Origin: an uncultured Gammaproteobacteria bacterium
GTDB lineage: Bacteria > Patescibacteriota > Patescibacteriia > Magasanikbacterales > UBA922
Direction of reading: 5' to 3'
DNA length: 64,000 nt
Assembly: GCA_964345045.1 (NCBI GenBank)
Contig: CAYFPM010000001.1
Coordinates: forward strand, 300,215 to 364,214
The translations under genes and the position numbers were made by a program. Positions 1 through 64,000 of the stretch are shown piece by piece (within the stretch, counting starts at the first letter, position 1; each line of letters starts with the position of its first letter). Under the pieces are notes generated by a model. That model was not told the DNA's origin, did no database searches, and saw nothing but the letters and a program-made list of their open reading frames with translations.

Positions 1-153
1 ATAGTATGTTTTTCCTTCTTGAAAAAGTTCTACCTCTATTGGTTTGGTGCCAGAAGCTAATTTAGAAATTATTTCTTTAATTTTTTCAAGATGAACTTCA
101 TCAATATTTGCCATTGCCAAAGTTAAGTGGGGCAACATATTTTTTTTGTTCAT
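1..153 (-). CDS. 2H phosphoesterase / 2'-5' RNA ligase (LigT/ThpR)-like, N-terminal fragment (gene continues beyond window start)
   Basis: Reverse translation gives MNKKNMLPHLTLAMANID...; H-x-T-x (HLTL) motif of the 2H family; ATG is the revcomp of cat at 151-153. Confidence 0.4.
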   Translation of the reverse strand, partial: MNKKNMLPHLTLAMANIDEVHLEKIKEIISKLASGTKPIEVELFQEGKTYY

Positions 154-379
154 TACTACAACTCTCCCGTCATCTCTTTTTCCAGCTTTATTTATATCTA
201 TCAAAATATCCATCACATTTTCTGGTGGAAGCAATACTATGTCTATAGCTTTTTTCATAGTACTAGTACCCACCATGCCCGTAAAAAGCTGGGGCTACAG
301 TAAAAAGAAGCATGGCAAAAATACCAATGATAGTTATAATCGTCCAAATAGTTTTGAATTTTTTGTTGTTGTACATAGG

Positions 380-706
380 TTAACTTGTTTTTTTAAAGTC
401 TATATCTCTTTTTGCTTCTGCGTGAATTATATAAGTGCCGTCTTTCAATTCAATATCTTGTACAACTAATTCGTCTAGCAGTTCTGTGTCCTTGCCATCT
501 TCTCCAAAAAATCCTTTTTCTTTCATTATTTCAAAGAGAATTCCTTTGGATTCCATAAGTTTTTCTAGGGCAACATCGTCAGGTTCTTGCTTACACTTAA
601 TTAACACCCGTATGTAACCATCTAAATCAGTTATTCTTATATCACTAATCCCCAATTTTTCTTCTATTGGGAGCATTTCAAAATTATGATCAAAACGTCT
701 TTCCAT
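380..706 (-). CDS. hypothetical small acidic protein
   Basis: 108-aa ORF with native AT-rich codon usage; no recognisable motif. Confidence 0.35.
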   Translation of the reverse strand: MERRFDHNFEMLPIEEKLGISDIRITDLDGYIRVLIKCKQEPDDVALEKLMESKGILFEIMKEKGFFGEDGKDTELLDELVVQDIELKDGTYIIHAEAKRDIDFKKTS

Positions 707-708
707 AA

Positions 709-2499
709 TTATCTTTTTAATACTGCAAGATATGCTTCTGTTGGGATGTCCACTTTTCCCTTACCATGAGCGAGCATTTTCTTTTTTCCTTTCTTTTGTT
801 TTTCCAGCAGTTTTCTTTTTCTAGTTACATCACCACCGTATAGTTTGGCAGTTACGTCTTTTCTCATAGCACTTAGCCTTTCACCGGCAATTACCTTGCC
901 CCCAATAGCAGCTTGGATTTTCAACACAAATTGTTGTCTTGGCAAAGTGTCTTTGAGAGAGTTAACAATTTGTTTGCCTATACGGAAGGCTTCGTCGCGC
1001 CAAACTAAGGTAGCCAGGGCTTCTACCATGTCTTCGGCAATCAAAATGTCTAGCTTTACCACATCGGTTTTTTCGTATTGCTTCAATTCATAATTAAGAG
1101 AAGCATAACCACTAGTAACGGTTTTTAGTTTATCATAAAAATCGGTGATGAGCGATGCAAGTGGCATTTCGTAGTGGAGTAGGGCGCGCTTGTCGCTACC
1201 AGAAGAAAGATACTCGGTGTTCAAATATCTACCCTTTCTTTCGGAAACTAGACTCATAACATTGCCAATGTATTCACTTGGGGTAATTATGTCTACTGTC
1301 ATCCAGGGCTCTTCGATTTTGTTTATGTGTTGCACTTCTGGCAAGTCTTGTGGGCTTTTTACAATTAGCTCTTCGCCATTGGTTTTTTCAACCTTGTAAG
1401 CCACACTTGGGATAGTAGCTATAATGTGCAAACCAAATTCACGTTTTAATCTTTCTTGAAAAATATCTAAGTGGAGCATCCCTAAGAAACCACAACGAAA
1501 ACCAAATCCTAGAGCTTGAGAGTGTTCTGGTTCAAATGTTAGAGCTGAGTCACTAAGTTTTAATCTATCCATGGCATCGCGCAAAGCTTCGTAATCGTCA
1601 CCTTCTTTGGGGAAGATGCCGGCAAAAACCATTGACTTTACTTCTTTGTAACCAGGTAGGGGAGAGTCGGCCACGTTGTCTTCTAGAGTAATAGTGTCTC
1701 CAACTTTTACTTGGCTTAGGTCTTTGAGACCTGTGACTATGTAGCCAATTTGTCCGTTTTCCAAACTTGGATCTGAGATAAGTTTGGGGGAGTAGTGACC
1801 AATATTAGTAACTTCACCAACTGATCCAGTTTGCATTAGCTTTATCTTTTGGCCTTTTTTTATTTCGCCATCTATCATACGAGCCGAAGCAATGATTCCT
1901 TGGTAGTCGTCGTACATAGAATCAAAGATCAAGGCTCTGGCAGGTTTGTCGCTAGACTTTGTTGGTTCTGGAATGCGTTCTATTACAGCATCTAGCAATT
2001 CGGCTACCCCTTCGCCTGTTTTGCCAGAAGCAGTTAAAATATCTTCTCTTTTGCAACCAATTAGTTGAATAATTTCTTCGGCTACTTTGTCTGGGTCGGC
2101 GTTTGGCAAATCTATTTTGTTTAGTACCGGAATAATGGTGAGGTCTTGCTCCAAGGCTAAGTAAAGGTTCCCAATGGTTTGAGCCTGGACACCTTGGCTA
2201 GCGTCTACTAAAAGAATAGCTCCTTCTACAGCGGCGAGGGATCTGGAAACTTCGTAAGTAAAGTCTACGTGGCCAGGAGTGTCGATCAAATTGAGTGTAT
2301 AGCCTTTGTGCTGCATACGCACTGGTTGGAGCTTGATGGTGATTCCACGTTCTTGCTCTAGTTCCATGGTATCTAGGAGCTGGTCACTCATTTTTCTTTT
2401 TTCTACTGTTCCAGTCAATTCCAAAAAACGATCAGCGAGCGTACTCTTGCCGTGATCGATATGGGCGATAATACAAAAGTTTCTTATGTTGACTGACAT
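709..2499 (-). CDS. lepA: elongation factor 4 (LepA)
   Basis: IIAHIDHGKSTLADRFL G1 motif, DTPGHVDF, LepA C-terminal domain; start trimmed to MSVNIRNF. Confidence 0.95.
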   Translation of the reverse strand: MSVNIRNFCIIAHIDHGKSTLADRFLELTGTVEKRKMSDQLLDTMELEQERGITIKLQPVRMQHKGYTLNLIDTPGHVDFTYEVSRSLAAVEGAILLVDASQGVQAQTIGNLYLALEQDLTIIPVLNKIDLPNADPDKVAEEIIQLIGCKREDILTASGKTGEGVAELLDAVIERIPEPTKSSDKPARALIFDSMYDDYQGIIASARMIDGEIKKGQKIKLMQTGSVGEVTNIGHYSPKLISDPSLENGQIGYIVTGLKDLSQVKVGDTITLEDNVADSPLPGYKEVKSMVFAGIFPKEGDDYEALRDAMDRLKLSDSALTFEPEHSQALGFGFRCGFLGMLHLDIFQERLKREFGLHIIATIPSVAYKVEKTNGEELIVKSPQDLPEVQHINKIEEPWMTVDIITPSEYIGNVMSLVSERKGRYLNTEYLSSGSDKRALLHYEMPLASLITDFYDKLKTVTSGYASLNYELKQYEKTDVVKLDILIAEDMVEALATLVWRDEAFRIGKQIVNSLKDTLPRQQFVLKIQAAIGGKVIAGERLSAMRKDVTAKLYGGDVTRKRKLLEKQKKGKKKMLAHGKGKVDIPTEAYLAVLKR

Positions 2500-2706
2500 A
2501 GTGATCGATACTTGCCACGTAAAGGACGATCTGCCCAAAGGCAGAGAGTTCTTTTACTGTGGTGGGCGATAATGCAGAAGTTGCGGATATTCATAATATA
2601 AATAAGCTTACAAGACCTTGAAAGCCTAGATGGCCTTGTGGGCATTGTAAGCCGTTGCTTTTTTTAGACTATACTAGCAAAAAATATTCTTTTTGACAAG
2701 ACTGTA

Positions 2707-4320
2707 CTAGACCTCGTCTGCTTCTGTAAATTCGGCTTGAGCCGGTTTTATTTTTAACAATTTTTTCTCAAAAGCTTCTTTGAACTTTATCATTTCTTCT
2801 ACTTTTAGGATGTAACAAATATAAGCAAAAACCAAAATACCAGCTGTTCCGGCTACAAAACCTTGAGTTAAAATCCCCCAAAATTTGGTCATGTCAACAA
2901 GACTCGCAATTGGAGATTTTAGACTTTGAACTACAATCATCATAACAAGACCAGCTCCAGAAATTTTCAAAACACTCTCTACCATTTTTGACTCGTGCAA
3001 AGTACCAAGCTTGTCTCGCAGAGTTAACCACAATAGGGCTAGCTGAATAATCATGGCGAGTGAAAAAGCTAGAGCCAAGCCACTAACCCCTAAAATATTT
3101 TTGAGATAAATCCCGGCAATAATATTTATAAGCGAACTAACCAGGCCTACCAAAAAAGGTGTCCAAGTATCGTGTAGTACAAAAAAAGTGCGAACAAGTA
3201 ATGGAATAAGAGCTTGGGCAAAAAGTGACAGAGTAAAAAAAGCCAAGGTGTTGGCAGTGCGGATAGTATCTGACCAATCGAATTGACCACTACCCAAAAT
3301 CACACGCACAATTTGGGCGCGCAGCAGCAAGAAAATAATTGTCAGAGGAATTATAAAAAATATAATTTGTCGAATAGTTTGCGATAGGTGTTCGGTCATT
3401 TCTTCTTTCTTATCTTTTGCTACCAAGTGAGCTAGCGTGGGAAAAGCAGCAATAGCAAAGGATATCCCTATAATTCCAACCGGGAAATGTTGAATATTAT
3501 TGGCAAAATTAAACACCGCTACGCTACCAACTCCAACTGTAGAAGCAAAAATTGTTATGACAATTAAGTTAAGCTGGGTAGTAGCTAGTCCGAGGGTTCG
3601 GGGGATCATGAGTTTGCCAATTTTTTTGATATTTTTGTTTTGCCAAAAAAATTTGGGAGTGTAAGCAAAACCATGGTGGAGGAGGCTAGGTACTTGAATT
3701 AACAAATGTAGTAACGCTCCCAATATAACACCATAAGCCAATCCTATAATTCCAAAAACAGGTACAAAAACCAAGGCTCCAAAAATAATACCCAAGTTGT
3801 AAAAAATTGGAGTAAGTGAATAAACAAGAAAAGCTTTGAAAGATTGTAAAACACCACTAACAATAGAACTAAGACCAAGCAAAATTGGGCTAAGAAACAT
3901 GATTCTAGTTAGGCTAATAGTAGTTTGTAATTTTTCTACCGAAAAACCAGGAGCCAATAAAGGAACAATCTGTGGAGTAAAAATAAATAAAATAGTACAA
4001 ATAAAAATTAGGCTAATTCCCAAAATATTTATAATACCACTGGTTACTTGCCAAGCTTCTTTTTTGTCTTTGTTTAAAATTTTGGTGAAAATTGGGATAA
4101 AACCGGCCGAGAGCGCCCCAACAATTACCAGATTATACACTAAGTCCGGGATACGAAAAGCAGCAAAATAAGCATCCAAAATATCGCCGGCGCCAAATTG
4201 ATTGGCAAAAATACGATCACGTATAATGCCAATAAACCTACTTACAAAAGACGCCGCTCCAAGAATAATGGCGGCGCTGGTAATGGATTTACTTTGTGAG
4301 GTGAAAAGTCTTTTTATCAT
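2707..4320 (-). CDS. murJ: lipid II flippase MurJ/MviN
   Basis: 14-TM MOP-superfamily protein with the MurJ N-terminal signature (ILGAASFVSRFIGIIRDRIFANQFGAGDILDAYFAAFRIPD). Confidence 0.85.
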   Translation of the reverse strand: MIKRLFTSQSKSITSAAIILGAASFVSRFIGIIRDRIFANQFGAGDILDAYFAAFRIPDLVYNLVIVGALSAGFIPIFTKILNKDKKEAWQVTSGIINILGISLIFICTILFIFTPQIVPLLAPGFSVEKLQTTISLTRIMFLSPILLGLSSIVSGVLQSFKAFLVYSLTPIFYNLGIIFGALVFVPVFGIIGLAYGVILGALLHLLIQVPSLLHHGFAYTPKFFWQNKNIKKIGKLMIPRTLGLATTQLNLIVITIFASTVGVGSVAVFNFANNIQHFPVGIIGISFAIAAFPTLAHLVAKDKKEEMTEHLSQTIRQIIFFIIPLTIIFLLLRAQIVRVILGSGQFDWSDTIRTANTLAFFTLSLFAQALIPLLVRTFFVLHDTWTPFLVGLVSSLINIIAGIYLKNILGVSGLALAFSLAMIIQLALLWLTLRDKLGTLHESKMVESVLKISGAGLVMMIVVQSLKSPIASLVDMTKFWGILTQGFVAGTAGILVFAYICYILKVEEMIKFKEAFEKKLLKIKPAQAEFTEADEV

Positions 4321-4327
4321 ACAAAAC

Positions 4328-4405
4328 GTCATTCCCGTGAAAACGGGAATCTAGTAAAAGTAGAGTCGTTCTCTAAATCTGGATTCCCGCGTACGCGGGA
4401 ATGAC
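4328..4405. repeat. twin hairpins ATTCCCG-N-CGGGAAT inside an outer GTCATTCCC/GGGAATGAC inverted repeat (murJ-corA spacer)
   Basis: attcccgtgaaaacgggaat at 4331-4350 and attcccgcgtacgcgggaat at 4383-4402; likely the corA terminator. Confidence 0.55.
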
Positions 4406-4425
4406 AACTAGGAAAAATAATACTA

Positions 4426-5346
4426 TTACAACAACTTCTTTTTCCTCATTATTACAATAAGAATGACAATTATAGCAGCCAAGCCAAGAAACATGCTCCA
4501 GACCCAAACCGGATTTTTGGCAAAAGGTAGACCCATTATATTCATACCATAGATACCAGAAAGAAGTGTAAGAGGAAGTAGGGAAACAGAAATAACAGTA
4601 AGAGCGCTGATCACTTTGTTGGTTCTTTGGTTAATCATAGATTCTACTGTAATATGCAAGCCATCTACCGTTTCTTTGTAACTTTCGATAATTGCCCAAA
4701 TTTTACTTAAGTAATCGTTAATATCATCAAAATAAAGACTTAATTTTTCGTCCAAAAAAGTTTTTCTTGTGTGAGAAAGATTGGCAATCATGAATTTTTG
4801 AGGTTCTAAAATTCTTCTAAATTGCAAAATGTTTCGGCGATGTATAGCCAGTTTACGAATAGTTTGAGGATCTTGTTCACCTTCAAAAATTTGATTTTCG
4901 GCAATAGAAAGCTGTTTCCCGATGTTGGTAAGGATTGGTCTGGTATTTTCTAGAAGAGCTTCGATTAGTCTGTATAGCAAGTAACCAGAACTTCCACTCA
5001 TCCAATCGGCTTTTATTTTTCTATTGTTCATGCAGCGGTAAAAAAAGTTTTTCATTTCTTTGCTTTTGCTACGTTGAATTGTAATGATAAAGTTGTCACC
5101 TATAAAAATATCGATTTCAAGTGGTTTGAGAGTTTGGATGTTGGCTTGCCAATGTGGAAAATGAAGAACAATAAAAAGATAGTTTTTGTAGGTATCTATC
5201 TTTGGGATTTGTTGTTCACTTTGGATATCTTCCAAATCCAAATGGTGGAAGTTGTAATTTTTTTTCAAAAAATCCAAAGATTCTTCGTCAATCTTGTCTA
5301 TGCTAACCCAAGTTAAGTTCTTTTGTGTTAGTGTTTTTATAGACAT
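4426..5346 (-). CDS. corA: CorA family magnesium/cobalt transporter
   Basis: Two C-terminal TM helices with the YGMNI (GMN) signature. Confidence 0.85.
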   Translation of the reverse strand: MSIKTLTQKNLTWVSIDKIDEESLDFLKKNYNFHHLDLEDIQSEQQIPKIDTYKNYLFIVLHFPHWQANIQTLKPLEIDIFIGDNFIITIQRSKSKEMKNFFYRCMNNRKIKADWMSGSSGYLLYRLIEALLENTRPILTNIGKQLSIAENQIFEGEQDPQTIRKLAIHRRNILQFRRILEPQKFMIANLSHTRKTFLDEKLSLYFDDINDYLSKIWAIIESYKETVDGLHITVESMINQRTNKVISALTVISVSLLPLTLLSGIYGMNIMGLPFAKNPVWVWSMFLGLAAIIVILIVIMRKKKLL

Positions 5347-5351
5347 AAAAT

Positions 5352-6023
5352 TTATTTTTCTTTTTCTAAATTTATAGTTACGATTACAAATTCTGTTCCT
5401 TCTGATTTTTCAAAACCTTTTATATATACTGCTCCGTCTATATTGTTTTTGTGAAAACTAAATTGTCTGGTTATTCCTTTGTCGGAAGTTACAATTACAT
5501 CAAAACCTTTTTTTCTTAATTCTGTTTTGTAATAAGAAGCTACAAACCAAGGTGTTGCCGGCAAGTCCCTCCATTCTATTTGGACAATATCTCTATGGTC
5601 GGCGATTGGTTCTTCTATTATTTTTCTAAAAGCATCTATATCTATATAAGATTTTTTGGTGCTGGTAGTGTCTTCGTCTCCCAAATGTTTTTCAAGCGTT
5701 ACCAAAATTGGTGACAAAATTATTTTTGGTATAACCACTGCTCTTTCTACAGCTTTGCTTCTATCTTTGCCTGCGGTAATAGCAATTTTTTCTATATTTT
5801 CTGTGTCATAAAGAGGGACAGATAATTCTACACTCCTAGGTAATTCTTTGGCTACTTTTACTTTTGGAGTGGTCGCAAACCTAATTAGAAATAGAGAGAT
5901 TATCAAAAAAATAAATATAAAAGCACAACCGGTGGTACAACTACGCCAAAAACAAGATTTCTTTTTGGATAGTTCCTGGATGGGCGGTTCTTTTATCTCT
6001 ACTTTTTCAATAATCTTTTCCAT
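5352..6023 (-). CDS. hypothetical membrane-anchored protein
   Basis: N-terminal TM helix and native codon usage; no recognisable domain. Confidence 0.45.
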   Translation of the reverse strand: MEKIIEKVEIKEPPIQELSKKKSCFWRSCTTGCAFIFIFLIISLFLIRFATTPKVKVAKELPRSVELSVPLYDTENIEKIAITAGKDRSKAVERAVVIPKIILSPILVTLEKHLGDEDTTSTKKSYIDIDAFRKIIEEPIADHRDIVQIEWRDLPATPWFVASYYKTELRKKGFDVIVTSDKGITRQFSFHKNNIDGAVYIKGFEKSEGTEFVIVTINLEKEK

Positions 6024-6218
6024 ACCTAGTGTTTGGTTATGGTTTTATAAGTAAATCCTCCGGTAGTCTTGGGCATACAAGCTATACACTAGGCGCCGCG
6101 ATTTTGTATACAAATATATTACCACAAACTTGTGTCTACGCATAGTCAGCAGATGCCGAATATGATAACATAAAAGTACATTTTTGTCAGGTATTTAGTC
6201 TTAATTTTAAGCTAATTT

Positions 6219-7568
6219 ATGAAGTTATCTTTTTTTGGAGCAGCTCACGAAGTTACCGGTTCGTGTTTTTTATTAGAAACAAACAAAAAGAAAATTTTGA
6301 TAGATTGTGGCATGTTTCAGGGGTCTAATTTTAACGAAGGCAAAAATAACGATAATTTTCCCTTTGATCCAAAATCTATTGATGCTGTATTGGTAACCCA
6401 TGCTCATTTGGATCATACAGGACGCATCCCCAAACTGATTAGAGAAGGTTTTAAAGGACCAATTTATATGACAAAAGCTACTTGCGAACTGGCTTATTTG
6501 ATTTGGAAAGATTCTCAAAAAATAATGACTTATAACAACAAAAAATTTAAAACACCGATTCTTTATTCTATAGAAGAAGTAGAATCTACTAGAGAAGCTT
6601 GCAATGGAGTTGATTATAGACAAGAGTTAGATTTGGGAGACGGAGTAAAAGCCGTTTGGAAGGATGCCGGTCATATTTTTGGAGCTGCTTTTATAGAAGT
6701 AACTGTCGAGGGTAAAACAATTTGTTTTTCTGGGGATGTGGGCAACAGCAATGTACCGATTCTAAAAGAAACAGATCAATTGGGAGAAATAGATGTTTTG
6801 CTTTGTGAATCTACTTATGGAAATAGACGTCACGAAACTAGAAAAGAAAGTATTGAATTAATTTTGAAATTGATAAAAGAAGGGGTAGAGCGTGGTGGCA
6901 CAGTTATGATTCCATCTTTTTCTTTGGAACGTACACAAGAATTGCTTTATGATTTGAACCAACTTAGCGAAGCCGGAGAACTACCAAAAGTACCTATCTT
7001 TTTGGACAGTCCTATGGCTATAGATGCTTTGCCGGTTTATCGCAAATATCCAGAATACTACGATCGTCAAGCTGCTTGTCTGCACGAAGCTGGAGATGAT
7101 TTTTTTCAATTTGATCAATTGAAAATTACCAGAAGTGTAGAAGAGTCCAAAGCTATAAACAACATAAAAAAATCCAAGATTATAATTGCCGGCTCGGGGA
7201 TGATGAATGGTGGACGAATTGTTCACCATGCTTATAGATATTTGTCGGATCCCAATTCTACACTTATAATTGTAGGTTTTCAGGCTTATGGTACTTTGGG
7301 GCGCAGATTGTACGAAGGTGCCGAGACAGTAAAAATTTTTAATGAAAAAATTCCAGTGCGAGCTACTATCAAAGCGATTGGGGGACTATCTGCTCATGCC
7401 GACCAAAAGAAAATGATAAGTTGGGTGAGAAATGCCGAGAAAATTCCGGAAAAAATTTATTTGGTGCATGGCGAACCAACTTCGGCAGCTTCACTAGCGC
7501 ACAAGTTTCGAGATGAGTTTGGAGTAAAAACAATTGTGCCGGAGTTTGGAGATGCTACCGAAATTTAA
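6219..7568 (+). CDS. beta-CASP family MBL-fold ribonuclease (RNase J/CPSF-like)
   Basis: HAHLDHTG metallo-beta-lactamase motif followed by beta-CASP and RNA-specificity domains. Confidence 0.8.
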   Translation: MKLSFFGAAHEVTGSCFLLETNKKKILIDCGMFQGSNFNEGKNNDNFPFDPKSIDAVLVTHAHLDHTGRIPKLIREGFKGPIYMTKATCELAYLIWKDSQKIMTYNNKKFKTPILYSIEEVESTREACNGVDYRQELDLGDGVKAVWKDAGHIFGAAFIEVTVEGKTICFSGDVGNSNVPILKETDQLGEIDVLLCESTYGNRRHETRKESIELILKLIKEGVERGGTVMIPSFSLERTQELLYDLNQLSEAGELPKVPIFLDSPMAIDALPVYRKYPEYYDRQAACLHEAGDDFFQFDQLKITRSVEESKAINNIKKSKIIIAGSGMMNGGRIVHHAYRYLSDPNSTLIIVGFQAYGTLGRRLYEGAETVKIFNEKIPVRATIKAIGGLSAHADQKKMISWVRNAEKIPEKIYLVHGEPTSAASLAHKFRDEFGVKTIVPEFGDATEI

Positions 7569-7583
7569 AGATAAAAAAACAGC

Positions 7584-7606
7584 CTGTAGGCTTTTATTAG
7601 ATTATT
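7584..7606 (+). terminator. stem-loop (cagcctgtaggct) with flanking A/T runs, after the beta-CASP RNase gene
   Basis: aaaaaaacagcctgtaggcttttatt. Confidence 0.4.
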
Positions 7607-8500
7607 GATGATGTGGACGAGGAGAGGACGCCGGCAACCTAGTGGTAATACCGGCGTCCTCTCTCGCACAACCTCTAGCAGGCAATGCCCCCATAGCCTG
7701 CGAGGATGATGATCCTCCTAGTTTTTCGCGGTGTGGGAACCGAGTGTCATTGCGGCCAATCAACAACACTCGGCTCCCAATCACCCAATCCGCTGTCTTC
7801 TTTTCACACCAGAAGGAGTCTTGGCGTTACTTTTTGAAGACCTTTTCTCCTTTTCTTCCTGCTAGAGAAAGGAGTTCCGGGATTGCTCGCCGAGCACGCA
7901 TGTTTTTTCCCGGGCGGAACGGTTTTAAACCGACAGCCTCGGCACGGCAGGAGTAGAACTCTCTGCCGTGCCGGGCTGCCTGTCGAGGTCGATTAGATTC
8001 CTCTCTGTTTTGCTCGAAGGTGAGGAAGCTAACATCTAGAATTTTCTCCTAGATACAGGTATGAGTCGCGGTAACCTGCCGACCGTGTGCAGTGTGTCCG
8101 TATACTGTCCAAGATCCTCCCACCCTTTGTATACAAACGACGTCGTGATCTTCCAGAGGGGAGAGGAAGATCCTGACTTGTCGCAGTTTTGCGGGTGGTG
8201 AATCAAGGTTAGTTGCGAAAACCAGCCGAGGTCGCCGGGGGGGACGACGCCAGCTGTCACACTGCTTGATTTTTAAGATTGAAAGATCGAGAAACCTATG
8301 GCTCCGGCAGACGTGTGACTGCCTGGTGAAGTTCATTGTGTTCGCCACAACGATCTGCCGGAGCCCGAGGCCCGCTCTTTTTGGGGCTACCAGGGAGGAG
8401 GTAGCCATGGCGTAGTGTAACCGGGTCGGGTTGCACCACTAGAGGTTACGCTTTGATCTTATCCCTGGGGAAGGTCTAAGACAGCCAAGTTTTTGGGGAC
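7607..8500. other. ~0.9 kb high-GC non-coding block (island A) with multiple strong hairpins; unassigned structured RNA or degraded foreign DNA
   Basis: GC ~55-60% against a ~35% background. The only ORFs are Arg/Cys-rich spurious frames. Hairpins include gagaggacgccgg..ccggcgtcctctc, ggcacggcag..ctgccgtgcc and ggctacc..ggtagcc. Confidence 0.4.
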
Positions 8501-8705
8501 TTGGAAAGCGTCATTAATATGGATATTATTCATATCTTGAAAATTTGTCAAGGTTAAGTTAAAATCTTGGTTCTTGGTAAGATGTGGTAAACTTAATAAA
8601 TACTGATTTCGTAGATTTATAAAAATTACGCAAATATTTAATTTGAAATAGGTATAAGTTTAATTATTTATAAATGTCTAAGTTTAAAATACATTCAAAA
8701 TATCC

Positions 8706-8750
8706 AGCTTCGCTCCTTCTTCGTCGGAGCTTCGCCGGGACAAGCAAACC
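8706..8750 (+). promoter_or_regulatory. GC-rich hairpin / direct repeat (AGCTTCGC x2) immediately upstream of the uvrB ATG
   Basis: agcttcgctccttcttcgtcggagcttcgcc; no Shine-Dalgarno is visible. Confidence 0.3.
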
Positions 8751-8753
8751 AGC

Positions 8754-10850
8754 ATGAGTAAATTTAAAATAAAATCTAAATATAAACCGGCAGGAGATCA
8801 ACCCGAGGCAATTAAGGGGTTAGTTTCTGGTATAAAAAATAAAGAAGAGAAGCAAACCCTGCTTGGGGTGACAGGGTCTGGTAAGACCTTCACAGTGGCC
8901 AATGTCATAGAAAAAGTGCAAAAGCCTACTCTAGTAATTGCTCACAACAAAACTCTGGCAGCCCAGCTGTGCAACGAATTCCGTGAATTTTTCCCAGACA
9001 ATGCAGTAGAATATTTTGTAAGTTACTACGACTACTACCAACCAGAAGCTTACATGCCTGGTAGTGACACCTATATAGAGAAAGAAGCTCAGATAAATGA
9101 AGAAATAGACAGATTGCGTCATGCTTGTACGCAAGCCCTTTTGTCTCGCAAAGATGTAATTGTGGTAGCTTCGGTTTCTTGCATCTACGGACTTGGTTCC
9201 CCCAAAGAATACGAAAAAATAGTTTTGCATTTGCGAAAAGGGGATAAGCTAGATCGTCGGGGCATGATGGAGCAGCTTATTGAAATGCAGTTTGAGCGTA
9301 CTAATGGAGATTTGAAACGCGGAAGTTTCCGTATGCGTGGACAGACTTTTGAAATCATGCCGGTTAACGAAGAAAAGATTTATCGGTTTGAAGTTTCAAA
9401 CTATATAGATAGTATTGAAATGATTGATCCTGTAACTAGAAAAATTTTGAAAGAACAAGAAGATGTTTGGTTCTTTCCAGCCAAACACTATGTAGCTAGT
9501 CCAGAAGCGAGAGAGCGAGCCTATACCAGTATCAAAACAGAATTAGAAGAGCGACTAGGATTTTTTAAGAAAAAAGGTAAAGTACTGGAATACGAAAGGT
9601 TAAAAAGAAGAGTTAATTATGATTTGGAAATGATTCAAAATCTTGGTTATTGTAATGGTATAGAAAATTATTCACGTCACTTTGACGGTAGGGTAGAGGG
9701 GGAACCGGCCTTTACATTGCTCGATTATTTCCGCGAAGCCGATAAAGATTTTCTTACAGTGATAGATGAATCGCATGTAACTGTACCACAGGTAAGAGCT
9801 ATGTATGCAGGCGACAGAGCTAGAAAGGATACCTTGGTAGAGCATGGCTTTCGTCTTCCATCTGCCAGAGACAATAGGCCACTCAAGTTTGAAGAGTTTG
9901 AAGAAAGAGTAAAGCAGACTATATATGTATCGGCTACTCCTGGTGAGTATGAAAATAAAGAATCTAGCCAAGTAGTAGAGCAGATTGTACGTCCGACTGG
10001 TTTGGTAGATCCAGAGATAATTGTGCGGCCGGTGACCCCCTCAGCCTCGGCTGCGGCCTCGGCAGCTCCCCCTAAGAGGGGGAGCGATCGTTCGGCTTCG
10101 TCCACGTCTTTATCTCAAATCGAGGATGTGATTCTTCGGATTGAAGATAGAATTGGAAAAGGGGAGCGGGCGTTGGTTACTACCCTGACCAAGAAAATGG
10201 CTGAGGACTTGGACGAATATTTGCGAGAAAAGAAAATTAAAGTTAAATACTTGCATAGTGATATTAAAACTTTGGAAAGAGTAGAAATAATTACGGCTCT
10301 TCGCAAGGGTGATATAGATGTGATTGTTGGAGTAAACTTGCTTCGTGAAGGACTTGATATGCCAGAAGTTTCGCTTGTTGCTATTCTCGATGCTGATAAA
10401 GAAGGATTTTTGCGTAGTGAAACTAGCTTGATCCAGACCATTGGTAGAGCCGCTAGAAATGTAAATGGCCAAGTGGTACTATATGCCGACCAGATGACAG
10501 GCTCGATTGAGCGAGCTATAGAAGAAACCACTCGCCGTCGCGAGATACAGCTTGCTTACAACAAAAAGCATGGTATTACCCCAAAGACTATTGAAAAAGA
10601 AATTAAAAATTTGCTCGAAGAATTTGGAATTGACGTTGAAAAAGAAAAGAATAAAAAAACCAGAAAGCAAAAAAATGCCAAGAGAACTACTTTGGAATTG
10701 GATTTACTCGGGGATGCTAGATCGATTAAAGAGATTATTAAGGACAAAGAACAAAAGATGAAAGAAGCTGCCCAGGGCCTAGAATTTGAATTGGCAGCAA
10801 TTCTGCGTGATGAGATAAGGGAATTAAAAGCCAGAGAAAAAGTGAAATAA
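8754..10850 (+). CDS. uvrB: excinuclease ABC subunit B (UvrB), carrying an in-frame GC-rich insertion
   Basis: Helicase motifs (GVTGSGKTFT), UvrB interaction domain and C-terminal UVR motif; extra VTPSASAAASAAPPKRGSDRSASSTSLS segment. Confidence 0.95.
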   Translation: MSKFKIKSKYKPAGDQPEAIKGLVSGIKNKEEKQTLLGVTGSGKTFTVANVIEKVQKPTLVIAHNKTLAAQLCNEFREFFPDNAVEYFVSYYDYYQPEAYMPGSDTYIEKEAQINEEIDRLRHACTQALLSRKDVIVVASVSCIYGLGSPKEYEKIVLHLRKGDKLDRRGMMEQLIEMQFERTNGDLKRGSFRMRGQTFEIMPVNEEKIYRFEVSNYIDSIEMIDPVTRKILKEQEDVWFFPAKHYVASPEARERAYTSIKTELEERLGFFKKKGKVLEYERLKRRVNYDLEMIQNLGYCNGIENYSRHFDGRVEGEPAFTLLDYFREADKDFLTVIDESHVTVPQVRAMYAGDRARKDTLVEHGFRLPSARDNRPLKFEEFEERVKQTIYVSATPGEYENKESSQVVEQIVRPTGLVDPEIIVRPVTPSASAAASAAPPKRGSDRSASSTSLSQIEDVILRIEDRIGKGERALVTTLTKKMAEDLDEYLREKKIKVKYLHSDIKTLERVEIITALRKGDIDVIVGVNLLREGLDMPEVSLVAILDADKEGFLRSETSLIQTIGRAARNVNGQVVLYADQMTGSIERAIEETTRRREIQLAYNKKHGITPKTIEKEIKNLLEEFGIDVEKEKNKKTRKQKNAKRTTLELDLLGDARSIKEIIKDKEQKMKEAAQGLEFELAAILRDEIRELKAREKVK
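10035..10110. repeat. GC-rich palindromic element (CTCCCCCTAAGAGGGGGAG core) inserted in-frame in uvrB
   Basis: ~75 nt at ~70% GC inside an AT-rich gene. It replaces the short canonical linker after PEIxVRP. It shares modules with elements at 18868, 12118, 35065 and 59876. Confidence 0.7.
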
Positions 10851-10889
10851 AATAAGCAGAGTAAGCAGAATAAGTACTAAGCAGAATAA
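10851..10889. repeat. AAGCAGA(A/G)TAAG direct-repeat motif (family also at 30830 and 31206)
   Basis: aataagcagagtaagcagaataagtactaagcagaataa. Confidence 0.5.
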
Positions 10890-10920
10890 AAAAATGACTT
10901 GTCTAGCAAGTCATTTTTTA
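10888..10920. terminator. bidirectional rho-independent terminator between convergent uvrB and the 10930 ORF
   Basis: aaaaaaatgacttgtctagcaagtcatttttta. Confidence 0.6.
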
Positions 10921-10929
10921 TTGATAATT

Positions 10930-11469
10930 TTATTTAACTTCTACACTTACATTATTGCTATATTCGGTACAAGTATCTTTTTCATTATTTTTGGTCAAGC
11001 ACATACGAAAGTGCCAAGTGCCGGTGGGTGTATCTTCCCAGATAGTTTCAGATTGTAAATGATTTTTTCTAATCCAGTAATTTTTTTCCGGATTATGAAC
11101 AGGGTTTTCTTCGTCGTCTCTAATTATTATAAATCTATTGCTTTCGTCCAATCCGCTTGGAGCTTGCCAAGATAGTTTTACTTTTCCAGAACCCATAGCT
11201 TCGGCGGTTAGTACTAGTTTATCACTAGTCATAACTTCTTTTTTTTCGCTGGAGTCTTCGTGTTTTTTTGTTTCTTCCATTTTTTTATTCTCTTCCATCA
11301 CTAATGCTTGTCCTTTGCCTTCTTTTTTTTCTTCCATTACTATTTCACTATTTACTTCTTGGGCATTTTCTTGAGCTACATAATTTTTTTCTGCATTGTT
11401 TTGTCTCCACAAGAAAATTAGAATTAGAATAGTGACTATACCCAGAAACCAAGTTGTTTTTTTGCTCAT
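10930..11469 (-). CDS. hypothetical secreted/membrane-anchored protein with FN3-like C-terminal domain
   Basis: N-terminal TM/signal, Glu/Lys-rich linker, KVKLSWQAP beta-sandwich-like region. Confidence 0.45.
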   Translation of the reverse strand: MSKKTTWFLGIVTILILIFLWRQNNAEKNYVAQENAQEVNSEIVMEEKKEGKGQALVMEENKKMEETKKHEDSSEKKEVMTSDKLVLTAEAMGSGKVKLSWQAPSGLDESNRFIIIRDDEENPVHNPEKNYWIRKNHLQSETIWEDTPTGTWHFRMCLTKNNEKDTCTEYSNNVSVEVK

Positions 11470-11678
11470 ATATAATTAATTAGTATATTATTTACCTTAT
11501 TATAAAACAGGTTCCCCTACGGTGCAAGATATGTTTTGGGATTGAAAAAAAAGTCAAAATAAGGTAAACTGTCTATTAGTAGAGATGCCCTTTTTTATTA
11601 TACTAGATATTATCCCGATTTGGTCGGGGATTTTGTATTTTACAAAGGCTAAGGTTTTGAATAATAAAAATTTCAATT

Positions 11679-14327
11679 ATGAAAGATAAAATAACAATCA
11701 AAGGCGCGCGTGAGCATAATCTAAAAAATATTGATCTAGAATTACCTAGGAATAAAATGATTGTGTTCACTGGTCTATCTGGTTCGGGCAAATCGAGCCT
11801 GGCTTTTGATACCATATTTGCCGAGGGGCAACGTAGATATGTAGAAAGCTTGTCGGCCTATGCCAGGCAATTCCTAGGTGGTATGCAGAAGCCAGATGTA
11901 GATGAGATAGAAGGGCTTTCACCAGCTATTTCGATTGATCAGAAGGCTCATAGTGCCAATCCTCGCTCGACCGTAGCGACTATCACCGAGATCTACGATT
12001 ATTTGCGGGTGCTCTATGCTAGAGTCGGGGAGCCGTACTGTCCCGTAGATGGTACCAAGATAGAGAAGATGACTGTAGATGAGATGAATGAGAAGATTTT
12101 GAAGGGATTAAAGAATACTGCCAAACCCTCACCCGCTCGGCCGAAGGCCGAGTCGACCTCTCCCAGAGGGAGAGGTAAAGCTTCAACTTCGACTAAAGTA
12201 TCTAATGAAGTTTTGATTCTCTCGCCAATAGTTCGTGGTAGGAAAGGGGAGTACTACCAGATGCTTTATGATATGTATAATTCTGGTTTTCTAGAAGTGA
12301 GAGTTGATGGCAAAATCAAGAGTTTGCGCAAGCGGATTACTCTTACTAAGAACAAAAAGCACACTATAGAAGTAGTGGTAGACAAATTTCCACTAACAGA
12401 ATTTGAATTTTCTGGCGACAAAGCTGCCAAGCAGCGTCTTGCCGAGGCAGTAGAACAGGCTGTAGATCTATCCAATGGTCTTTGTGTGGTTATATACCCT
12501 GATGGTACCGAGACAGTCTATTCTACAGAATATTCTTGCCCCAAAGATGGTTTTAGCTTTCCAGAAATTGAGCCCAGGCTCTTTAGTTTCAATAGCCCTT
12601 ATGGGCAGTGTGGTTATTGTATGGGGATTGGAACCAAGGAACTCTTTAGTGAAGAATTGTGTCCAAAATGTGAAGGAAAGAGACTCAATGAAAATGCTTT
12701 GTCTGTAAAAGTGAACAAGAAAAATATTTATGAGCTTACCTCAATGGGGATTGGAGATGCCAAGCAATTTGTAGCAGATTTGGAAGAAACCATGAGTGAA
12801 AAAGATCTAGAAATTTCTGGAGCTGTTTTTCGCGAAGTCACGGGTCGTCTTCAATTCATGCTAGACGTAGGGCTAGACTACCTTACTCTAGATCGCAAAG
12901 CTGGCACTCTCTCTGGTGGAGAAGCTCAGCGTATCCGTCTGGCTTCGCAAGTTGGGACCAAACTGGTGGGAGCACTTTATGTGCTCGACGAACCAACCAT
13001 TGGCCTGCACCAGCGCGATAATGATCAGCTTGTTTCAACTCTACGCAATTTGTGTGATGTGGGTAATACTATTATTGTAGTTGAGCATGATGAAGATACT
13101 ATTATTACCAGTGATTGGTTGGTCGACATTGGCCCTGGGGCGGGTAAGCATGGTGGAGACGTGGTTTATTCTGGTCCACTGGAAAAGATTGTGAATTTGA
13201 AATCAAAGGCCAAGAATAATACTGGTTGTAAAGAATATGGTAGTGCCGATAAATCACTGACAGGTAAATACCTGCGCGGTGAGAAAAAGATAGCTGTGCC
13301 AGAGAAGAGGAGAAAGGTAGATAGCTCGACTCCCAAAATTAAGATAAAAGGGGCCAAAGAACATAACTTGAAAAATATTAATGTGGAAATTCCATTGCGT
13401 CGTTTGGTTTGCCTTACTGGTGTTTCTGGATCTGGTAAGTCCACGCTCATGCACGACATTCTATATCGCACAGTAGCCAATAGACTCAACCATGTAAAGA
13501 AAAAAACCGGTGAGCATAAGTCTATTACCAATACCGAATATATCGATAAGATAATTAGAATTGACCAAAGCCCGATTGGTCGCACCCCGCGTAGTAATCC
13601 AGCTACTTATACCAAAGCCTATGACCATATAAGAGAGATCTTTGCCTCTACACCAGAAGCCAGAATCCGTGGTTACAAATCTGGCCGCTTTAGTTTCAAT
13701 ACGCCCAATGGTCGGTGTGAAAATTGTGAAGGTCGGGGATTCCTAGAAATAGAGATGCACTTTTTGCCAAGTGTAGAGATTGTGTGTGATGTGTGCAAGG
13801 GACAAAGATTTGATCACGAAACTTTGCAAGTGCATTACAAAGGCAAAAATATTGCCGAAGTTCTCAATATGACCATCGAAGATGCTGAAGAATTCTTTCG
13901 AGATATTCCGGCAATTTATGATAAATTAAAAGTGCTTAACCAAGTTGGTCTTGACTATTTAACACTTGGTCAGTCGGCCAAGACTCTGTCTGGTGGAGAA
14001 GCGCAGCGTATCAAACTAAGTAAAGAACTCTCCAAAAGAAATACCACCAAGACCCTGTACCTGCTAGACGAACCAACAACTGGGCTGCATTATGATGATG
14101 TACGAAAACTGGTCGATGTGTTACAACGTTTAACTTCTCAGGGTAATACAGTGATGGTGATTGAACACAACTTAGATGTAATCAAATGTGCTGATTGGCT
14201 TATAGATCTAGGCCCAGAAGGTGGTAAAAATGGAGGGCAAGTAGTGGCTGTAGGGACACCAGAGGAGATTGCTCGCAAATCTACCACCAGTTTTACGGGT
14301 AAATATTTGAAGCGAGTTTTGAAATAA
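11679..14327 (+). CDS. uvrA: excinuclease ABC subunit A (UvrA), carrying an in-frame GC-rich insertion
   Basis: Two ABC ATPase modules (GLSGSGKSSL, GVSGSGKSTL), zinc-finger cysteines, LSGGE signatures; extra AKPSPARPKAESTSPRGRGKASTSTKVSNEV. Confidence 0.95.
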   Translation: MKDKITIKGAREHNLKNIDLELPRNKMIVFTGLSGSGKSSLAFDTIFAEGQRRYVESLSAYARQFLGGMQKPDVDEIEGLSPAISIDQKAHSANPRSTVATITEIYDYLRVLYARVGEPYCPVDGTKIEKMTVDEMNEKILKGLKNTAKPSPARPKAESTSPRGRGKASTSTKVSNEVLILSPIVRGRKGEYYQMLYDMYNSGFLEVRVDGKIKSLRKRITLTKNKKHTIEVVVDKFPLTEFEFSGDKAAKQRLAEAVEQAVDLSNGLCVVIYPDGTETVYSTEYSCPKDGFSFPEIEPRLFSFNSPYGQCGYCMGIGTKELFSEELCPKCEGKRLNENALSVKVNKKNIYELTSMGIGDAKQFVADLEETMSEKDLEISGAVFREVTGRLQFMLDVGLDYLTLDRKAGTLSGGEAQRIRLASQVGTKLVGALYVLDEPTIGLHQRDNDQLVSTLRNLCDVGNTIIVVEHDEDTIITSDWLVDIGPGAGKHGGDVVYSGPLEKIVNLKSKAKNNTGCKEYGSADKSLTGKYLRGEKKIAVPEKRRKVDSSTPKIKIKGAKEHNLKNINVEIPLRRLVCLTGVSGSGKSTLMHDILYRTVANRLNHVKKKTGEHKSITNTEYIDKIIRIDQSPIGRTPRSNPATYTKAYDHIREIFASTPEARIRGYKSGRFSFNTPNGRCENCEGRGFLEIEMHFLPSVEIVCDVCKGQRFDHETLQVHYKGKNIAEVLNMTIEDAEEFFRDIPAIYDKLKVLNQVGLDYLTLGQSAKTLSGGEAQRIKLSKELSKRNTTKTLYLLDEPTTGLHYDDVRKLVDVLQRLTSQGNTVMVIEHNLDVIKCADWLIDLGPEGGKNGGQVVAVGTPEEIARKSTTSFTGKYLKRVLK
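12118..12195. repeat. GC-rich palindromic element (CCTCTCCCAGAGGGAGAGG core) inserted in-frame in uvrA
   Basis: aaaccctcacccg...gtcgacctctcccagagggagaggt; near-identical to the right half of the uvrC element. Confidence 0.7.
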
Positions 14328-14364
14328 GTTTCAAGGTACTAATTGACAAAAACTAAAATACTAA

Positions 14365-14394
14365 TCCTGTATTTGCAAAGATACAGGGTTTTTT
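14365..14394 (+). terminator. rho-independent terminator of uvrA
   Basis: cctgtatttgcaaagatacagggtttttt. Confidence 0.6.
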
Positions 14395-14397
14395 ATG

Positions 14398-14426
14398 TTG
14401 ACAAAAAGAAAAAAGCATGATATACA
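14398..14426 (+). promoter_or_regulatory. sigma70-like promoter (TTGACA-17-TATACA) driving a leaderless high-GC small ORF
   Basis: ttgaca at 14398, 17-nt spacer, tataca at 14421; the ATG follows 7 nt downstream. Confidence 0.4.
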
Positions 14427-14432
14427 TTATTT

Positions 14433-14681
14433 ATGTTTTCCGTGAGCAAACTGATGATTCCCTCTCAAATCACCACCGACATCGCCGTCTTCATGATCTG
14501 GGGGTTCTTGATCGCCTCCATGTTGATCTCGATCATGACCTGGTGGAAGTTCTTCCCCTGGCCAACCTCGGTCTGGGCGCGCCGCATCTCGATCGGTGTC
14601 GGGCCGGTCATGTGGGGTGCCTTCTTCATCTTGGCAGCTGTGGTGTACCAGGGTCCGGTCGATCAGTTCGGTGGGCCGTAG
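14433..14681 (+). CDS. small 2-TM membrane protein (82 aa) in a high-GC cassette (island B); possible PLD-N/cardiolipin-synthase-N-like fold
   Basis: GC3-rich codons (atc/gcc/ttc/ctg) and two hydrophobic helices, GPVMWGAFFILAAVVYQG. The other long frames here are Arg/His-rich and spurious. Confidence 0.4.
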   Translation: MFSVSKLMIPSQITTDIAVFMIWGFLIASMLISIMTWWKFFPWPTSVWARRISIGVGPVMWGAFFILAAVVYQGPVDQFGGP

Positions 14682-14786
14682 AAGGTGCCCCTGCGGACGA
14701 CTTAGATGCGGGGAGACAGTGTGCGTGCACCTGTCAACCCGTGTCACCCTTCCTACAAACACTTTGGATAAGTGTTTTTTATATTG

Positions 14787-16001
14787 TCAAAAATTAGCAA
14801 TAAGGTTTTTAAAATCTTGTCTCTTTCTTATCAACCTAATATTTTCACCATCAATTAAAACCTCGGCGGGTAATGGTCTAAATTGATAATTGGTAGCCAT
14901 ACTCATACCATAGGCTCCGGCATTTTTTATTGCCAATATATCTCCTTCGCGGACTTCGTTTAGCATACGGTCTCTAGCAAAATAATCGGCACATTCACAA
15001 ATATTGCCAACCACATCATACTCTCTATACATGCCATCTGGATTACTCAAATTTACAATTGGATGGTAGGAATCATACATAGCCGGGCGGACCAGGTGGT
15101 TCATACCAGTATCTGTACCTACCACAGTATGGCGACTAATCGTTTCTTTGATTGTGTTTACTTTTGTTAACAAAGTTCCGGATTCGGCTACAATATATCT
15201 ACCAGGCTCAAATCTTAGTTGAATATTTCGATTATATTCAGATTCAAATCTATCCATTCTTTTTTTAATTTCTTTACCCAAAGTTTTCAAATCCAATCGA
15301 TTTTCTTCTGGTTTGTAAGGTACTCCAAAACCACCACCAACATCTACAAATTCTAGATTTGGAAATTGTTTGGCAATGTCTAGTATTACATCGAGTGCCA
15401 AAATCGGTTCTCGTAGTCGTAGCCAGCCAGAACCAATATGTTGGTGTACACCAACTATTTGTAGATTGTGTTTTGTAGCAATAATTTTTACTTTTTCTAC
15501 ATCTTGAAAAAAAATACCAAATTTGGAATTTGGTCCACCAGTTATATTTGATTCATGCGAAGCAATACCAATGTTTGGATTGAAACGAATAGAGATTCTA
15601 GAATTTGGGTAGTTTTTTCCATATTTTTCCAGTCTAGACAAAGAACCAATGTTTTGCAAAACTCCCAAGTTTTGGACTTCTTCCATCTCGGCATTGGTCA
15701 TGTTGTTGCCAGTAAACATAATATTTTCTGGTTTGGCGCCACAGTGCAGACCTAGTTTTACTTCTTCTACAGAAACAGCATCTATCCCACAGCCAAGTTT
15801 TATTATTTCTTTAACTATTGTTGGATTATAATTAGCTTTTATAGCGTACAAAAATTTGGTATTTTGGTGCAGACCCAGATAGTTTTGTAATTTTGCAATT
15901 CGGTTTTGGATTATTTGTAAATTGTAAACATAAAGCGGACTGCCAAAATGCTCGCAAAGTTCTGTGGGACTATAATTGTTAAATATTTCATTTTGGTTCA
16001 T
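14787..16001 (-). CDS. lysA: diaminopimelate decarboxylase (LysA)
   Basis: PLP-dependent Orn/DAP decarboxylase fold with YAIKAN PLP-lysine motif and GGG loop; native low GC. Confidence 0.9.
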   Translation of the reverse strand: MNQNEIFNNYSPTELCEHFGSPLYVYNLQIIQNRIAKLQNYLGLHQNTKFLYAIKANYNPTIVKEIIKLGCGIDAVSVEEVKLGLHCGAKPENIMFTGNNMTNAEMEEVQNLGVLQNIGSLSRLEKYGKNYPNSRISIRFNPNIGIASHESNITGGPNSKFGIFFQDVEKVKIIATKHNLQIVGVHQHIGSGWLRLREPILALDVILDIAKQFPNLEFVDVGGGFGVPYKPEENRLDLKTLGKEIKKRMDRFESEYNRNIQLRFEPGRYIVAESGTLLTKVNTIKETISRHTVVGTDTGMNHLVRPAMYDSYHPIVNLSNPDGMYREYDVVGNICECADYFARDRMLNEVREGDILAIKNAGAYGMSMATNYQFRPLPAEVLIDGENIRLIRKRQDFKNLIANF

Positions 16002-16063
16002 ATTTTTGTTTAAGAATAATGGATTTGATAATGAATGGGGGAGCCTGCGTTCTCCTTGTATAT

Positions 16064-16321
16064 TTACGCAGGCTGTGATGAGGGGGTGATGACGACTCGG
16101 CCACGACCAGTGACTGGGATCCAGCTGCCGGTGATAAGGTGCTGTTCTTTGCCAAATTCGGTCAAAGTTCCTTCTTGGATTTGATAGCTATTGCCTTTGT
16201 CCGTGCAAGCCGATTTTGGGACTTGGGCAGTAAAAGGTGGAACCCCTTCTCCGCCAGCATCGCCTGGTGTGAGATGAAGTTTGATTTTGTCTCCATCTAT
16301 TTCTACCTTGGCAATAGTCAT
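16064..16321 (-). CDS. hypothetical 85-aa high-GC ORF between aspartokinase and lysA
   Basis: MTIAKVEIDGDKIKLHLTPGDAGGEG...; sits in the aspartokinase-lysA gap; not ACT-like; could be spurious in high-GC DNA. Confidence 0.25.
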   Translation of the reverse strand: MTIAKVEIDGDKIKLHLTPGDAGGEGVPPFTAQVPKSACTDKGNSYQIQEGTLTEFGKEQHLITGSWIPVTGRGRVVITPSSQPA

Positions 16322-16335
16322 TTCTAGTTTGGGCG

Positions 16336-17157
16336 TCATGCTGCGATCCTCTCGGCCGTAGTCGAGATTACCGTACCAGCACGAGTACCGGTCATGGTGT
16401 TGCACACCTCGATCGGTACCAGGCCAGCGGCCAGCTCGACAGCTCGGGGGTGGACCACGCAGGCGTTGAGGGCAAGGAAGTTTGCCGGAGTGATCTCGGT
16501 GAACAATGTGGCATCGGCGTGTTGGTTGGGGTCTTTGTTGTAGACTCCGTCTACGTCGGTCCAGTTGCAGTGAGTAGCCGAGAGGGCCACGGCGAGTAGG
16601 CTTGCCGTTACATCCGAACCCCCACGCCCGAGCGTGATGACCCGGCCGTCTGCCGTAGCACCGTAGAAACCAGGCACGATCACCTGGTGACCATTGCATC
16701 GCTCGCGGATAAGTTGGTAGGTGGCTTCGAGGTCGATGTTGCCTTCGTCGTCCACACGGATCACATTGGCTGCGTCGACAAATTGGGAACCAGTAAGCTC
16801 GGCCATGATCTGAGCCATGAGCCACTCGCCGCGCGAGGCAGCCAAGTCGTAGCTAGACTTGATCTCAAAGCGAACCTGATTGAGAAGCTTCTCGATGTCG
16901 ATCGATAAGCCGAGCTCGGACACAATGCTCTCGAACCGAGCGACGATCGCGGCCCAGTTCGCCTCGAAGTCTTCGCCACGCTGGCAGGCAATGAAGCGGT
17001 CAGTGAGCTTGGTAGCATCGGCTGGCAACTTGCCCGGAGCCGAGCAAACGACTGCCTGGCAGCCGTGGTTGCTTTGGATGATCTCGAAAACCCGCCGGAC
17101 GTTTTGGGCACATGAAAGCGACGTGCCACCAAACTTGCAGATAGTTTTTTCGGTCAT
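16336..17157 (-). CDS. aspartate kinase catalytic (amino-acid kinase) domain, no ACT regulatory domains; high GC
   Basis: KFGGTSL and LGRGGSD aspartokinase motifs. Ends at the catalytic/ACT boundary (273 aa). Strong SD aggagggtg upstream. GC ~60%. Confidence 0.7.
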   Translation of the reverse strand: MTEKTICKFGGTSLSCAQNVRRVFEIIQSNHGCQAVVCSAPGKLPADATKLTDRFIACQRGEDFEANWAAIVARFESIVSELGLSIDIEKLLNQVRFEIKSSYDLAASRGEWLMAQIMAELTGSQFVDAANVIRVDDEGNIDLEATYQLIRERCNGHQVIVPGFYGATADGRVITLGRGGSDVTASLLAVALSATHCNWTDVDGVYNKDPNQHADATLFTEITPANFLALNACVVHPRAVELAAGLVPIEVCNTMTGTRAGTVISTTAERIAA

Positions 17158-17501
17158 TTCACCCTCCTAGGTGATAAAAAGAGCCTTAGCTCGTTTGAAC
17201 TAGTGAGCTCCAATTGCTTGGAACCCGGTTTGTTCAACCGATTTTTGGAATACGAAAAAACCGCCCAGGAGGCGGTTTCTAGTAATTTTTGGGTACTAAG
17301 AAATTCACCTCGCTGGGGCGGTCATCTTCTTGGTCTTTTTTGTAGCAAGAATGAATTTCATAATATTTTGAGCTTACTAGGATTTTTCGGATTTGTAAAA
17401 TTTTTTGTGGATAAGAGGGGAATTTAGGTCTCTTTGACGATTGTGTTATTATATCTACAATAAAAAATAAAGGTTTTTTAAGGGTAATAAAAGGAGGGAA
17501 C

Positions 17502-18083
17502 ATGCCAGAAAAATATAAAAATAAATATCGGATACCATCAGCCAGATATAAAGGTTGGAATTATGGATGGGATGGATATTATTTTGTGACAATTTGTACA
17601 AAAAATAGGGAACATTTTTTTGGAAATATTGTGGAAGGGAAAATGATTTTGTCGGAAATTGGGGAAATGGTCGAAAAATATTGGTATGAAATTCCAAAAC
17701 ATTTTTCATTTGTACGGTTGGATGCGTTTGTGGTAATGCCGAACCATTTTCATGCCATTGTGATAATTGATAAAAATAATGATAAACCGGTAGAGACGCA
17801 TTGCAATGCGTCTCTACAACAACGGGATGTATATAAAAAATCAAATGATCATCGTGAATACCAAAATAAATTCGGCCCGCAAAAACACAATTTGGCGTCC
17901 ATAATTCGTGGTTTCAAAGGGACGGTAACCAAACAGGTCAACGAAAGATTTGGTGATGAATATTTCGCCTGGCAACCCCGATTCCACGAACACATTATCC
18001 GCAACGAAATAGCGTTGGAAAGAATTCGTAAATATATAAAATTAAATCCTTGGAAATGGCAAGATGATTGTTTTTTCAAATAA
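17502..18083 (+). CDS. REP-associated tyrosine transposase (RAYT) / IS200-like Y1 HUH transposase
   Basis: YYFVTICTKNRE, HuH motif NHFHAIV, WQPRFHEHIIRNE...IRKYIKLNPWKW tyrosine region. Confidence 0.75.
   Translation: MPEKYKNKYRIPSARYKGWNYGWDGYYFVTICTKNREHFFGNIVEGKMILSEIGEMVEKYWYEIPKHFSFVRLDAFVVMPNHFHAIVIIDKNNDKPVETHCNASLQQRDVYKKSNDHREYQNKFGPQKHNLASIIRGFKGTVTKQVNERFGDEYFAWQPRFHEHIIRNEIALERIRKYIKLNPWKWQDDCFFK
17790..17817. repeat. 28-nt perfect palindrome inside the RAYT ORF
   Basis: GTAGAGACGCATTGCAATGCGTCTCTAC, encoding VETHCNASLQ between the HuH and Tyr regions. Confidence 0.6.
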
Positions 18084-18085
18084 TT

Positions 18086-19477
18086 ATGTCTACAAAAATT
18101 CAAAAAAAATTAAAAAATCTTCCAGATACACCGGGTATCTATCTTTTTTATAATTTCAAAAAAGAATTAGTCTATGTAGGCAAAGCCACTTCTCTAAAAA
18201 GTAGAGTTAGAAGTTACTTCAACAGTGGTAACAAAACTAGCCGACCAATAGAAGCACTGATTCACGAAGTGGCAGATATAAAATGGAAAGAAGCAGACTC
18301 TGTACTAGAAGCCATAATAATGGAAGCCAACCATATAAAAAAATATCAACCCAAATATAATGTAGACGGTAAAGATGATAAAAGTTGGAATTATATTGTA
18401 ATAACCAAAGACGAGTATCCACGTGTAGAGACTGTGCGACAACATGAGCTTGAAAATGTACGAAATACTAAAGATACGAAATTACGAAAATTTAACGAAG
18501 TGTTTGGGCCATATCCTGGGTTGAATACCAAAGAGACTTTGAAATTGCTAAGAAAGATTTTTACTTATTCAACCTGTCAAAGCAAGAAAGCAAAAAAACA
18601 AGAAAGCAAAAAAGTTAAGCCATGTTTTTATTATCAACTAGGGCAGTGTTTGGGGGTGTGTACTGGCGAGATAAGTTCTACAGAATACAAAGCAAAAGTA
18701 ATTAGGCCTTTGAAAACTTTTCTTGGTGGTAGAAAAAAGCAACTTATAAAAAGTTTGGAAGTAAAAATGAGAAAGGAGTCTAAGCTAGAGAATTTCGAAG
18801 AAGCAGCCAGACTTCGCAACCAGATATCGGCTTTGCAAAGGATTCATGATGTGGCGCTTTTGAATAAATCGTTTGTAGATACCCCCTCAGGCCTGCGGCC
18901 AGCTCCCCCTAAACCCTCACCCGGACGCCCTGCGGTCGTTTCGACCTCTCCCAGAGGGAGAGGTGAAAACTCTGATTCTAGAAAAGAAGTTATTAGAATA
19001 GAAGGCTACGATATTTCTAATTTTGGTGCTACTGGCAAAGTGGGGTCGATGGTGGTCTTTGAATTTGGCGAAGCCAAGAAAAAAGATTACAGAAAATTTA
19101 AAATTAAATCTGTAGTAGGGCAGAGTGATGTGGATTGTCTCGAGGAAGTTCTTGAACGCAGACTGCGTCACGCAAAAAGCAAAGAGCAAGGAACAAAGAA
19201 CAAGAAAGATTTTTGGCCTTTGCCGCAAGTATTTTTGATTGATGGTGGTAAGCCGCAGGTTAACCGGGCAAAGAAAGTTTTGAAAGATAATAAAGTGGAT
19301 GTGCCGGTGGTGGGGATTGCCAAGGGGCCAGATAGAAAAAAAAATGAATTTATATTGGGGAGTAAGAATAAAGACTTTGTTAAATGGGTTTATTCTAATC
19401 AAAAATTGTTAATCGCGGTGCGCGACGAGGCTCATCGGTTTGCAATTGCTTATCAGCGAAAATTACGAAAATTATAA
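18086..19477 (+). CDS. uvrC: excinuclease ABC subunit C (UvrC), short form without C-terminal (HhH)2, carrying an in-frame GC-rich insertion
   Basis: GIY-YIG (PGIYLFYN...VYVGKA), UvrBC-binding region, RNaseH-like endonuclease (DEAHRFAI); extra DTPSGLRPAPPKPSPGRPAVVSTSPRGRGENSDSRK. Confidence 0.9.
   Translation: MSTKIQKKLKNLPDTPGIYLFYNFKKELVYVGKATSLKSRVRSYFNSGNKTSRPIEALIHEVADIKWKEADSVLEAIIMEANHIKKYQPKYNVDGKDDKSWNYIVITKDEYPRVETVRQHELENVRNTKDTKLRKFNEVFGPYPGLNTKETLKLLRKIFTYSTCQSKKAKKQESKKVKPCFYYQLGQCLGVCTGEISSTEYKAKVIRPLKTFLGGRKKQLIKSLEVKMRKESKLENFEEAARLRNQISALQRIHDVALLNKSFVDTPSGLRPAPPKPSPGRPAVVSTSPRGRGENSDSRKEVIRIEGYDISNFGATGKVGSMVVFEFGEAKKKDYRKFKIKSVVGQSDVDCLEEVLERRLRHAKSKEQGTKNKKDFWPLPQVFLIDGGKPQVNRAKKVLKDNKVDVPVVGIAKGPDRKKNEFILGSKNKDFVKWVYSNQKLLIAVRDEAHRFAIAYQRKLRKL
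18868..18957. repeat. GC-rich composite palindromic element inserted in-frame in uvrC
   Basis: ccccctcaggcctgcggccagctccccctaaaccctcacccgg...cgacctctcccagagggagaggtg. Left half matches the uvrB element and right half the uvrA element. Confidence 0.7.
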
Positions 19478-19608
19478 GAACAAAAAACGACCGGAAGGTC
19501 GTTTTTTGTTCTATCTGTATATTTTTACAAATATACAAAATGGTGTGGGTGCAAGCAACGAATTGCTTGCACCAGAATTCCTTTGTAGCTCTAGTGCCAT
19601 AGAGCCGA

Positions 19609-19680
19609 TGGGGCGGGCCGGAATCGAACCGGAGACTCTCTGACGGACGTCAGGCGCTTTCCCAATTAAGCTACCGCTCC
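19609..19680 (-). tRNA. tRNA-like gene with atypical anticodon arm (possibly Gly-UCC-like); CCA not encoded
   Basis: Acceptor GGAGCGG/CCGCCCC (one A-C mismatch), D arm GCTT-AATTGGGA-AAGC, T arm with TTCGATT loop. The anticodon region CTGACGTCCGTCAG folds as a tight palindrome and gives a 6-nt loop under the standard template. Confidence 0.45.
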
Positions 19681-19931
19681 TAGTTGTGTTTGTAGAACCT
19701 TGTCTACTTTTTTACGATTCTATCGTTTCCTACCCAGCCAATCACCTCGACGAGTAGGAGGCAGCCACGTAATCCTAATCGGAGGGAGTTTATGACCACA
19801 GCTTCGGTGGCTTTGTAGGCCAATGTGCCTTTTTGGAGGCGACATCCGGATTTCTCTTGGTTTTGCATACTAAAATCATTATCACAAAAAAAAGTAAATG
19901 TCAATAGCAAAAATGTTTTTTGTTTAGTATC

Positions 19932-19960
19932 TTGACAATTTAATAAAATTGTGTTAATAA
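19932..19960 (+). promoter_or_regulatory. candidate promoter (TTGACA-17-TAATAA) for the high-GC small ORF
   Basis: ttgaca at 19932; weak -10. Confidence 0.3.
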
Positions 19961-19998
19961 AAATATATTCTCGTTTAGAGATGGAAGGAGCTAATAGA

Positions 19999-20208
19999 AT
20001 GACTAACGTTACGTACGAGACCTGCCCGGGGTGTGGTGGTACCAGGTCAAGGGGTCACTACGGTGGCACCAGGTGTCCCCGCTGTTCCAGGAATGCTCGC
20101 GAGTCCAGGCGTCGCACCGCCGCCGCGATCGGTGACGCAATCATCGAGGGGCCAATCGCGGTTGTCAAGGGCGTGAGGAGCGTCTTCAGGTTCTTAAACC
20201 AGCTCTGA
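19999..20208 (+). CDS. small Arg-rich zinc-ribbon protein (CPGCGG...CPRC), high GC (island D)
   Basis: SD ggaaggag 8 nt upstream of ATG; CxxC-x14-CxxC; GC ~62%; its own terminators follow. Confidence 0.45.
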   Translation: MTNVTYETCPGCGGTRSRGHYGGTRCPRCSRNARESRRRTAAAIGDAIIEGPIAVVKGVRSVFRFLNQL

Positions 20209-20247
20209 CCGCCAGGTCCAGGTTCTGCGAGAGCAACCGAGAATGCG

Positions 20248-20312
20248 GGAGCACGATTAGTCGTGCTCCTGCCTCAAACTTCAATTTGTTACAGCCTGTA
20301 GGCTGTTTTTTT
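20248..20312 (+). terminator. two consecutive hairpins (ggagcacga..tcgtgctcc; acagcctgtaggctgt + T7) ending island D
   Basis: The second hairpin core cagcctgtaggct is identical to the one at 7590. Confidence 0.5.
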
Positions 20313-20359
20313 GTTTACAAATAAACTAAATTTTTATCCACAAAAGTGGGTATTTGTGG

Positions 20360-20388
20360 TTGTTGCATAAATAAAAGTGGTGTATAAT
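20360..20388 (+). promoter_or_regulatory. mraZ promoter (TTGTTG-17-TATAAT)
   Basis: tataat at 20383, ~80 nt upstream of the mraZ ATG. Confidence 0.4.
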
Positions 20389-20467
20389 GGATGCAGGTGG
20401 GGAAAAGTGGGGAAAATCCTTTCAATCGTTCCGACCTCTACTTCTAGTAGAGGCAAAGTTGCTAACC

Positions 20468-20899
20468 ATGTTCATCGGCGAATATACACACAATCTGGAC
20501 GAAAAAGGCCGTTTGGCAGTCCCAAAGAAATTTCGGGCAGATTTGTCAAAAGGTGCTGTAGTAACCAGAGGATTAGACAACTGTTTGTTTCTATATACCC
20601 AAAAAGAATGGAAAAACTTGGCCGAGAAATTGGCTAGCCTCCCATTTGCCCAGGCCAATACCCGCGCTTTTGCCAGACTAATGCTGGCTGGTGCCATGGA
20701 TGTAAAAGTAGACAAACAAGGCAGAATAATTTTGCCAGATTACCTTCGTAGTTTTGCTGGTCTCAAGAAAAATACAATTGTAGCCGGTCTATACAACCGC
20801 CTAGAAATATGGGATCAGAAAAAATGGGAAGATTACAAAAAGAAATCAGAAACACAGAGCACAGAGATAGCCGAACAAATGGCTGAGCTCGGAATTTAA
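20468..20899 (+). CDS. mraZ: division/cell wall cluster transcriptional regulator MraZ
   Basis: MFIGEYTHNLDEKGRLAVPKKFR duplicated MraZ/SpoVT-AbrB motifs. Confidence 0.85.
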   Translation: MFIGEYTHNLDEKGRLAVPKKFRADLSKGAVVTRGLDNCLFLYTQKEWKNLAEKLASLPFAQANTRAFARLMLAGAMDVKVDKQGRIILPDYLRSFAGLKKNTIVAGLYNRLEIWDQKKWEDYKKKSETQSTEIAEQMAELGI

Positions 20900-21020
20900 A
20901 AGAATAGAATTAACTTGTCATTTCGAGGAGGTACGACGAGAAATCTTTCTGACTAATAACTAACTAAAAAGTTGTTGCACGGAAAGATTCCTCGCTACGC
21001 TCGGAATGACTGAATTTACT

Positions 21021-21962
21021 ATGAGACATGTACCAGTATTGTTAAACGAAGTATTAGAAGCACTAAATTTGGAATCAGGTAAAAATATTGTCGATTGCAC
21101 CTTAGGAGACGCTGGTCACTCGGAAAAAATATTAGAAAAGATTAGTCCAGATGGAAAATTGCTTGGAATTGATGCTGATCCAGAATCAATTTTGCGTGCC
21201 AAGAAATATTTGCATCAGTACGAAGGTAGAACTGTTTTTGTAAGAGATAATTTTGTAGGAATCAAAAGTATTGTAGAAGAAGAAAAATTTGCACCGGTTC
21301 ATGGAGTCTTACTAGATCTAGGTTGGTCTACTCCTCAGTTCGAAGAAAGAAGAAGAGGTTTTAGTTTCAAAAATTTGCAAGAACCGCTTGATATGCGCTA
21401 CGACAAGAGACGAGCTTGTAAGCACAATGTAGGAGGGGAGTATTACGAAGCTTGTACTGCGGCCAGTATCTTGAATACCGAATCAGAAAAAGAATTGGCC
21501 AGAATTTTTAAAGAATACGGAGAAGAAAAGTTTGCCAAAGAAATTGCCAAAGCAGTTGTAGAAAAAAGAAAAGAATTGGAATTTGAACTAGTAGGAGATT
21601 TGGTGAATACAGTTTTAGAAGTTTATAGAAAAAAATTAAAAACAGATAAAGAAATTCCTTGGATAGGCGGGCTGCACCCAGCTACCAAAGTGTTCCAAGC
21701 GTTGAGAATAAGTGTAAATGAAGAACTAACAGCTGTAAAAGAAACTTTGCCGCAAGCAGTAGAAGTACTGGAACCAGGTGGTAGATTGGCCATAATATCG
21801 TTTCATTCGCTAGAAGACAGAATAGTCAAACATTATTTCAAAAGTCAGGATGGAAAAAGTCTAAAAATAATTACCAAAAAGCCAATTACCTGTGGAGAAG
21901 AAGAATACAAAAATAATCCACCTTCACGTTCTGCCAAATTGCGAGTTGTCGAAAGGATATAG
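21021..21962 (+). CDS. rsmH: 16S rRNA (cytosine1402-N4)-methyltransferase RsmH
   Basis: HVPVLLNEVLEAL, SAM-binding DCTLGDAGHS, FHSLEDRIVK. Confidence 0.9.
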   Translation: MRHVPVLLNEVLEALNLESGKNIVDCTLGDAGHSEKILEKISPDGKLLGIDADPESILRAKKYLHQYEGRTVFVRDNFVGIKSIVEEEKFAPVHGVLLDLGWSTPQFEERRRGFSFKNLQEPLDMRYDKRRACKHNVGGEYYEACTAASILNTESEKELARIFKEYGEEKFAKEIAKAVVEKRKELEFELVGDLVNTVLEVYRKKLKTDKEIPWIGGLHPATKVFQALRISVNEELTAVKETLPQAVEVLEPGGRLAIISFHSLEDRIVKHYFKSQDGKSLKIITKKPITCGEEEYKNNPPSRSAKLRVVERI

Positions 21963-21995
21963 GAAGTAGGCAACAGGCAATAGTTATTAGAAAAA
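21963..21995. repeat. TAGGCAACAGGCAATAG motif plus imperfect hairpin after rsmH (family also at 37888 and 44733)
   Basis: gaagtaggcaacaggcaatagtt...ctattacct. Confidence 0.5.
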
Positions 21996-22056
21996 ATCCT
22001 ATTACCTAATAAAAACTAATAAACTAATCACCTAACCACCTAGTTACTAAACAAAT

Positions 22057-22395
22057 ATGACACACACACCAAAACAAACAATGAGACAAAGAAGATTAGC
22101 TCTAAAAAGAATGTTTCTTAGTACAACTTTTAGATTTACAGCTTTACTTTTTATGTTAGTTTTTGGTGTGCTGTATGTAATGCAAACTAGTTCTGTATCT
22201 ACCAAAGGATACGATATCAATGAATTGCAAAGACAAATTACCAAACTAGAACAAGATAACCAAAGATTAGAATTTGAAATTGCTACTAACCGTTCTATGC
22301 AAAGTATTCAACAAAGATTGTCTGGTATGGATTTGGTAGCAGTAGATACTATGGAATATGGCACATTGGTAGGTACTGCTGTGGCAAGAAGATAA
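22057..22395 (+). CDS. FtsL-like cell division protein
   Basis: Single TM followed by coiled coil, in the position after rsmH. Confidence 0.5.
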   Translation: MTHTPKQTMRQRRLALKRMFLSTTFRFTALLFMLVFGVLYVMQTSSVSTKGYDINELQRQITKLEQDNQRLEFEIATNRSMQSIQQRLSGMDLVAVDTMEYGTLVGTAVARR

Positions 22396-22450
22396 AAAAT
22401 AATAAAAAATAATAAAAAATAAAAACACTCCCGCTATGGGAGTTTTGTTT
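22394..22450 (+). terminator. (aaaaaataat)x3 tandem repeat followed by hairpin actcccgctatgggagt + T-run
   Basis: Directly downstream of the ftsL-like stop. Confidence 0.5.
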
Positions 22451-22588
22451 TTTGTGATAAAATTAATTAGGGAGTAGTAAGTAGAGGGTAGGCAGTAGTG
22501 GAAAGTTTTTAGACGATTATGTGACTAAACTTTAACTAATATTGTATTTTGTTTTAATGATTTCATGCTTTAATGTTTTATTGAGGTT

Positions 22589-22939
22589 ATGTGGCTAATG
22601 GTTTTACAACGTATTACCATAGATTTTCTTTGGCATTTGGTTTACTTTCCAATTTGGTGGTATACCGGAGGTGTTAAGAAAACTTTAATTTTTTGTTTCA
22701 ATTTATTTCAAACTGGCAATGAAAATTTGGCGCCAGGGCTTTGGTTACGCAATATTTTTGTGCCAATGTTTGGCCAAACAGATTGGCAAGGTAGGATCAT
22801 GAGTTTTTTCATGCGTCTTGTAAATGTTATTTTTAGATTTATTATTTTGGCAATTTGGTTTTTTGTGGTGTTGATAATATTTTTTCTTTGGTTAATTTTA
22901 CCAATTTTTATTGGCTATATGTTGGCGCTTTCATTTTAG
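22589..22939 (+). CDS. hypothetical polytopic membrane protein
   Basis: Trp-rich, 3-4 TM helices. Confidence 0.45.
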   Translation: MWLMVLQRITIDFLWHLVYFPIWWYTGGVKKTLIFCFNLFQTGNENLAPGLWLRNIFVPMFGQTDWQGRIMSFFMRLVNVIFRFIILAIWFFVVLIIFFLWLILPIFIGYMLALSF

Positions 22940-22942
22940 GAT

Positions 22943-25684
22943 ATGCTTTTTGTAAAACAAGAACCACTCAATATAATTTCTTCCAAAAAGGATCCCAAGC
23001 CTACGGTTTTTTCCGAAGGTGCTAGTTTTGGTTATTCGGCTCGTGGTAAATGGTTGTATTTTGGTTTACCAATTTCCAAGTACAATATAGCTTTGCGTCG
23101 TTCACAAAAATGGCTTAGAAAATTAGAAATAGCCAGTGGATTATTTTTTGGTTTAGCTTTTTTGGGATTATTTTTAATACAAATTTTAGCTACCAATTCT
23201 TTTGATTTGCTTTTAACAAATAATTTTTGGACAGAAGCCGATTTGTCTATCAATAGTGCTCCAATGTTGTTTTGGTTGGCAACTATTTCTTTTTTGTTTT
23301 CTTTTTATAGGTTTTTGGCAAAGAGTACACATATTCACAAAGTAGAACAACGCCAATTTGGCAAAGATATAAGCCCGACCAGTGTGGAAACTCCAATGGT
23401 AGCAACTTGGGAAGAAGTAAAAAAAATTTCCAGAAAAAACAAAATTAATGTTGCCAAAACTTTTACAAACGAGGCTATAGAAGTACTTGAAAACAGTTAC
23501 AAATTGGCAGACAAATACCAAAATGGCATTGTTACTCCCATTCATGTACTGCACGCTTTGTTGGAATGTAAAAAAATTTATGCAGTATTTTTGCGTCTCG
23601 GCATACCAGTCAAAAATATCAAGTCGCAAATAATAAGCGCCCTCAAAAATAACAAGGGAGAATCAATTCCATCTCTAACAGCTCCGGTCAAACAAATTAT
23701 TTTTCATGCTTATGAATTGGCTTATGAAAAAAGACAAGAACAAGTTTATGTTACAGAGATATTGGTAACAACTATACGCGAGTCAAAAGCTATTCAAGAT
23801 TTACTTTATGATCTAAAGGTAGACGGGCAAAAATTAACCAATGTGGTTGAGTGGGTTAGGATTCGTGAAAATTTGCGTTTGCAAAGAAAAGCTTTTAGCA
23901 AAGCTGCTAGCAAAGTTAGCAAACACGGCATAGACAAGGCTATGACAGCCGTAGCTACTCCATTTTTAAATAGTTTTTCCAAAGACATTACTTTGGCAGC
24001 CAAGTTTGGTTACTTGGCACCCTGTGTAGCCAGAGATAGAGAGATAGAAGAAATTTTTCGGGTTATAGAAGGTGGTAGACAAAGTATAGTTTTGGTAGGT
24101 GAACATGGTGTGGGCAAACAAAGCATTATAGAAGGGATTGTTCAAAAAATGATTGTGGGCGATGTGCCAAAAAGACTCTATGACAAACGTATGGTTCAGC
24201 TTTCTACCTCGTCTCTTTTGGCGGGTACTACCGTAAGTGGAGCACAAGAAAGATTAATAAAAATGATGAATGAAATTAGGAAGGCCGGCAACATTATTCT
24301 TTTTGTAAATAATATTCATGATTTGGTAAGTATAAACGAAGCTGGTGGGGGAGAAGGATTAGATGTTTCCGAATCTTTGGCCGAATTTTTGGGAGGCAAT
24401 GTGCTACTTTTTGCCACTACTACCACCGATGGTTACAATCGCAATCTTGCCAATAGCCAGTTGGGCTCCAAGCTCTCCAAAGTCGATGTAAGAGAAATGA
24501 ACGAAAACCAAGCTATACAAGTAATAGAATCAAAAATCGGAGGGGTAGAATACAAGCACAATGTTTTCTTTTCTTACGATGCTATTGCTCAGTCGGTAAC
24601 TTTGGCGAGTAGATTTTTGCACGATCAGACTTTGCCAGAAAGTGCGCTCGAGATTGTCTCCGAGGCTGCTAGTTTTGCCAAAAATCAAAAAGGAGCCAAT
24701 AGTATGGTAACGTCCGAAGAAGTAGCTGCCGTAGTTTCGGACAAAACCGGCGTGCCTACTACTAGTATCTCCGAAGATGAATCTAGTAAACTATTGCGTT
24801 TGGAAGACGAAATGCACAAACGAGTAATTGGTCAGAACGAAGCTGTAGAATTGGTTTCCAATGCTTTGCGTCGCGCCAGAGCCGAGATCCGCTCTACCAA
24901 ACGGCCAATTGCTAATTTTCTTTTTCTGGGTCCTACTGGGGTGGGAAAAACAGAATTGGCCAAGACTATTGCTAGTGTTTATTTTGGTGGAGAAAATAGA
25001 ATGATAAGAATAGATATGAGTGAGTTTCAGGACAAAAGTGGAATTTATAGACTAATTGGTCAGCCGGGTCAAAAAGGTAGTGGACTCCTAACCGAAGCTG
25101 TACGACAAGAACCTTTTTCACTTATATTGCTAGACGAAATGGAAAAAGCTGATCCGGATATTCTTAATTTGTTTTTACAAGTTTTTGACGATGGTAGACT
25201 AACTGATAGTGTGGGGAGAGTAATTGATTTTACCAATACTATTATTATTTCAACCTCAAATGCCGGGACTAGTTATGTACAACAGCAAATTACTTCTGGC
25301 GTAGAGCTTGAAACTATACGTCAAAGTTTGATAAGAGGAGAATTGAAAAATTATTATCGACCGGAATTTTTAAACAGGTTCGATGGGATTGTGCTATTCC
25401 GTTCGCTACAAAGAGAAGAAATCAAACAAATTGCCGGACTAATGTTGAAGAGAGTAGAGACAGATTTAGAAAAAAGAGGAGTGGGGTTAAGAGTAGAAGA
25501 CGAAGCCTTAGAAGCTTTGGCCGAAGTTGGTTTTGATCCAGAATTTGGGGCTAGACCAATGAGAAGAGCTATCCAAGACAAAGTAGAAAATAAATTAGCC
25601 GAGCTTATTTTGGCAGGTAATTTGAAACGTAGAGATACTGTAGTTTTGGGGGCTGGAGCAGAAATTTTGGTCGAAAGAGCCTAA
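22943..25684 (+). CDS. ClpC/ClpB-family AAA+ ATPase with N-terminal membrane region and degenerate NBD1 Walker A
   Basis: Clp_N repeats, NBD1 VLVGEHGVGKQS (not GEPGVGKT), NBD2 FLGPTGVGKTELAK, sensor ILLDEMEKA; N-terminus has 2-3 TM helices. Confidence 0.7.
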   Translation: MLFVKQEPLNIISSKKDPKPTVFSEGASFGYSARGKWLYFGLPISKYNIALRRSQKWLRKLEIASGLFFGLAFLGLFLIQILATNSFDLLLTNNFWTEADLSINSAPMLFWLATISFLFSFYRFLAKSTHIHKVEQRQFGKDISPTSVETPMVATWEEVKKISRKNKINVAKTFTNEAIEVLENSYKLADKYQNGIVTPIHVLHALLECKKIYAVFLRLGIPVKNIKSQIISALKNNKGESIPSLTAPVKQIIFHAYELAYEKRQEQVYVTEILVTTIRESKAIQDLLYDLKVDGQKLTNVVEWVRIRENLRLQRKAFSKAASKVSKHGIDKAMTAVATPFLNSFSKDITLAAKFGYLAPCVARDREIEEIFRVIEGGRQSIVLVGEHGVGKQSIIEGIVQKMIVGDVPKRLYDKRMVQLSTSSLLAGTTVSGAQERLIKMMNEIRKAGNIILFVNNIHDLVSINEAGGGEGLDVSESLAEFLGGNVLLFATTTTDGYNRNLANSQLGSKLSKVDVREMNENQAIQVIESKIGGVEYKHNVFFSYDAIAQSVTLASRFLHDQTLPESALEIVSEAASFAKNQKGANSMVTSEEVAAVVSDKTGVPTTSISEDESSKLLRLEDEMHKRVIGQNEAVELVSNALRRARAEIRSTKRPIANFLFLGPTGVGKTELAKTIASVYFGGENRMIRIDMSEFQDKSGIYRLIGQPGQKGSGLLTEAVRQEPFSLILLDEMEKADPDILNLFLQVFDDGRLTDSVGRVIDFTNTIIISTSNAGTSYVQQQITSGVELETIRQSLIRGELKNYYRPEFLNRFDGIVLFRSLQREEIKQIAGLMLKRVETDLEKRGVGLRVEDEALEALAEVGFDPEFGARPMRRAIQDKVENKLAELILAGNLKRRDTVVLGAGAEILVERA

Positions 25685-25942
25685 TTATAAATTTTAAATT
25701 TTTAAACTTTTGCTAGTTTGTCATTTCGACTCTACGTCGGAGAGAAATCTGACATTGTGATTAATTATGCTTTGCAATACGCTTGCCCTAGAGAAAAAAT
25801 ATCACAGTGACAGATCTCTCACCCGACTTTGGTCGGGATTCGAGATGACATCTCTTTTTTGATTTTAGAATTAATAATATAGTAAAATGTCATTGCAGAT
25901 AGATCTATGGATTTTTTGCAATGATTTTTTTGTAAATTTATT

Positions 25943-26842
25943 ATGAACAAATATCTTGGTGCTTTGTACGCTTTTGTGGCTGCCTTTTGTTTTGGAATTT
26001 CGGCGCCACTAATAAAAGTTGCCGCTGACAATATTCCGGTTTTTTTCTTTCAATCTTTTGTTTTGTTTACCGCTTTGTTGATTTTGATACCAATTCATTA
26101 TTTGTCCCAAAATAAAAGAGCTTGGCAGATCAAAAAATACTGGAAAGAATTTTTGTTGATTGGAATTTTGGGTACAGTTATCCCGGCTTCTTTGGCTACT
26201 TTTGGGTTTGCTATGGGGTATGGTTCCAATGCTTCGGTCATGCTCCGTACAGAAGTGTTTTTTGTGCTTATTGTAGGAGCTATGTTTTTTGACGAAAGAG
26301 TTAATCTACGTCAGATTCTTGGGATTTTATTTGGTTTTTTGGGAGTGGTTTTATTTATTACTCAGTTCCAATTGCAATTTTCTTGGGCAGATATATTTGT
26401 AGCTATTGCCGGAGCTTGTTTTGCGGTGCAGTTTTATGTGGTAAAAATAATTGCTAATAATTTGTCTCCGGTACAGATTAATATTGCTAGATTTGCAGTG
26501 GCCTTACCATTTTTTGTTTTGGCTAGCATTTGGTTCGAAACCATAAACTTTTCTACCGTAACTCCTTATTTGCCACATGCTTTTGTCGGGAATACTTTTT
26601 TGATTATGATTGTTGGGGTTAATTTTTATTTTGCGGCTGTTAAATATTGGGAGATTTGGAAAGTGGCTTTTACGGCTCAGTTTGGAGCGGTTTTGATTGG
26701 GGCGATTAGCTCTATTATGATTTTGGGAGAAATGTTTTCTGGTTGGCAGTGGTTGGGGACACTTATTATTGTAGCGAGCTTGTTTGTAGTGTTATATCAG
26801 CCGGCAAAAAAGAGTTGGATTAGAAAGTTCTTAAAGATATGA
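25943..26842 (+). CDS. DMT-superfamily (EamA-like) transporter
   Basis: 10 TM helices, duplicated EamA domains. Confidence 0.7.
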   Translation: MNKYLGALYAFVAAFCFGISAPLIKVAADNIPVFFFQSFVLFTALLILIPIHYLSQNKRAWQIKKYWKEFLLIGILGTVIPASLATFGFAMGYGSNASVMLRTEVFFVLIVGAMFFDERVNLRQILGILFGFLGVVLFITQFQLQFSWADIFVAIAGACFAVQFYVVKIIANNLSPVQINIARFAVALPFFVLASIWFETINFSTVTPYLPHAFVGNTFLIMIVGVNFYFAAVKYWEIWKVAFTAQFGAVLIGAISSIMILGEMFSGWQWLGTLIIVASLFVVLYQPAKKSWIRKFLKI

Positions 26843-27306
26843 AAATTATAAAATCAAAAAAATTAAGATGGTTGGCTATATTATTTTTTGTTGGTTCAGC
26901 TTTGTTTTTGCATTTTTGGAATTTTCGGTGGCCTACGGCAGTTTTGGAATTGGCAGGACAAGAATTGGAGGTACTGGTAGCCAGATCGCCAAATCATCAG
27001 TACAAGGGGCTGGGTGGGCGAGATAGTCTGGAACCTTACGATGGTATGCTGTTTGTTTTTTCTTTTCCTAGGCAGGTAGGGATTGTAATGCGAGATATGA
27101 GGTTCCCTATAGATATTGTATGGATAGAAAAGGGAGTGGTAGTAGATATTGCACCCTATGTACAGGTAGAACCAGGTGTGCCAGAAGGTCAGCTACGAGT
27201 ATATAGGCCTAGAGTCCCAGCCAAGTATGTGCTAGAGCTACCTGCCGGTTGGGCAGAGGAGTATGAGCTAAAAATAGGGGATAGACTAAGGGTTTTGGAA
27301 GAATAG
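26839..27306 (+). CDS. DUF192 domain protein
   Basis: GLGGRDSLEPYDGMLFVF...FPIDIVWIEKGVVVDI. Confidence 0.6.
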   Translation: MKIIKSKKLRWLAILFFVGSALFLHFWNFRWPTAVLELAGQELEVLVARSPNHQYKGLGGRDSLEPYDGMLFVFSFPRQVGIVMRDMRFPIDIVWIEKGVVVDIAPYVQVEPGVPEGQLRVYRPRVPAKYVLELPAGWAEEYELKIGDRLRVLEE

Positions 27307-27384
27307 ACTTGACTAGCTGCCTGGGGCGTGCTATACTGCTGGCGTTCCCTAAAGTAAATTACTTAGCTATAAATTTATTATATT

Positions 27385-27699
27385 ATGTTTGCAGTTATAG
27401 AAACTGGTGGCAAACAATACCTAATCAAGACTGGTGACAGCCTAAAAGTGGAAAAATTGGACACTGAGGCTGGTAAAGAAGTGGTTTTTGACAAAGTATT
27501 GCTACTGGCCAAAGAAGATGGTTCCGATGTAAAAATTGGTACTCCTTATCTAGATGGTGTCAGCATTGCTGCTACTGTCGAAGAGCAAGGCCGCAGCCGC
27601 AAATTGCGCGTGGTCAAGTTCAAACGCAAAGTGCGTTACAAACGTGTCCGTGGACACAGACAACATTTTTCTAAAGTGAAAGTTAAGGAAGTTAAATAA
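27385..27699 (+). CDS. rplU: 50S ribosomal protein L21
   Basis: MFAVIETGGKQYLIKTGDSLKVEKL. Confidence 0.9.
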   Translation: MFAVIETGGKQYLIKTGDSLKVEKLDTEAGKEVVFDKVLLLAKEDGSDVKIGTPYLDGVSIAATVEEQGRSRKLRVVKFKRKVRYKRVRGHRQHFSKVKVKEVK

Positions 27700-27715
27700 G
27701 AAAAAGAAAAATTTA

Positions 27716-27742
27716 AAACCCCGAGATAATCGGGGTTTTTTG
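27716..27742 (+). terminator. rho-independent terminator of rplU
   Basis: aaaaccccgagataatcggggtttttt. Confidence 0.65.
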
Positions 27743-28117
27743 TTTGACTTATTTTGGTTTTGTGTTTATTCTTCAAAAAGAAAGAGAGGTTTTTAATGAA
27801 ATTTTGGGATGCCTTGGCACCTCAGTCCGAGAGACAAGTACTATCTGCAAAAGCTAAAGCACCGGTTAGCGTATGCGAAACTTGCCTATGGTTTTCTCGT
27901 TTTCCAGATGGAAACAATGAGCATGGGCATCCGGGGAGGTGTACTTTGTATCGCCCAGAGCACAGGTCGGAGCCTTACTCAGAAAGGCCTCCTTGCGCGG
28001 ATTTGTAAGAGGGGCTATCTCTTTTGCCATTATCGATCTTTGTGGGGTGTCTATCTTACTACCCCAACCACTTCTTGTTTTCAGCAGATTTTTTGGTGAG
28101 AAGAATAAGTGTAAAGT

Positions 28118-28153
28118 AAAAAAAACACCAGTTTTACGGCTGGTGTTTTTTTG
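28118..28153. terminator. bidirectional terminator-like hairpin (A8-acaccag..ctggtgt-T7)
   Basis: aaaaaaaacaccagttttacggctggtgttttttt. Confidence 0.5.
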
Positions 28154-28321
28154 CATAACGTTCCGGTATATCTGATGTTGCAACCGTAGGGAGCAATATG
28201 GGTGAGCATTTGGCGTTAGGCAAGCGCGAACCAGATATACGCTGTTAGCTGATGTATTCCTTTTCTTTTTGCCGATGAAATAGGGATTGTTTTAAAAATT
28301 TTCAAATTTCTTTTTCCGTTT

Positions 28322-28351
28322 GGGGGAGGGGGAAGAGGGGAATTAAAGGGG
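28322..28351 (+). other. G-quadruplex-forming motif (G5-N1-G5-N3-G4-N7-G4)
   Basis: gggggagggggaagaggggaattaaagggg, downstream of the toxin gene 3' end. Confidence 0.35.
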
Positions 28352-28402
28352 TGAATTCCTACTCCTTCAAACACCCACAGTGGTCTCATTACTTTTTCTA
28401 TC

Positions 28403-28795
28403 CTATAGAAGGTGGTTGTATTCTGGATAATTTTCTTTGATAAGTCGCTTCCAGTTCGCTGTTTCACTACCTCCGCCTAAATCATTTTTGTGATATACGA
28501 GGAGTACAGAAATTTGCGACGTATCTGTGTGGATTGCCAGGATACAACGATTTCCAGATGCTTTTCTTGATTGATTTGTACCAGCAACAGTAAATTCTGT
28601 CTTACATATCTTAACAGTCTCAGTGTGCACTATCACTTCTGCAATACTTCGATCAAATAGTACATCAATGCTTTGATACTGTCTCACAAGAGCCTCTCTC
28701 GTAATATCCCAAGCACGTTTATATTTCCTTTGGAACTTTTTTACAAAATGCCGCTCAGCAAAGGCGGCAAATGTAACAATATACTTAGTAGACAT
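28403..28795 (-). CDS. RelE/ParE-superfamily-like toxin (130 aa)
   Basis: N-terminus YIVTFAAFAERHFVKKF and C-terminus CILAIHTDTSQISVLLVYHKND resemble the RelE y.v.f..a.kdl / yRiiY...vlrighRkd pattern. Overlaps the upstream antitoxin gene by 11 nt. Confidence 0.5.
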   Translation of the reverse strand: MSTKYIVTFAAFAERHFVKKFQRKYKRAWDITREALVRQYQSIDVLFDRSIAEVIVHTETVKICKTEFTVAGTNQSRKASGNRCILAIHTDTSQISVLLVYHKNDLGGGSETANWKRLIKENYPEYNHLL

Positions 28796-29471
28796 ACTCC
28801 GGATCCTCTTGGGTAATAAGAGAATAAGGAATAATCTCGTTATCCTCACAAATTGAATAAGGAAGCTGCTGGTGTGTAAATTTTACAATCTCGTTTGTTC
28901 TTTTGTCCTTCCACTTCTTTGCAATACTCTTGATGAGCTCTTTCTCTTCTTTTGAGAGTGAAGCCAATTTTGCACGTCGAACTGCTTCTGATTCTCCTAC
29001 CAGGATTGCATCACCTTTGCGTTTGATGGAGATAGTCCCTTCATCTTCTAGCTCGGTGAGTGCACGGAAGTACATATCTGGCACAGGTCCGTATTCAATC
29101 TTTCGATATTTCATACCGCTCATACTCTCGAGGTGGTTGTAGAACCATGCAAAGTCTGCAAGGTACACGAGTTTCGCTAGTTTGGTTTTTGGGATTCTTC
29201 CGTCTCCCTTGTGTCCTGCAGTACGGAGATAGGCAAGAATAATTTCTTTGTACTTTTCGTAGTTTGGGATCATTTCAGATTGTAGATCCTCAATTTCAAT
29301 ACCAAACATATCCGCCAGCTTGTGCGCTTCGGAGAGTGAGAGTTCACGCTTTCCTTGTTCGATAGAAAGATATGAAGTGCGCGCGATCTCGAGTCGATCC
29401 GCGACCTCTTGTTGTGAAAAGCCTCGCTTTTCACGTAACTCTTTGATGAATTGTGCGTATGCTTGGCTCAT
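28785..29471 (-). CDS. antitoxin: HTH-XRE + Panacea (DUF4065/SocA-like) domain protein (PanA-type)
   Basis: HTH: ELREKRGFSQQEVADRLEIARTSYLSIEQGKR; Panacea: PKTKLAKLVYLADFAWFYNHLESMSGMKYRKIEYGPVPDMY. Confidence 0.7.
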   Translation of the reverse strand: MSQAYAQFIKELREKRGFSQQEVADRLEIARTSYLSIEQGKRELSLSEAHKLADMFGIEIEDLQSEMIPNYEKYKEIILAYLRTAGHKGDGRIPKTKLAKLVYLADFAWFYNHLESMSGMKYRKIEYGPVPDMYFRALTELEDEGTISIKRKGDAILVGESEAVRRAKLASLSKEEKELIKSIAKKWKDKRTNEIVKFTHQQLPYSICEDNEIIPYSLITQEDPEYVY

Positions 29472-29518
29472 ATATGTATTAGTTAAGAGTACTCTTATAT
29501 ACCACAGTATAACATATT

Positions 29519-29562
29519 TGTCAATATATTGACATAATGTTGTCCACACACTTGACAACATT
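29519..29562. promoter_or_regulatory. operator-like palindromes upstream of the antitoxin gene
   Basis: TGTCAATATATTGACA, a perfect 16-bp palindrome at 29519-29534, then ATGTTGTC-N9-GACAACAT at 29538-29562. Confidence 0.55.
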
Positions 29563-29638
29563 TAAATATTTTGAGAAAATATCTCTGCTGGTGTGGTCGA
29601 GCCAGTAGAGTATATATTATTAATCCCGTCATACATAT

Positions 29639-29926
29639 ATGACTAACATAATTTCTGAGTTTGAAGCATTTATGGGCAAAAACGGTCAGTATTATAGCCA
29701 ATTCTATGTTGGTATAACTGATGACCCACGTGAAAGACTCGTAAGTGGACATGGGGTGCATGATCGAATACCACACATCTATACCACTAATCCTTTGCCA
29801 ACGACAACTGTACGAAATATGGAGAAGTATTTTCTTCAAAAAGGTGCACGAGGTGGAACTGGTGGGGGTATTGGTGCTACTAGGTATCTTTATTCGTACT
29901 TGATCACGAACAGTACTCGTCAATAG
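29639..29926 (+). CDS. small GIY-YIG-like protein (95 aa)
   Basis: QFYVGITDDPRERLVSGHG resembles the YhbQ/UPF0213 GIY-YIG core; Gly-rich tail; divergent from the TA operon. Confidence 0.35.
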   Translation: MTNIISEFEAFMGKNGQYYSQFYVGITDDPRERLVSGHGVHDRIPHIYTTNPLPTTTVRNMEKYFLQKGARGGTGGGIGATRYLYSYLITNSTRQ

Positions 29927-30230
29927 ACAAGAGGTCAATTGAGCAAACGTGCTGGCTTATCAAGATCTTGCGGAGACACCAACGTATCAACAGTGACAGC
30001 ACTGTACGTTCATCTCTCCAATGGAGTGAGAAAGGCACTCCTCGCTTACAAAGAAACGCGCTTGTCGTGTTTTTTTGTTTATATTCCCCGAAAAAAGAAA
30101 TTTGAAAATTTTTAAAACAATTGGGCGTTAGCTCAGAAAAGAAAAGGAATATTTCAGCTAACTAGACATTATACGAACTAATTACCTAAATAATACCAAA
30201 AAATGTATAAAATACGAATTTTTTAAAAAA

Positions 30231-30824
30231 TCACCCCTTTGTTCTATTTTTCAAAGCACTCCCCAGAGTAATCTCATCGGCATACTGCAAATCACTGCCC
30301 ATCGGCAAACCTCTGGCTAGTCTAGTCACAGTCAAATCCGGGGTCAGCTCTTTCAATTTCTTTTCCAAAAACATCATAGTTGTCTCACCCTTCAAATCCG
30401 GATTAAGCGCCAAGATAATTTCCTTGGCCTCTTTGGCTCTGTCCAAAAGCTCGGCTACTTTGAGATATTTAATTTCGTCTTGCCTGTCTGGCCGAATCGT
30501 GCCACGCAACACATGATAAGTACCATGGTACTCACCAGTTTTTTCAAACACTTGCACGCTTTGTGGTTGATCCACTACACAGATAGTAGCTTTGTCTCTT
30601 CTATTATTAGCACAAACCCTACATGGTGATTGATCGGAAAAATCCCAACAAATTTCGCAACTTTGGATAGAATCAATCAAATATTTGAGAGAATTAATCA
30701 TATCCGCCACATCCCGCTTGCCACTTTTTAATAAATAAAAAACAAACCTCTCGGCCGTGCGTTGACCAACCGAGGGTAGTTTGGAAAAAGAATTAATAAG
30801 TTGTTGGATTGGAGGAGGATACAT
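30231..30824 (-). CDS. recR: recombination protein RecR
   Basis: HhH N-terminus, C4 zinc finger (CEICWDFSDQSPCRVC), Toprim. Confidence 0.9.
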   Translation of the reverse strand: MYPPPIQQLINSFSKLPSVGQRTAERFVFYLLKSGKRDVADMINSLKYLIDSIQSCEICWDFSDQSPCRVCANNRRDKATICVVDQPQSVQVFEKTGEYHGTYHVLRGTIRPDRQDEIKYLKVAELLDRAKEAKEIILALNPDLKGETTMMFLEKKLKELTPDLTVTRLARGLPMGSDLQYADEITLGSALKNRTKG

Positions 30825-30829
30825 ATAAA

Positions 30830-30898
30830 ATAAGCAGAATAAGAAGTAAGCAGATTAAGCTTTTTGCTTACTCGCTTACTCTGCTTATGATAGTCCGG
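30830..30898. repeat. AAGCAGAATAAG-family imperfect long hairpin between recR and ybaB
   Basis: taagcagaataagaagtaagcagattaagc tttt gcttactcgcttactctgcttat. Confidence 0.5.
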
Positions 30899-31187
30899 TT
30901 AAGTCTGGCATACCACCCATGTCTTTCATTTTCATAGCCATAATGCGTTGCATTTTTTTCATGGCTTCGGCATGAGCTTCTTTGATAGCTTCTTGAAGTT
31001 TGTTTTGATTTTCTGGTTTTAGCATTTCCGGGTCAATAGCTAGGCCAGTCATTTTTAGATTACCGTCCATAGTCATTACCACTTTGTCACCAGCAGTTTT
31101 TACAGTTACAGTTTCTTCGGCCAAAGCGCTTTGCATAGTTTTGGCTTGGTCACGAAGATCTTTAAATTGTTTTAGTTTGTTGAACAT
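30885..31187 (-). CDS. ybaB: nucleoid-associated protein YbaB/EbfC
   Basis: MFNKLKQFKDLRDQAKTMQ...; ~100 aa; synteny with recR. Confidence 0.85.
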   Translation of the reverse strand: MFNKLKQFKDLRDQAKTMQSALAEETVTVKTAGDKVVMTMDGNLKMTGLAIDPEMLKPENQNKLQEAIKEAHAEAMKKMQRIMAMKMKDMGGMPDLTGLS

Positions 31188-31205
31188 AACAAAAGAATTA
31201 AGTAT

Positions 31206-31290
31206 ATAAGCAGATTAAGTAATAAGCATATTAATTTTTAAAAATAATTTGTGATTTATTTTCTCTTATTGCTTATTCTGCTTACTTCTT
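31206..31290. repeat. AAGCAGAATAAG-family inverted repeat (dnaB terminator region)
   Basis: ataagcagattaagtaataagcat ... cttattgcttattctgcttacttcttaa. Confidence 0.5.
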
Positions 31291-31297
31291 AATTTGC

Positions 31298-32755
31298 TTA
31301 AAAACTTGGTACTTTTGGAGCACCTCCGGCAGGAGGAGCCGGTTGATTTGGTGGAGTTTGTGGGGGTGTTCCTGTAGCAGCTGGTGGGGCGTAGTGAGTT
31401 TCTAGATTGCGGTAACTGGCACGAGAAGCATCAAAAAATAGTTTAACCACACCAGTAGGACCGTTTCTGTGTTTGGCTACATGAATTTCACCGATGTTGC
31501 GTTCGTCTGGTGGAATATCTTCTGGGCGGTAGTTGCGGTCGGCCGCTTTTCTATAAATAAACATAACTACATCGGCATCTTGCTCGATACTACCAGAATC
31601 ACGCAAATGTGACAACTTTGGAATAGCCGGTTTGGTTTGTTCTACCGCACGAGACAGCTGAGATAGAGATAATACTGGTACGTTAAGTTCACGAGCAATT
31701 CCTTTTAGAGCTCTACTCATTTCGGCTACTTCTTGTACACGGTTGTCACTACCTTTTTTGCTATGAGATTCAATTAATTGCAAGTAATCGATAATAATAA
31801 GATCCAAGCCATGTTCGGATTGCAAACGTCTGGCTTTGGTGCGGATTTGCAAAACATTGTTGCCCGGGGCGTCGTCTATAAAAATAGAAGCTTCCGAAAG
31901 CACACCCATAGCCCGACCAATTTTTGGAAAGTCTTGGCTGTCTGGTTTGTCGGACAAGTTTCCAGTACGCATTTTCCACAGGTCGACTCCGGCTTCGGAA
32001 CAAAGCATACGGTCTACCAATTGTTCCTTGCTCATTTCTAGAGAAAATACACCTACCTTGGCTTTGCCTCGGACTGCGGCGTGCCTGGCAATGTCTAGAG
32101 CAAAAGAGGTTTTCCCAACAGAAGGTCTGGCTGCCAAAATTACCAAATCTGATTTTTGTAGACCGGCCAAAAGATTGTCTAGCTGGGTAAAACCAGTTGG
32201 GATCCCTCGCATTTTGCCTTTGTCGCGGTGTAATTCATCTATTCTTTCAAAAGCATCGCTAAGCACCATTTTGATATCTGTAAAATTTTGTTTGAGGTGT
32301 TTTTGGGTTACACCAAATAATTGTTTTTGAGCTTCGTCCAAAACGTGTTCTATATCTTCTTCTTCGTTGTAACCTAGTTTGGTAATGTCGCCGGCTGCTG
32401 CCAAAAGTTTTCGCAATGTAGCTTTTTTGCGAACAATATTGGCATAGTTTTTTATATTAGACGAAGTTGGTACTACTGTAGATAAGCCAGCCAGATAACT
32501 ACGGCCCCCAAGTTTTTCTAATTGTTTTTTTTCTTCTAATCTAGTGGAGAGAGTTAGTAAGTCAATCGGTTCATTTTTACTATACAATTCCTGCATGGTT
32601 TCAAAAATGTCTTTGTGGGCATTTTTGTAAAAATCATCTGGTGAGACGGCATCGGCAATTTTGAGCATGGCGTCTTTGTCTATCAAAACAGAGCCGAGGA
32701 GAGATTTTTCGGCTTCTAGATTTTGTGGGGGGATTTTTTCTGGGTTTTGAGACAT
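31298..32755 (-). CDS. dnaB: replicative DNA helicase DnaB with GC-rich Pro-rich C-terminal tail
   Basis: Walker A ARPSVGKTSFALDIA, DnaB N-terminal domain; extra tail APPAATGTPPQTPPNQPAPPAGGAPKVPSF containing palindrome CCTCCGGCAGGAGG. Confidence 0.9.
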   Translation of the reverse strand: MSQNPEKIPPQNLEAEKSLLGSVLIDKDAMLKIADAVSPDDFYKNAHKDIFETMQELYSKNEPIDLLTLSTRLEEKKQLEKLGGRSYLAGLSTVVPTSSNIKNYANIVRKKATLRKLLAAAGDITKLGYNEEEDIEHVLDEAQKQLFGVTQKHLKQNFTDIKMVLSDAFERIDELHRDKGKMRGIPTGFTQLDNLLAGLQKSDLVILAARPSVGKTSFALDIARHAAVRGKAKVGVFSLEMSKEQLVDRMLCSEAGVDLWKMRTGNLSDKPDSQDFPKIGRAMGVLSEASIFIDDAPGNNVLQIRTKARRLQSEHGLDLIIIDYLQLIESHSKKGSDNRVQEVAEMSRALKGIARELNVPVLSLSQLSRAVEQTKPAIPKLSHLRDSGSIEQDADVVMFIYRKAADRNYRPEDIPPDERNIGEIHVAKHRNGPTGVVKLFFDASRASYRNLETHYAPPAATGTPPQTPPNQPAPPAGGAPKVPSF

Positions 32756-32945
32756 GGATTGCGCTGATTATTCGCAGATTAGGCAAATTTAGATGTGATA
32801 CGAATCTGATTTATTACTGTCATTGAGTTGTCTAAGGTTTGCCTATAATAGCTTATCTAAACTTGGCTAGCAAACTGTAGTTATGGATAGAATGTGTGTT
32901 TTTTGGGGAAAAATAAAAAGCCCAAAAGACAGGCTCCTATTATTT

Positions 32946-33064
32946 ATGTGCGAATTACGAATTTTGCGAATATACGAATAAAGTATTTATATTTATTATT
33001 CGTTCTTTTGTTTTACTAAATTAAAGTATTCGTGAATTCGTACTATTCGTAATTCGCACATCAT
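32946..33064. repeat. ~40-bp imperfect inverted repeat with TACGAAT/ATTCGT iteron-like units, upstream of dnaB
   Basis: atgtgcgaattacgaattttgcgaatatacgaataaagtat ... agtattcgtgaattcgtactattcgtaattcgcacat. Confidence 0.5.
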
Positions 33065-33110
33065 ATGGAATTGTGACGGACGCTGGTTGGCCCCCTCTTT
33101 GTGGCCAGCG

Positions 33111-33395
33111 TCAGGCGGCGGAGTCTTCGGCTTGGAAGCGGCTGATCTCGATGTGTGGAACGGCATAGCCCTTTGGGTTGCCAAATATGATGTCGTTTTG
33201 AACAAGGTACTTGATCACTCCCATGATGTTGTCCATGTCGACTCCAAGGCCAACCAGCTTTGCCGAAAGCTTGCTCAGGTTCCAGCTCTTTCCACGGAGA
33301 GTATCTCCGTTTGAGAGTGCCCCGTAGAGTTGCTCCTTAGAGAACTTTGGTTTGATAGGTGCGATGTGAGTATACACACTTCTTCCTTTGTTCAT
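33111..33395 (-). CDS. hypothetical 94-aa protein, moderately GC-rich (~50%)
   Basis: Strong SD ggaaggag 6 nt upstream of ATG (MNKGRSVYTHIAPIKPK...); composition distinct from neighbours. Confidence 0.4.
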   Translation of the reverse strand: MNKGRSVYTHIAPIKPKFSKEQLYGALSNGDTLRGKSWNLSKLSAKLVGLGVDMDNIMGVIKYLVQNDIIFGNPKGYAVPHIEISRFQAEDSAA

Positions 33396-33445
33396 GGATC
33401 TCCTTCCAATATTTATATTAACCTTGTATATTATAATGGTCAAGT

Positions 33446-34504
33446 ATGAAGTATTGCTTAATAAACAATTTATATCCTCCTTATTCCCTAGGGGGAGCCG
33501 AGCAAATGGTAAAAAGGCAGGCCAAAAAGCTAATAGCCGAGGGTCATGAAGTAATAATAATTACCACTGCTGCCGAAGGAGACCACATTTGGCAAGACGA
33601 GGGCAAAACAGTCTATCGTTTTCGACCCAAAAATATTTACTACTACAAAGAGGCCAGCAAAAAGAATTTTGCTTTGCGTTTGGTTTGGCAATTTGTAAAT
33701 ATGTTTAACTATTCTGCTGCCAGGCAGATAAAAAATATTTTGCAAAAAGAAAAGCCGGATATAGTCCACACTCACAATCTAATGGGCGTTAGTTTTTTGA
33801 TCCCAAAAGTAATTAAGAATTTAAAAATAAAACATTACCATACTCTGCACGATGTGCAGTTAGTAGAACCCAGCGGAATTATAATGTGGCAGACAAGAGA
33901 TTCGATTAGATACAAAAATATTTTTGCTTATCTTTATACTTATTTTTGTAAAAAATTATTTGGTTCACCAGAACAAGTTTTTGCTCCGTCGCAATTTATA
34001 AAAGATTTTTACAAAAGCAAAGGGTTTTTTCCAGATTCAAAGTGGCAAGTAGACGAAAAGCCTATTTTTAATCCAAAAGAAAATTTTAATAAAAATAAAT
34101 TTATTTTTGTTGGTGCTCTTACAGAACACAAAGGGATAAAAATTTTAATGCAGGCTTGGGATAAACTAGAAAAAGAGGCTTTGCTAACTATAGTAGGGGG
34201 AGGAGATTTGGAATCAAAGGTTAGTAAATGGGCAGAAGCAAAAAATAATGTAAATTTTTTGGGTAAAAAAGATAACAAAGAAGTGCAAGAAATTTATGCT
34301 AGTCACAGCACTTTGATTTTTCCATCTTTGGCTATTGAGAATAGACCAACTGTAATTGTAGAAGCTTTGGCAAAAGGTTTGTCTGTGATTGCTACCGACA
34401 CTGGTGGCACCAAAGAGCTTTTGGAAGAGAATGAAAAATTAAAGTTGATTGAAGCGGGTAATGTAAAGGAATTAAGAGAAGCAATTGAAAGGAGGATTGA
34501 ATAA
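33446..34504 (+). CDS. GT4-family glycosyltransferase
   Basis: GT-B fold with C-terminal EX7E-type region ENRPTVIVEALAKGLSVIATDTGGTKELLEE. Confidence 0.75.
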   Translation: MKYCLINNLYPPYSLGGAEQMVKRQAKKLIAEGHEVIIITTAAEGDHIWQDEGKTVYRFRPKNIYYYKEASKKNFALRLVWQFVNMFNYSAARQIKNILQKEKPDIVHTHNLMGVSFLIPKVIKNLKIKHYHTLHDVQLVEPSGIIMWQTRDSIRYKNIFAYLYTYFCKKLFGSPEQVFAPSQFIKDFYKSKGFFPDSKWQVDEKPIFNPKENFNKNKFIFVGALTEHKGIKILMQAWDKLEKEALLTIVGGGDLESKVSKWAEAKNNVNFLGKKDNKEVQEIYASHSTLIFPSLAIENRPTVIVEALAKGLSVIATDTGGTKELLEENEKLKLIEAGNVKELREAIERRIE

Positions 34505-34506
34505 TT

Positions 34507-35016
34507 ATGAAAGAAACAAGATTAATAGTTCTACGAGGTCCATCTGGATCTGGAAAAAGTTCTGTTGCTAGGTCTGTGAGAGTAGAAGAATTAGAAAAAA
34601 ATAAAAAAATAGCTTATATCGAACAAGATTATTTTAGGAGAATCGTTTTGAAAGAGAAAGATATTGTCAACGGATTTAATATAGAATTTATCAAGGAAAC
34701 AGTTAAGTTTTTGCTTAGTAAAAATTATGATGTAATAATGGATGGTATATTTGATAATAATCGTTATAAAAAAATGTTTGAAGAGTTAATTAAATTTCAT
34801 CCTAATAATAATTTCTTTTTTTATTTTGATATTTCTTTTGAAGAAACTCTAAAAAGACACAATACCAAACCTAACAAAAATGATTTTGGTGAAAAGGAAA
34901 TGAGAGCTTGGCATAAGGATAAAGATTTTCTTGAATTTGTAGAAGAAAATTTGATTACAGAAAATAATAATTTTGATGAAAATGTAAGAGCAATTATAGA
35001 TTCTTGTAGTATTTAG
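34507..35016 (+). CDS. P-loop kinase / AAA_33-like small NTPase
   Basis: Walker A LRGPSGSGKSS; translationally coupled to the GT4 gene. Confidence 0.5.
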   Translation: MKETRLIVLRGPSGSGKSSVARSVRVEELEKNKKIAYIEQDYFRRIVLKEKDIVNGFNIEFIKETVKFLLSKNYDVIMDGIFDNNRYKKMFEELIKFHPNNNFFFYFDISFEETLKRHNTKPNKNDFGEKEMRAWHKDKDFLEFVEENLITENNNFDENVRAIIDSCSI

Positions 35017-35064
35017 ATTTAATTTTTTACTTTTGTAATTCAAAGGTTTACGATTACCGAGTAA

Positions 35065-35095
35065 CCCCCTCTGTCTCCCCCTTGGTAAGGGGGAG
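35065..35095. repeat. intergenic GC-rich palindromic element (CCCCCTCTGTCTCCCCCTTGGTAAGGGGGAG)
   Basis: Sits between convergent genes; ~87% identical to the element at 59876. Confidence 0.7.
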
Positions 35096-35105
35096 TACTT
35101 GAAAA

Positions 35106-37196
35106 TTACTCCAAGACATACTCATAAACCCAAACCCTACCACCAGCTAGCTCCCACCAATTGTCGGCTTCTAGCTTGGCAGCGTCTCTTATTTCGGCTG
35201 CCGGGGCCCAGTAGTTGGTATGGATAAAATAAGCTTTTTTTACATCAGCATACTCCATAGCCTCTACCATCCATTTTTTTCTAGGTTCTTCGTAAACCAT
35301 CTTCCGGAAATATTGGTATAGAGGTCCTCCGGTAGGGATAGAATAAAAAAATTGAGGGCCATCCGATGTTTGGTGATAATGGGCAAAGCCCAATTTATTT
35401 ATAGCTGCTACAGATACAACTTGGTTGGTTAAGACAATATACTTGCTGGGATCATAATCGTTTCTACTATTGATTAGCTCAATAGCTACTTCGTCTGCCG
35501 ATCTAATTTGGTATCCAGTGTGTAGTGAAATTGGATCTCTGGTAGGGTAGGTAAAATAAAAACTAATAAGTACAAAAAATCCTAAAATTATAGATAGTAA
35601 AATTTTGTTTAGTTTTGTTTTTGCAAAAAATTTGTAAACAAAAAATACAAAATAAGGGATTAAGAAAACAAACAAAATTTGCAAAACTCTCTGGGCATAA
35701 ACATTTTGTTCGTAAGAAATAACAGAAGGAAATTCAAACGTGGTAGCCAACAAAAAGGCCGATAAAAACAAAGAACCAATAGTAGTAAAGATAAAATTTT
35801 TGTGGGTCTCACTACCTTTTTCGTATAGCCAAACTCCGGCCAACATGGCAAAAACAATTACAAACTTGAAAGCAATTATATAAGCGTAAAGTAGTTGCCA
35901 CTTGGTAGGCGCGCCAGAAAAAATATACCAATGTGGTGGTGAAAAAATTATAACAAAATTTTCCAAACGTTCTAATGGATTGTGAAGGACAATACTCTCG
36001 GCTGCTCGCAAAGAATTGAGATACAGGGCTGCTGGCAAAACCAATGCCAAAGATAGAGCGTAAGAAATATTTTTTAGTAAATAATTTTTTACAAGTTTCT
36101 TTTTATAAAAAATAAAAGCTGTGTAAATTATAATAGTTGGTAATCCAATAAGAGGGTGAATGGCCGTACTAGCCAAGGCTAGAGAATAATATAGAATAAT
36201 GGTTTCTTTTGTTAATTTTTCTTTTTGATAAAAGATTCCTCCAAACACAGCCAAAGCAAACAATAGAGCCAAATTGTTTGGGGTAGTAAAAGTAAAAAAA
36301 CTAAGTGGGATTAACAAAGTAGCTAAAATTGGGTAAACATTTTTCACTCTATTTTTTAGAGCCTTAATTAATATAATCGGCAAAGACAAGCCGGCCAAAA
36401 GTGGCACCAAAATTTTGTTTAAAAATTCTATACTTAGACCAGTGAGTTTTTGCAAAAACAATACCAACATATATTGCCCAATGTAGTAGGGCTGTTTGGG
36501 TTCTATCACCCCGGTCTCCAAGATTTTTTTGGTAGAAGCTTGGTGGATTACACCATCAAAACCAAAAGCATAAGTAAATAAGAAATTAATTATAGAAAGA
36601 GATAAAAAGAAATGTATAACAAGCAGAAATAAATTTTTGTAAATATTTTTGCTAGTTTGCAATATATAAAATAATAATGCTGTGGCAACAAAATAAATTA
36701 AGAAAAATTTTGGTCCTACAAAAATCCAAGGAGAAATAAAAGTGTCCGAAGTCTGGCGACTTTGCAATACTCCAAATAGAGCTATGTATAGAGCCAACAA
36801 AAGTAAAGTTAGAATAAGTATTTTTAGGTTTGGTTTGGTTATTTTTAATTTAATTGTTAGAGTTTCAAATTTGGAAATAAGTATCGTAAAAACAGTTACC
36901 AGTGGAATGGTAAAAAATACAAAAGAAGAACTATAGCCCCAAAACCAATAAACCCCTGACCAAGCAAAAATTATTAAGGAGATTAAAAAAGCATTTCCCC
37001 AAAAAAGTTTAACCAGCTTGTTTTCTTCTTTAAATCTATTTCTTGCCAGGATGGCTCCGTGAAAAATAAAGTAAAAAATAGTTATAACTGTATTAACGAT
37101 TGGGTTTTGTAGATATATAACCAAAATAATTTGTAAAAAGCCTAGGCAAATTAAAGCGGCTATTTGAGAGCTTTTGTTTATAGATAAAATTTTCAT
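35106..37196 (-). CDS. large polytopic membrane protein, putative GT-C-type glycosyltransferase
   Basis: More than 14 TM helices plus a C-terminal soluble domain; located in the glycan locus. Confidence 0.5.
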   Translation of the reverse strand: MKILSINKSSQIAALICLGFLQIILVIYLQNPIVNTVITIFYFIFHGAILARNRFKEENKLVKLFWGNAFLISLIIFAWSGVYWFWGYSSSFVFFTIPLVTVFTILISKFETLTIKLKITKPNLKILILTLLLLALYIALFGVLQSRQTSDTFISPWIFVGPKFFLIYFVATALLFYILQTSKNIYKNLFLLVIHFFLSLSIINFLFTYAFGFDGVIHQASTKKILETGVIEPKQPYYIGQYMLVLFLQKLTGLSIEFLNKILVPLLAGLSLPIILIKALKNRVKNVYPILATLLIPLSFFTFTTPNNLALLFALAVFGGIFYQKEKLTKETIILYYSLALASTAIHPLIGLPTIIIYTAFIFYKKKLVKNYLLKNISYALSLALVLPAALYLNSLRAAESIVLHNPLERLENFVIIFSPPHWYIFSGAPTKWQLLYAYIIAFKFVIVFAMLAGVWLYEKGSETHKNFIFTTIGSLFLSAFLLATTFEFPSVISYEQNVYAQRVLQILFVFLIPYFVFFVYKFFAKTKLNKILLSIILGFFVLISFYFTYPTRDPISLHTGYQIRSADEVAIELINSRNDYDPSKYIVLTNQVVSVAAINKLGFAHYHQTSDGPQFFYSIPTGGPLYQYFRKMVYEEPRKKWMVEAMEYADVKKAYFIHTNYWAPAAEIRDAAKLEADNWWELAGGRVWVYEYVLE

Positions 37197-37248
37197 ACTT
37201 GGCTTATTGTAGCAAATATACCCTATAGTTTGCTATACTATAACAGTT

Positions 37249-37872
37249 ATGAGTTACTTAAGTGAATTTAAGAAAAAACATCCGGATTTGTTTACTTATC
37301 TGCCGGCCAACGAAATCCACCCTCACGATCATATGATGGAGAGGACTTTTTTGCGTTTGTTGCCACGTAGCATTACTCCAAATCAAGTAACCTTATTTAG
37401 AATAATAACTACTCCGATAGTATTTTTGACGATACTTTTTGGAGATTACACCCTTGGGGTGGTATTTTTTGTATTGGTAGCCTTTACCGATGCTATAGAC
37501 GGGTCGCTCGCCAGAACCAAACACAAGGTAACCAAGTTTGGAATGTTGTTTGATCCTTTGGCCGACAAACTCCTCATTGGATCAATGGTGCTTTTGTTGG
37601 TGTTTAAATATTTTAATTTGTGGCTTGGAGTGGCTTTGCTTGGAATTGAAATTATTTTTATTATGACAGCTTTGGTAGCCGGTACAAAATTCAAAACAGT
37701 CCACGCTGCCAATCGTTGGGGTAAGATAAAAATGATTTTACAAGTTTTGGCTGTCTTTTTTACTTTGCTCGCGCTTTTGTTGGAATTCCCAACTCTTATG
37801 ACTGTAGCAGCTTGGCTTTTTGGTCTGGCCATTGGTTTTGCTGTGCTTAGTCTGTTTTCGCATGGGATTTAG
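37249..37872 (+). CDS. CDP-alcohol phosphatidyltransferase (native, low GC)
   Basis: D-G-x2-A-R...G-x3-D-x3-D: FTDAIDGSLARTKHKVTKFGMLFDPLADKL. Confidence 0.8.
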   Translation: MSYLSEFKKKHPDLFTYLPANEIHPHDHMMERTFLRLLPRSITPNQVTLFRIITTPIVFLTILFGDYTLGVVFFVLVAFTDAIDGSLARTKHKVTKFGMLFDPLADKLLIGSMVLLLVFKYFNLWLGVALLGIEIIFIMTALVAGTKFKTVHAANRWGKIKMILQVLAVFFTLLALLLEFPTLMTVAAWLFGLAIGFAVLSLFSHGI

Positions 37873-37887
37873 ATAGGAGATAGGGAG

Positions 37888-37960
37888 TAGGCAACAGGCA
37901 ATAGTCTTAAATATCAAAAACTATTGCCTATTTTCTACTGACTCCTGCCTATAAAAATGA
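37888..37960. repeat. TAGGCAACAGGCAATAG-family long imperfect hairpin
   Basis: gggagtaggcaacaggcaatagtcttaaatatcaaaaactattgcctattttctactgactcctgcctat. Confidence 0.5.
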
Positions 37961-37964
37961 ATTG

Positions 37965-37992
37965 ACCCGCGACGTTGACGTGCGGGTTTTTT
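37965..37992 (+). terminator. rho-independent terminator
   Basis: acccgcgacgttgacgtgcgggtttttt. Confidence 0.55.
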
Positions 37993-38018
37993 GTTCCTCC
38001 TGGATTTTGGTTCTCGAC

Positions 38019-38729
38019 TTAGTTATCGAGGGCTTTTCTGGCGTCTAGCTTTTGGAGCAGGCTGCGAATCCCAAAGGGAATGGCAATCGCCCCGGCGACT
38101 GTAGCCACGTAGAGCGGCCAAGTGCCTACGCTTTGGTCGGCGTATAGAATGCCTCCCACCAGAATCAGCTCTGCTACCATCTTGATCTTGCCAGATAGCT
38201 TGGCTTTGAGATCCAGCTGTTTGCCGGATTCGAGAGCCACAGCTTCTTTGTTGGATTGGTAGTCCTCCACTCGGATAACCAAGAGTGCCATTTCGAGTAG
38301 AAAGAGGGCTGTACAGACCATAACCTCTGCACTCACAAGGAGTGGAGGAGGTTTTATCTCTATTTGCTTGGTGCAGATCAGTGACAGGAGTAACAAGAAA
38401 TACACCTTGTCGCCGACAGCATCGACATACGCGCCGTAATCTCCGGCGGTGCCTTTGGCTCTTGCCACCAGTCCATCGACGTAGTCGAGAAAACTGTTGG
38501 CGGTGTAGGCCAGCAAGATCAAGCTCATGTAGAGCAGGTTTTCGCTGTAGCGAATACTGGCAAGGCCAATGGGAATGGCCATGACCACCCGAAAGTAGGT
38601 GATCCGGTTGGCCGTGATCCAGCTGGGCAGCCTCTTGGCAGCGGGGATGAAGGTGCGGTCAAGCCAGGAATATCCCCGGCCGAAACCACTTTCGATCGAG
38701 GTGGCGAGGGTCGTCGTGTCCTGGCTCAT
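38019..38729 (-). CDS. CDP-alcohol phosphatidyltransferase paralog, high GC (~58%) (island F)
   Basis: LDYVDGLVARAKGTAGDYGAYVDAVGDKV motif; convergent with the native paralog; AT-rich SD aaggaagg upstream. Confidence 0.75.
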   Translation of the reverse strand: MSQDTTTLATSIESGFGRGYSWLDRTFIPAAKRLPSWITANRITYFRVVMAIPIGLASIRYSENLLYMSLILLAYTANSFLDYVDGLVARAKGTAGDYGAYVDAVGDKVYFLLLLSLICTKQIEIKPPPLLVSAEVMVCTALFLLEMALLVIRVEDYQSNKEAVALESGKQLDLKAKLSGKIKMVAELILVGGILYADQSVGTWPLYVATVAGAIAIPFGIRSLLQKLDARKALDN

Positions 38730-38816
38730 TTTTTACCTTCCTTTTTTTAAAAAGTTGTCAAAAAAGCCAAATTACTAGTATCATATAATAAAAAGAAAAT
38801 CAAGCCCAGTAATAAA

Positions 38817-41090
38817 ATGAAATCTGTTAATAAAAAGGTAAAAACAAATTGGTTAGTAAGTATAGCCGTTTTAATACTGTTATATTTTAATCTAACTCTG
38901 TGGCAACAAAGCTTTTTGGGTTGGGGATTGACTATACTTTATTTTTTGGCCACCAGTTGCAGTTGGCAAAAAATACTAAAAAAAGTTTATGGTTTTCGAC
39001 AATCCGATTGGATAAACAAAACAATCGCTATTTTTGCGATTTTATTTTTGGTTAGTTTTTTTAGCGGAGTATTTGTAGTTTGGTACAAATTAACATCATT
39101 AACAATTTGGTTAAGTTTTTTTCTTAGTGCTGTAGTAACTTTTGTACTAGAATATGCTGTACAAAAAAATAAAAAAGTAGAATTCAAAAACAAAAAAAAT
39201 ATTTATTCCAAAGGATTTAAACAAGATTTTTTTAGAAAGAAAAATATTTTTGTTTTTATTTATATAATACTTTGGTTTGTTGGTCTGGTGTTGCTCTCTA
39301 GAAATAATAATACAGAAATAATGTTTAGCCCTTGGCAGGGGATTGGTCCGTGGTTTTTGCCACTTTTCTTTTTGCTTACACTTTTGCTCGGTTATTTTGT
39401 TTTTTCCAAATATAGTATCAAGACGGTTTTGTTTTTTATCCTATTGCATTCTTTGTTGCTACACCTATATCTACCTTTGTCGCACCAATTACCGTGGGGT
39501 GGAGACGTGTGGCGTCATATGGCCGTAGAGCAAAAACTAATCAATGGTGAGCCAGAGTTGCCGATTCTTTTTGGAGGCGAAATCAATTACGAAAGTATAG
39601 GAGGCATAGTTCTACCAGAAGTTTTTCTTTCGCCACACAAATATTTGTATGGCATGTTTTGGGGTTCTAGTACCGTTCTAACCAAATCTCTAAATACAAA
39701 TTTGATTAGTTTTAACATTTGGTATTTGCCCATAGTGTGGTCGATCTTTTTTCCTGTAATTTTGTTTAGAATCGGGGCTTTATTATTTTCTTCTTGGCGA
39801 AGAGGGTTGCTTCTCTCCGCTTTGGGCAGTTTGCCATTTACTTTTCAAGCTGTAGGTAGTTTTACTTTGCCAGTTAGTTTGGGTTACTTATTTTTCTTTT
39901 TTATTTTACTTTTGTGGTTGGTTTATCTAAAAGATGGTTTAAAATGGCAAAAAATAATTGCTTTGTTTTTTGCAGTTACCATGATATTTGGTTACACTTT
40001 GCATTTTATCTTAATTTGGTTTGTAATTATTACTAGTTGGTTATTGAAATTGGCTGTAGAAAAAAAATATAATTTTTTTAAAAATTCGCTCAATCGCAAA
40101 AGTTTTTATACAATTTTATTTTTCTTATCCATGTTTTTTTGGCCGGTTTTTGAAATTTTTGCCAAAATTAGTTATGTCCCATACCAAATAAATTTACTTG
40201 AAAATATAAAACATTTTGTTGGTCAATTTAGTGGTTGGTATTATGCCGCTCTCATCCGGCCACACGATATTTTGAGTGGGAATATAATTTTTAATCATAC
40301 CCCCAGTTATTCGTTTGTTTCCAGTTTGTTTACAGATTTTCGTTGGCATATTGTTTTGGTCATGATTTTGCTTTGGGTTTTTGCAAAATACGCTGTTTTG
40401 GACATTTTAAATAAAAATAATTTACTTTGGAAAGTAATTGCAACTTTTTCTTTTTCAATTATTGGTGGTTATATAATAGGTTGGTTTGTCTTGTCTGGAG
40501 ACAGATCTTTTGTTAGACGCTTAGATGCAACTCTCGCTTTTGTTCTCTTGCTTTTGTTTTTGTACGGAGTGTCCACATTTTTTAACAATTATAAAATTAA
40601 ATATAAAAAATATTTCAAACCTTTGGTTTTGACTATTTTTATAATTATTTTTTCTATTTCTACTACCACTAGTTTGGCTAGTGGTCCAGATAGTCGGGTA
40701 GTAAGCCAATCCGAATACTTGGCAGCCGAAACTATTTGGGGAGAAATAACTCATGATACAAAAATAAATTGTGTTTTGGCCGATAGTTGGACATTGTTGG
40801 CTTTGGAATATTTTTCTGCCAAACAAATTATTGGAGGAGGATTTCCAATAGATTATCAATTTGGCCAACCAGAAAGAATTGCTCTTTTTAACCAAATGGT
40901 TAAATCTCCAGAAGAATCTGTCTTGGTAGAAATAAAAAAATCAACAAATTCAGAGCAATGTATTTTTGCAGTGCAAAAAGAAGTACTATCTATTGACTCA
41001 AAAAAACAAATAAATAAATTGTTTAATACAGAATCAATAGAGATAGGGGATCAGCTATTGTGGTTGGAGTACTTGCCAAAAGAAGGATAA
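38817..41090 (+). CDS. large polytopic membrane protein (hypothetical; glycan-locus associated)
   Basis: ~16 TM helices plus a C-terminal soluble region. Confidence 0.5.
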   Translation: MKSVNKKVKTNWLVSIAVLILLYFNLTLWQQSFLGWGLTILYFLATSCSWQKILKKVYGFRQSDWINKTIAIFAILFLVSFFSGVFVVWYKLTSLTIWLSFFLSAVVTFVLEYAVQKNKKVEFKNKKNIYSKGFKQDFFRKKNIFVFIYIILWFVGLVLLSRNNNTEIMFSPWQGIGPWFLPLFFLLTLLLGYFVFSKYSIKTVLFFILLHSLLLHLYLPLSHQLPWGGDVWRHMAVEQKLINGEPELPILFGGEINYESIGGIVLPEVFLSPHKYLYGMFWGSSTVLTKSLNTNLISFNIWYLPIVWSIFFPVILFRIGALLFSSWRRGLLLSALGSLPFTFQAVGSFTLPVSLGYLFFFFILLLWLVYLKDGLKWQKIIALFFAVTMIFGYTLHFILIWFVIITSWLLKLAVEKKYNFFKNSLNRKSFYTILFFLSMFFWPVFEIFAKISYVPYQINLLENIKHFVGQFSGWYYAALIRPHDILSGNIIFNHTPSYSFVSSLFTDFRWHIVLVMILLWVFAKYAVLDILNKNNLLWKVIATFSFSIIGGYIIGWFVLSGDRSFVRRLDATLAFVLLLLFLYGVSTFFNNYKIKYKKYFKPLVLTIFIIIFSISTTTSLASGPDSRVVSQSEYLAAETIWGEITHDTKINCVLADSWTLLALEYFSAKQIIGGGFPIDYQFGQPERIALFNQMVKSPEESVLVEIKKSTNSEQCIFAVQKEVLSIDSKKQINKLFNTESIEIGDQLLWLEYLPKEG

Positions 41091-41152
41091 ACACTTGAAA
41101 AATTGCTAAATTATGGTATTTTAATAAAAATTTTTTTAAAGGGTAATATTTT

Positions 41153-41557
41153 ATGAATGATTGTATTTTTTGCAAAATTGTAGCTGGGGAGATCCCCAAC
41201 TATACTATTTACGAAGACGAACATTCGTTGGCTTTTTTGGATATTAGCCCTCAAGCCATGGGGCATACTGTAGTAATCCCCAAGAAGCATTTTACAAATT
41301 TAGGAGAAATAGACGACACCAACTTTGCAGACTTAATGCTAGCTACCAAAAAAGCAGCCGAAAAAATTCAAGAAGTTTTGAATCCAGATGGTTTTAATAT
41401 TGGTTGGAACGATAGACCTGCCGGAGGCCAGGCTGTAGCGCATATACATATGCATATAATGCCACGGTGGGATGGTGACGGTGGCGGCAATATGCACTCT
41501 ATTATAAACAACAAAGGAGAGCTTTCGGTAGAAGAAGTTCACCAAAAATTTGCTTAA
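41153..41557 (+). CDS. HIT-family hydrolase
   Basis: Histidine triad HIHMHIMPR. Confidence 0.85.
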   Translation: MNDCIFCKIVAGEIPNYTIYEDEHSLAFLDISPQAMGHTVVIPKKHFTNLGEIDDTNFADLMLATKKAAEKIQEVLNPDGFNIGWNDRPAGGQAVAHIHMHIMPRWDGDGGGNMHSIINNKGELSVEEVHQKFA

Positions 41558-42386
41558 AATGGAAACAGAAAATAATAAACAATTTATAACTAGATACAAA
41601 TCTCACGAGGATAGAAGCAAACCTCATAGAGTTTTGGATACAGTAAAGGTGGGTAATATTTATGTGTCGAGATTAGAGTTAGAACATGGAGCTGTGGCTG
41701 GAAATACTTTTCACAAAGAAACCAACGTAATATTATTTGTAACCAAAGGCGTGGTGAGAATGAGGTTTGCCGATATAGAAACCGGGGCTACCGAAGAGTT
41801 GGATGTTAAACCAGGTTTTGGGATTATCCACCAACCTCCAAAATCAGCACTGGCTGCCAAAAATATTAGCATGGGCAAAGCTACGATTGTGTTTTTTTCC
41901 AATAGAAGATTGCGAAGTGGAGACGATTACGAGTATATTCTTTATGACCCTTTTAATGGTACTCCGATAGATATAGAATACACTGCCAAAGTTCCACCAA
42001 AACAAAAACCCATGACGCATTATCCCTTGAGACATGATCGTACCAAACCGGGACGTTTGCTAGAAGTGGTAAAAGTAGGTGATGTCCATATTAGTAGATT
42101 GACAATAGATCCAGGTGTAGTTACCGGCAATATGTATCACAAAGATACCAGTGTTATTTTGTTTGTGATAAAAGGAAGATTAAAATTTAAATTTGTACAA
42201 ACACAAACCAAAGAAGAAAAAGAATTTGTAAAACAGGTGGGGAGTGGTATAACCTATATGCCGCCATATGTAGCTATGGCCGACAAAAATATTTCTGATG
42301 AACCGGCTATAGTTATACTTTTTTCCAATAAACCTTTGCGTTCTGGAGATGATTTTGAATACAAAGTATATCCAACCAGAGACTAA
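41550..42386 (+). CDS. tandem WxcM/FdtA-like cupin protein (putative dTDP-4-keto-6-deoxyhexose 3,4-ketoisomerase)
   Basis: Two ~135-aa repeats with an FHK(E/D)T..ILFV.KG...F cupin core; adjacent to rfbB. Confidence 0.5.
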   Translation: MLKMETENNKQFITRYKSHEDRSKPHRVLDTVKVGNIYVSRLELEHGAVAGNTFHKETNVILFVTKGVVRMRFADIETGATEELDVKPGFGIIHQPPKSALAAKNISMGKATIVFFSNRRLRSGDDYEYILYDPFNGTPIDIEYTAKVPPKQKPMTHYPLRHDRTKPGRLLEVVKVGDVHISRLTIDPGVVTGNMYHKDTSVILFVIKGRLKFKFVQTQTKEEKEFVKQVGSGITYMPPYVAMADKNISDEPAIVILFSNKPLRSGDDFEYKVYPTRD

Positions 42387-42475
42387 TTAAAGTAATAAAA
42401 TGTATTAATGTGGTAATACATTGATACATTGGACAAATTTACAAAAACAAGGTTTTGTTAACTAGATAAAATAAT

Positions 42476-43477
42476 ATGAATTTGTTAATAACTGGTGGAG
42501 CCGGATTTATGGGCTCGCATTTTGCCAAATATATTTTGAAAAAATATCCAGATTACAAGGTTGTTGTTTTTGATAAATTAACCTACGCCGGTAACTTGGA
42601 CAATCTAAAAGAATTAGAAAATAATGCTAATTATACTTTTGTAAAAGGGGATATTTCAAACGAAAGTGAGGTTAATCAAGTTATAGAAGATTTTGCTATT
42701 GATAGAATTGTAAATTATGCAGCCGAAACTCATGTAGATAGATCTATTATAGATCCAAAAGCTTTTTTGATGACAGATGTAATTGGGACTTATACGCTGT
42801 TAGAATCTGTACGCAAATACAATTTGCAAAAAATAGTACAAGTTTCTACAGACGAAGTTTTTGGAGATATAGAACTTGGCAAATTTACCGAAGAATCACC
42901 ATTTAAACCGAGTAGTCCTTACTCGGCTGCCAAAGCTGGTGGAGATCATCTTTGTCATGCCTACTTTAGAACTTATCAAACTCCGGTAGTGGTTACTCAC
43001 AGTTGTAATTTTTATGGACCAAATCAATATCCAGAAAAGTTAATTCCACTGTTTGTAACTAATTTGCTAGAAGATAAAAAAGTTCCACTTTATGGAGATG
43101 GTTCACAGGTGCGTGAATGGATTTTTGTAGACGATCATTGCCGGGCTATTGATACAATTTTGCACAAAGGTGTATCTGGCGAGGTTTACAATATTGGAAC
43201 TGGTCACGAAGAAAGTAATCTAGAAACAACAAAGAAACTTTTGCAAATACTTGGCAAGGACGAATCGAGTATAGAAAATGTGAAAGAAAGACCAGGACAT
43301 GATGTTCGCTACGCTGTTGACTCTAGTAAACTTCGTAATGAACTAGGTTGGGAGCCGCAAGTAGATTTTGCAGAAGGTTTAGAAAAAACAGTGGCTTGGT
43401 ATAAAGAGAACAAAGCTTGGTGGGAAAAAATAAAAAGTGGGGAGTACGAAGAATATTATAAGAAGCAGTATAGATAA
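42476..43477 (+). CDS. rfbB: dTDP-glucose 4,6-dehydratase
   Basis: GGAGFMGSH Rossmann, YSAAKAGGDHL catalytic YxxxK. Confidence 0.85.
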   Translation: MNLLITGGAGFMGSHFAKYILKKYPDYKVVVFDKLTYAGNLDNLKELENNANYTFVKGDISNESEVNQVIEDFAIDRIVNYAAETHVDRSIIDPKAFLMTDVIGTYTLLESVRKYNLQKIVQVSTDEVFGDIELGKFTEESPFKPSSPYSAAKAGGDHLCHAYFRTYQTPVVVTHSCNFYGPNQYPEKLIPLFVTNLLEDKKVPLYGDGSQVREWIFVDDHCRAIDTILHKGVSGEVYNIGTGHEESNLETTKKLLQILGKDESSIENVKERPGHDVRYAVDSSKLRNELGWEPQVDFAEGLEKTVAWYKENKAWWEKIKSGEYEEYYKKQYR

Positions 43478-43496
43478 GAGGCTGGAGAAGCTAGAG

Positions 43497-43550
43497 AGGC
43501 CTGAGAAGCTGGAGAGGCTTTAGAGGCTTAATTGTTTTTTGCCTTTTGAT
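43497..43550. repeat. left terminal inverted repeat (AGAGGCT/GGAGAAGCT units) of a mini-cassette
   Basis: gaggctggagaagctagagaggcctgagaagctggagaggctttagaggcttaa; its revcomp matches 43833-43872. Confidence 0.55.
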
Positions 43551-43563
43551 TTTTTAAAAATTT

Positions 43564-43785
43564 ATGAAATCTGATAAGTTCAATGACAAATATGAGGCAG
43601 TTGGTTTATTGTTGGGATTGTTGTTTACTTTTAGTATTACTAATTATCTTAACTATCTGTCTAATCAATTAAACAAACCCTTATTAGGTGAATTTTCTAT
43701 GATTTTTTTTATAGTTGGTTTACCTGTGTTTGGTTTACTTGGTTTTTTTTGTGGAAGTTATTATAAAAAGCGTTTCAAAGAATAA
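43564..43785 (+). CDS. small 2-TM membrane protein (73 aa) inside the TIR-flanked mini-cassette
   Basis: Two hydrophobic helices; flanked by ~40-bp imperfect inverted repeats. Confidence 0.35.
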   Translation: MKSDKFNDKYEAVGLLLGLLFTFSITNYLNYLSNQLNKPLLGEFSMIFFIVGLPVFGLLGFFCGSYYKKRFKE

Positions 43786-43832
43786 AGTAAAACTAGAAAA
43801 TCTTGAAAAGTTTGAGAAGTTTAATTATTTTT

Positions 43833-43872
43833 CCTCTCCAGCCTCTCAGGCTTTTCTAGCCTTTTAAGCCTT
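43833..43872. repeat. right terminal inverted repeat of the mini-cassette
   Basis: cctctccagcctctcaggcttttctagccttttaagcc. Confidence 0.55.
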
Positions 43873-43886
43873 TAATAATAAAAAAT

Positions 43887-44729
43887 ATGCGTATTTTAAT
43901 AATAGGAAATGGTTATCTTGGCAACAGATGTAAGGAAGTTTGGGGTGAAGAAGCAGTGATAGAAGGTGCTAGAAATATAAAATCAAAAGATGATGTTTTG
44001 CAATTGATTGAAAAACATAATCCAGATGCCATCCTTAATGCCGGAGGAAGAAAAGGGAGTCCAAACGTGGATTGGTGTGAAACTAATCAAACAGAAACAG
44101 TTACTGGAAATGTAACTATCCCGCTTCTAATTGCCGAAGCTGCTGCTGAAAAAAATGTGTATCTGCTTCACTTGGGATCTGGTTGTATTTTTTATGGCGA
44201 CTCGCCCCACCCGGACAAAGCTTGGCGCGAAGATGATTTTGGTAATCCAAAACCTGTTTACTCGCGCACCAAATGGGCAGCCGACCTAGCGCTCTCTACT
44301 ATGCCAAATGTAGGGATTGCCAGAATCAGAATGCCAATAGACAACCGTCCGCATCCGGGCAATCTAATAGACAAGTTGGCTAGTTACCCAAAAATTATTG
44401 ATGTGGAAAATAGTGTAACGATTATTCCAGACATGATAAATGTTTTTTATAAACTAATGGAAAAAAAAGGAGTAGGAATTTTTCATGTTACCAATCCGGG
44501 ATCCTTGCGACACAAGCGTGTAATGGAGTTGTACCGAGAGTTGGTTGACCCTAGTCATAACAACGAGTGGATAGAGAATGAAGAATTAGTAAAAAATGGT
44601 TTGGCAGCCAAAGGCCGATCGAACAATATTTTGCATTCGGAAAATTTGGAGAAATTGGGAATTGAGATGAGGCCGGTAGAAGAAGCGATTGTGGAGACGA
44701 TGAAGGAATATACTAAAAATAGAGGTTAG
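43887..44729 (+). CDS. RmlD-like NAD(P)-dependent sugar-nucleotide reductase
   Basis: MRILIIGNGYLGN Rossmann; RmlD substrate-binding family. Confidence 0.55.
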   Translation: MRILIIGNGYLGNRCKEVWGEEAVIEGARNIKSKDDVLQLIEKHNPDAILNAGGRKGSPNVDWCETNQTETVTGNVTIPLLIAEAAAEKNVYLLHLGSGCIFYGDSPHPDKAWREDDFGNPKPVYSRTKWAADLALSTMPNVGIARIRMPIDNRPHPGNLIDKLASYPKIIDVENSVTIIPDMINVFYKLMEKKGVGIFHVTNPGSLRHKRVMELYRELVDPSHNNEWIENEELVKNGLAAKGRSNNILHSENLEKLGIEMRPVEEAIVETMKEYTKNRG

Positions 44730-44732
44730 GGG

Positions 44733-44760
44733 ATAGGCAGGAGGCAATAGTGAATAGGTT
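44733..44760. repeat. TAGGCA(G)GAGGCAATAG-family motif after the rmlD-like gene
   Basis: ggggataggcaggaggcaatagtgaatagg. Confidence 0.45.
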
Positions 44761-45028
44761 GTAGTGGGTAGTGGTTTGGTGGATGTTTTTTGGCTAAATT
44801 TAGATAAAAAAGTCTAGCTTGGGCTAGCTTTTTTGGTTTTATCTGATTTTGGTTGACAAAAGGTGTTTTTTTTGGTAATTTTAGCTGTCAATTCTATAAT
44901 AGGATAATTGTATGCGGAGACTGTAATTGGTTGGGAGAAGGTGAAATTTCTTCCACCCTATGCGTTCTTCGTCGTTCAGAAATTTTTAGTATGAACGGCA
45001 AAACAATTTAGAAGGAGGAAGGTTAGAA

Positions 45029-45868
45029 ATGAGTGACAAAAAAGGAAAAGTAGAAGTCACTGAGCAGGTTCATCTCGGACGATCTTGGAGGGTAGGTGAA
45101 GCGTACGATCCTGGTTCCGATATGCCCACGGGTATGGAGGAAGTGCCGAAAGACTTCCTTGACGATGATGGTGCTACGGAGGATGAGCCTGACGATACAG
45201 AGGTTCAACTGGTTCGTCCGCTCACAGACAGCCAAGTGGATCAGCCTGCCCCCGCCGGGCTGGGCTACTACGATGAGCCTCCTACGGAGGAGGGCCCCCC
45301 TCTTCCTTCGGAATCGCCTGCTGTGGTCTCTATCCCCACCGATACGCTCGTGCAGCAACCGGCATTGAGTTGGTGGCAGATTCCTGGCAACTGGGTCAAG
45401 GTGGTGACTATCTTGCTCGTTTTTGTCGTGGCTCTTTTGTTGGGCATGCTCAACAAAAAGTCGGATGAAGAGATCAAGGCTGAACCGCTTGATCAAGCTG
45501 CCCCGGCAAGTAAGCTGGTAGACATTCCCGATGATCCCCCTGTGGCTACGTCGGCGGTCGCTACCGCCCCAGATGCTGGAGTGATGCCCGAGGATCCTCC
45601 TCGGGTAGCTCCAGTGCTCAGGAGGAGTGGTCCTGATGCGGGAGTGAAGAAGGCGGTCAAGAGGAAGGCAAAGAAACGTCGGGAGAAACGCAAGAAGAAA
45701 CCGGCGAAAGATCCAGAAGAAACTACTACCACCCACCAACTTTTGCCTGGAGAGTCTGTCGAAGACTACTGTGACCGGTGGTCTGCCAAAACTTTTTCCA
45801 GCCCTGGCTTGGCTAGGATTGGCGCTTACAAAAGCTGTGTCAAGGAATTGAAAGGAGGAGGCAAATGA
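45029..45868 (+). CDS. single-pass membrane protein with acidic Pro-rich N-region and Lys-rich C-region; high GC (island E gene 1)
   Basis: SD gaaggagg upstream. The first ~14 codons are AT-rich and then GC rises to ~62%. One TM helix (VKVVTILLVFVVALLLGML). Confidence 0.5.
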   Translation: MSDKKGKVEVTEQVHLGRSWRVGEAYDPGSDMPTGMEEVPKDFLDDDGATEDEPDDTEVQLVRPLTDSQVDQPAPAGLGYYDEPPTEEGPPLPSESPAVVSIPTDTLVQQPALSWWQIPGNWVKVVTILLVFVVALLLGMLNKKSDEEIKAEPLDQAAPASKLVDIPDDPPVATSAVATAPDAGVMPEDPPRVAPVLRRSGPDAGVKKAVKRKAKKRREKRKKKPAKDPEETTTTHQLLPGESVEDYCDRWSAKTFSSPGLARIGAYKSCVKELKGGGK

Positions 45869-46791
45869 GAGCCTTCGTGATTGCTATCTTTTTGGTTTTT
45901 TCTTCCAGCTTGATGGCGCAAGCCTCTGACTGGAAGGACGTTCTGCATCTCCCTCCGAAAGATCCGGGCAGCCCACGATTGGTGGGCAAGGCAGCCGACG
46001 TCATGGGGGCTTTGGCTCACTGTCAGCAAGAAGTCCGTTGTCAGATCTTGGTGAAGGAGGATAAGCCCGGTGGGACTGAGTATGGGAATATGTGGCACGA
46101 GGAGTGTTACGAACTTCTCAACTCGGCCGCGATCATGAAACCAGGGCCGGAAACTTGGTTCGTCTCGGAAAAAGACGAGATGGTGGTAGCGATAGATGAT
46201 CCTGGCTCTGGTGGCCACGAAGGTGCTGTGATCAAGTGCCGAGTAGATCCCAAGCCGGCTACCATGCCCTCTATGCCATCGTCACCCCCACCAACCGTAG
46301 CCAAAGCGGTCGAACTTCAAGGTGAGAGCGATTTCAAGTTCGCCCTCACAGTCGACTTCGGAGTCGGTTTCTCACGACTCGATCCGTCGCCGGACCATTA
46401 CTTCGACGGTACGGTCGGCATCGGAGGACTGCTCTTGATCAATGATTTCTGGGAGGTCGCTCTCCGAATCGACTTTGGTGGGACATTCCGCGAGGGACAG
46501 ACGTGGTACTTCGTACCACAGCTCTCTGGCGGGGTGCGACCGGCCGACTGGATATACTTCGGCGTCTTTGGGCGCCTTGGTGGTGCAACCCAGGGATCCT
46601 ACTGGGGTAACCTAGGATTTGGAGTACGGGTGTACCCGCTCAAGATCTTCGGATCGGAGTTCCCGTTGGCTGTCTTCTTCGAGACCGATGCCCTTGGGCG
46701 TCAGGTCACACCGGAGACCGAGACCCACAACCCTGGCGATCAGGGGCGCATGGGCCTGCGCGGTGGTCTACGCTACGAAGCTTTTTTCTAA
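45865..46791 (+). CDS. secreted protein with beta-barrel-like C-terminus ending ...YEAFF (island E gene 2)
   Basis: Signal peptide MRAFVIAIFLVFSSSLMAQA; Gly/aromatic-rich alternating pattern; terminal Phe like OMP beta-barrels; ATGA overlap with gene 1. Confidence 0.5.
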   Translation: MRAFVIAIFLVFSSSLMAQASDWKDVLHLPPKDPGSPRLVGKAADVMGALAHCQQEVRCQILVKEDKPGGTEYGNMWHEECYELLNSAAIMKPGPETWFVSEKDEMVVAIDDPGSGGHEGAVIKCRVDPKPATMPSMPSSPPPTVAKAVELQGESDFKFALTVDFGVGFSRLDPSPDHYFDGTVGIGGLLLINDFWEVALRIDFGGTFREGQTWYFVPQLSGGVRPADWIYFGVFGRLGGATQGSYWGNLGFGVRVYPLKIFGSEFPLAVFFETDALGRQVTPETETHNPGDQGRMGLRGGLRYEAFF

Positions 46792-46911
46792 CGTTCATTT
46801 TTTGGCGGATGAGATCTTTCGAGATCCATCCGCCCCGTTCACATGTTCAGCATTGCAAATGCTGTGCAGGTGTTGGGTAACGCTCTTTCAAATTTTGGAA
46901 AGGAAAACAAG

Positions 46912-48384
46912 ATGAAGAAGATCGCTTTGGCCGTCTTGGCCGCACTGTTCACCTCCACCGGCTGCGAGGTGGTAAACCTCGGCAGCCCGGGTATGGCGCC
47001 GACTGAGAAGCACTTCGTGCAGTATGACGGCGGAGATCTCGACGCAGGTTTCATCGTCGGCGACGACGTGGGGCCCATCGATATGGGCTTCATCGACGCT
47101 GGCTACGATGTCGGCTTCCGCGACGCCAACCTCGACGCAGAGGCAATGGATGCGATCGCTGACGCCGACGTGACCGATGTCTACGACGACGTTGGGTTCG
47201 CTGATGCAGAAGCAGATTCTGGTCTGGACGACAGCGGGGTTCACCCCGATGCCGACTTGCCGGACGCGATCGTAGACTCGGGACCCGAGGATACTGGCGT
47301 CCACCCGGACGCCTTTGTCCCCGACATGGGTTTCCCAGACGCCGAGCCGATCGACGCCGTGATCCATCCCGATGCGGAGATTACGGACAATGGAATCCAC
47401 TTTGACGCCACAGTATACCCCGATGCTACGCCAGACACAGGGTTCCCAGACAGCGGCTTTGCCGACTCTGGGACTCTGGATTCTGGACTCGACGCTGGGG
47501 TTATCGACGGTGGTGGCCCGCCTGTTTGTCCGGCCGGGTTCATCTATGTAGCTCCTGGTTCGTTCACTATGGGGACTCCGGCTGCAGCACCGTGGTTCTC
47601 CTCGCCAGAAGGACCGCAACACCAGGTCAGTTTGACCTATGGCTACATCATGGGGGAGACCGAGGTAACCAGAGCCCAGCTGCAAGCAGTGTTGGGCATT
47701 GCTCGAGATCCTTCTTGGAACACCGGCTGTGGGGCAAATTGCCCGGCTACCAACGTGAGCTGGGACCTGGCGGCCGAGTATGCCAATGCTCTTTCTATTA
47801 GCCAAGGTCTGTCTCCATGCTACGCTGGCTCTGCCGGGAGCTACACTTTCGTAGGACTCTCGTGTACTGGCTGGCGTATGCCGACCGAGGCCGAGTGGGA
47901 ATTTGCCGCTCGAGCTGGTAGTACCACTGCCTTTTGGAATGGTGACCCAGTGAACTTCTCCTCGGGGAGTGCTATGACAACCTTTGGTGAGCCTGGGCAT
48001 GCAATTGCCTGGTGGTTGGCCAATAGTCAGGTAGCCTACACTCCAGCTGTGGACACGTTCACGGCTCCGGACAATGGATTTACCATGGCTGGTACGCACC
48101 CGGTAGCCACCAAGACCCCCAATCCGCTCGGTCTCTATGACATGAACGGCAACGTCTGGGAGCTTACCTCGGATTGTTGGACGCAGACCTACCCGGGATC
48201 AAATCCCAGAACCAATCCGGTGACCGGGGCTGGTACCCGGTGTGCCAGTATTGTGAGGCGTGGAGGAAGTTTTGCCGACCCGCAAAGCTCCTTGCACAAC
48301 TCCACTAGGTTTGGAGATTTCCCGCATGTTCAGAATCCTCTCAATGGTTTCCGGATAGCGCGTAATCACCCGGCCTGCCAGTAG
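46912..48384 (+). CDS. lipoprotein with Asp-rich HPDA repeats and C-terminal FGE-sulfatase (SUMF1/DUF323) domain (island E gene 3)
   Basis: Lipobox LFTSTGC; GSFTMGTP...TNVSWDLAAEYANALS...GWRMPTEAEWEFAARAG...YDMNGNVWELTSDCW...RGGSF. Confidence 0.7.
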   Translation: MKKIALAVLAALFTSTGCEVVNLGSPGMAPTEKHFVQYDGGDLDAGFIVGDDVGPIDMGFIDAGYDVGFRDANLDAEAMDAIADADVTDVYDDVGFADAEADSGLDDSGVHPDADLPDAIVDSGPEDTGVHPDAFVPDMGFPDAEPIDAVIHPDAEITDNGIHFDATVYPDATPDTGFPDSGFADSGTLDSGLDAGVIDGGGPPVCPAGFIYVAPGSFTMGTPAAAPWFSSPEGPQHQVSLTYGYIMGETEVTRAQLQAVLGIARDPSWNTGCGANCPATNVSWDLAAEYANALSISQGLSPCYAGSAGSYTFVGLSCTGWRMPTEAEWEFAARAGSTTAFWNGDPVNFSSGSAMTTFGEPGHAIAWWLANSQVAYTPAVDTFTAPDNGFTMAGTHPVATKTPNPLGLYDMNGNVWELTSDCWTQTYPGSNPRTNPVTGAGTRCASIVRRGGSFADPQSSLHNSTRFGDFPHVQNPLNGFRIARNHPACQ

Positions 48385-48583
48385 AGTCGCCTCATTTCTT
48401 TTCCTTTTACCCCTCTCGAGTCACGCCCACCCAAGCGCGACTCGAGAACATCCATCCCATACTTTTTTAACACTGATTACGCTGATTTAAATTATAGATT
48501 TCGCAGATTTATATGTGTGTGAAAGGTAAGTTTACTAGGTGTAGGATGATTGTTTTTTTACACAGATTACATAGATTGATACA

Positions 48584-48611
48584 GATTACTACGCCCCGAT
48601 GCTCACTGCAT
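48584..48611 (+). repeat. conserved 28-nt hairpin CCCCGA(T/C)GCTCACTGCATTCGGTCGGGG (copy 1)
   Basis: 7-bp GC stem and identical 14-nt loop; ~65 nt upstream of the GT2 cluster. Confidence 0.6.
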
Positions 48612-48676
48612 TCGGTCGGGGTAGGCAGATTAGTTGGTTTGTTTTTTACCTTTTTTTACGATAGTATAATTACATT

Positions 48677-49453
48677 ATGGATTTATCTATAATTACAGTA
48701 ACTTGGAATTCCGAAAAATATATAGCAGACCAAATTAGGTCTGTTGTTTTGGCTGCAGAGAATTTGGATTATGAGCAAATAATTGTCGATAACAATTCCT
48801 CTGATAAAACAATAGAGTTGGTAGAAAAAAAATTTCCAAATACAAAATTAATAAAAAACAAAAAAAATTTTGGTTTTGCCAAAGCCAATAATCAAGCATA
48901 CAAAATAGCCAAAGGTGAATTTGTCTTGTTTCTTAATCCAGATATGAAAGCAGAAGAGGGGACTATACAAAAAATGATAAATTGGATGAAAGAAAACAAA
49001 GATGTAGGGATACTTTCACCAAAACTTTTGGATGAAAATAAAAAACTAGATCCAACAGCTACCCCAAGAAGATTTCCAACTTTGTTTGACCAGCTATTAA
49101 TTTTTTTCAAAATACCTCGATGGTTCCCAAAAATTTTGGATAAATATCTTGGCCGAGATTTGGATTTGGAACAAGTACAAATAGTAGATTCTGTGCAAGG
49201 AGCATTTATGTTGGTAAAAAAAGAATTGCTAGACCAAATTGGTTTTGCTTTTGATGAAAGATATTTTATCTGGTTCGAAGACGTAGACCTGTGCAGAGAA
49301 ATAAAAAAATTAGGCTACAAAGTGGTTTACAACCCAACTTGGTCGGCTACAAATTTTGGTGGCAAAAGTTTTGCCAAAAGAAATTTATTTTGGAAGCAGA
49401 TTAGATTTTTTAGAAGTGCTTTAACTTATTTTGTAAAATGGGGATTGAAGTAG
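48677..49453 (+). CDS. GT2-family glycosyltransferase
   Basis: ITVTWNSEKY..., DNNSSD, DxD region. Confidence 0.8.
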   Translation: MDLSIITVTWNSEKYIADQIRSVVLAAENLDYEQIIVDNNSSDKTIELVEKKFPNTKLIKNKKNFGFAKANNQAYKIAKGEFVLFLNPDMKAEEGTIQKMINWMKENKDVGILSPKLLDENKKLDPTATPRRFPTLFDQLLIFFKIPRWFPKILDKYLGRDLDLEQVQIVDSVQGAFMLVKKELLDQIGFAFDERYFIWFEDVDLCREIKKLGYKVVYNPTWSATNFGGKSFAKRNLFWKQIRFFRSALTYFVKWGLK

Positions 49454-49454
49454 T

Positions 49455-50456
49455 ATGAAAGTTGTGATTTCATTAGTTACCTGGAATGGAGAAAAGTATT
49501 TTCCTTATCTTTTTGATTCTCTAAAAAAACAAACTTACCAAAATTGGAGTTTGCAGATTTTGGATAATGGATCCCAAGATAAAACTGTTGAATTTTTGGA
49601 AAAGGAATGTTCAGAAATCAGCCAGAAATATTCAATAGAAAAAAACAAAAAAAATTTGGGTTTTGCTAGCGGTTACAACCAACTTTTGCAAAAATCAAAC
49701 GCTGATTACAACATAATTATAAATCAAGATTTATTTTTAGCAGAAAATTGTTTGGAAAAATTAATTTCTTTTGCAGACAAACAAGAAGACACTGCAACAC
49801 TATCTCCCAGACTAATGAAGTGGAATTTTCCAAATGATTTTTCTGAAATAGTAGACTCTTTGGGGTTGCAAGTTTTTGGTAATAGAAGAATAGTTGAAAA
49901 AGAAACAGGTGAAAGATGGGATGATAAAAAAATGGAGGTTAAACAAGTATTTGGCTTGTCTGGAACATTTTGTCTGTTCAAAAAAGAAACTTTGGAAAAA
50001 ATAAAAATAAATAATGAAATTTTTGATGAATCATTTGGTTCTTACAAAGAAGATGTGGATTTGGCTTATCGTTTGAATTCTTTGGGATTAAAAAACTATG
50101 TGGTAGAAGAAGCTGTCGCTTACCACGATCGTTCGGTAGGAATAAAAAATTATAGTGACAAAAATGCTGCCAATAATAAAAACAAACAAGATAATAAAGT
50201 AAAATACAATAGTTACAAAAATCATTTGATAACTTTGTACAAAAATGAATATTGGCAAAATGTAATAATGGATTTTCCTTTTGTATTGTGGTATGAGTTG
50301 AAAAAGTTTATATGGTTTTTGTTGTTTGATAGAGATGTGTTGAAAGGATTAATTGAGATTTGGAGAGAAAGAAAAAGTTTAAAAACAAAAAGAAAACAAA
50401 TAAAAGCTAATAGAAAAGTTGATTGGAAAGCAGTAAGAAAGAATTTTAAATTATGA
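49455..50456 (+). CDS. GT2-family glycosyltransferase
   Basis: GT-A fold N-terminus LVTWNGEKY..LDNGSQD. Confidence 0.75.
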   Translation: MKVVISLVTWNGEKYFPYLFDSLKKQTYQNWSLQILDNGSQDKTVEFLEKECSEISQKYSIEKNKKNLGFASGYNQLLQKSNADYNIIINQDLFLAENCLEKLISFADKQEDTATLSPRLMKWNFPNDFSEIVDSLGLQVFGNRRIVEKETGERWDDKKMEVKQVFGLSGTFCLFKKETLEKIKINNEIFDESFGSYKEDVDLAYRLNSLGLKNYVVEEAVAYHDRSVGIKNYSDKNAANNKNKQDNKVKYNSYKNHLITLYKNEYWQNVIMDFPFVLWYELKKFIWFLLFDRDVLKGLIEIWRERKSLKTKRKQIKANRKVDWKAVRKNFKL

Positions 50457-51298
50457 AGGATTTAAATATTACATTTGTAAATTATCTAAGCAAAGATAGT
50501 TTGTTGAAAGCTCTCGAATCCGTCGAAGCAGATCTTGGTTATAGCAAGTTGGATGTATCTATAAATGTAGTGGATAATTCTTTGGATCAAGATAATTTAC
50601 AACAAGAAATTAAAAAAAGATTTAAAAAAGTAAATTATCTAAAACCGGAAAAAAATTTAGGTTTTGGACAAGGAACAACTTTGGGATTTAAAAATGTAGA
50701 AGCAAAATATTATCTAGCTTTGAATCCAGATATAATTATTCCAAAAAATAGTGATGTTATAAAAAGATTGGTTGAATTTATGGAGGCCAAACCAAAAATT
50801 GGTTGTATTGGACCAAAATTAATAAATACAAAAGGTGAAATTCAAGAAGCTTGTTATAGATTTGATTTTTGGGCCATAGCAAGCAAACCACTTAAGCAAC
50901 TAAATTTTGATAAAAAGTTCAAAAGAGTAAAAAGACAGATTGATAGATTGCTTATGAGTGACTTTTCCCACAATGAAACCAGACCAGTGGATTGGGTAAT
51001 GGGAGCTGCCATGCTGGTAAGAAAAGAAGTGATAGATCAAGTAGGTTGGTTTGATAGTAGATATTTTATGTATATGGAAGATTGCGATTGGTGTCATACT
51101 ATGTGGGAGAACAATTGGCCGGTGTATTTTGTACACGATATTACAATAGAACACAGACACAATCGAGAATCTGCCAAAATTCCTGGTTTGATAAAACCAC
51201 TTTTTACCAACAAATTAGCCAGAATTCATTTAAAAAGTTGGTTGCAATATATGTGGAAATGGAGAAAAAAACATAAATATTATGGAAAAGTTTCCTAA
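50453..51298 (+). CDS. GT2-family glycosyltransferase
   Basis: GT-A fold; translationally coupled. Confidence 0.7.
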   Translation: MKDLNITFVNYLSKDSLLKALESVEADLGYSKLDVSINVVDNSLDQDNLQQEIKKRFKKVNYLKPEKNLGFGQGTTLGFKNVEAKYYLALNPDIIIPKNSDVIKRLVEFMEAKPKIGCIGPKLINTKGEIQEACYRFDFWAIASKPLKQLNFDKKFKRVKRQIDRLLMSDFSHNETRPVDWVMGAAMLVRKEVIDQVGWFDSRYFMYMEDCDWCHTMWENNWPVYFVHDITIEHRHNRESAKIPGLIKPLFTNKLARIHLKSWLQYMWKWRKKHKYYGKVS

Positions 51299-52379
51299 AG
51301 TAGCAATTATTTATTTGGCATATAATTCGGAAAAATATCTCGATGATGTGGTTTTGGCTTTGCAAAAATTAAATTATCCAAAAGAAAAAATTGAGTTTGT
51401 AGTAGTAGACAATCCTCACCCAGAGTTTGGCCTTAGTCAAAAATCTGTGGAAGAAAAATTATTACCAAAGTCTGGTAAAGAAATTCCACGTGTAACTTAT
51501 TTGCCGCAAGAAAAAAACCTTGGTTTTGCCGGAGGAATTAACAAAGGATTAAAGTGGGCGATGGCAAATAATTTTGCTTATGCTTATTTGCATAACGACG
51601 ATGCTTATGTGGGAGAAAATGCTATTTTGCCATTGGTAGAAGAATTAGAAAAAGACAACAAAATAGCTTTGGCACAATCTTTAATAATGCTTCATCCCAA
51701 AACTAATTTGGTAAACAATGCTGGTAATTGTTTTCATTATTTGGGTTTTGGTTATAGTGATGAATACAAAACTGATAAAGAAAAAATAAGTAAAAAAGTA
51801 AAAGAGGTTGGTTATATTAGTGGGGCGGCTTGTATGATAAGGGTTCCTCTTTTGGAAAAGTATGGCCTTTTGGACGAAGATTTTTTTATGTATCACGAAG
51901 ATATGGATTGGACATTAAGATACCGAACCCAAGGTTATAAGTCTATTTTGGTTCCCGAATCAACTTTTTATCACAAGTATAATTTTAGTCGTAGTATTGG
52001 CAAATACTATTATATGGAAAGAAATAGATTTGCTGTAATGTTGCTTTATTATAAAATTCCAACTATAATTTTGCTTTTGCCAATTTTGATTTTATTAGAA
52101 GTAGGTCTTTTGTTTTTTGCTTACAAAGGTGGTTGGTTTCCCAAAAAAATAGCGGTTTATAAATATTGGTTAAATACAAATAATTTAAAAACTTGGTTAG
52201 CTAAAAGAAAGAAAATTCAAAAAGAAAGATTGATAACAGATAGAGATTTATTAAAATATTCTGTTTCGGGGATACACTTCCAAGATGAAGAAGTAGAAAA
52301 ACCAGCTCTAAAATATATTGCCAATCCGGTAATGAGACTATATCATCTAGCAGTTGTTAAATTGTTGATTTGGTGGTAG
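51282..52379 (+). CDS. GT2-family glycosyltransferase with C-terminal TM segment
   Basis: IIYLAYNSEKY..VDNPHP; C-terminal hydrophobic helices. Confidence 0.7.
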   Translation: MEKFPKVAIIYLAYNSEKYLDDVVLALQKLNYPKEKIEFVVVDNPHPEFGLSQKSVEEKLLPKSGKEIPRVTYLPQEKNLGFAGGINKGLKWAMANNFAYAYLHNDDAYVGENAILPLVEELEKDNKIALAQSLIMLHPKTNLVNNAGNCFHYLGFGYSDEYKTDKEKISKKVKEVGYISGAACMIRVPLLEKYGLLDEDFFMYHEDMDWTLRYRTQGYKSILVPESTFYHKYNFSRSIGKYYYMERNRFAVMLLYYKIPTIILLLPILILLEVGLLFFAYKGGWFPKKIAVYKYWLNTNNLKTWLAKRKKIQKERLITDRDLLKYSVSGIHFQDEEVEKPALKYIANPVMRLYHLAVVKLLIWW

Positions 52380-52399
52380 GTTTATATAAACAAAATATT

Positions 52400-53485
52400 A
52401 TGATTAAAAAAGCTATTCTAACCGGTGGTGGTAGAGCAACTAGATTGCATCCTATTACTACTACGACCAACAAACATTTACTGCCTCTGGCTAACAAAGC
52501 CATGATTGTTCATGCTATAGAAAAAGTGAGAGATGCCGGCATAGAAGAAATTTTTATAAATACCAATCCTGGAGAAAAATCTTTGCAAGAATTTTTGGGA
52601 GATGGTAGCAAGTTTGGAGTAAAAATAAAATTTTTTGAACAAAATGGGGGACCTCAAGGCATTGCTCATGTGGTAAACGAGGCCAAAGAATTTATTGGCG
52701 ATGATCCGTTTATGTTTTATTTGTCGGACAATATTTTGCTTGGAGGAGTAAAAGAAATGGTAGAGGATTTTAATCAAGGAGATTATGATTGTATGTTGGC
52801 TTTGTCCGAAGTAACTGATCCTCAAAGATTTGGTGTACCATATTTTGGAGAGAATGGAGAATTGCTCGATGTAATAGAAAAACCAGAAAATCCACCAAAT
52901 AATTTGGCTGTAACAGGAATTTATCTATATGGGCCTCGAATGTTTTTTGATACTTTTCAAAATATAGAAAAAAGCGATAGGGGAGAATATGAAATATCTT
53001 CAATTCATTCACACTTTTTGAAAAATAATAAAAAAGTTGGTTACAAAGAAATCACTGGTTGGTGGAAAGATACTGGCAAAAAAAATGATTTGATTATTGC
53101 CAATCGTTTGCTTTTGGAAGCTATGTCAGATAATGAATTTTCTATAGATGTGGAGTTGGAAGAAGATACTGTGATTGAAGGAAACGTGGCCATAGGCAAA
53201 GGAACAATAATAGGTAAAAATGTAAAAATAATAGGACCGGTGGTGATTGGAGAGAACTGTGTTTTGGAAAATTGTGTTGTGGGTAGTGATGTGTCTGTGG
53301 AAAAAGGAGTAGAAATAAAAAAAGCTACGATAACTAATTCGGTTGTGTTGAGTAATGCCAAGCTAAATTGTAATAAAAAAATTACCGATAGCATGATCGG
53401 TAGATTGGTAGAATTGGTAGACGCAGAAGAAAAAACTGACGAATACAAAATGATTTTGGGAGACAAAACAGTAATAGAGTTTTAG
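52400..53485 (+). CDS. sugar-1-phosphate nucleotidyltransferase (RmlA-like) with C-terminal left-handed beta-helix
   Basis: LTGGGRATRLHP signature; hexapeptide repeats in the C-terminal third. Confidence 0.75.
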   Translation: MIKKAILTGGGRATRLHPITTTTNKHLLPLANKAMIVHAIEKVRDAGIEEIFINTNPGEKSLQEFLGDGSKFGVKIKFFEQNGGPQGIAHVVNEAKEFIGDDPFMFYLSDNILLGGVKEMVEDFNQGDYDCMLALSEVTDPQRFGVPYFGENGELLDVIEKPENPPNNLAVTGIYLYGPRMFFDTFQNIEKSDRGEYEISSIHSHFLKNNKKVGYKEITGWWKDTGKKNDLIIANRLLLEAMSDNEFSIDVELEEDTVIEGNVAIGKGTIIGKNVKIIGPVVIGENCVLENCVVGSDVSVEKGVEIKKATITNSVVLSNAKLNCNKKITDSMIGRLVELVDAEEKTDEYKMILGDKTVIEF

Positions 53486-54816
53486 ATACTCATGGCAAAC
53501 AAACCAAATTTTTCATCTATTTGACCAAGAAAAACAAGCTTATTTTCCTCTTGATAAAAAGAGGAATTTTTAATATTTCCCTCGTATAATTTTTGAGAGA
53601 TAAAGTAACCAGGATTAAAGGCTAATAATTCTTGGTTTTTTCTAATGAAGAGTACCCCGAATTGATCAAGAGGACTAATCTCTTGCATAGCTTCTCCGGT
53701 TCGGATTAATGATTCTGTATTTCCATCATTGTAAACAGTCCACAATTCCCAAGGAGACCAAATCAACCATTCATCATTATTTTTGTTGTAGACAATTTTG
53801 GAAGCTTCTGTAGTCTGAGTATGTCCATCTTTTTTAATTGTATAAAATCGGTTATCTGATTGTAAAATATTTCTATTTTCAGAGATTTCAATAATAGAGT
53901 TTGGATTTACAAAAGGAGGAATGCTTTTGTGTTCTTCATTTTTTGAAAGATTTTCCAAGCTGTTTTTTTCGGAGTTGTATATCCAGATGTTGCTTTTGGA
54001 ATCTAGCCCCCAGACTATGTCTCTATTTGGCAACGATAATATTTTTTTCTTATCTCCATTTTTTAATTCAATTATATCCAAATTTTCTTGTACATATAGA
54101 GTTTGTTCATCACTGTTTTTGGACCATTTGTAGTTTGTTTTGTAATCGTCTAGAGAAATAGTATAAGTTTCCAGCTCCAAAGGTTTTTCTGGATCAAGTA
54201 AAGTTATGTTTTGTAAGTTTTTTGATTCTCGAATAATAAAAGCAGTATCAACAAAAGGTGACCATTCAATTTTGCTGGCGTTTTGTTTGGACAATCGGGT
54301 TATTGTTTTTGTTTCGTTTTTTGCAATGTCGTACAAGTCTATAGTTTCTACGCCTTGTTTTGTTTTTTGGAGTAGAATATATTTTCCAGAAGGGGAAGTT
54401 TTGTAATCTGTCAAAGTATTTTTTTCTATTTCCAAAAGTAGTTTTGGTTCAGTTTTTTTATAAAGTTTAATATTTTTTACAAAAGTAGTTTGTTTGCTGT
54501 TTACAATTATATCTTTTTCCCATGGCAAATAATTATCTTTTTCAATTTTGAGTTTGTATGTTCCGGGAGCGCGATTGGTCAACCTGATCGGAATTTCTTT
54601 TTTTATTCTGATATCGTTTATATAAACACGAGCATCTGTAGGTTCTACGTCTATACTTATAACTCCGGTTTGTCTGACTTGTTTGGTAGCAAAGTCATAC
54701 CTGTAACCGGCGGTATATAGGATAATAAGTGGGGCGGACACCAAAAAAACAATAATAAGAAATATCATAATTGCTCTTCTGATCGGTCTGGTTAGAAATA
54801 TATCGGGATAAGACAT
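53482..54816 (-). CDS. membrane-anchored PEGA-domain protein with beta-propeller-like C-terminal region
   Basis: N-terminal TM helix; PEGA: ISIDVEPTDARVYINDIRIK...GTYKLKIEKDNYLPWEKDIIV. Confidence 0.5.
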   Translation of the reverse strand: MSYPDIFLTRPIRRAIMIFLIIVFLVSAPLIILYTAGYRYDFATKQVRQTGVISIDVEPTDARVYINDIRIKKEIPIRLTNRAPGTYKLKIEKDNYLPWEKDIIVNSKQTTFVKNIKLYKKTEPKLLLEIEKNTLTDYKTSPSGKYILLQKTKQGVETIDLYDIAKNETKTITRLSKQNASKIEWSPFVDTAFIIRESKNLQNITLLDPEKPLELETYTISLDDYKTNYKWSKNSDEQTLYVQENLDIIELKNGDKKKILSLPNRDIVWGLDSKSNIWIYNSEKNSLENLSKNEEHKSIPPFVNPNSIIEISENRNILQSDNRFYTIKKDGHTQTTEASKIVYNKNNDEWLIWSPWELWTVYNDGNTESLIRTGEAMQEISPLDQFGVLFIRKNQELLAFNPGYFISQKLYEGNIKNSSFYQEENKLVFLGQIDEKFGLFAMSI

Positions 54817-54901
54817 GTTTTTTGGCTTATTTTTCTAGGTTGTAATCTACAACAGTTTCCTGTATGATAATACCATATTTTTCGCTAAAATCAAGCATTT
54901 T

Positions 54902-56200
54902 ATGACTAACTTTACAATTAGTGGAGGTCACAAATTAACCGGTTCTATAGAAGCTGGTTCTGGAAAAAACTCTCCAATTGCCTTAATTTGCGCTAGTCTT
55001 TTGGTACGTGGACGGGTAGTTTTGAAAGATATGTCCAAAACAGAAGAAGGACAAAAAATGTTGGAAATAATAAAAAGTATTGGTGTAAAGGTAACTTGGT
55101 TGGACAATACTACTTTGGAAATAGATTCTTCCAAACCACTCCAGATGGACAAAATTGACAAGAAAAAATCAGCAGAAACCAGAGTCGTGCTGTTATTTTT
55201 AGGGGCTTTGGCCGCTAGAGAAAAATCATACAAACTTTACAAAACCGGTGGTTGCAAACTTGGCAATCGTACAGTTCGACCACATCTTTTTGCTCTGGAA
55301 AAGTTTGGTATTAGTGTAGTTTCAAAGGCCAGATATTACGAAGTAAAAAACAAACCTTTGAAAGCTGCAGAAATTGTAATGTATGAATCCGGAGATACTG
55401 CTACAGAAAACGCTATAATGGCGGCTATATTGGCTCCGGGCGTTACTACTATTCGCTATGCTTCGGCCAATTATATGGTACAAGATTTGTGCTACTTTTT
55501 GGTCGCGGCCGGTGCTAAGATAGAAGGTGTTGGAACTACAACTTTAAAAATTACCGGAGTTAAAAAACTTAAATCTGTTAGCTCTTATCATATAGCTCCA
55601 GATCCGGTAGATGCTATGGCTTGGATTTCTTTGGCTATTTGTACCAAATCTCCATTAACTATAAAAAATTGTTCCATGCATTTTCTTGATCTAGAATTAG
55701 AACATCTAAAAATAATGGGACAAAAGTTTCAAATTCTCAAAAAAAGAAAATCAAAAAATGGTTATTTTGAAGTAGCCGATATCAAAATTGTTCCATCAAC
55801 TCTAAAAGCTTTGCCAGACAAACTTCATGGTCGACCATACCCAGGTCTAAATATAGACAACGTACCTTTGTTTGTCCCAATTTTGACACAAGCCAAAGGA
55901 ACTACACTTGTCCACGATTGGATTTATGAAAATCGTGCCGTATACTATTTGGAACTACAAAAATTAGGAGCCAAAGTCTTGCTTCTTGATCCACACCGCG
56001 CTTTGGTAGAAGGACCAACCAGATTGCGTCCAAACGAAGTGATGTGTCCACCGGCACTTCGCCCGGGTATGGCTGTGCTTATCTCTATGCTGTCTGCCAA
56101 AGGAACTTCTATATTACGCAATGCTTATATGATAGAACGTGGTTATGAAAATTTGGTAGAACGATTACAAAAAGTAGGAGCACAAATAGAAAGACATTAA
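54902..56200 (+). CDS. murA: UDP-N-acetylglucosamine 1-carboxyvinyltransferase
   Basis: EPSP-synthase fold; MurA N-terminus ...ISGGHKLTGSIEAGSGKNS. Confidence 0.9.
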   Translation: MTNFTISGGHKLTGSIEAGSGKNSPIALICASLLVRGRVVLKDMSKTEEGQKMLEIIKSIGVKVTWLDNTTLEIDSSKPLQMDKIDKKKSAETRVVLLFLGALAAREKSYKLYKTGGCKLGNRTVRPHLFALEKFGISVVSKARYYEVKNKPLKAAEIVMYESGDTATENAIMAAILAPGVTTIRYASANYMVQDLCYFLVAAGAKIEGVGTTTLKITGVKKLKSVSSYHIAPDPVDAMAWISLAICTKSPLTIKNCSMHFLDLELEHLKIMGQKFQILKKRKSKNGYFEVADIKIVPSTLKALPDKLHGRPYPGLNIDNVPLFVPILTQAKGTTLVHDWIYENRAVYYLELQKLGAKVLLLDPHRALVEGPTRLRPNEVMCPPALRPGMAVLISMLSAKGTSILRNAYMIERGYENLVERLQKVGAQIERH

Positions 56201-56210
56201 TTGATATATC

Positions 56211-57470
56211 ATGAACAAAGAAAATAAGATTTTAATTTTTTCGGCAATTGGCTTGTCGTCTATTGTATTTGTTATAGGTTTTTTTTCGGGGACTTTGTTT
56301 GATTTTCGCAAACAGATTTTGGAAAATGCCGATAACATAGAGATAAAAGAAGTTATTAGTCTGTATAGCAAAACCAGATCAGAACAAGTTGATTTTGAAC
56401 AATTTTGGGAAATTTGGGACAAAGTAAAAGATCGTTATGTTGATCAACCTGTTAGCGATGTTGATTTGTTTTATGGTGCTATAGAAGGATTGGTGGCTGG
56501 TCTAAAAGATCCACATAGTGTTTATCTTCCACCCATTGATGCCGAAACTTTTGCCAAAGACTTGGCTGGAGAATTTGAAGGTATTGGCGCAGAAATTGGT
56601 ATTCGTGACAATCAATTACAAATAATTGCCCCACTTCCCGAGTCCCCGGCTCAAAAAGCCGGACTTTTGCCAGGAGACAAAATTTTGGCAATAGATGGAG
56701 AAGATACTGCCGGCATATCTATAGAAGAAGCAGTTACAAATATTCGTGGCAAAAGAGGAACTGTAGTTACTCTAACTATTCGTAGCAATGGTTTTGAATC
56801 AATCAAAGATGTAGATATTATTCGTCAAACTATAAACGTTCCTACTGTGACTTGGGAAAAGGTTGAAGAAGATCAAGATTATGCGTATTTGCGTATAAAC
56901 AGTTTTAATCAAGATACTTGGGATAGATTTGACAAAGCTGTTCGAGAAATTTTGCGCGAAAGTCCAAAAGGATTAATCTTTGATTTGCGTAGCAACCCTG
57001 GTGGATTTTTGGATACATCTATTGATGTGGCGAGTGAATGGGTAAAAGAGGGAGTAATTGTAACTGAAAAAATGAAAGATGGTGTAAGCAAGACTCACAA
57101 CAGCACAGGTTCACATCGCTTGGCACAAATTCCAACCGTACTTTTGGTAGATGGTGGCAGTGCTTCTGGTTCGGAAATTGTGGCTGGAGCTTTGCAAGAT
57201 TATAAAGCAGCTACGATTGTAGGTAGCACTACTTTTGGCAAAGGATCTGTTCAAGATTTTGAAGTGTTGCCAGATGGTTCGGCTCTTAAGCTTACTATTG
57301 CCAAATGGTTTACCCCTAGTGATAGAGCTATCGATGGTGAAGGGATTGAACCGGATATTATCCTAGAAGAAATGTTTGCTCCCAAAGATGGTCAAAGTTT
57401 GGAAGACGAAAATGTAGAAATTATTGATCTGGGTATTAAAAAAGCTTTGGAAATTTTAAAAGAGGAATAA
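56211..57470 (+). CDS. ctpA: carboxyl-terminal processing protease (S41) with PDZ domain
   Basis: PDZ (GLLPGDKILAIDGEDT) plus S41 catalytic region (LLVDGGSASGSEIVAGALQD). Confidence 0.85.
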   Translation: MNKENKILIFSAIGLSSIVFVIGFFSGTLFDFRKQILENADNIEIKEVISLYSKTRSEQVDFEQFWEIWDKVKDRYVDQPVSDVDLFYGAIEGLVAGLKDPHSVYLPPIDAETFAKDLAGEFEGIGAEIGIRDNQLQIIAPLPESPAQKAGLLPGDKILAIDGEDTAGISIEEAVTNIRGKRGTVVTLTIRSNGFESIKDVDIIRQTINVPTVTWEKVEEDQDYAYLRINSFNQDTWDRFDKAVREILRESPKGLIFDLRSNPGGFLDTSIDVASEWVKEGVIVTEKMKDGVSKTHNSTGSHRLAQIPTVLLVDGGSASGSEIVAGALQDYKAATIVGSTTFGKGSVQDFEVLPDGSALKLTIAKWFTPSDRAIDGEGIEPDIILEEMFAPKDGQSLEDENVEIIDLGIKKALEILKEE

Positions 57471-57814
57471 TGATTGTTGGAAAAGTGATTCACGGAGAAG
57501 GGATTGGTAAAAAATTGGGGTTTGCTACGGCTAATCTTGATCTTGATGTTTCTGATCTAGAGATAGCAGAGGGTGTGTATGCTGCCAAAGCTAATCATGG
57601 TGGAAATGTTTACAATGCTGCTTTGATAATTTTGGCAAAGTCAAACAAAGTTGAAGTATTTTTGTTTGATTATACAGGCCAAGATATTTATGGAGAAAAA
57701 TTGCAAGTAGAGTATTTGGAAAAAGTAAGTGAGATTGAGATTTTTGAAAAAAAAGAAGATTTGGTAGAAAAAATTAAAAAGGATATAAATTTAGTTAAAA
57801 GTTTTTTTAATTGA
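57470..57814 (+). CDS. riboflavin kinase domain protein (monofunctional RibF-C-like)
   Basis: GKKLGFATANL matches the RFK G-x-x-GFPTAN motif. Confidence 0.65.
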   Translation: MIVGKVIHGEGIGKKLGFATANLDLDVSDLEIAEGVYAAKANHGGNVYNAALIILAKSNKVEVFLFDYTGQDIYGEKLQVEYLEKVSEIEIFEKKEDLVEKIKKDINLVKSFFN

Positions 57815-57825
57815 CATTGATTGCA

Positions 57826-57853
57826 CCCCGACGCTCACTGCATTCGGTCGGGG
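57826..57853 (+). repeat. conserved 28-nt hairpin CCCCGACGCTCACTGCATTCGGTCGGGG (copy 2)
   Basis: Identical loop and flanking (C/T)AGG(C/T)AGATTA as copy 1; upstream of the rib genes. Confidence 0.6.
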
Positions 57854-57978
57854 CAGGTAGATTATTATAGATTACGCAGATTTTTATTTTCTAAATTGAT
57901 TGACTTTTGTAAAATAATAATCGTGAGAGATATTAAAATGAATATATCGTTAAATTTTTGTGGAATAGTTTATTAAAT

Positions 57979-58557
57979 ATGTTTTCAGGAATTATAAAAG
58001 AAGTTGGAGAATTAATAAGAGTTGGGACTAAACTAGAAGTAAAAACTGATCTGGTTGTAAAAGAAGTAGAGCTGGGTTCTAGTGTGGCGGTAAATGGAGT
58101 TTGTCTAACAGTAGAGGAGATAAAACATAATGCTCTTGTTTTTGACGTAATGCCAGTTACTTTGGAAAAAAGTACTTTGAGTGATTTGAAGGTAGGGGAT
58201 AACGTAAACTTGGAATCTTCTTTAAAATTGGGAGACGAAGTTGGTGGGCATTTTGTGTATGGTCACGTGGACTCGTTGGGAGAAGTTAAAAATATAAGTA
58301 AACAGGAAGATTCAACTTTGTTTGAAATATCGGCAGATAAAACTATAATGAAATATATTGCTCCACAAGGATCTATAAGTGTAAATGGGATAAGCCTGAC
58401 TATTGCTAATTTCAACGAGGACAGCTTTACAGTTTCTTTGGTTCCATTTACTATAGATCATACCAACTTTGCTAGTTTGAACGTGGGGGACAAAGTTAAC
58501 TTGGAGGTAGATATGTTGGCCAAATACGCCGAAAAAGTCTTAAATTATAAACGTTAA
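57979..58557 (+). CDS. ribE: riboflavin synthase alpha subunit
   Basis: MFSGIIKEVGEL... duplicated lumazine-binding repeats. Confidence 0.85.
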   Translation: MFSGIIKEVGELIRVGTKLEVKTDLVVKEVELGSSVAVNGVCLTVEEIKHNALVFDVMPVTLEKSTLSDLKVGDNVNLESSLKLGDEVGGHFVYGHVDSLGEVKNISKQEDSTLFEISADKTIMKYIAPQGSISVNGISLTIANFNEDSFTVSLVPFTIDHTNFASLNVGDKVNLEVDMLAKYAEKVLNYKR

Positions 58558-58559
58558 AT

Positions 58560-59018
58560 ATGAAAAAAGGTGTTATTTTTGACAAAAAATTAAACGGTTC
58601 AAAATTAAAAGTAGGGATTGCCTTGGCCAGATGGAATAACAAAGTTACCGATGCTCTTTTGGAAGATTGTGTGGCCGGTTTACTAGATGCCAAAGTGAAA
58701 AAGAAAAATATTTTAGTTCAAGATGTCCCTGGTTCATACGAATTACCTTTTGCTGCTCATAGTCTTATCTTGCACGACAAGGTAGATGTAGTAGTTTGTA
58801 TTGGAACTTTGATAAAAGGAGAAACAATGCATTTTGAATATATTGCCGATGCTGTAAGCCAAGGAATTATGAAATTGCAACTAGAATCTGGTGTGCCCGT
58901 AGTATTTGGAGTTTTGACTTGCCTAGATAAAAAACAAGCCCTAGAGAGATCAGTTGGTAAGAAGTCTCATGCTTATGATTGGGGACTGACTGCAGTAGAG
59001 ATGGCGTTTTTGAAATAA
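58560..59018 (+). CDS. ribH: 6,7-dimethyl-8-ribityllumazine synthase
   Basis: DMRS family; ~150 aa. Confidence 0.9.
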   Translation: MKKGVIFDKKLNGSKLKVGIALARWNNKVTDALLEDCVAGLLDAKVKKKNILVQDVPGSYELPFAAHSLILHDKVDVVVCIGTLIKGETMHFEYIADAVSQGIMKLQLESGVPVVFGVLTCLDKKQALERSVGKKSHAYDWGLTAVEMAFLK

Positions 59019-59057
59019 CTTACCACTTAATTCTTATTTCTTAATTCTTAAAACTCT

Positions 59058-59306
59058 ATGTTAGAACTATACCAAATGGAACATTGTCCATATTGCGCCA
59101 AAGTAAGACGCGTTATGGAAGAATTGGATCTAGACTTTATTTGTAGAAACATGCCAAAGGGCAGCCCAAAGAGAGAATTACTTCGTCGTTTGGGTGGCAA
59201 AGAGATGGTCCCTTTTTTGGTGGATACTTCGGACAAGTCCAATCCAGTAATGATGTACGAGTCAGACGACATAATTGATTATCTAAAAGAAAAATACGGG
59301 AAATAG
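59058..59306 (+). CDS. glutaredoxin-like protein
   Basis: CPYC active site, thioredoxin fold. Confidence 0.7.
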   Translation: MLELYQMEHCPYCAKVRRVMEELDLDFICRNMPKGSPKRELLRRLGGKEMVPFLVDTSDKSNPVMMYESDDIIDYLKEKYGK

Positions 59307-59390
59307 AAATTATTTTATTTAATCCTGTCATTGCGAGGGAGCGATAACTTTGAAGCGCCGATAGGCGCTTTTTTGTTTTTGTGATATAAT

Positions 59391-59825
59391 TTGTCTACTA
59401 TGAAAAATATTTCCAAAAATAATACTCAGGCAAAAGCTGTAGAAATTTTGAAACACGAATCTACCAAACACAAATTAACTTTGTCCCAAAGAGCTGCCGA
59501 TGCTTTGACCGCTATAATGGGAAGTTGGGGATTTATTATTATTTTTGTTGTTTATCTTTTTCTTTGGATGGGATTAAATATTTATGGTTTTTGGAAGCAT
59601 TGGGATCCGTATCCGTTTATTTTATTAAATCTTACTTTGTCTTGTTTGGCAGCTATCCAAGCGCCGATTATCCTAATGAGTCAAAATCGTACTACTGAGA
59701 GAGATAGAATGAGACAAGAATATGACTACGCAGTCAACCGCAAAGCCGAAAGAGAAATTCAACAAATTCAAAAGGAACTAAAGAGTGTTAAAAAGTTGTT
59801 GGAGAAAATTAGAAAAGGGGAGTAA
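59391..59825 (+). CDS. DUF1003 family membrane protein
   Basis: 2 TM helices + LMSQNRTTERDRMRQEYDYAVNRKAEREI. Confidence 0.6.
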   Translation: MSTMKNISKNNTQAKAVEILKHESTKHKLTLSQRAADALTAIMGSWGFIIIFVVYLFLWMGLNIYGFWKHWDPYPFILLNLTLSCLAAIQAPIILMSQNRTTERDRMRQEYDYAVNRKAEREIQQIQKELKSVKKLLEKIRKGE

Positions 59826-59875
59826 AGTTTAATAAAAAAAGACCTAAACGGTCTTTTTTGTTTTTAGTATTTTTA

Positions 59876-59905
59876 CCCCCTCTACCTCCCCCTTGTCAGG
59901 GGGAG
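59876..59905. repeat. intergenic GC-rich palindromic element (CCCCCTCTACCTCCCCCTTGTCAGGGGGAG)
   Basis: Between convergent genes, next to a separate AT-type terminator hairpin (aagacctaaacggtctt). Confidence 0.7.
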
Positions 59906-59912
59906 AACTTTT

Positions 59913-60665
59913 TTATTTTAGTACATCTCGAATCGCGCCTTTTACTTTTTCCGAAAAATTTCCATTTAAAATCCATTCTAGGTAACCTCTATCCGAAAAG
60001 GCTAGCTCTTCCAAAGTTTTGCCACGGTTTTTGCCAAAGTTAATAGCTAATTTGCTATCGATAAATTTTAATTTTCCGTCGTTGTCGAAATGATCTGGCT
60101 CTTTTGGAAAACAGTATTCGTGTATTTCTGCTGCAGAGCTAGGCACGTCTTCGTACATGTTTATCTGGCCTTCCAACACTTCTATAGAAGCTTTTATATC
60201 GGCCATGGCATCGTGGGCATTGTCAAACATTCCGCCTACATATTTGCCATAAGCAGCTTCTAGAGTTCTGGGTTCTTTGATTTTGTAAATCATCATGGCG
60301 TCGACAATGTTTACACTTTCTGTATCTAGATTCAATCCGATTCTGGCAAATTCGTTTTGGATCATGGGGATGTCGTAGTATTTTATATTATATCCACCCA
60401 AGTCCGAGTCCAAAAATACTTCGGAAACTTCTGCTACTAGGTCGCCAAGCATTGGTTTGTCTTTTACATCCTCATCACGAAAGCCGTGAATTTCGGTGGA
60501 TCCCGGTGGAATTGGGATACCTGGATTTACAATCCATTCGTATTCTTTTTTTTCTCCATTTGGAAAATATTTGATAGCTGCTATCTGGATTATGCGGTCG
60601 TTGTATGGGTCTACACCGGTGCCTTCTAGATCAAAAAAGACAATTGGTTTGTTTAGGTTTAACAT
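59913..60665 (-). CDS. DEDDh 3'-5' exonuclease (DnaQ/epsilon-like)
   Basis: Exo I FFDLEGTG, Exo III HNAHDAMAD. Confidence 0.75.
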   Translation of the reverse strand: MLNLNKPIVFFDLEGTGVDPYNDRIIQIAAIKYFPNGEKKEYEWIVNPGIPIPPGSTEIHGFRDEDVKDKPMLGDLVAEVSEVFLDSDLGGYNIKYYDIPMIQNEFARIGLNLDTESVNIVDAMMIYKIKEPRTLEAAYGKYVGGMFDNAHDAMADIKASIEVLEGQINMYEDVPSSAAEIHEYCFPKEPDHFDNDGKLKFIDSKLAINFGKNRGKTLEELAFSDRGYLEWILNGNFSEKVKGAIRDVLK

Positions 60666-60700
60666 ACAGTTCTTAAGAAGTAAGTTATAAGAAATAAGAA

Positions 60701-61201
60701 TTAAGTTTTAAGAATTTTTGATAATTCGATAAAAATTTGATCCTTGAAATTTTCTGGTTTGTATTTGAAAATTAATTCTGCTATTACTTTGCAATGATTT
60801 TCTAGTTGATCTTGATTGTTTACTTTTTGGTAGTAATTATAACTATCTATTGTGTCGGCTGCTTTTATTATTAGAGCTTCTTCACTATGTTCTGCACATC
60901 TTTTTATCATTTCTTCGTTACGCTCTTCTTTTTTTATTTCTAAATTTTTTGAATTTGCTTTTATCAATTCAAGTACATTTTGTCCAAAATTTTCTTTTAT
61001 TTTTTCTTCTTCAATATTTGTATTTTCCAAAATATCATGCAACAGGCCGGCAATTATAATTTTTTCTTTATAATTATGATTATTCAAATAAACACCAACT
61101 CTTAGAGAATGAGGGAGTATTGGTTTTCTAGTGTTCTCACTAGAAAATGGTAAATGCTCTGCTAGTAATCGTATCGCTTGTTCAAATTTGGTGTCTAGCA
61201 T
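60701..61201 (-). CDS. HD-domain phosphohydrolase
   Basis: H...HD motif (AGLLHDILE). Confidence 0.7.
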   Translation of the reverse strand: MLDTKFEQAIRLLAEHLPFSSENTRKPILPHSLRVGVYLNNHNYKEKIIIAGLLHDILENTNIEEEKIKENFGQNVLELIKANSKNLEIKKEERNEEMIKRCAEHSEEALIIKAADTIDSYNYYQKVNNQDQLENHCKVIAELIFKYKPENFKDQIFIELSKILKT

Positions 61202-61202
61202 A

Positions 61203-61598
61203 TTAAAAATTTAGGAAAGTTATTGTTAATTGCAAAACCGTGGCAAAGCTAACCCAAAGAAGGTACGGGATGTTTACCAGCGCCACCCAGCGGTATTTGG
61301 GGCAGATAACTTTCATAAACCAGATTATGGTGACTAGTACTAGGATTATGTCTATAGCTGCCAAGATATTGTTTTGTAGTCCAAACTGGATTGGGGTGAA
61401 GAGAAAATTGAATACTAGATTTAGAACAAAGGGGAGAGCGACTTTTGGTTTTGGTTTTTTCTGGTAGATTTGCCAAAATACAAAGCCAAAGCTAATGGCG
61501 ATGATGGTATAGAGCACTGTCCATACTGGGCCAAAAAGCCAGGCTGGTGGGGCCCAGGTTGGTTTGATTAGTTGTTGGTACCAGGTAAAGTTATTCAT
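61203..61598 (-). CDS. TspO/MBR family protein
   Basis: WYQQLIKPTWAPPAWLFGPVWTVLY signature; 5 TM helices. Confidence 0.75.
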   Translation of the reverse strand: MNNFTWYQQLIKPTWAPPAWLFGPVWTVLYTIIAISFGFVFWQIYQKKPKPKVALPFVLNLVFNFLFTPIQFGLQNNILAAIDIILVLVTIIWFMKVICPKYRWVALVNIPYLLWVSFATVLQLTITFLNF

Positions 61599-61601
61599 TT
61601 T

Positions 61602-62561
61602 CTAAAAACGATCAAATAAATTTCTACACAGCTCGTATTGTGGATGATTATATCCACAAAGGCTACAAAATCTCACTATTGAGTGAGTATTAAGTTTAAG
61701 ATTATCGCTATATTCTGTTCCGATTATCCCCGGAGTATTATATTTTTCAAAAAGAGGTGTTACTGTTTGATTATTATCTGGCAAAGTTTTTATACTGTAT
61801 TTGTCGATTGAAATGTTCCCTAAACTCGATGAAAGGGGCATTGAATAATAATCAATTTCTTTTCTACTGTAGCTTACAGAAAATTCATTCTTTAACATCT
61901 CTAGAGGATTTTTATAACTTCTTACTTCTAAAAAATATTTTTTTAAATCCTTAATTATTTCAGGTTTTAACTTTGTTTTATTTTTGTCGGAGTAATAATC
62001 TTTATCATCTGTACAAAATACAAATTCTTTAACTTTTTTTGTAAAATTTTTCTCAAAAAAATCTAACATTGATTCAAATGCAACGCAATCTTGTGTCTGT
62101 CTACGCTTCTCAGGATTAAAGGGTGGAATTTTAAACAAATCTCTTTTTATTCCACGTGCAATAATATCAGTAGTGACATTAATTTTTATGGTATTTTCAT
62201 TTTCTGTTATGTTTTTAAAAATTTTTTTACCATCATTTCTGGTTTCTGTAATTTTTTTTAAGCAGTTTTTTTTACTTTTTTTGATTGAATCATTAATAAG
62301 CTTTGATATTTTTACTTTGCTTTTGTCTAATTTATTTTCTAAACTTTCACTAATTATTTTTTTCAATCTTTCTGCTTCAACTTCTATTGTATTTTTAACT
62401 TCTCTTTCGATCATTTCTGGTAGTATCAGTTTTATATTGATTCTTTTGAGTTTACCTGATAAATCTTTTAAGGGTTTGGAGTCCAATTTTGCAACTCTTT
62501 GGTATATACAATCAATAAAAAGGTTCGTATCAATAAATATGTATTTTTCAAATTTTTTCAT
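61602..62561 (-). CDS. hypothetical Lys-rich protein with PIN-like N-terminus and C-terminal Cys cluster
   Basis: YIFIDTNLFID (PIN-like acidic motif); CSLCGYNHPQYELC. Confidence 0.4.
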   Translation of the reverse strand: MKKFEKYIFIDTNLFIDCIYQRVAKLDSKPLKDLSGKLKRINIKLILPEMIEREVKNTIEVEAERLKKIISESLENKLDKSKVKISKLINDSIKKSKKNCLKKITETRNDGKKIFKNITENENTIKINVTTDIIARGIKRDLFKIPPFNPEKRRQTQDCVAFESMLDFFEKNFTKKVKEFVFCTDDKDYYSDKNKTKLKPEIIKDLKKYFLEVRSYKNPLEMLKNEFSVSYSRKEIDYYSMPLSSSLGNISIDKYSIKTLPDNNQTVTPLFEKYNTPGIIGTEYSDNLKLNTHSIVRFCSLCGYNHPQYELCRNLFDRF

Positions 62562-62579
62562 AAATCAAAAATCTAAATC

Positions 62580-63446
62580 CTACACCCTCTTCACCCAATG
62601 CTTATCAACCTCAACTTCGAGTTCCAAAAAAATCTTCTTGTTAACCGCAGCTTCCAACTCACGCCTAGCCATCTGCCCAATCTCCTTAATCTTTTGCCCA
62701 CGACTACCAATAATAATCTTTTTATAACGCTCTTCGTTGGTAAGCACTCTCGCTTCAATCACCAGTACGTCTGGTTTGTCTTCCACATTAGTCACATCCA
62801 CAGTAATAGAATAGGGAACTTCTTTTTCAAAAACAGAAAAAACCTTTTCGCGAATAATTTCGGAGATCCAAAAATAATTATCCACGTTAGTTAGCTGGTC
62901 ACTAGGGTACATAGCCTCGCCCTCTGGCAACAGTTCAAACACTTTTTCTCGAAGTGGTTGTATGTGACTAGCTCGCAAAGCCGATAAATGCAAAACGTCT
63001 GCAAAATCTTCGCTCCAAGCTTCGTAGTCTTCTTGATATTTTCTGTCTTCTCTTGGCAAATCAGATTTGTTAATTACCAATATTTTTGGAGTATCCATGT
63101 GACGGATCATCCCGTAGGTGGCTTTTTCTTCGTCGCCAATTTCACGAGTCGGATCAACTACATAGATAATCAAATCAATGTCTTCCAAAGCTTCTTTTAC
63201 TTTGTTAGTAAGTTTGGCAGTCAAGGGATTCTTGCGGTCTTTGAAAACACCAGGAGTATCTACAAATACCGCTTGGCCAGCTTCTACATCTTTGCCCGCT
63301 GGTATATTCATTACCCCATGGATAATATGCCTAGTCATTTGGGCACGAAAAGAAGTGGCGGCAATTTTGGTGCCGACCAAAGTGTTCATAAGAGTTGATT
63401 TGCCTACATTGGATCTACCAACTAGGACTACAAAACCGGATTTCAT
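62580..63446 (-). CDS. era: GTPase Era
   Basis: G1 GRSNVGKSTL, DTPG, NKSD; C-terminal KH domain. Confidence 0.9.
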   Translation of the reverse strand: MKSGFVVLVGRSNVGKSTLMNTLVGTKIAATSFRAQMTRHIIHGVMNIPAGKDVEAGQAVFVDTPGVFKDRKNPLTAKLTNKVKEALEDIDLIIYVVDPTREIGDEEKATYGMIRHMDTPKILVINKSDLPREDRKYQEDYEAWSEDFADVLHLSALRASHIQPLREKVFELLPEGEAMYPSDQLTNVDNYFWISEIIREKVFSVFEKEVPYSITVDVTNVEDKPDVLVIEARVLTNEERYKKIIIGSRGQKIKEIGQMARRELEAAVNKKIFLELEVEVDKHWVKRV

Positions 63447-63462
63447 ATAGTTTAAAGGCTTA

Positions 63463-63599
63463 GGAGGCTTGCAAAGCTCACAAGGCTTAGAAGGCCAAGG
63501 CTATTTTAGCAATGCCTTGCACAAAATTCAAGGTTGGCATACAATAAGCTTTGTAAGCCTCTAAGGCCTTCTCGGCCTAGTAAGCCTTTTAAATTATGA
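63463..63599. repeat. imperfect ~45-bp inverted repeats (AAGGCTTAG/AGGCC units) flanking a central palindrome
   Basis: aaaggcttaggaggcttgcaaagctcacaaggcttagaaggccaaggc ... aagctttgtaagcctctaaggccttctcggcctagtaagcctttt. Confidence 0.5.
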
Positions 63600-64000
63600 A
63601 AGTAATCCTAACCAAAGACGTCCCTGGTACTGGTTATAAGGGAGAAATAAAAGAAGTTTCCGATGGATACGCCAGAAATTTTTTGCTACCAAGAAAAATG
63701 GCTCAACTAGCTACCAAGGGGGCTGTAAAAGATTTGGAACTAAGCCAAGCCAAAAAGAAAAAGAAAATGGAAGTCGAGCTAAAAAGTTTTCAAAAATTAG
63801 CCGGCAAACTAGATGGTAAAGAAATAGAACTAAATGTCAAAGCTAGTGAAGGTGGCAAACTTTATGCCGCTATATCTGCCAAAGAAATAATAGAAGCTGT
63901 TAAAAAACAACTAAAAGTAGACATCTCCGAAAAGCAAGTAAATTTTCCATCTCCCATAAAAGATACCGGCACGCACCAAGTAGAAATTCAATTTGGACAT
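63596..64000 (+). CDS. rplI: 50S ribosomal protein L9 (C-terminus beyond window)
   Basis: [32 protein letters not shown]. Confidence 0.8.

Follow-up and report, generated by a model that had tools for sequence, protein, structure and literature searches.

Intergenic and coding units in the window

The window, i.e., the whole stretch of 64,000 nucleotides analysed here, belongs to a Patescibacteria genome (Magasanikbacteria-like) that is AT-rich, with ~38% GC in the window. Two short GC-rich units lie between convergent gene pairs, as an earlier note on this DNA had reported. The first unit (copy 1) is flanked by genes 34507-35016(+) and 35106-37196(-), being located 48 nt past the stop of the former and 10 nt past that of the latter, and the second (copy 2) by genes 59391-59825(+) and 59913-60665(-), 50 nt and 7 nt past the respective stops. 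The gene calls around both copies agree with those of the source assemblies, and the products of the neighbouring genes are unremarkable, comprising a P-loop kinase-like protein, one of 696 aa without family match, a DUF1003 protein and a DnaQ-like 3'-5' exonuclease. The assignment to the candidate phyla radiation follows from the exonuclease, whose homologues bear the names Candidatus Magasanikbacteria or Patescibacteria. The sequences originally quoted, CCCCCTCTGTCTCCCCCTTGGTAAGGGGGAG for copy 1 (35065-35095) and CCCCCTCTACCTCCCCCTTGTCAGGGGGAG for copy 2 (59876-59905), were confirmed to the letter, with the true units starting one base earlier, at the A of 35064 and the A of 59875. The identity of ~87% given for the pair was reproduced in an alignment made by eye (27 of 31 aligned columns, 87%). 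All nine (9/9) strain-level contigs obtained from the same metagenome project (PRJEB17505) have the two units in identical form.

The palindrome said to be common to the two intergenic copies and to uvrB corresponds to a hairpin, CTCCCCCT-N2-12-AGGGGGAG, present three times in the window (10066, 35075 and 59886) against 0.00 expected, none having appeared in 100 shuffles. Its octamer CTCCCCCT occurs nine times, with 1.2 occurrences expected from shuffles, and the combination of C-box and arm, CCCCCTCTNNCTCCCCCT, is confined within the window to the two quoted sites. The upstream box, ACCCCCTC, is the mirror of the C-rich arm of the hairpin, the order being ACCCCCTC-TGT-CTCCCCCT. This mirror symmetry, which sets the box apart from a loose direct repeat of the arm, was overlooked in the earlier note. 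When read on the minus strand, both copies thus have the order CTCCCCCT-loop-AGGGGGAG-3 nt-GAGGGGGT (Table 1), the minus-strand 32-mer being CTCCCCCTTACCAAGGGGGAGACAGAGGGGGT. With the first two blocks paired and the third antiparallel to the purine arm, each of the eight positions could accommodate a G·G-C, A·A-T or T·A-T triplet. On account of its mirror symmetry, the element falls within the class of repeats known as BoxC, PIT or intrastrand triplex motifs, a class found across bacterial phyla.

Table 1. Units carrying the triplex motif in the window and the parts of the two intergenic copies, in minus-strand order.
Feature	Position	Strand	Description
Copy 1	35064..35095	(-)	class II triplex motif, 8 perfect triplets, no mismatch; CTCCCCCT-TACCA-AGGGGGAG-ACA-GAGGGGGT
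Copy 1, Y arm	35095-35088	(-)	CTCCCCCT
Copy 1, loop 1	35087-35083	(-)	TACCA
Copy 1, R arm	35082-35075	(-)	AGGGGGAG
Copy 1, loop 2	35074-35072	(-)	ACA
Copy 1, third block	35071-35064	(-)	GAGGGGGT
Copy 2	59875..59905	(-)	class II triplex motif, 8/8 triplets, no mismatch
Copy 2, Y arm	59905-59898	(-)	CTCCCCCT
Copy 2, loop 1	59897-59894	(-)	GACA
Copy 2, R arm	59893-59886	(-)	AGGGGGAG
Copy 2, loop 2	59885-59883	(-)	GTA
Copy 2, third block	59882-59875	(-)	GAGGGGGT
uvrB copy	10035..10084	(-)	G5 stems: CTCCCCCT-CTT-AGGGGGAG-23 nt-GAGGGGGT
uvrA copy	12126..12175	(-)	TMECO-like stems: CCTCTCCC-TCT-GGGAGAGG-23 nt-GGGTGAGG(G)
uvrC copy	18914..18963	(-)	stems as in the uvrA copy; 23-nt loop 2

The window was searched with an ITxF-like scan, which asked for a homopurine/homopyrimidine stem of 8 bp without mismatch, 2-8 nt in loop 1, 1-30 nt in loop 2 and a third block following the purine motif. 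The scan returned five G-rich class II motifs, each with eight perfect triplets and no mismatches and all on the minus strand: the two intergenic units and one motif in each of uvrB, uvrA and uvrC. Such three-block architecture is in excess over chance, no G-rich motif with 7 or 8 triplets having been found in 200 dinucleotide-preserving shuffles of the window, and no further (degenerate) motif emerged in the window when one mismatch was allowed. The focal loops (4-5 nt for loop 1 and 3 nt for loop 2) fall within the limits of both Hoyne (stem >7, loops 0-10) and ITxF (stem 6-15, loops 1-6), as these are quoted in PMC4666352. Conventional Watson-Crick folding of either strand predicts the hairpin alone, leaving the third block free; as DNA, the hairpin of copy 1 has a predicted energy of -9.6 to -10.9 kcal/mol, with the third block unpaired.

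All three excinuclease genes, uvrA, uvrB and uvrC, carry members of the family, all within a 9-kb part of the window, and in all three the C-rich strand is the sense strand. These coding copies present eight of eight triplets with no mismatch, a loop 1 of 3 nt and a loop 2 of 23 nt, the latter exceeding the ITxF and Hoyne loop limits. The uvrB copy opens an in-frame insert of 26 residues (10035-10112) that follows VRPV and starts at the first base of the motif, 10035; solved UvrB structures have nothing equivalent to the corresponding residues, 428-453. Among 100 UvrB homologue fragments, 84 have a short, insert-free spacing at the motif site, and in the nearest relative this site is occupied by another, different GC-rich insert. 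In UvrA, ~30 residues over the motif are not aligned to solved UvrA, and the 23-nt loop 2 contains a mini-hairpin (CTCGGCC-TTC-GGCCGAG). The uvrC copy, which is 75% identical to that of uvrA, lies in the linker that precedes the RNase H-like endonuclease domain. At other loci the G5 unit is likewise found in frame, in either orientation, in varied proteins (named by reading the translations): MurE, AlaRS, RecG (twice), IMP dehydrogenase, QueG, Nth, an RlmI-like methyltransferase, FtsK, a RecO-like protein and glycosyltransferases.

A bias towards repair genes has been described for other palindromic repeats. Di Nocera et al. reported GTAG and CGTC REPs, which are unrelated to the present units, inside uvrA/B/C/D, recBCD, polA and dnaE2, with repair genes being in some species the sole genes with REPs, and the bias was left unexplained (PMC3733652). 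The window repeats this pattern with a different repeat class, and the copies in all three excinuclease genes would extend the apparent preference to that class.

Co-variation of the mirrored block and distribution of the unit

The third block was studied at the positions that the search pattern left free, in a set of 141 distinct hairpins from many phyla. Just 5' of the C5 box, 106 of the hairpins had A, 26 had T, 6 had G and 3 had C; this base suits the purine motif in 94% of the hairpins and the pyrimidine motif in 18%. On the G-rich strand this means T or A opposite the terminal A-T pair, which are exactly the bases that the purine motif allows, whereas T on the C strand would be required by the pyrimidine motif and, likewise, if the box and the purine arm were to form Watson-Crick pairs. 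Moreover, stems with one additional pair come with a correspondingly longer box, the extension triples (box, Y, R) being C,C,G (54), T,T,A (13) and A,T,A (11). Of the 80 extensions whose R side has a purine, 78 obeyed purine-motif rules, in samples that are not independent draws and in which most positions are fixed by the search pattern.

The same preference was found with stems of other sequence. When G-rich homopurine hairpins of independent families (AGGGGAGG, AGGAGGGG, AAGGAGGG, GGGAGAGG and others) were collected from the same ~1.5 Mb of loci, with the G5 family excluded, a third block was present in mirrored form only in 157 strand-instances, in direct form only in 10 and in both forms in 63; as the units of one genome are related to each other and sliding 8-mers raise these counts, the 157:10 ratio is indicative and not a probability. 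Loop 2 also shows preferred bases. In genome-collection units with a 3-nt spacer, the commonest loop 2 is TAA on the C strand, or TTA on the G strand (13 of 30), with CGG (CCG on the G strand) in 3 of 30, and of the 129 units in the metagenome sample 78 have AA at the two free spacer positions, giving again TAA (TTA on the G strand). Mirror symmetry would not be expected from simple template copying, which suggests either that selection maintains the mirror or that the spread of the unit requires it.

The unit is widely distributed. A pattern with 23 fixed bases, CCCCCTC-N2-25-CTCCCCCT-N3-6-AGGGGGAG, for which one or two chance matches were estimated, matched at least 120 stretches in a collection of one genome per species. 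A narrower 27-base pattern modelled on the window copies matched at least 120 stretches in metagenome contigs, at loci ranging from ~30% to 70% GC. The genome matches listed include Patescibacteria (Taylor-, Sacchari-, Gracili-, Peri- and Parcubacteria), Alpha-, Beta- and Gammaproteobacteria, Geobacter relatives, Bacteroidota, Chloroflexota, Planctomycetota, Verrucomicrobiota, Omnitrophota, Cyanobacteria, Clostridia, Spirochaetota, Armatimonadota and others. The earlier note had named an absence of further copies, with the two loci being simple species-specific terminators, as the outcome that would count against a repeat family. The recurrence of the unit across many phyla, in both collections, removes this objection and also the idea of a family private to one lineage.

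Two features of the window find no clear counterpart in the family at large. Among the intergenic copies of other low-GC loci, 15 are in tandem, 6 in convergent and 4 in divergent gaps, against 83, 20 and 22 for background gaps. Convergent sites are therefore not clearly enriched (6 of 25 copies versus 20 of 125 background gaps), and placement at convergent gene ends, presented in the earlier note as a trait of the repeats, is a fact of this window rather than a family rule. Similarly, although all five motifs of the window are on the minus strand, orientation had no clear relation to local GC skew (56:41 over 97 loci, p=0.15), so no general strand bias is claimed.

Among relatives, presence is patchy. 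No such motif was found in ~60 kb from relatives at 64-70% protein identity, and the 3' regions of their orthologous exonuclease genes carry ordinary terminators in place of the unit. This comparison, which scored presence or absence only and in which the closest relatives available share ~70% protein identity, fits a lineage-specific gain, loss in the relatives being possible too. The consensus unit was found in 10 of 72,556 plasmid records, mostly of Moraxella osloensis, and in none of 50,697 phage records. Rfam searches of the whole window at gathering thresholds returned tRNA alone; at E<=1 they gave nothing for copy 1 and, for copy 2, just matches far below threshold.

Possible origins and effects of the units

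The short distances of both copies from the preceding stops, 7-10 nt for the minus-strand gene and 48-50 nt for the plus-strand gene, could suggest that they are simple intrinsic terminators working in both directions, or stem-loops that stabilise the 3' ends of the convergent pairs, the C-box being incidental. Copy 2 passes a terminator scan in the plus direction only, where the 8-bp stem is followed by AACTTTTTTA, and copy 1 is the sole strong hairpin of its intergenic gap. Copy 1, however, has no T-run on either strand and is not terminator-like, while copy 2 stands 15 nt downstream of a canonical A/T-flanked terminator (59835-59859) that already serves both directions, a separate hairpin from which the earlier note had rightly distinguished it. 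In addition, three members of the family are in frame in genes that termination would destroy (uvrA, uvrB and uvrC), and neither the third block nor its co-variation is explained by a role in termination. Convergent sites are, as mentioned above, not clearly enriched elsewhere, and PIT elements had no terminator or promoter activity in E. coli in the earlier work cited in PMC4666352. Termination or stabilisation as the whole explanation is thus considered unlikely, a secondary effect of this kind being compatible with the triplex-motif explanation.

The earlier note had favoured a REP/REPIN-like family associated with a RAYT at 17502. The intergenic and uvrB copies do form one family of short GC-rich dispersed palindromic repeats and are not merely local terminators, and repeated palindromes of this sort at gene 3' ends are typical of REPs (PMC3733652). 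The REPIN part found no support: REPINs are two inverted REPs separated by a short spacer (PMC3337134), and the window holds single units only, with no inverted doublets. Overlapping inverted pairs of units do occur in some other genomes (four loci). REP super-families are recognised by a GTAG or CGTC tag that is left unpaired on one side of the palindrome (PMC3733652), and the units lack such a tag, their flanks being AGTAA/TACTT in copy 1 and TTTTA/AACTT in copy 2. Flank profiles over 88 collected units (groups with 3-, 5- and 7-nt spacers) revealed just a 5' A and a weak 3' AAC or GA.

The candidate enzyme, encoded by the ORF at 17502-18083, resembles an intact Y1 HUH enzyme, with the motif NHFHAIV and a match to PF01797 (E 1.5e-7); its score against NF047646, the NCBIfam family of REP-associated tyrosine transposases, is 70.5 bits, below the 80-bit cut-off. 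No unit lies in the region 17100-18140 around this ORF, the nearest being 830 nt off, inside uvrC, and of the other subtype. A tblastn search with the 193-aa product against 835 kb and 710 kb of element-bearing loci (1.54 Mb) gave no match, which is a weak test, as a trans-acting enzyme need not adjoin the units and could sit anywhere in the genome. The ORF contains a perfect GTAG-ended palindrome of its own, GTAGAGACGCATTGCAATGCGTCTCTAC (17791-17818), whose sequence is unrelated to the units and which is a likelier relative of its cognate repeat, if any, than the G5 units are. REP models leave the mirrored third block unexplained, and Holder et al. saw no mobile-element link for TMECO (PMC4666352). 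The proposed association with the RAYT-like ORF therefore found no support in tag, in proximity or in the element-bearing loci searched, and it is improbable that the units are a REP/REPIN family moved in trans by this Y1 transposase.

Another possibility is an RNA element, in which the box, arm and arm of the C-rich transcript would fold into a pyrimidine-motif triple helix (C+·G-C, U·A-U) protecting 3' ends. The C-rich strand is the sense strand in the three uvr genes and would be present in read-through transcripts of both plus-strand genes, and intrastrand triplexes of pyrimidine type can form in RNA (PMC4666352). This proposal is nevertheless very unlikely. The base opposite the box-end A-T pair is A in 75% and T in 18% of cases, where the pyrimidine motif needs T/U and the purine motif takes both, and the A,T,A extension triplets (11 cases) conform to the purine motif only. 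Furthermore, five consecutive C+ triplets are unfavourable at neutral pH (PMC4666352), both orientations are seen in coding regions elsewhere, and no Rfam family was matched.

Two other candidates were rejected: an alternative-hairpin, attenuator-like design, given that the third block is mirrored and not direct (157 versus 10) and that the 5' box base is A where pairing needs T, and a G-quadruplex, for which there are only two G5 runs per strand.

Taken together, the focal units are likely to be members of the intrastrand-triplex-motif class (BoxC/PIT/TM), with a G-rich strand capable of forming a triplex when single-stranded, and to be tolerated as non-autonomous repeats. In the proposed course of events, the G-rich strand (the minus strand of the window) would become transiently single-stranded during replication, repair or transcription. 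The first two blocks could then pair into the 8-bp hairpin, and the third block would enter the major groove of this hairpin antiparallel to the purine arm, forming the G·G-C, A·A-T and T·A-T triplets of the purine motif. This folding, which is deduced from the sequence, may be only transient or may never occur, as the in vivo DMS result for TMECO illustrates (PMC4666352). The relevant structure is most likely one of DNA rather than RNA, because selection appears to hold the three blocks in register.

Under this triplex-motif explanation, the units would be tolerated where they do little harm, i.e., at gene 3' ends and in protein linker loops, in line with their absence from the orthologous site of relatives, and they would probably have no dedicated cellular role. 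Side effects are conceivable: both convergent transcripts could carry a 3' stem-loop, copy 2 might serve as a back-up terminator, and replication could pause, or the DNA become unstable, at these sites. The core is nearly identical across phyla, and a reading as purely neutral repeats leaves this near-identity unexplained. Together with the preferred loop and flank bases, it hints at a sequence-specific partner, which might be a protein or a mobilising enzyme.

A more ambitious proposal is that the in-frame landing in excision-repair and recombination genes reflects a mechanistic link between triplex DNA and those pathways, and not just the tolerance of linkers for insertions, the G5-core unit being one of a set of pan-bacterial elements kept or spread through a purine-motif triplex in single-stranded DNA. 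Besides the three uvr genes, the targets in question would be RecG, Nth, FtsK and the RecO-like protein. The chances of this proposal appear slim. If the link to repair genes were real, the units might have been inserted during repair synthesis at stalled forks, or they might modulate repair capacity or mutation rate.

The significance of the triplex-motif explanation lies in its comparative side. A design of ~30 nt recurs almost identically in genomes of ~30-70% GC from many phyla, with its blocks co-varying across genomes according to triple-helix rules. Such co-variation constitutes comparative evidence that the triplex-compatible architecture is itself selected, or that it is needed for spread.

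Relation to known repeats

The units share with Rho-independent terminators a GC-rich stem-loop placed just past stop codons and, in copy 2, a T-run on the plus strand. They differ in that copy 1 lacks a T-run and in that a conserved third block, coding copies and identity across phyla are not traits of terminators. The coding members, and only these, recall the Rickettsia palindromic elements, which insert in frame in housekeeping genes and add a short peptide in loops or linkers (PMC10969869, PMC3733652). In contrast, elements of the RPE-1 type are ~150 bp long, restricted to a genus and devoid of triplex symmetry, and the focal copies described here are intergenic.

The likeness to REPs and REPINs is closer in some respects. 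These are also short (20-40 bp), GC-rich, dispersed palindromes (PMC3337134, PMC3733652), often found near the 3' ends of convergent or tandem genes and sometimes inside uvrA/B/C and other repair genes (PMC3733652). The present units nevertheless have no GTAG/CGTC tag, no inverted doublets in the window and no RAYT flanked by copies, whereas REPs have no mirrored third block.

The class to which the units are assigned has received successive names: BoxC, for an E. coli palindromic repeat of the 1990s, then PIT, and then TM/TMECO (PMC4666352). PIT stands for "potential intrastrand triplex" elements (Hoyne et al. 2000, as cited in PMC4666352). The TMECO consensus is CCCTCNCCC-N3-6-GGGNGAGGG-N3-GGGNGAGGG, and E. 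coli K-12 carries 23 copies, always intergenic and without strand bias, five inverted pairs having been described and no link to gene class or mobile elements. In 262 proteobacterial genomes, 3,610 copies were counted, with large differences between close relatives, and rearrangement was more frequent around TMECO sites than around control sites. The isolated E. coli TMECO strand formed a stable triplex in vitro, as determined by CD and NMR, whereas the duplex stays B-DNA and DMS footprinting in vivo gave no triplex signal. Two types of loop 2, TTA and CCG, are recognised (all PMC4666352).

The units described here have the same order of blocks on the G strand (pyrimidine arm, loop of 3-6 nt, purine arm, 3-nt loop and mirrored G-rich block), with 8-9 perfect triplets in ~31-37 nt. 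As in that class, they are multi-copy and mostly intergenic, without preference for strand or gene class, patchy among relatives, rare on plasmids and phages, and commonly provided with TTA or CCG as loop 2; the uvrA and uvrC copies even bear TMECO-like stems (GGGAGAGG / GGGTGAGGG). In each feature of the class that was examined, the two focal copies agree with it. The differences are equally defined. With stems CTCCCCCT/AGGGGGAG/GAGGGGGT and loops of N4-5 and N3, instead of CCCTCNCCC/GGGNGAGGG, the focal units depart from the TMECO consensus; the family occurs also in frame inside genes, while TMECO is always intergenic in E. coli; the 23-nt loop 2 of the coding copies goes beyond the ITxF and Hoyne limits; and the host is an AT-rich member of the Patescibacteria (Magasanikbacteria-like), not of the Proteobacteria. 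The likeness is one of architecture and loop 2, and is not claimed as homology with BoxC, the 8-nt stems with their G5 core being different from those of TMECO. No earlier report of such repeats in Patescibacteria was found in the literature and, as far as this search showed, the host phylum is new for the class. What seemed to be a REP private to one lineage is best regarded as a new member of the BoxC/PIT/triplex-motif class, with a G5-core stem, in a genome of the candidate phyla radiation.

Triplex-type inserts in excinuclease genes

The three excinuclease genes uvrA, uvrB and uvrC lie inside 9 kb, and each carries, in a linker or loop, an in-frame GC-rich insert of the triplex type, that is, of the three-block repeat class with an intrastrand triplex motif. 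The inserts are alike in geometry, with a loop 1 (between the pyrimidine and purine arms) of 3 nt and a loop 2 (between the purine arm and the mirrored G-rich third block) of 23 nt. At other loci, the G5 unit (the triplex unit with a G5-core stem) was found in frame in genes for proteins reading as RecG, Nth, FtsK and RecO-like, and also in non-repair genes. The same bias to uvr, rec and pol genes, unexplained, has been described for unrelated REP classes (Di Nocera et al., PMC3733652).

The nearest UvrB relative (72% identity) is encoded by uvrB fragment P0121 on L135 (JGI contig Ga0376277_0340717), and it has a different GC-rich insert of 24 residues (…HTPTPLKRGRDKSLLEEGGEV…), whose position after RPVT is exactly that of the insert in the window uvrB. 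This is either a diverged old insert or the product of one site being struck repeatedly.

Features of the window
Feature	Position	Inverted partner
In-frame triplex-type GC-rich insert, uvrB	10035-10112	
In-frame triplex-type GC-rich insert, uvrA	about 12105-12206	
In-frame triplex-type GC-rich insert, uvrC	18914-18963	
34-nt repeat GATAGGAGATAGGGAGTAGGCAACAGGCAATAGT, copies	21951-21984, 37872-37905, 44725-44758	37917-37958
Long inverted repeats	32946-33061	
Long inverted repeats	30831-30860/31271-31300	
Long inverted repeats	28286-28318/30089-30121	
Long inverted repeats	43474-43517/43833-43876	
Long inverted repeats	59019-59050/60681-60712	

Other repeats and features of the window

A perfect GTAG-ended palindrome, GTAGAGACGCATTGCAATGCGTCTCTAC, is located at 17791-17818, in frame within the Y1-transposase-like (RAYT-like) ORF at 17502-18083, where it encodes the peptide VETHCNASLQ. 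A nearly identical hairpin, GAGACGCA-N6-TGCGTCTCTAC, occurs at L088 2825-2846, inside a protein reading as QueG, in a Bacteroidales MAG that also has a triplex unit. Palindromes of the GTAGAGACGCATTGCAATGCGTCTCTAC type may constitute a second cross-phylum family, and the cognate repeat of the RAYT-like ORF itself.

The intergenic 34-nt repeat GATAGGAGATAGGGAGTAGGCAACAGGCAATAGT bears no relation to the triplex family; with one of its three copies taken as reference, the other two match it at 91% and 71% identity, and one of the three is palindromically arranged. Several long inverted repeats, AT-rich or word-like and including TGCGAATTACGAAT-type palindromes, flank single genes or small gene groups; the arms of one 33-nt pair are 97% complementary and 1.77 kb apart.

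A GC-rich island at about 44000-48400 (47-58% GC, against about 37% elsewhere), with an FGE-sulfatase-domain ORF (46843-48384) and a long antisense ORF (46888-48099), may have been acquired horizontally. Rfam predicted a tRNA at 19609-19680 (-) with 44.1 bits, whereas ARAGORN returned zero tRNAs over the window.

Plasmid copies and composite repeats

Among the very few plasmids with the 34-nt consensus unit ACCCCCTCTAACTCCCCCTTGTCAGGGGGAGAAC are those of Moraxella osloensis (H1-H7; e.g., NZ_CP024177.1, 54087-54120), which have two sites each, both in unannotated DNA; five of these seven records match the unit at 100% identity. In Gallionellaceae and Sideroxydans (L054, L058, L097), and at four loci from one metagenome (L140, L195, L200, L208), the triplex unit is nested in a longer conserved repeat; in one example, …AGGGGGAG-AACCGAACCCGCTCC…, additional C-rich blocks follow downstream. 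This nesting suggests composite, BIME-like arrangements in some taxa.

Follow-up and report, generated by a model that had tools for sequence, protein, structure and literature searches.

FGE-fold lipoproteins are known from more than one kind of cell envelope. TvpA of Treponema denticola (PDB 2Y3C) is a surface lipoprotein of this fold that is diversified by a DGR and is thought to bind ligands, and in type IX secretion and gliding the FGE-fold lipoproteins PorK/GldK and GldJ serve, with membrane-anchored partners, as structural components of an envelope complex. In FGE itself, the catalytic pair consists of copper-binding cysteines just after an RGGS motif. Patescibacteria, for which horizontal transfer and islands are reported to be common in groundwater members (PMC12455944), are reported to have no outer membrane (PMC12102498; PMC8871954). 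The locus described here brings a lipoprotein of this type together with a predicted outer-membrane-type barrel in a 64-kb stretch of DNA (the window), part of a 621-kb contig, whose host, identified from 34 syntenic GTDB loci, is Candidatus Magasanikbacteria (Patescibacteria/CPR), as an earlier note on this DNA had supposed in calling it CPR-like. Three plus-strand ORFs (45029-45868, 279 aa; 45865-46791, 308 aa; 46843-48384, 513 aa), termed g1, g2 and g3, lie in a variable gap at a surface-glycan gene cluster, with rmlD on one side and the cluster's first glycosyltransferase on the other. The features of the locus are as follows.

43887-44729, plus strand: rmlD-like gene of host composition, left neighbour of the insertion gap.
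44814-44827, both strands: terminator-like hairpin after rmlD, CTAGCTTGGGCTAG and then a T-run, bidirectional.
44872-44900, plus strand: sigma-70-like promoter candidate in AT-rich, host-like DNA, TTGGTA-17-TATAAT, a consensus match only (10/12 positions; 4 sites found against 2.8 expected in shuffles).
45011-45018, plus strand: Shine-Dalgarno sequence GAAGGAGG, 10 nt upstream of the g1 ATG.
45029-45868, plus strand: g1, bitopic membrane protein of 279 aa.
45865-46791, plus strand: g2, 308 aa, with Sec signal peptide, N-domain, linker and predicted C-terminal barrel.
46804-46834, plus strand: hairpin between g2 and g3, GGCGGATGAGATCT-ttcg-AGATCCATCCGCC.
46912-48384, plus strand: g3, lipoprotein of ~490 aa from its likely start.
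46912-46965, plus strand: g3 signal peptide and lipobox, MKKIALAVLAALFTSTG and then C, read by eye against the PROSITE-type pattern.
~47020-47517, plus strand: acidic stalk of g3, ~170 residues of D-[ST]-G-[VI]-H-P-D-A-type repeats.
47536-48363, plus strand: FGE/C-type-lectin-fold head of g3 (Pfam PF03781).
48415-48446, plus strand: GC-rich hairpin CTCGAGTCACGC...GCGCGACTCGAG, at the block's right edge, directly past the stop codon of g3.
48677-49453, plus strand: GT_a, the cassette's neighbour on the right and the leading one of four family-2 glycosyltransferases.

The hairpin at 44814-44827 closes off the host-like gene upstream, and the promoter-like site and Shine-Dalgarno sequence beyond it agree with the AT-rich start region pointed out earlier. 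All three ORFs had been described as translationally coupled. For g1 and g2 this stands, the two overlapping at ATGA with GGAGGAGG 5 nt upstream of the g2 start, but it does not extend to g3: although that ORF is open from 46843, its start is most likely the ATG at 46912 (MKKIALAVLAALFTSTGC), so that 120 nt (46792-46911), including a 13-bp hairpin, separate g2 from g3. Folding of 46785-46915 gave -44.4 kcal/mol (z -3.9). The hairpin past g3, which has no T-run and was not called by the terminator scan, is likely a 3′ end or stabiliser.

GC content is 0.570 across 45070-48460 and 0.372 in the rest of the window (z = 5.9; other 3.4-kb windows have a mean of 0.375, sd 0.033 and maximum 0.449). 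In 300-nt windows it runs at 0.52-0.63 within the island and 0.27-0.46 in the flanks, with edges at ~45050 and ~48450. The jump from ~35% to ~62% reported earlier is correctly placed, but 62% is the peak and the mean is 57%. That the block is compositionally foreign is confirmed at every codon position as well as in amino-acid usage: GC3 is 0.54-0.64 against 0.16-0.48 for other genes of the window, and Gly, Ala, Pro and Arg together make up 31-35% of the cassette proteins against 18% of flanking proteins. Three further genes of the window have GC3 of at least 0.63 and form single-gene high-GC islets, so that the cassette is not the sole one. Both junctions are covered by a 40.6-kb contig (L002, run ERR2281803) with 1 mismatch in 18,469 nt, and the left junction also by L001 (run ERR2281800); both derive from separate sequencing runs and match the window at >99.9% identity. 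Core genes (LepA, MurJ, UvrABC, MraZ/W, ClpB, DnaB, RecR, MurA) surround the cassette, which, with its junctions spanned by independent assemblies, is a genuine chromosomal islet. A scan for mobility signatures found no integrase among the ORFs scanned, no flanking repeats and no tRNA nearby, the only tRNA of the window lying at 19609-19680.

The acidic N-region and single membrane pass ascribed to g1 were both found. A variable acidic N-tail and an L-x-W-W-Q motif precede the TM helix (~aa 121-146), beyond which come a spacer rich in Pro, Val and Ala, a basic KKRR patch and a Cys motif at the C-terminus; W115, W116 and the C-terminal Cys are conserved in an alignment of four orthologues. The protein has no Pfam family and no PDB sequence match. 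A match to NCBIfam TonB (aa 122-232, 9.6e-5) covers the TM and Pro-rich part only and, at 22.3 bits against a cut-off of 265, is compositional.

For g2, the AQA-type signal peptide, the Gly/aromatic-rich C-terminal half and the YEAFF ending are all present as described. Cleavage after AQA (~aa 20) leaves an alpha/beta N-domain with four conserved cysteines (C53, C59, C81, C125), a Pro-rich linker (~aa 128-155) and a predicted 8-stranded beta-barrel (aa 158-307). The AF2 model, built from a 7-sequence alignment, has a pLDDT of 76 overall and 85-93 over most of the barrel, and combines a signal peptide with eight long, amphipathic antiparallel strands that close into a barrel, one face of the strands being 68% apolar and 23% aromatic and the other 46% small, 25% Gly and 23% charged. 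All of the top 39 Foldseek matches are outer-membrane barrels, NspA, OmpA, OmpX and Ail among them. The earlier assignment to outer-membrane-type barrels is thus upheld by prediction, in that g2 is modelled to end in an OmpX/NspA/OmpA-like 8-stranded barrel, whereas the terminal-Phe signature offered in its favour is not a property of the family: the last residues of seven homologues are F, L, L, P, F, R and L. No Pfam or NCBIfam match was obtained at E ≤ 1 for six members searched, and none at E ≤ 10 for the family profile against all PDB sequences. Because Patescibacteria are reported to be without an outer membrane (PMC12102498; PMC8871954), the barrel has no obvious home.

In g3, the lipobox, the acidic HPDA repeats and the FGE-sulfatase-type domain were all recovered, the last by Pfam PF03781 (aa 232-507, 3.4e-40, 138.7 bits against a cut-off of 23.3). 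Signal peptide and lipobox with its invariant Cys are those of a bacterial lipoprotein, and the Cys occurs in all six orthologues read, five of which have LSALSGC, LSLSAC, FFCAC, LFLSGC and WTCAC. The stretch after RGGS has no Cys in the window (RRGGSFADPQSSLHNSTRFGDF), and comparison with L005 (LRGGAFNVPLESIRTARR) and L041 (TRGGSFADGFRNSRTG) gave no cysteine pair conserved across orthologues, so that the head is probably non-catalytic as judged from its sequence, and its standing as a true FGE is not supported. Among PDB sequences TvpA matches best (1.6e-15) and PorK at 1.9e-9, with true FGEs eighth or later at ~1e-7; TvpA, PvdO and PorK/GldK, the closest relatives, all score above real FGEs. 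Against the NCBIfam GldK model, g3 scores 72.8 bits (3.3e-20), below the family cut-off of 350. A sulfatase substrate gene was absent from the 33 window ORFs scanned and from the gene tables of L002, L005 and L041.

At least six further Magasanikbacteria lineages have cassette homologues, which on every informative contig sit at the rmlD/GT_a locus. They lie directly upstream of GT_a in L005, L041 and L006, where GT_a keeps the same position relative to the cassette, and directly downstream of rmlD in L044; L042 and L043 hold cassette fragments. In L017, a sister lineage that is a non-carrier, rmlD adjoins GT_a directly, and g1, g2 and g3 are absent within 10 kb in 34 other species representatives. 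Foreign composition is paired with patchy distribution, as in horizontally acquired islands (7 lineages carry, 34 species do not). The possibility raised earlier, that homologues might be widespread in related low-GC genomes, holds for the at least six other lineages and fails for the 34 species. Orthologues share the signal peptide, the lipobox and the Cys patterns, and the flank proteins of carriers are only 33-78% identical. In a neighbour-joining tree of flank proteins, the three carriers with flank data (the window, L005 and L041) on which a carrier clade rests group at 73% bootstrap, and at 100% once L017 is included as sister.

We propose, with a probability of about 0.55, that the cassette is an old foreign surface or host-contact module inherited at one locus in a small Magasanikbacteria clade. 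Because related species carry it at the same spot, we regard it as inherited, and not as a recent import or an assembly error. Composition, gene structure, phyletic distribution and synteny were obtained directly, whereas the donor type is one that we infer: the block would have entered the common ancestor of the clade from a high-GC bacterium, and would since have been passed on at the same locus while its proteins diverged fast. A PEGA-FGE family on GC-0.64 contigs, to which the FGE heads are 45-52% identical, points to a possible donor pool. If this is true, a CPR clade holds an inherited foreign surface module with a predicted outer-membrane-type barrel.

A minority chance, tentative but real, goes to the alternative that the rmlD/GT_a gap is an insertion or recombination hot spot, like the variable part of an O-antigen or capsule locus, at which an outside high-GC pool has supplied homologous cassettes, whether by repeated replacement or by independent acquisition. 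The copy in each lineage would then be young, and its persisting high GC would be accounted for. Cassette GC3 exceeds host GC3 in every carrier (by about 0.33, 0.30, 0.12 and 0.13) despite saturated divergence, and this persistent excess counts against an old single transfer, for which neutral amelioration should be complete; the GC3 of 0.36-0.47 to which the L041 cassette has come down is, however, what a resident copy would be expected to show. The g2 proteins fall into type A (the window, L041, L043, L044) and type B (L005, L042, P0130), and the window is nearer L041 in g2 and nearer L005 in its flanks, a departure of g2 distances from the flank tree, although the g2 tree has no outgroup and the A/B pattern may reflect rate differences. 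The FGE heads of the carriers are each closer to the outside PEGA-FGE family than to one another, and are monophyletic in 111 of 500 bootstraps. The left side of the cassette also varies, with g1 absent in L044 and a different upstream neighbour in L005, and at or near the same position upstream of GT_a other Magasanikbacteria have unrelated high-GC ORFs (NUDIX, an FdtA-like cupin, ORFs of unknown family); the three single-gene islets elsewhere in the window fit this pattern. But the NUDIX islet of the L021/L031 pair, as conserved as its flanks and drifting in parallel with them, looks vertically inherited, the flank tree unites the carriers as a clade, and the supposed pool is invisible: 1.84 billion representative proteins yielded no g1 or g2 homologue from beyond the clade, and no donor genome was found. 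For the inherited module itself, the two g2 types off the flank tree, the 111 of 500 bootstraps, the failure to find a donor genome with g1 or g2, and the absence of integrase, tRNA and flanking repeat all count against it, together with the missing sequence link between the barrel and any OMP family, its unconserved terminal aromatic and its lack of an obvious home.

We consider it improbable that the genes are native to the clade, with their high GC kept by selection or by GC-biased gene conversion at an often-recombining locus. Such an origin would accord with a GC3 offset that is present in all lineages and runs parallel with host GC, and with the missing donor for g1 and g2, but the amino-acid usage is high-GC-like as well, the closest relatives of the FGE head lie outside the clade on GC-0.64 contigs, and 34 related species are without the genes. 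We know of no mechanism for such GC-keeping selection.

On the Myxococcota-like composition and in-situ fusion suggested in the earlier note, the cassette could be seen as freshly imported from such a diderm into this genome alone, with the host promoter and first ~14 codons fused to g1; this course of events now appears very unlikely. The high-GC composition and diderm-like architecture suit it, and acidic-repeat FGE lipoproteins do occur on other high-GC contigs, one weak match being labelled Myxococcota. Recency is contradicted by homologous cassettes at the same rmlD/GT_a locus in at least six other lineages, with flank proteins only 33-78% identical; the nearest outside FGE domain is only 42-44% identical, and relatives of g1 and g2 were found only within the clade. 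The fusion is unsupported because the L005 orthologue shares the g1 N-terminus (M-x-D-K-K..E.TE.V.L), there encoded by GC-rich sequence from the start codon onward; this N-terminus therefore goes back to the ancestral gene, and Lys/Glu codons are the probable cause of its AT-richness in the window.

Less probable again is that g3 is a DGR variable protein and the cassette a hypervariable ligand-binding locus. Its best solved relative, TvpA, has an FGE-type C-type lectin fold and is the variable lipoprotein of a DGR, and DGR targets of this fold are reported as common (PMC11661182), yet the 64-kb window has no template-repeat-like copy of the g3 3′ end, a reverse transcriptase is missing both from the 33 ORFs scanned in the window and from the gene tables for related loci, and g3 is identical between two samples. 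The chance that DNA of a high-GC organism was joined onto a CPR contig by chimeric assembly or bin contamination, for which the sharp composition step could speak, is negligible, because two independent per-run assemblies span the junctions (L002 both, L001 the left) and different species from other, unrelated projects have the same arrangement; the check for chimerism at the junctions was thus clean, and we reject this origin for practical purposes.

On the reading that the cassette is an inherited module, we infer its topology, complex formation and function, namely a surface adhesion or host-contact apparatus in which the three proteins would work together as one cell-surface module. As its membrane-anchored stalk, g1 would sit in the cytoplasmic membrane with its N-terminus inside and a long Pro-rich spacer ending in a small Cys-containing knob. 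After Sec export, g2 would present its disulfide-bonded N-domain and Pro-rich linker ahead of the OmpX/NspA/OmpA-like barrel, which may be planted in the outer membrane of a partner cell or in an undescribed outer layer of the bacterium itself. The acidic stalk of g3 would carry a lectin-like head that binds a glycan or other surface ligand; this head, probably non-catalytic, would be of the type that serves in ligand binding in TvpA and as a structural lipoprotein in PorK/GldK.

With surface-polysaccharide variable regions and genomic islands the cassette shares atypical composition, patchy presence among relatives and insertion within a glycan-synthesis cluster, one that in related species collects other foreign genes too. 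It differs from islands in that no integrase, tRNA or direct repeats were found, and in a compositional offset that has outlasted deep divergence with no amelioration. g1 resembles TonB in its N-terminal TM anchor and the charged Pro-rich spacer after it, but it has neither the TonB C-terminal domain (no Pfam TonB_C) nor ExbB/ExbD nearby, and its L005 orthologue has no TonB match. The predicted barrel of g2 resembles the eight-stranded outer-membrane barrels (NspA, OmpX, Ail, the OmpA/OprF N-domains, OmpW, PagL) in fold and not in sequence, with no similarity in Pfam, NCBIfam or PDB; it lies C-terminal to a disulfide-bonded soluble domain and Pro-rich linker, its terminal aromatic is unconserved, and its family is confined to a CPR clade. 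PorK/GldK differ in their setting, since g3 has g1, g2 and glycosyltransferases as neighbours and no PorL/M/N-like genes beside it, and the host lineage is reported to be without an outer membrane. TvpA is the closest parallel, an FGE-fold surface lipoprotein that, like g3, has no conserved FGE-type cysteine pair. TvpA is DGR-diversified, whereas for g3 no template repeat, reverse transcriptase or between-sample variation was found, and to the shared fold g3 adds an acidic repeat stalk of ~170 residues and two conserved partner genes.

The step in base composition that the earlier note had described in this low-GC DNA is real. Positions 45070-48460 have a GC content of 0.570, compared with 0.372 for the remaining window, and stand well outside the distribution of comparison 3.4-kb windows (mean 0.375, sd 0.033, maximum 0.449; z = 5.9). 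In 300-nt windows the block ranges from 0.52 to 0.63 and the 5 kb on either side from 0.27 to 0.46, with the edges of the step near 45050 and 48450; the figure of 62% originally attached to the block was too high, since its mean is 57%. A promoter-like site and the SD sequence, both proposed earlier for the upstream region, were found, and the block reads as follows.

44872-44900, + strand: promoter-like site ahead of g1
ahead of g1, + strand: SD sequence GAAGGAGG
45029-45868, + strand: g1, ORF of 279 aa, membrane stalk protein
45865-46791, + strand: g2, ORF of 308 aa, secreted protein with a predicted barrel
46843-48384, + strand: g3, ORF of 513 aa with its likely start at ATG 46912, lipoprotein of FGE fold

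The GC excess of these three genes, together the cassette, extends to every codon position, with a GC3 of 0.54 for g1, 0.63 for g2 and 0.64 for g3, versus 0.16-0.48 for all but three of the other genes in the window, and G, A, P and R make up 31-35% of residues in the cassette proteins versus 18% in the flanking proteins. g1 and g2 overlap at an ATGA, with GGAGGAGG preceding the g2 start. The probable start of g3, which is accompanied by MKKIALAVLAALFTSTGC, leaves a 120-nt spacer behind g2 that folds as a 13-bp hairpin (z -3.9), and therefore only g1 and g2 are translationally coupled; three + strand ORFs were correctly called, but not the coupling of the third. An Rfam search gave no match within or beside the cassette. 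Downstream, an apparent TATAAT box (48655-48679) lies only ~8 nt ahead of the ATG of GT_a, the first of four family-2 glycosyltransferase (GT2) genes, and the GT_a mRNA may be leaderless or nearly so.

GC3 across the window is bimodal, with three further single-gene islets of high GC besides the cassette.

16336-17157, - strand: amino-acid kinase (GC3 0.70) adjoining a DAP/ornithine decarboxylase-like gene
19951-20208, + strand: 85-aa Cys-rich ORF (GC3 0.63)
38019-38729, - strand: second CDP-alcohol phosphatidyltransferase (GC3 0.66)

Several elements elsewhere in the window deserve mention. Between an RNase J-like gene and uvrB lie ~880 nt of GC-rich (0.49-0.54) non-coding DNA (7580-8460) with no ORF >119 aa and no Rfam match; its minus strand folds at -393 kcal/mol versus -282 for shuffled sequence (z -11.5; plus strand z -6.7), making it a candidate for a large structured RNA of unknown class. 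A 76-nt GC-rich two-hairpin element (AAACCCTCACCC...CGACCTCTCCCAGAGGGAGAGGT) occurs inside the uvrA ORF (12123-12198) and the uvrC ORF (18911-18986) in copies that are 75% identical, with a weak, sub-threshold match to Rfam 'whalefall-1', and resembles a palindromic insertion in coding sequence. Purine-rich patterned repeats (GATAGG.GATAGG.AGTAGGCAACAGGCAATAGT) follow several genes (21951-21984, 37872-37905, 44725-44758), and a 44-nt inverted repeat (43474-43517 / 43833-43876) flanks a small ORF at 43564-43785; both are possibly lineage-specific terminator or regulatory motifs.

An assembly chimera is ruled out by independently assembled contigs that cross the junctions. The window belongs to a contig of 621,257 bp; L002, a 40.6-kb contig from a separate run of the same project, differs from positions 35865-54333 by a single mismatch and spans both junctions, and L001, also from a separate run of that project, differs from 42132-46279 by two and spans the left one. 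Because these separately assembled contigs cross the junctions, the cassette is not an assembly artefact. The surrounding genes are ordinary chromosomal ones (LepA, MurJ, CorA, UvrA/B/C, MraZ/MraW, ClpB, DnaB, RecR, MurA and an S41 protease). Alignment of GT_c, a nearby glycosyltransferase, yielded 34 syntenic loci among GTDB species representatives, most of those with an informative title being Candidatus Magasanikbacteria or Patescibacteria, and the genome had rightly been called CPR-like.

A word-indexed search of 5.8 billion clusters returned as relatives of g2 only the protein itself and that of L005, a related locus. Seven true members, five of them new beyond the first search, emerged when 1.84 billion representatives were searched exhaustively with HMMER; P0131 and P0132, multi-stretch matches to the Pro-rich linker, were left out of the family. 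Scans of GTDB genomes, JGI metagenome contigs and viral contigs found no g2 relatives. Judged by these searches the g2 family is tiny, and every member with readable context sits in the same kind of place.

Related loci carrying the cassette or parts of it
L005 (Logan, 26 kb): g1-g2-g3, four GT2, NTP-transferase, PEGA protein, MurA and S41 protease, as in the window; cassette GC 0.57-0.63, host/flank GC 0.35-0.44
L041 (JGI, 30 kb): arrangement as in L005; cassette GC 0.43-0.51, host/flank GC 0.31-0.40
L044 (short contig): rmlB-rmlD-g2-g3, without g1; cassette GC 0.62-0.64, flank GC 0.50
L006 (short contig): g3 followed by the first part of GT_a; GC 0.59 for the whole contig
L042 and L043 (short contigs): cassette fragments; GC 0.59 and 0.64 for the whole contigs

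The PEGA protein of this glycan locus, conserved in the window (53482-54816, - strand; 444 aa), L005 and L041, has a domain that the closest FGE relatives from outside (P0026 and P0028) also carry as a fusion.

Among the window, L005 and L041 the flank proteins are 33-78% identical and the cassette proteins just 25-41%. By the earlier note's own account its reading would be refuted by homologues widespread in related low-GC genomes, and to that extent it is partly refuted: same-locus cassettes do occur in relatives, and g1, g2 and g3 are absent within 10 kb of the locus from 34 of 34 GTDB relatives. When six flank proteins were used for a neighbour-joining tree (29 taxa, 2116 columns), these three carriers came together with 73% bootstrap support, and the group of the three plus L017, a non-carrier in which rmlD, the left neighbour of the cassette, directly abuts GT_a, had 100%. 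On the simplest history, the cassette would have inserted once, in the ancestor of a small clade, and then descended vertically while its proteins evolved fast.

Outside the carrier clade no relatives of g1 or g2 were found. In the carriers, the FGE head is 45-52% identical (trimmed columns) to a family of PEGA-FGE and multi-FGE proteins whose contigs have a GC of 0.64; the heads are nearer to that family than to one another (32-36% by BLAST), a similarity that would fit a high-GC donor pool, which may or may not have been Myxococcota. Cassette GC3 exceeds flank GC3 by ~0.33 in the window, 0.30 in L005, 0.12 in L041 and 0.13 in L044. This persistence is at odds with simple amelioration, since an old transfer should have brought neutral third positions to host composition. 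Either of two processes could account for an excess present in all four measured carriers: the cassettes may have been repeatedly replaced at a hot spot, or their composition may be actively maintained. Replacement also draws on unrelated high-GC ORFs upstream of GT_a in other Magasanikbacteria, several of them between rmlD and GT_a, and on the three additional islets of the window. These ORFs encode NUDIX hydrolases, an FdtA-like cupin and two unknown families, and their presence in several relatives indicates that this region of the glycan locus repeatedly collects high-GC genes.

High-GC ORFs upstream of GT_a in other Magasanikbacteria
L021: 5276-6810
L030: 5764-6411
L031: 6094-6816
L024: 5069-5647
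L033: 2317-2946
L007: 51-1671

Active maintenance draws on the closer pair L021/L031, in which the NUDIX islet is as conserved as the flanks (91%) and has kept a GC3 excess of ~0.2 in both while both genomes drift. The g2 sequences, for their part, split into two types at odds, by distance, with the flank tree, as replacement would predict; because the g2 tree has no outgroup, this mismatch is not a proven conflict. Together, the GC3 excess, the wider islets and the g2 types keep both explanations alive. Nothing on HGT or GC content in Magasanikbacteria turned up in the literature searched.

The product of g1 has a variable acidic N-terminal tail, a conserved x-W-W-Q motif with a TM helix, a Pro/Val/Thr-rich spacer and a basic patch, and in most orthologues ends in C..K[ST]G..CC..C; its family profile matched no PDB sequence. 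A weak TonB match, at 22 bits versus a cut-off of 265, spans just the TM and Pro-rich part and was judged compositional. The idea that host-like first codons had been fused to g1 in situ is disposed of by L005, in which this N-terminus is conserved and GC-rich from the start codon.

For g2, no sequence match was found in Pfam, NCBIfam or PDB, nor for its family profile among PDB sequences. Behind a signal peptide with an A-x-A site come an N-domain, in which four Cys are conserved, and a linker rich in Pro. AlphaFold2, given the seven-sequence alignment, modelled an 8-stranded barrel at aa 158-307 with pLDDT mostly 85-93 (76 overall), and the top 39 Foldseek matches of the model were all outer-membrane barrels (39/39). 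One face of the strands is 68% apolar and 23% aromatic, the other rich in Gly, small and charged residues. The terminal Phe once taken as the signature of such barrels is not a family trait, as the seven homologues end in F, L, L, P, F, R and L. All three SNPs between samples are non-synonymous and two of them fall in g2 (V100A, L238F), a small hint of diversifying pressure.

g3 does carry the FGE-type domain (Pfam FGE-sulfatase, 3.4e-40), lipobox and HPDA repeats expected of it. The lipobox Cys was found in 6/6 orthologues read, and behind the lipoprotein signal peptide runs a stalk of ~170 acidic residues with degenerate D-[ST]-G-[VI]-H-P-D-A repeats. Among solved structures it is closest to TvpA of Treponema denticola (1.6e-15), PvdO, a CotH-labelled chain and PorK/GldK-type lipoproteins; solved structures of genuine FGEs match at only about 1e-7, and the GldK, PvdO and EgtB models of NCBIfam all score far under their cut-offs. 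FGEs have two catalytic cysteines just after an RGGS motif. Because neither the window g3 nor its orthologues have this pair, we read the head as a probable non-catalytic FGE/C-type-lectin fold; with real FGEs scoring poorly as well, we reject a true FGE.

All three products are exported or membrane-anchored, with long spacers, and their genes adjoin rhamnose-precursor genes, the four GT2 genes and the PEGA-domain protein. To our knowledge, how CPR/Patescibacteria attach to and exploit hosts, and how their envelopes are made up, is largely unknown. The module is most likely, we infer, a cell-surface adhesion or host-contact apparatus. In it g1 would be a Pro-rich stalk with a Cys knob at its end, g2 would have a disulfide-bonded domain joined through a Pro linker to the barrel, and g3 would hold a lectin-like head on an acidic stalk anchored by lipid. 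A predicted outer-membrane-type barrel is unexpected here. Patescibacteria have been reported to have no outer membrane (PMC12102498, PMC8871954), so some Magasanikbacteria may have an unrecognised outer layer, the barrel may be meant for the membrane of another cell, a partner, or it may be soluble. We consider it unlikely, at a probability of roughly 0.15, that a CPR lineage reported as monoderm keeps a host-contact device built from diderm-type parts whose high GC is actively maintained. If it does, the lectin-like g3 on its acidic stalk would find the partner surface, the secreted OmpX/Ail-like barrel would insert into a diderm host's outer membrane, and the Pro-rich g1 stalk would tie the barrel back to the symbiont. 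The high GC of the cassette and the other islets would then be kept up, either because genes are repeatedly exchanged with a high-GC partner population or through selection or biased conversion, and would not be the fading trace of one old transfer. HGT has been reported to be common in groundwater Patescibacteria (PMC12455944).

The locus offers a small, conserved and testable gene set, with two undescribed families and a lectin-like lipoprotein beside surface-glycan genes, and a GC3 excess carried through deep divergence provides a natural system for asking how streamlined genomes stay heterogeneous in composition. Should the cassette be no more than an old surface-protein island, it would be well documented, but ordinary as an instance of HGT in CPR.

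Set against known systems, g1 lacks the C-terminal domain of TonB, and the likeness of g2 to OmpX/NspA-class barrels is limited to the predicted fold. g3 differs from FGE/SUMF1 in its missing catalytic cysteines and from PorK/GldK in a score far under the family cut-off and in the absence here of their partner genes. Nor is g3 the target of a DGR, as no template repeat was found in the window and no RT among the 33 window ORFs scanned or the gene tables of related loci, and g3 does not vary between two samples. The cassette is of the same kind as known compositionally atypical islands in surface-glycan loci; what is new here is the two undescribed protein families of g1 and g2, a predicted OMP-like barrel conserved in a CPR clade, and a GC excess that appears to have outlasted deep divergence.
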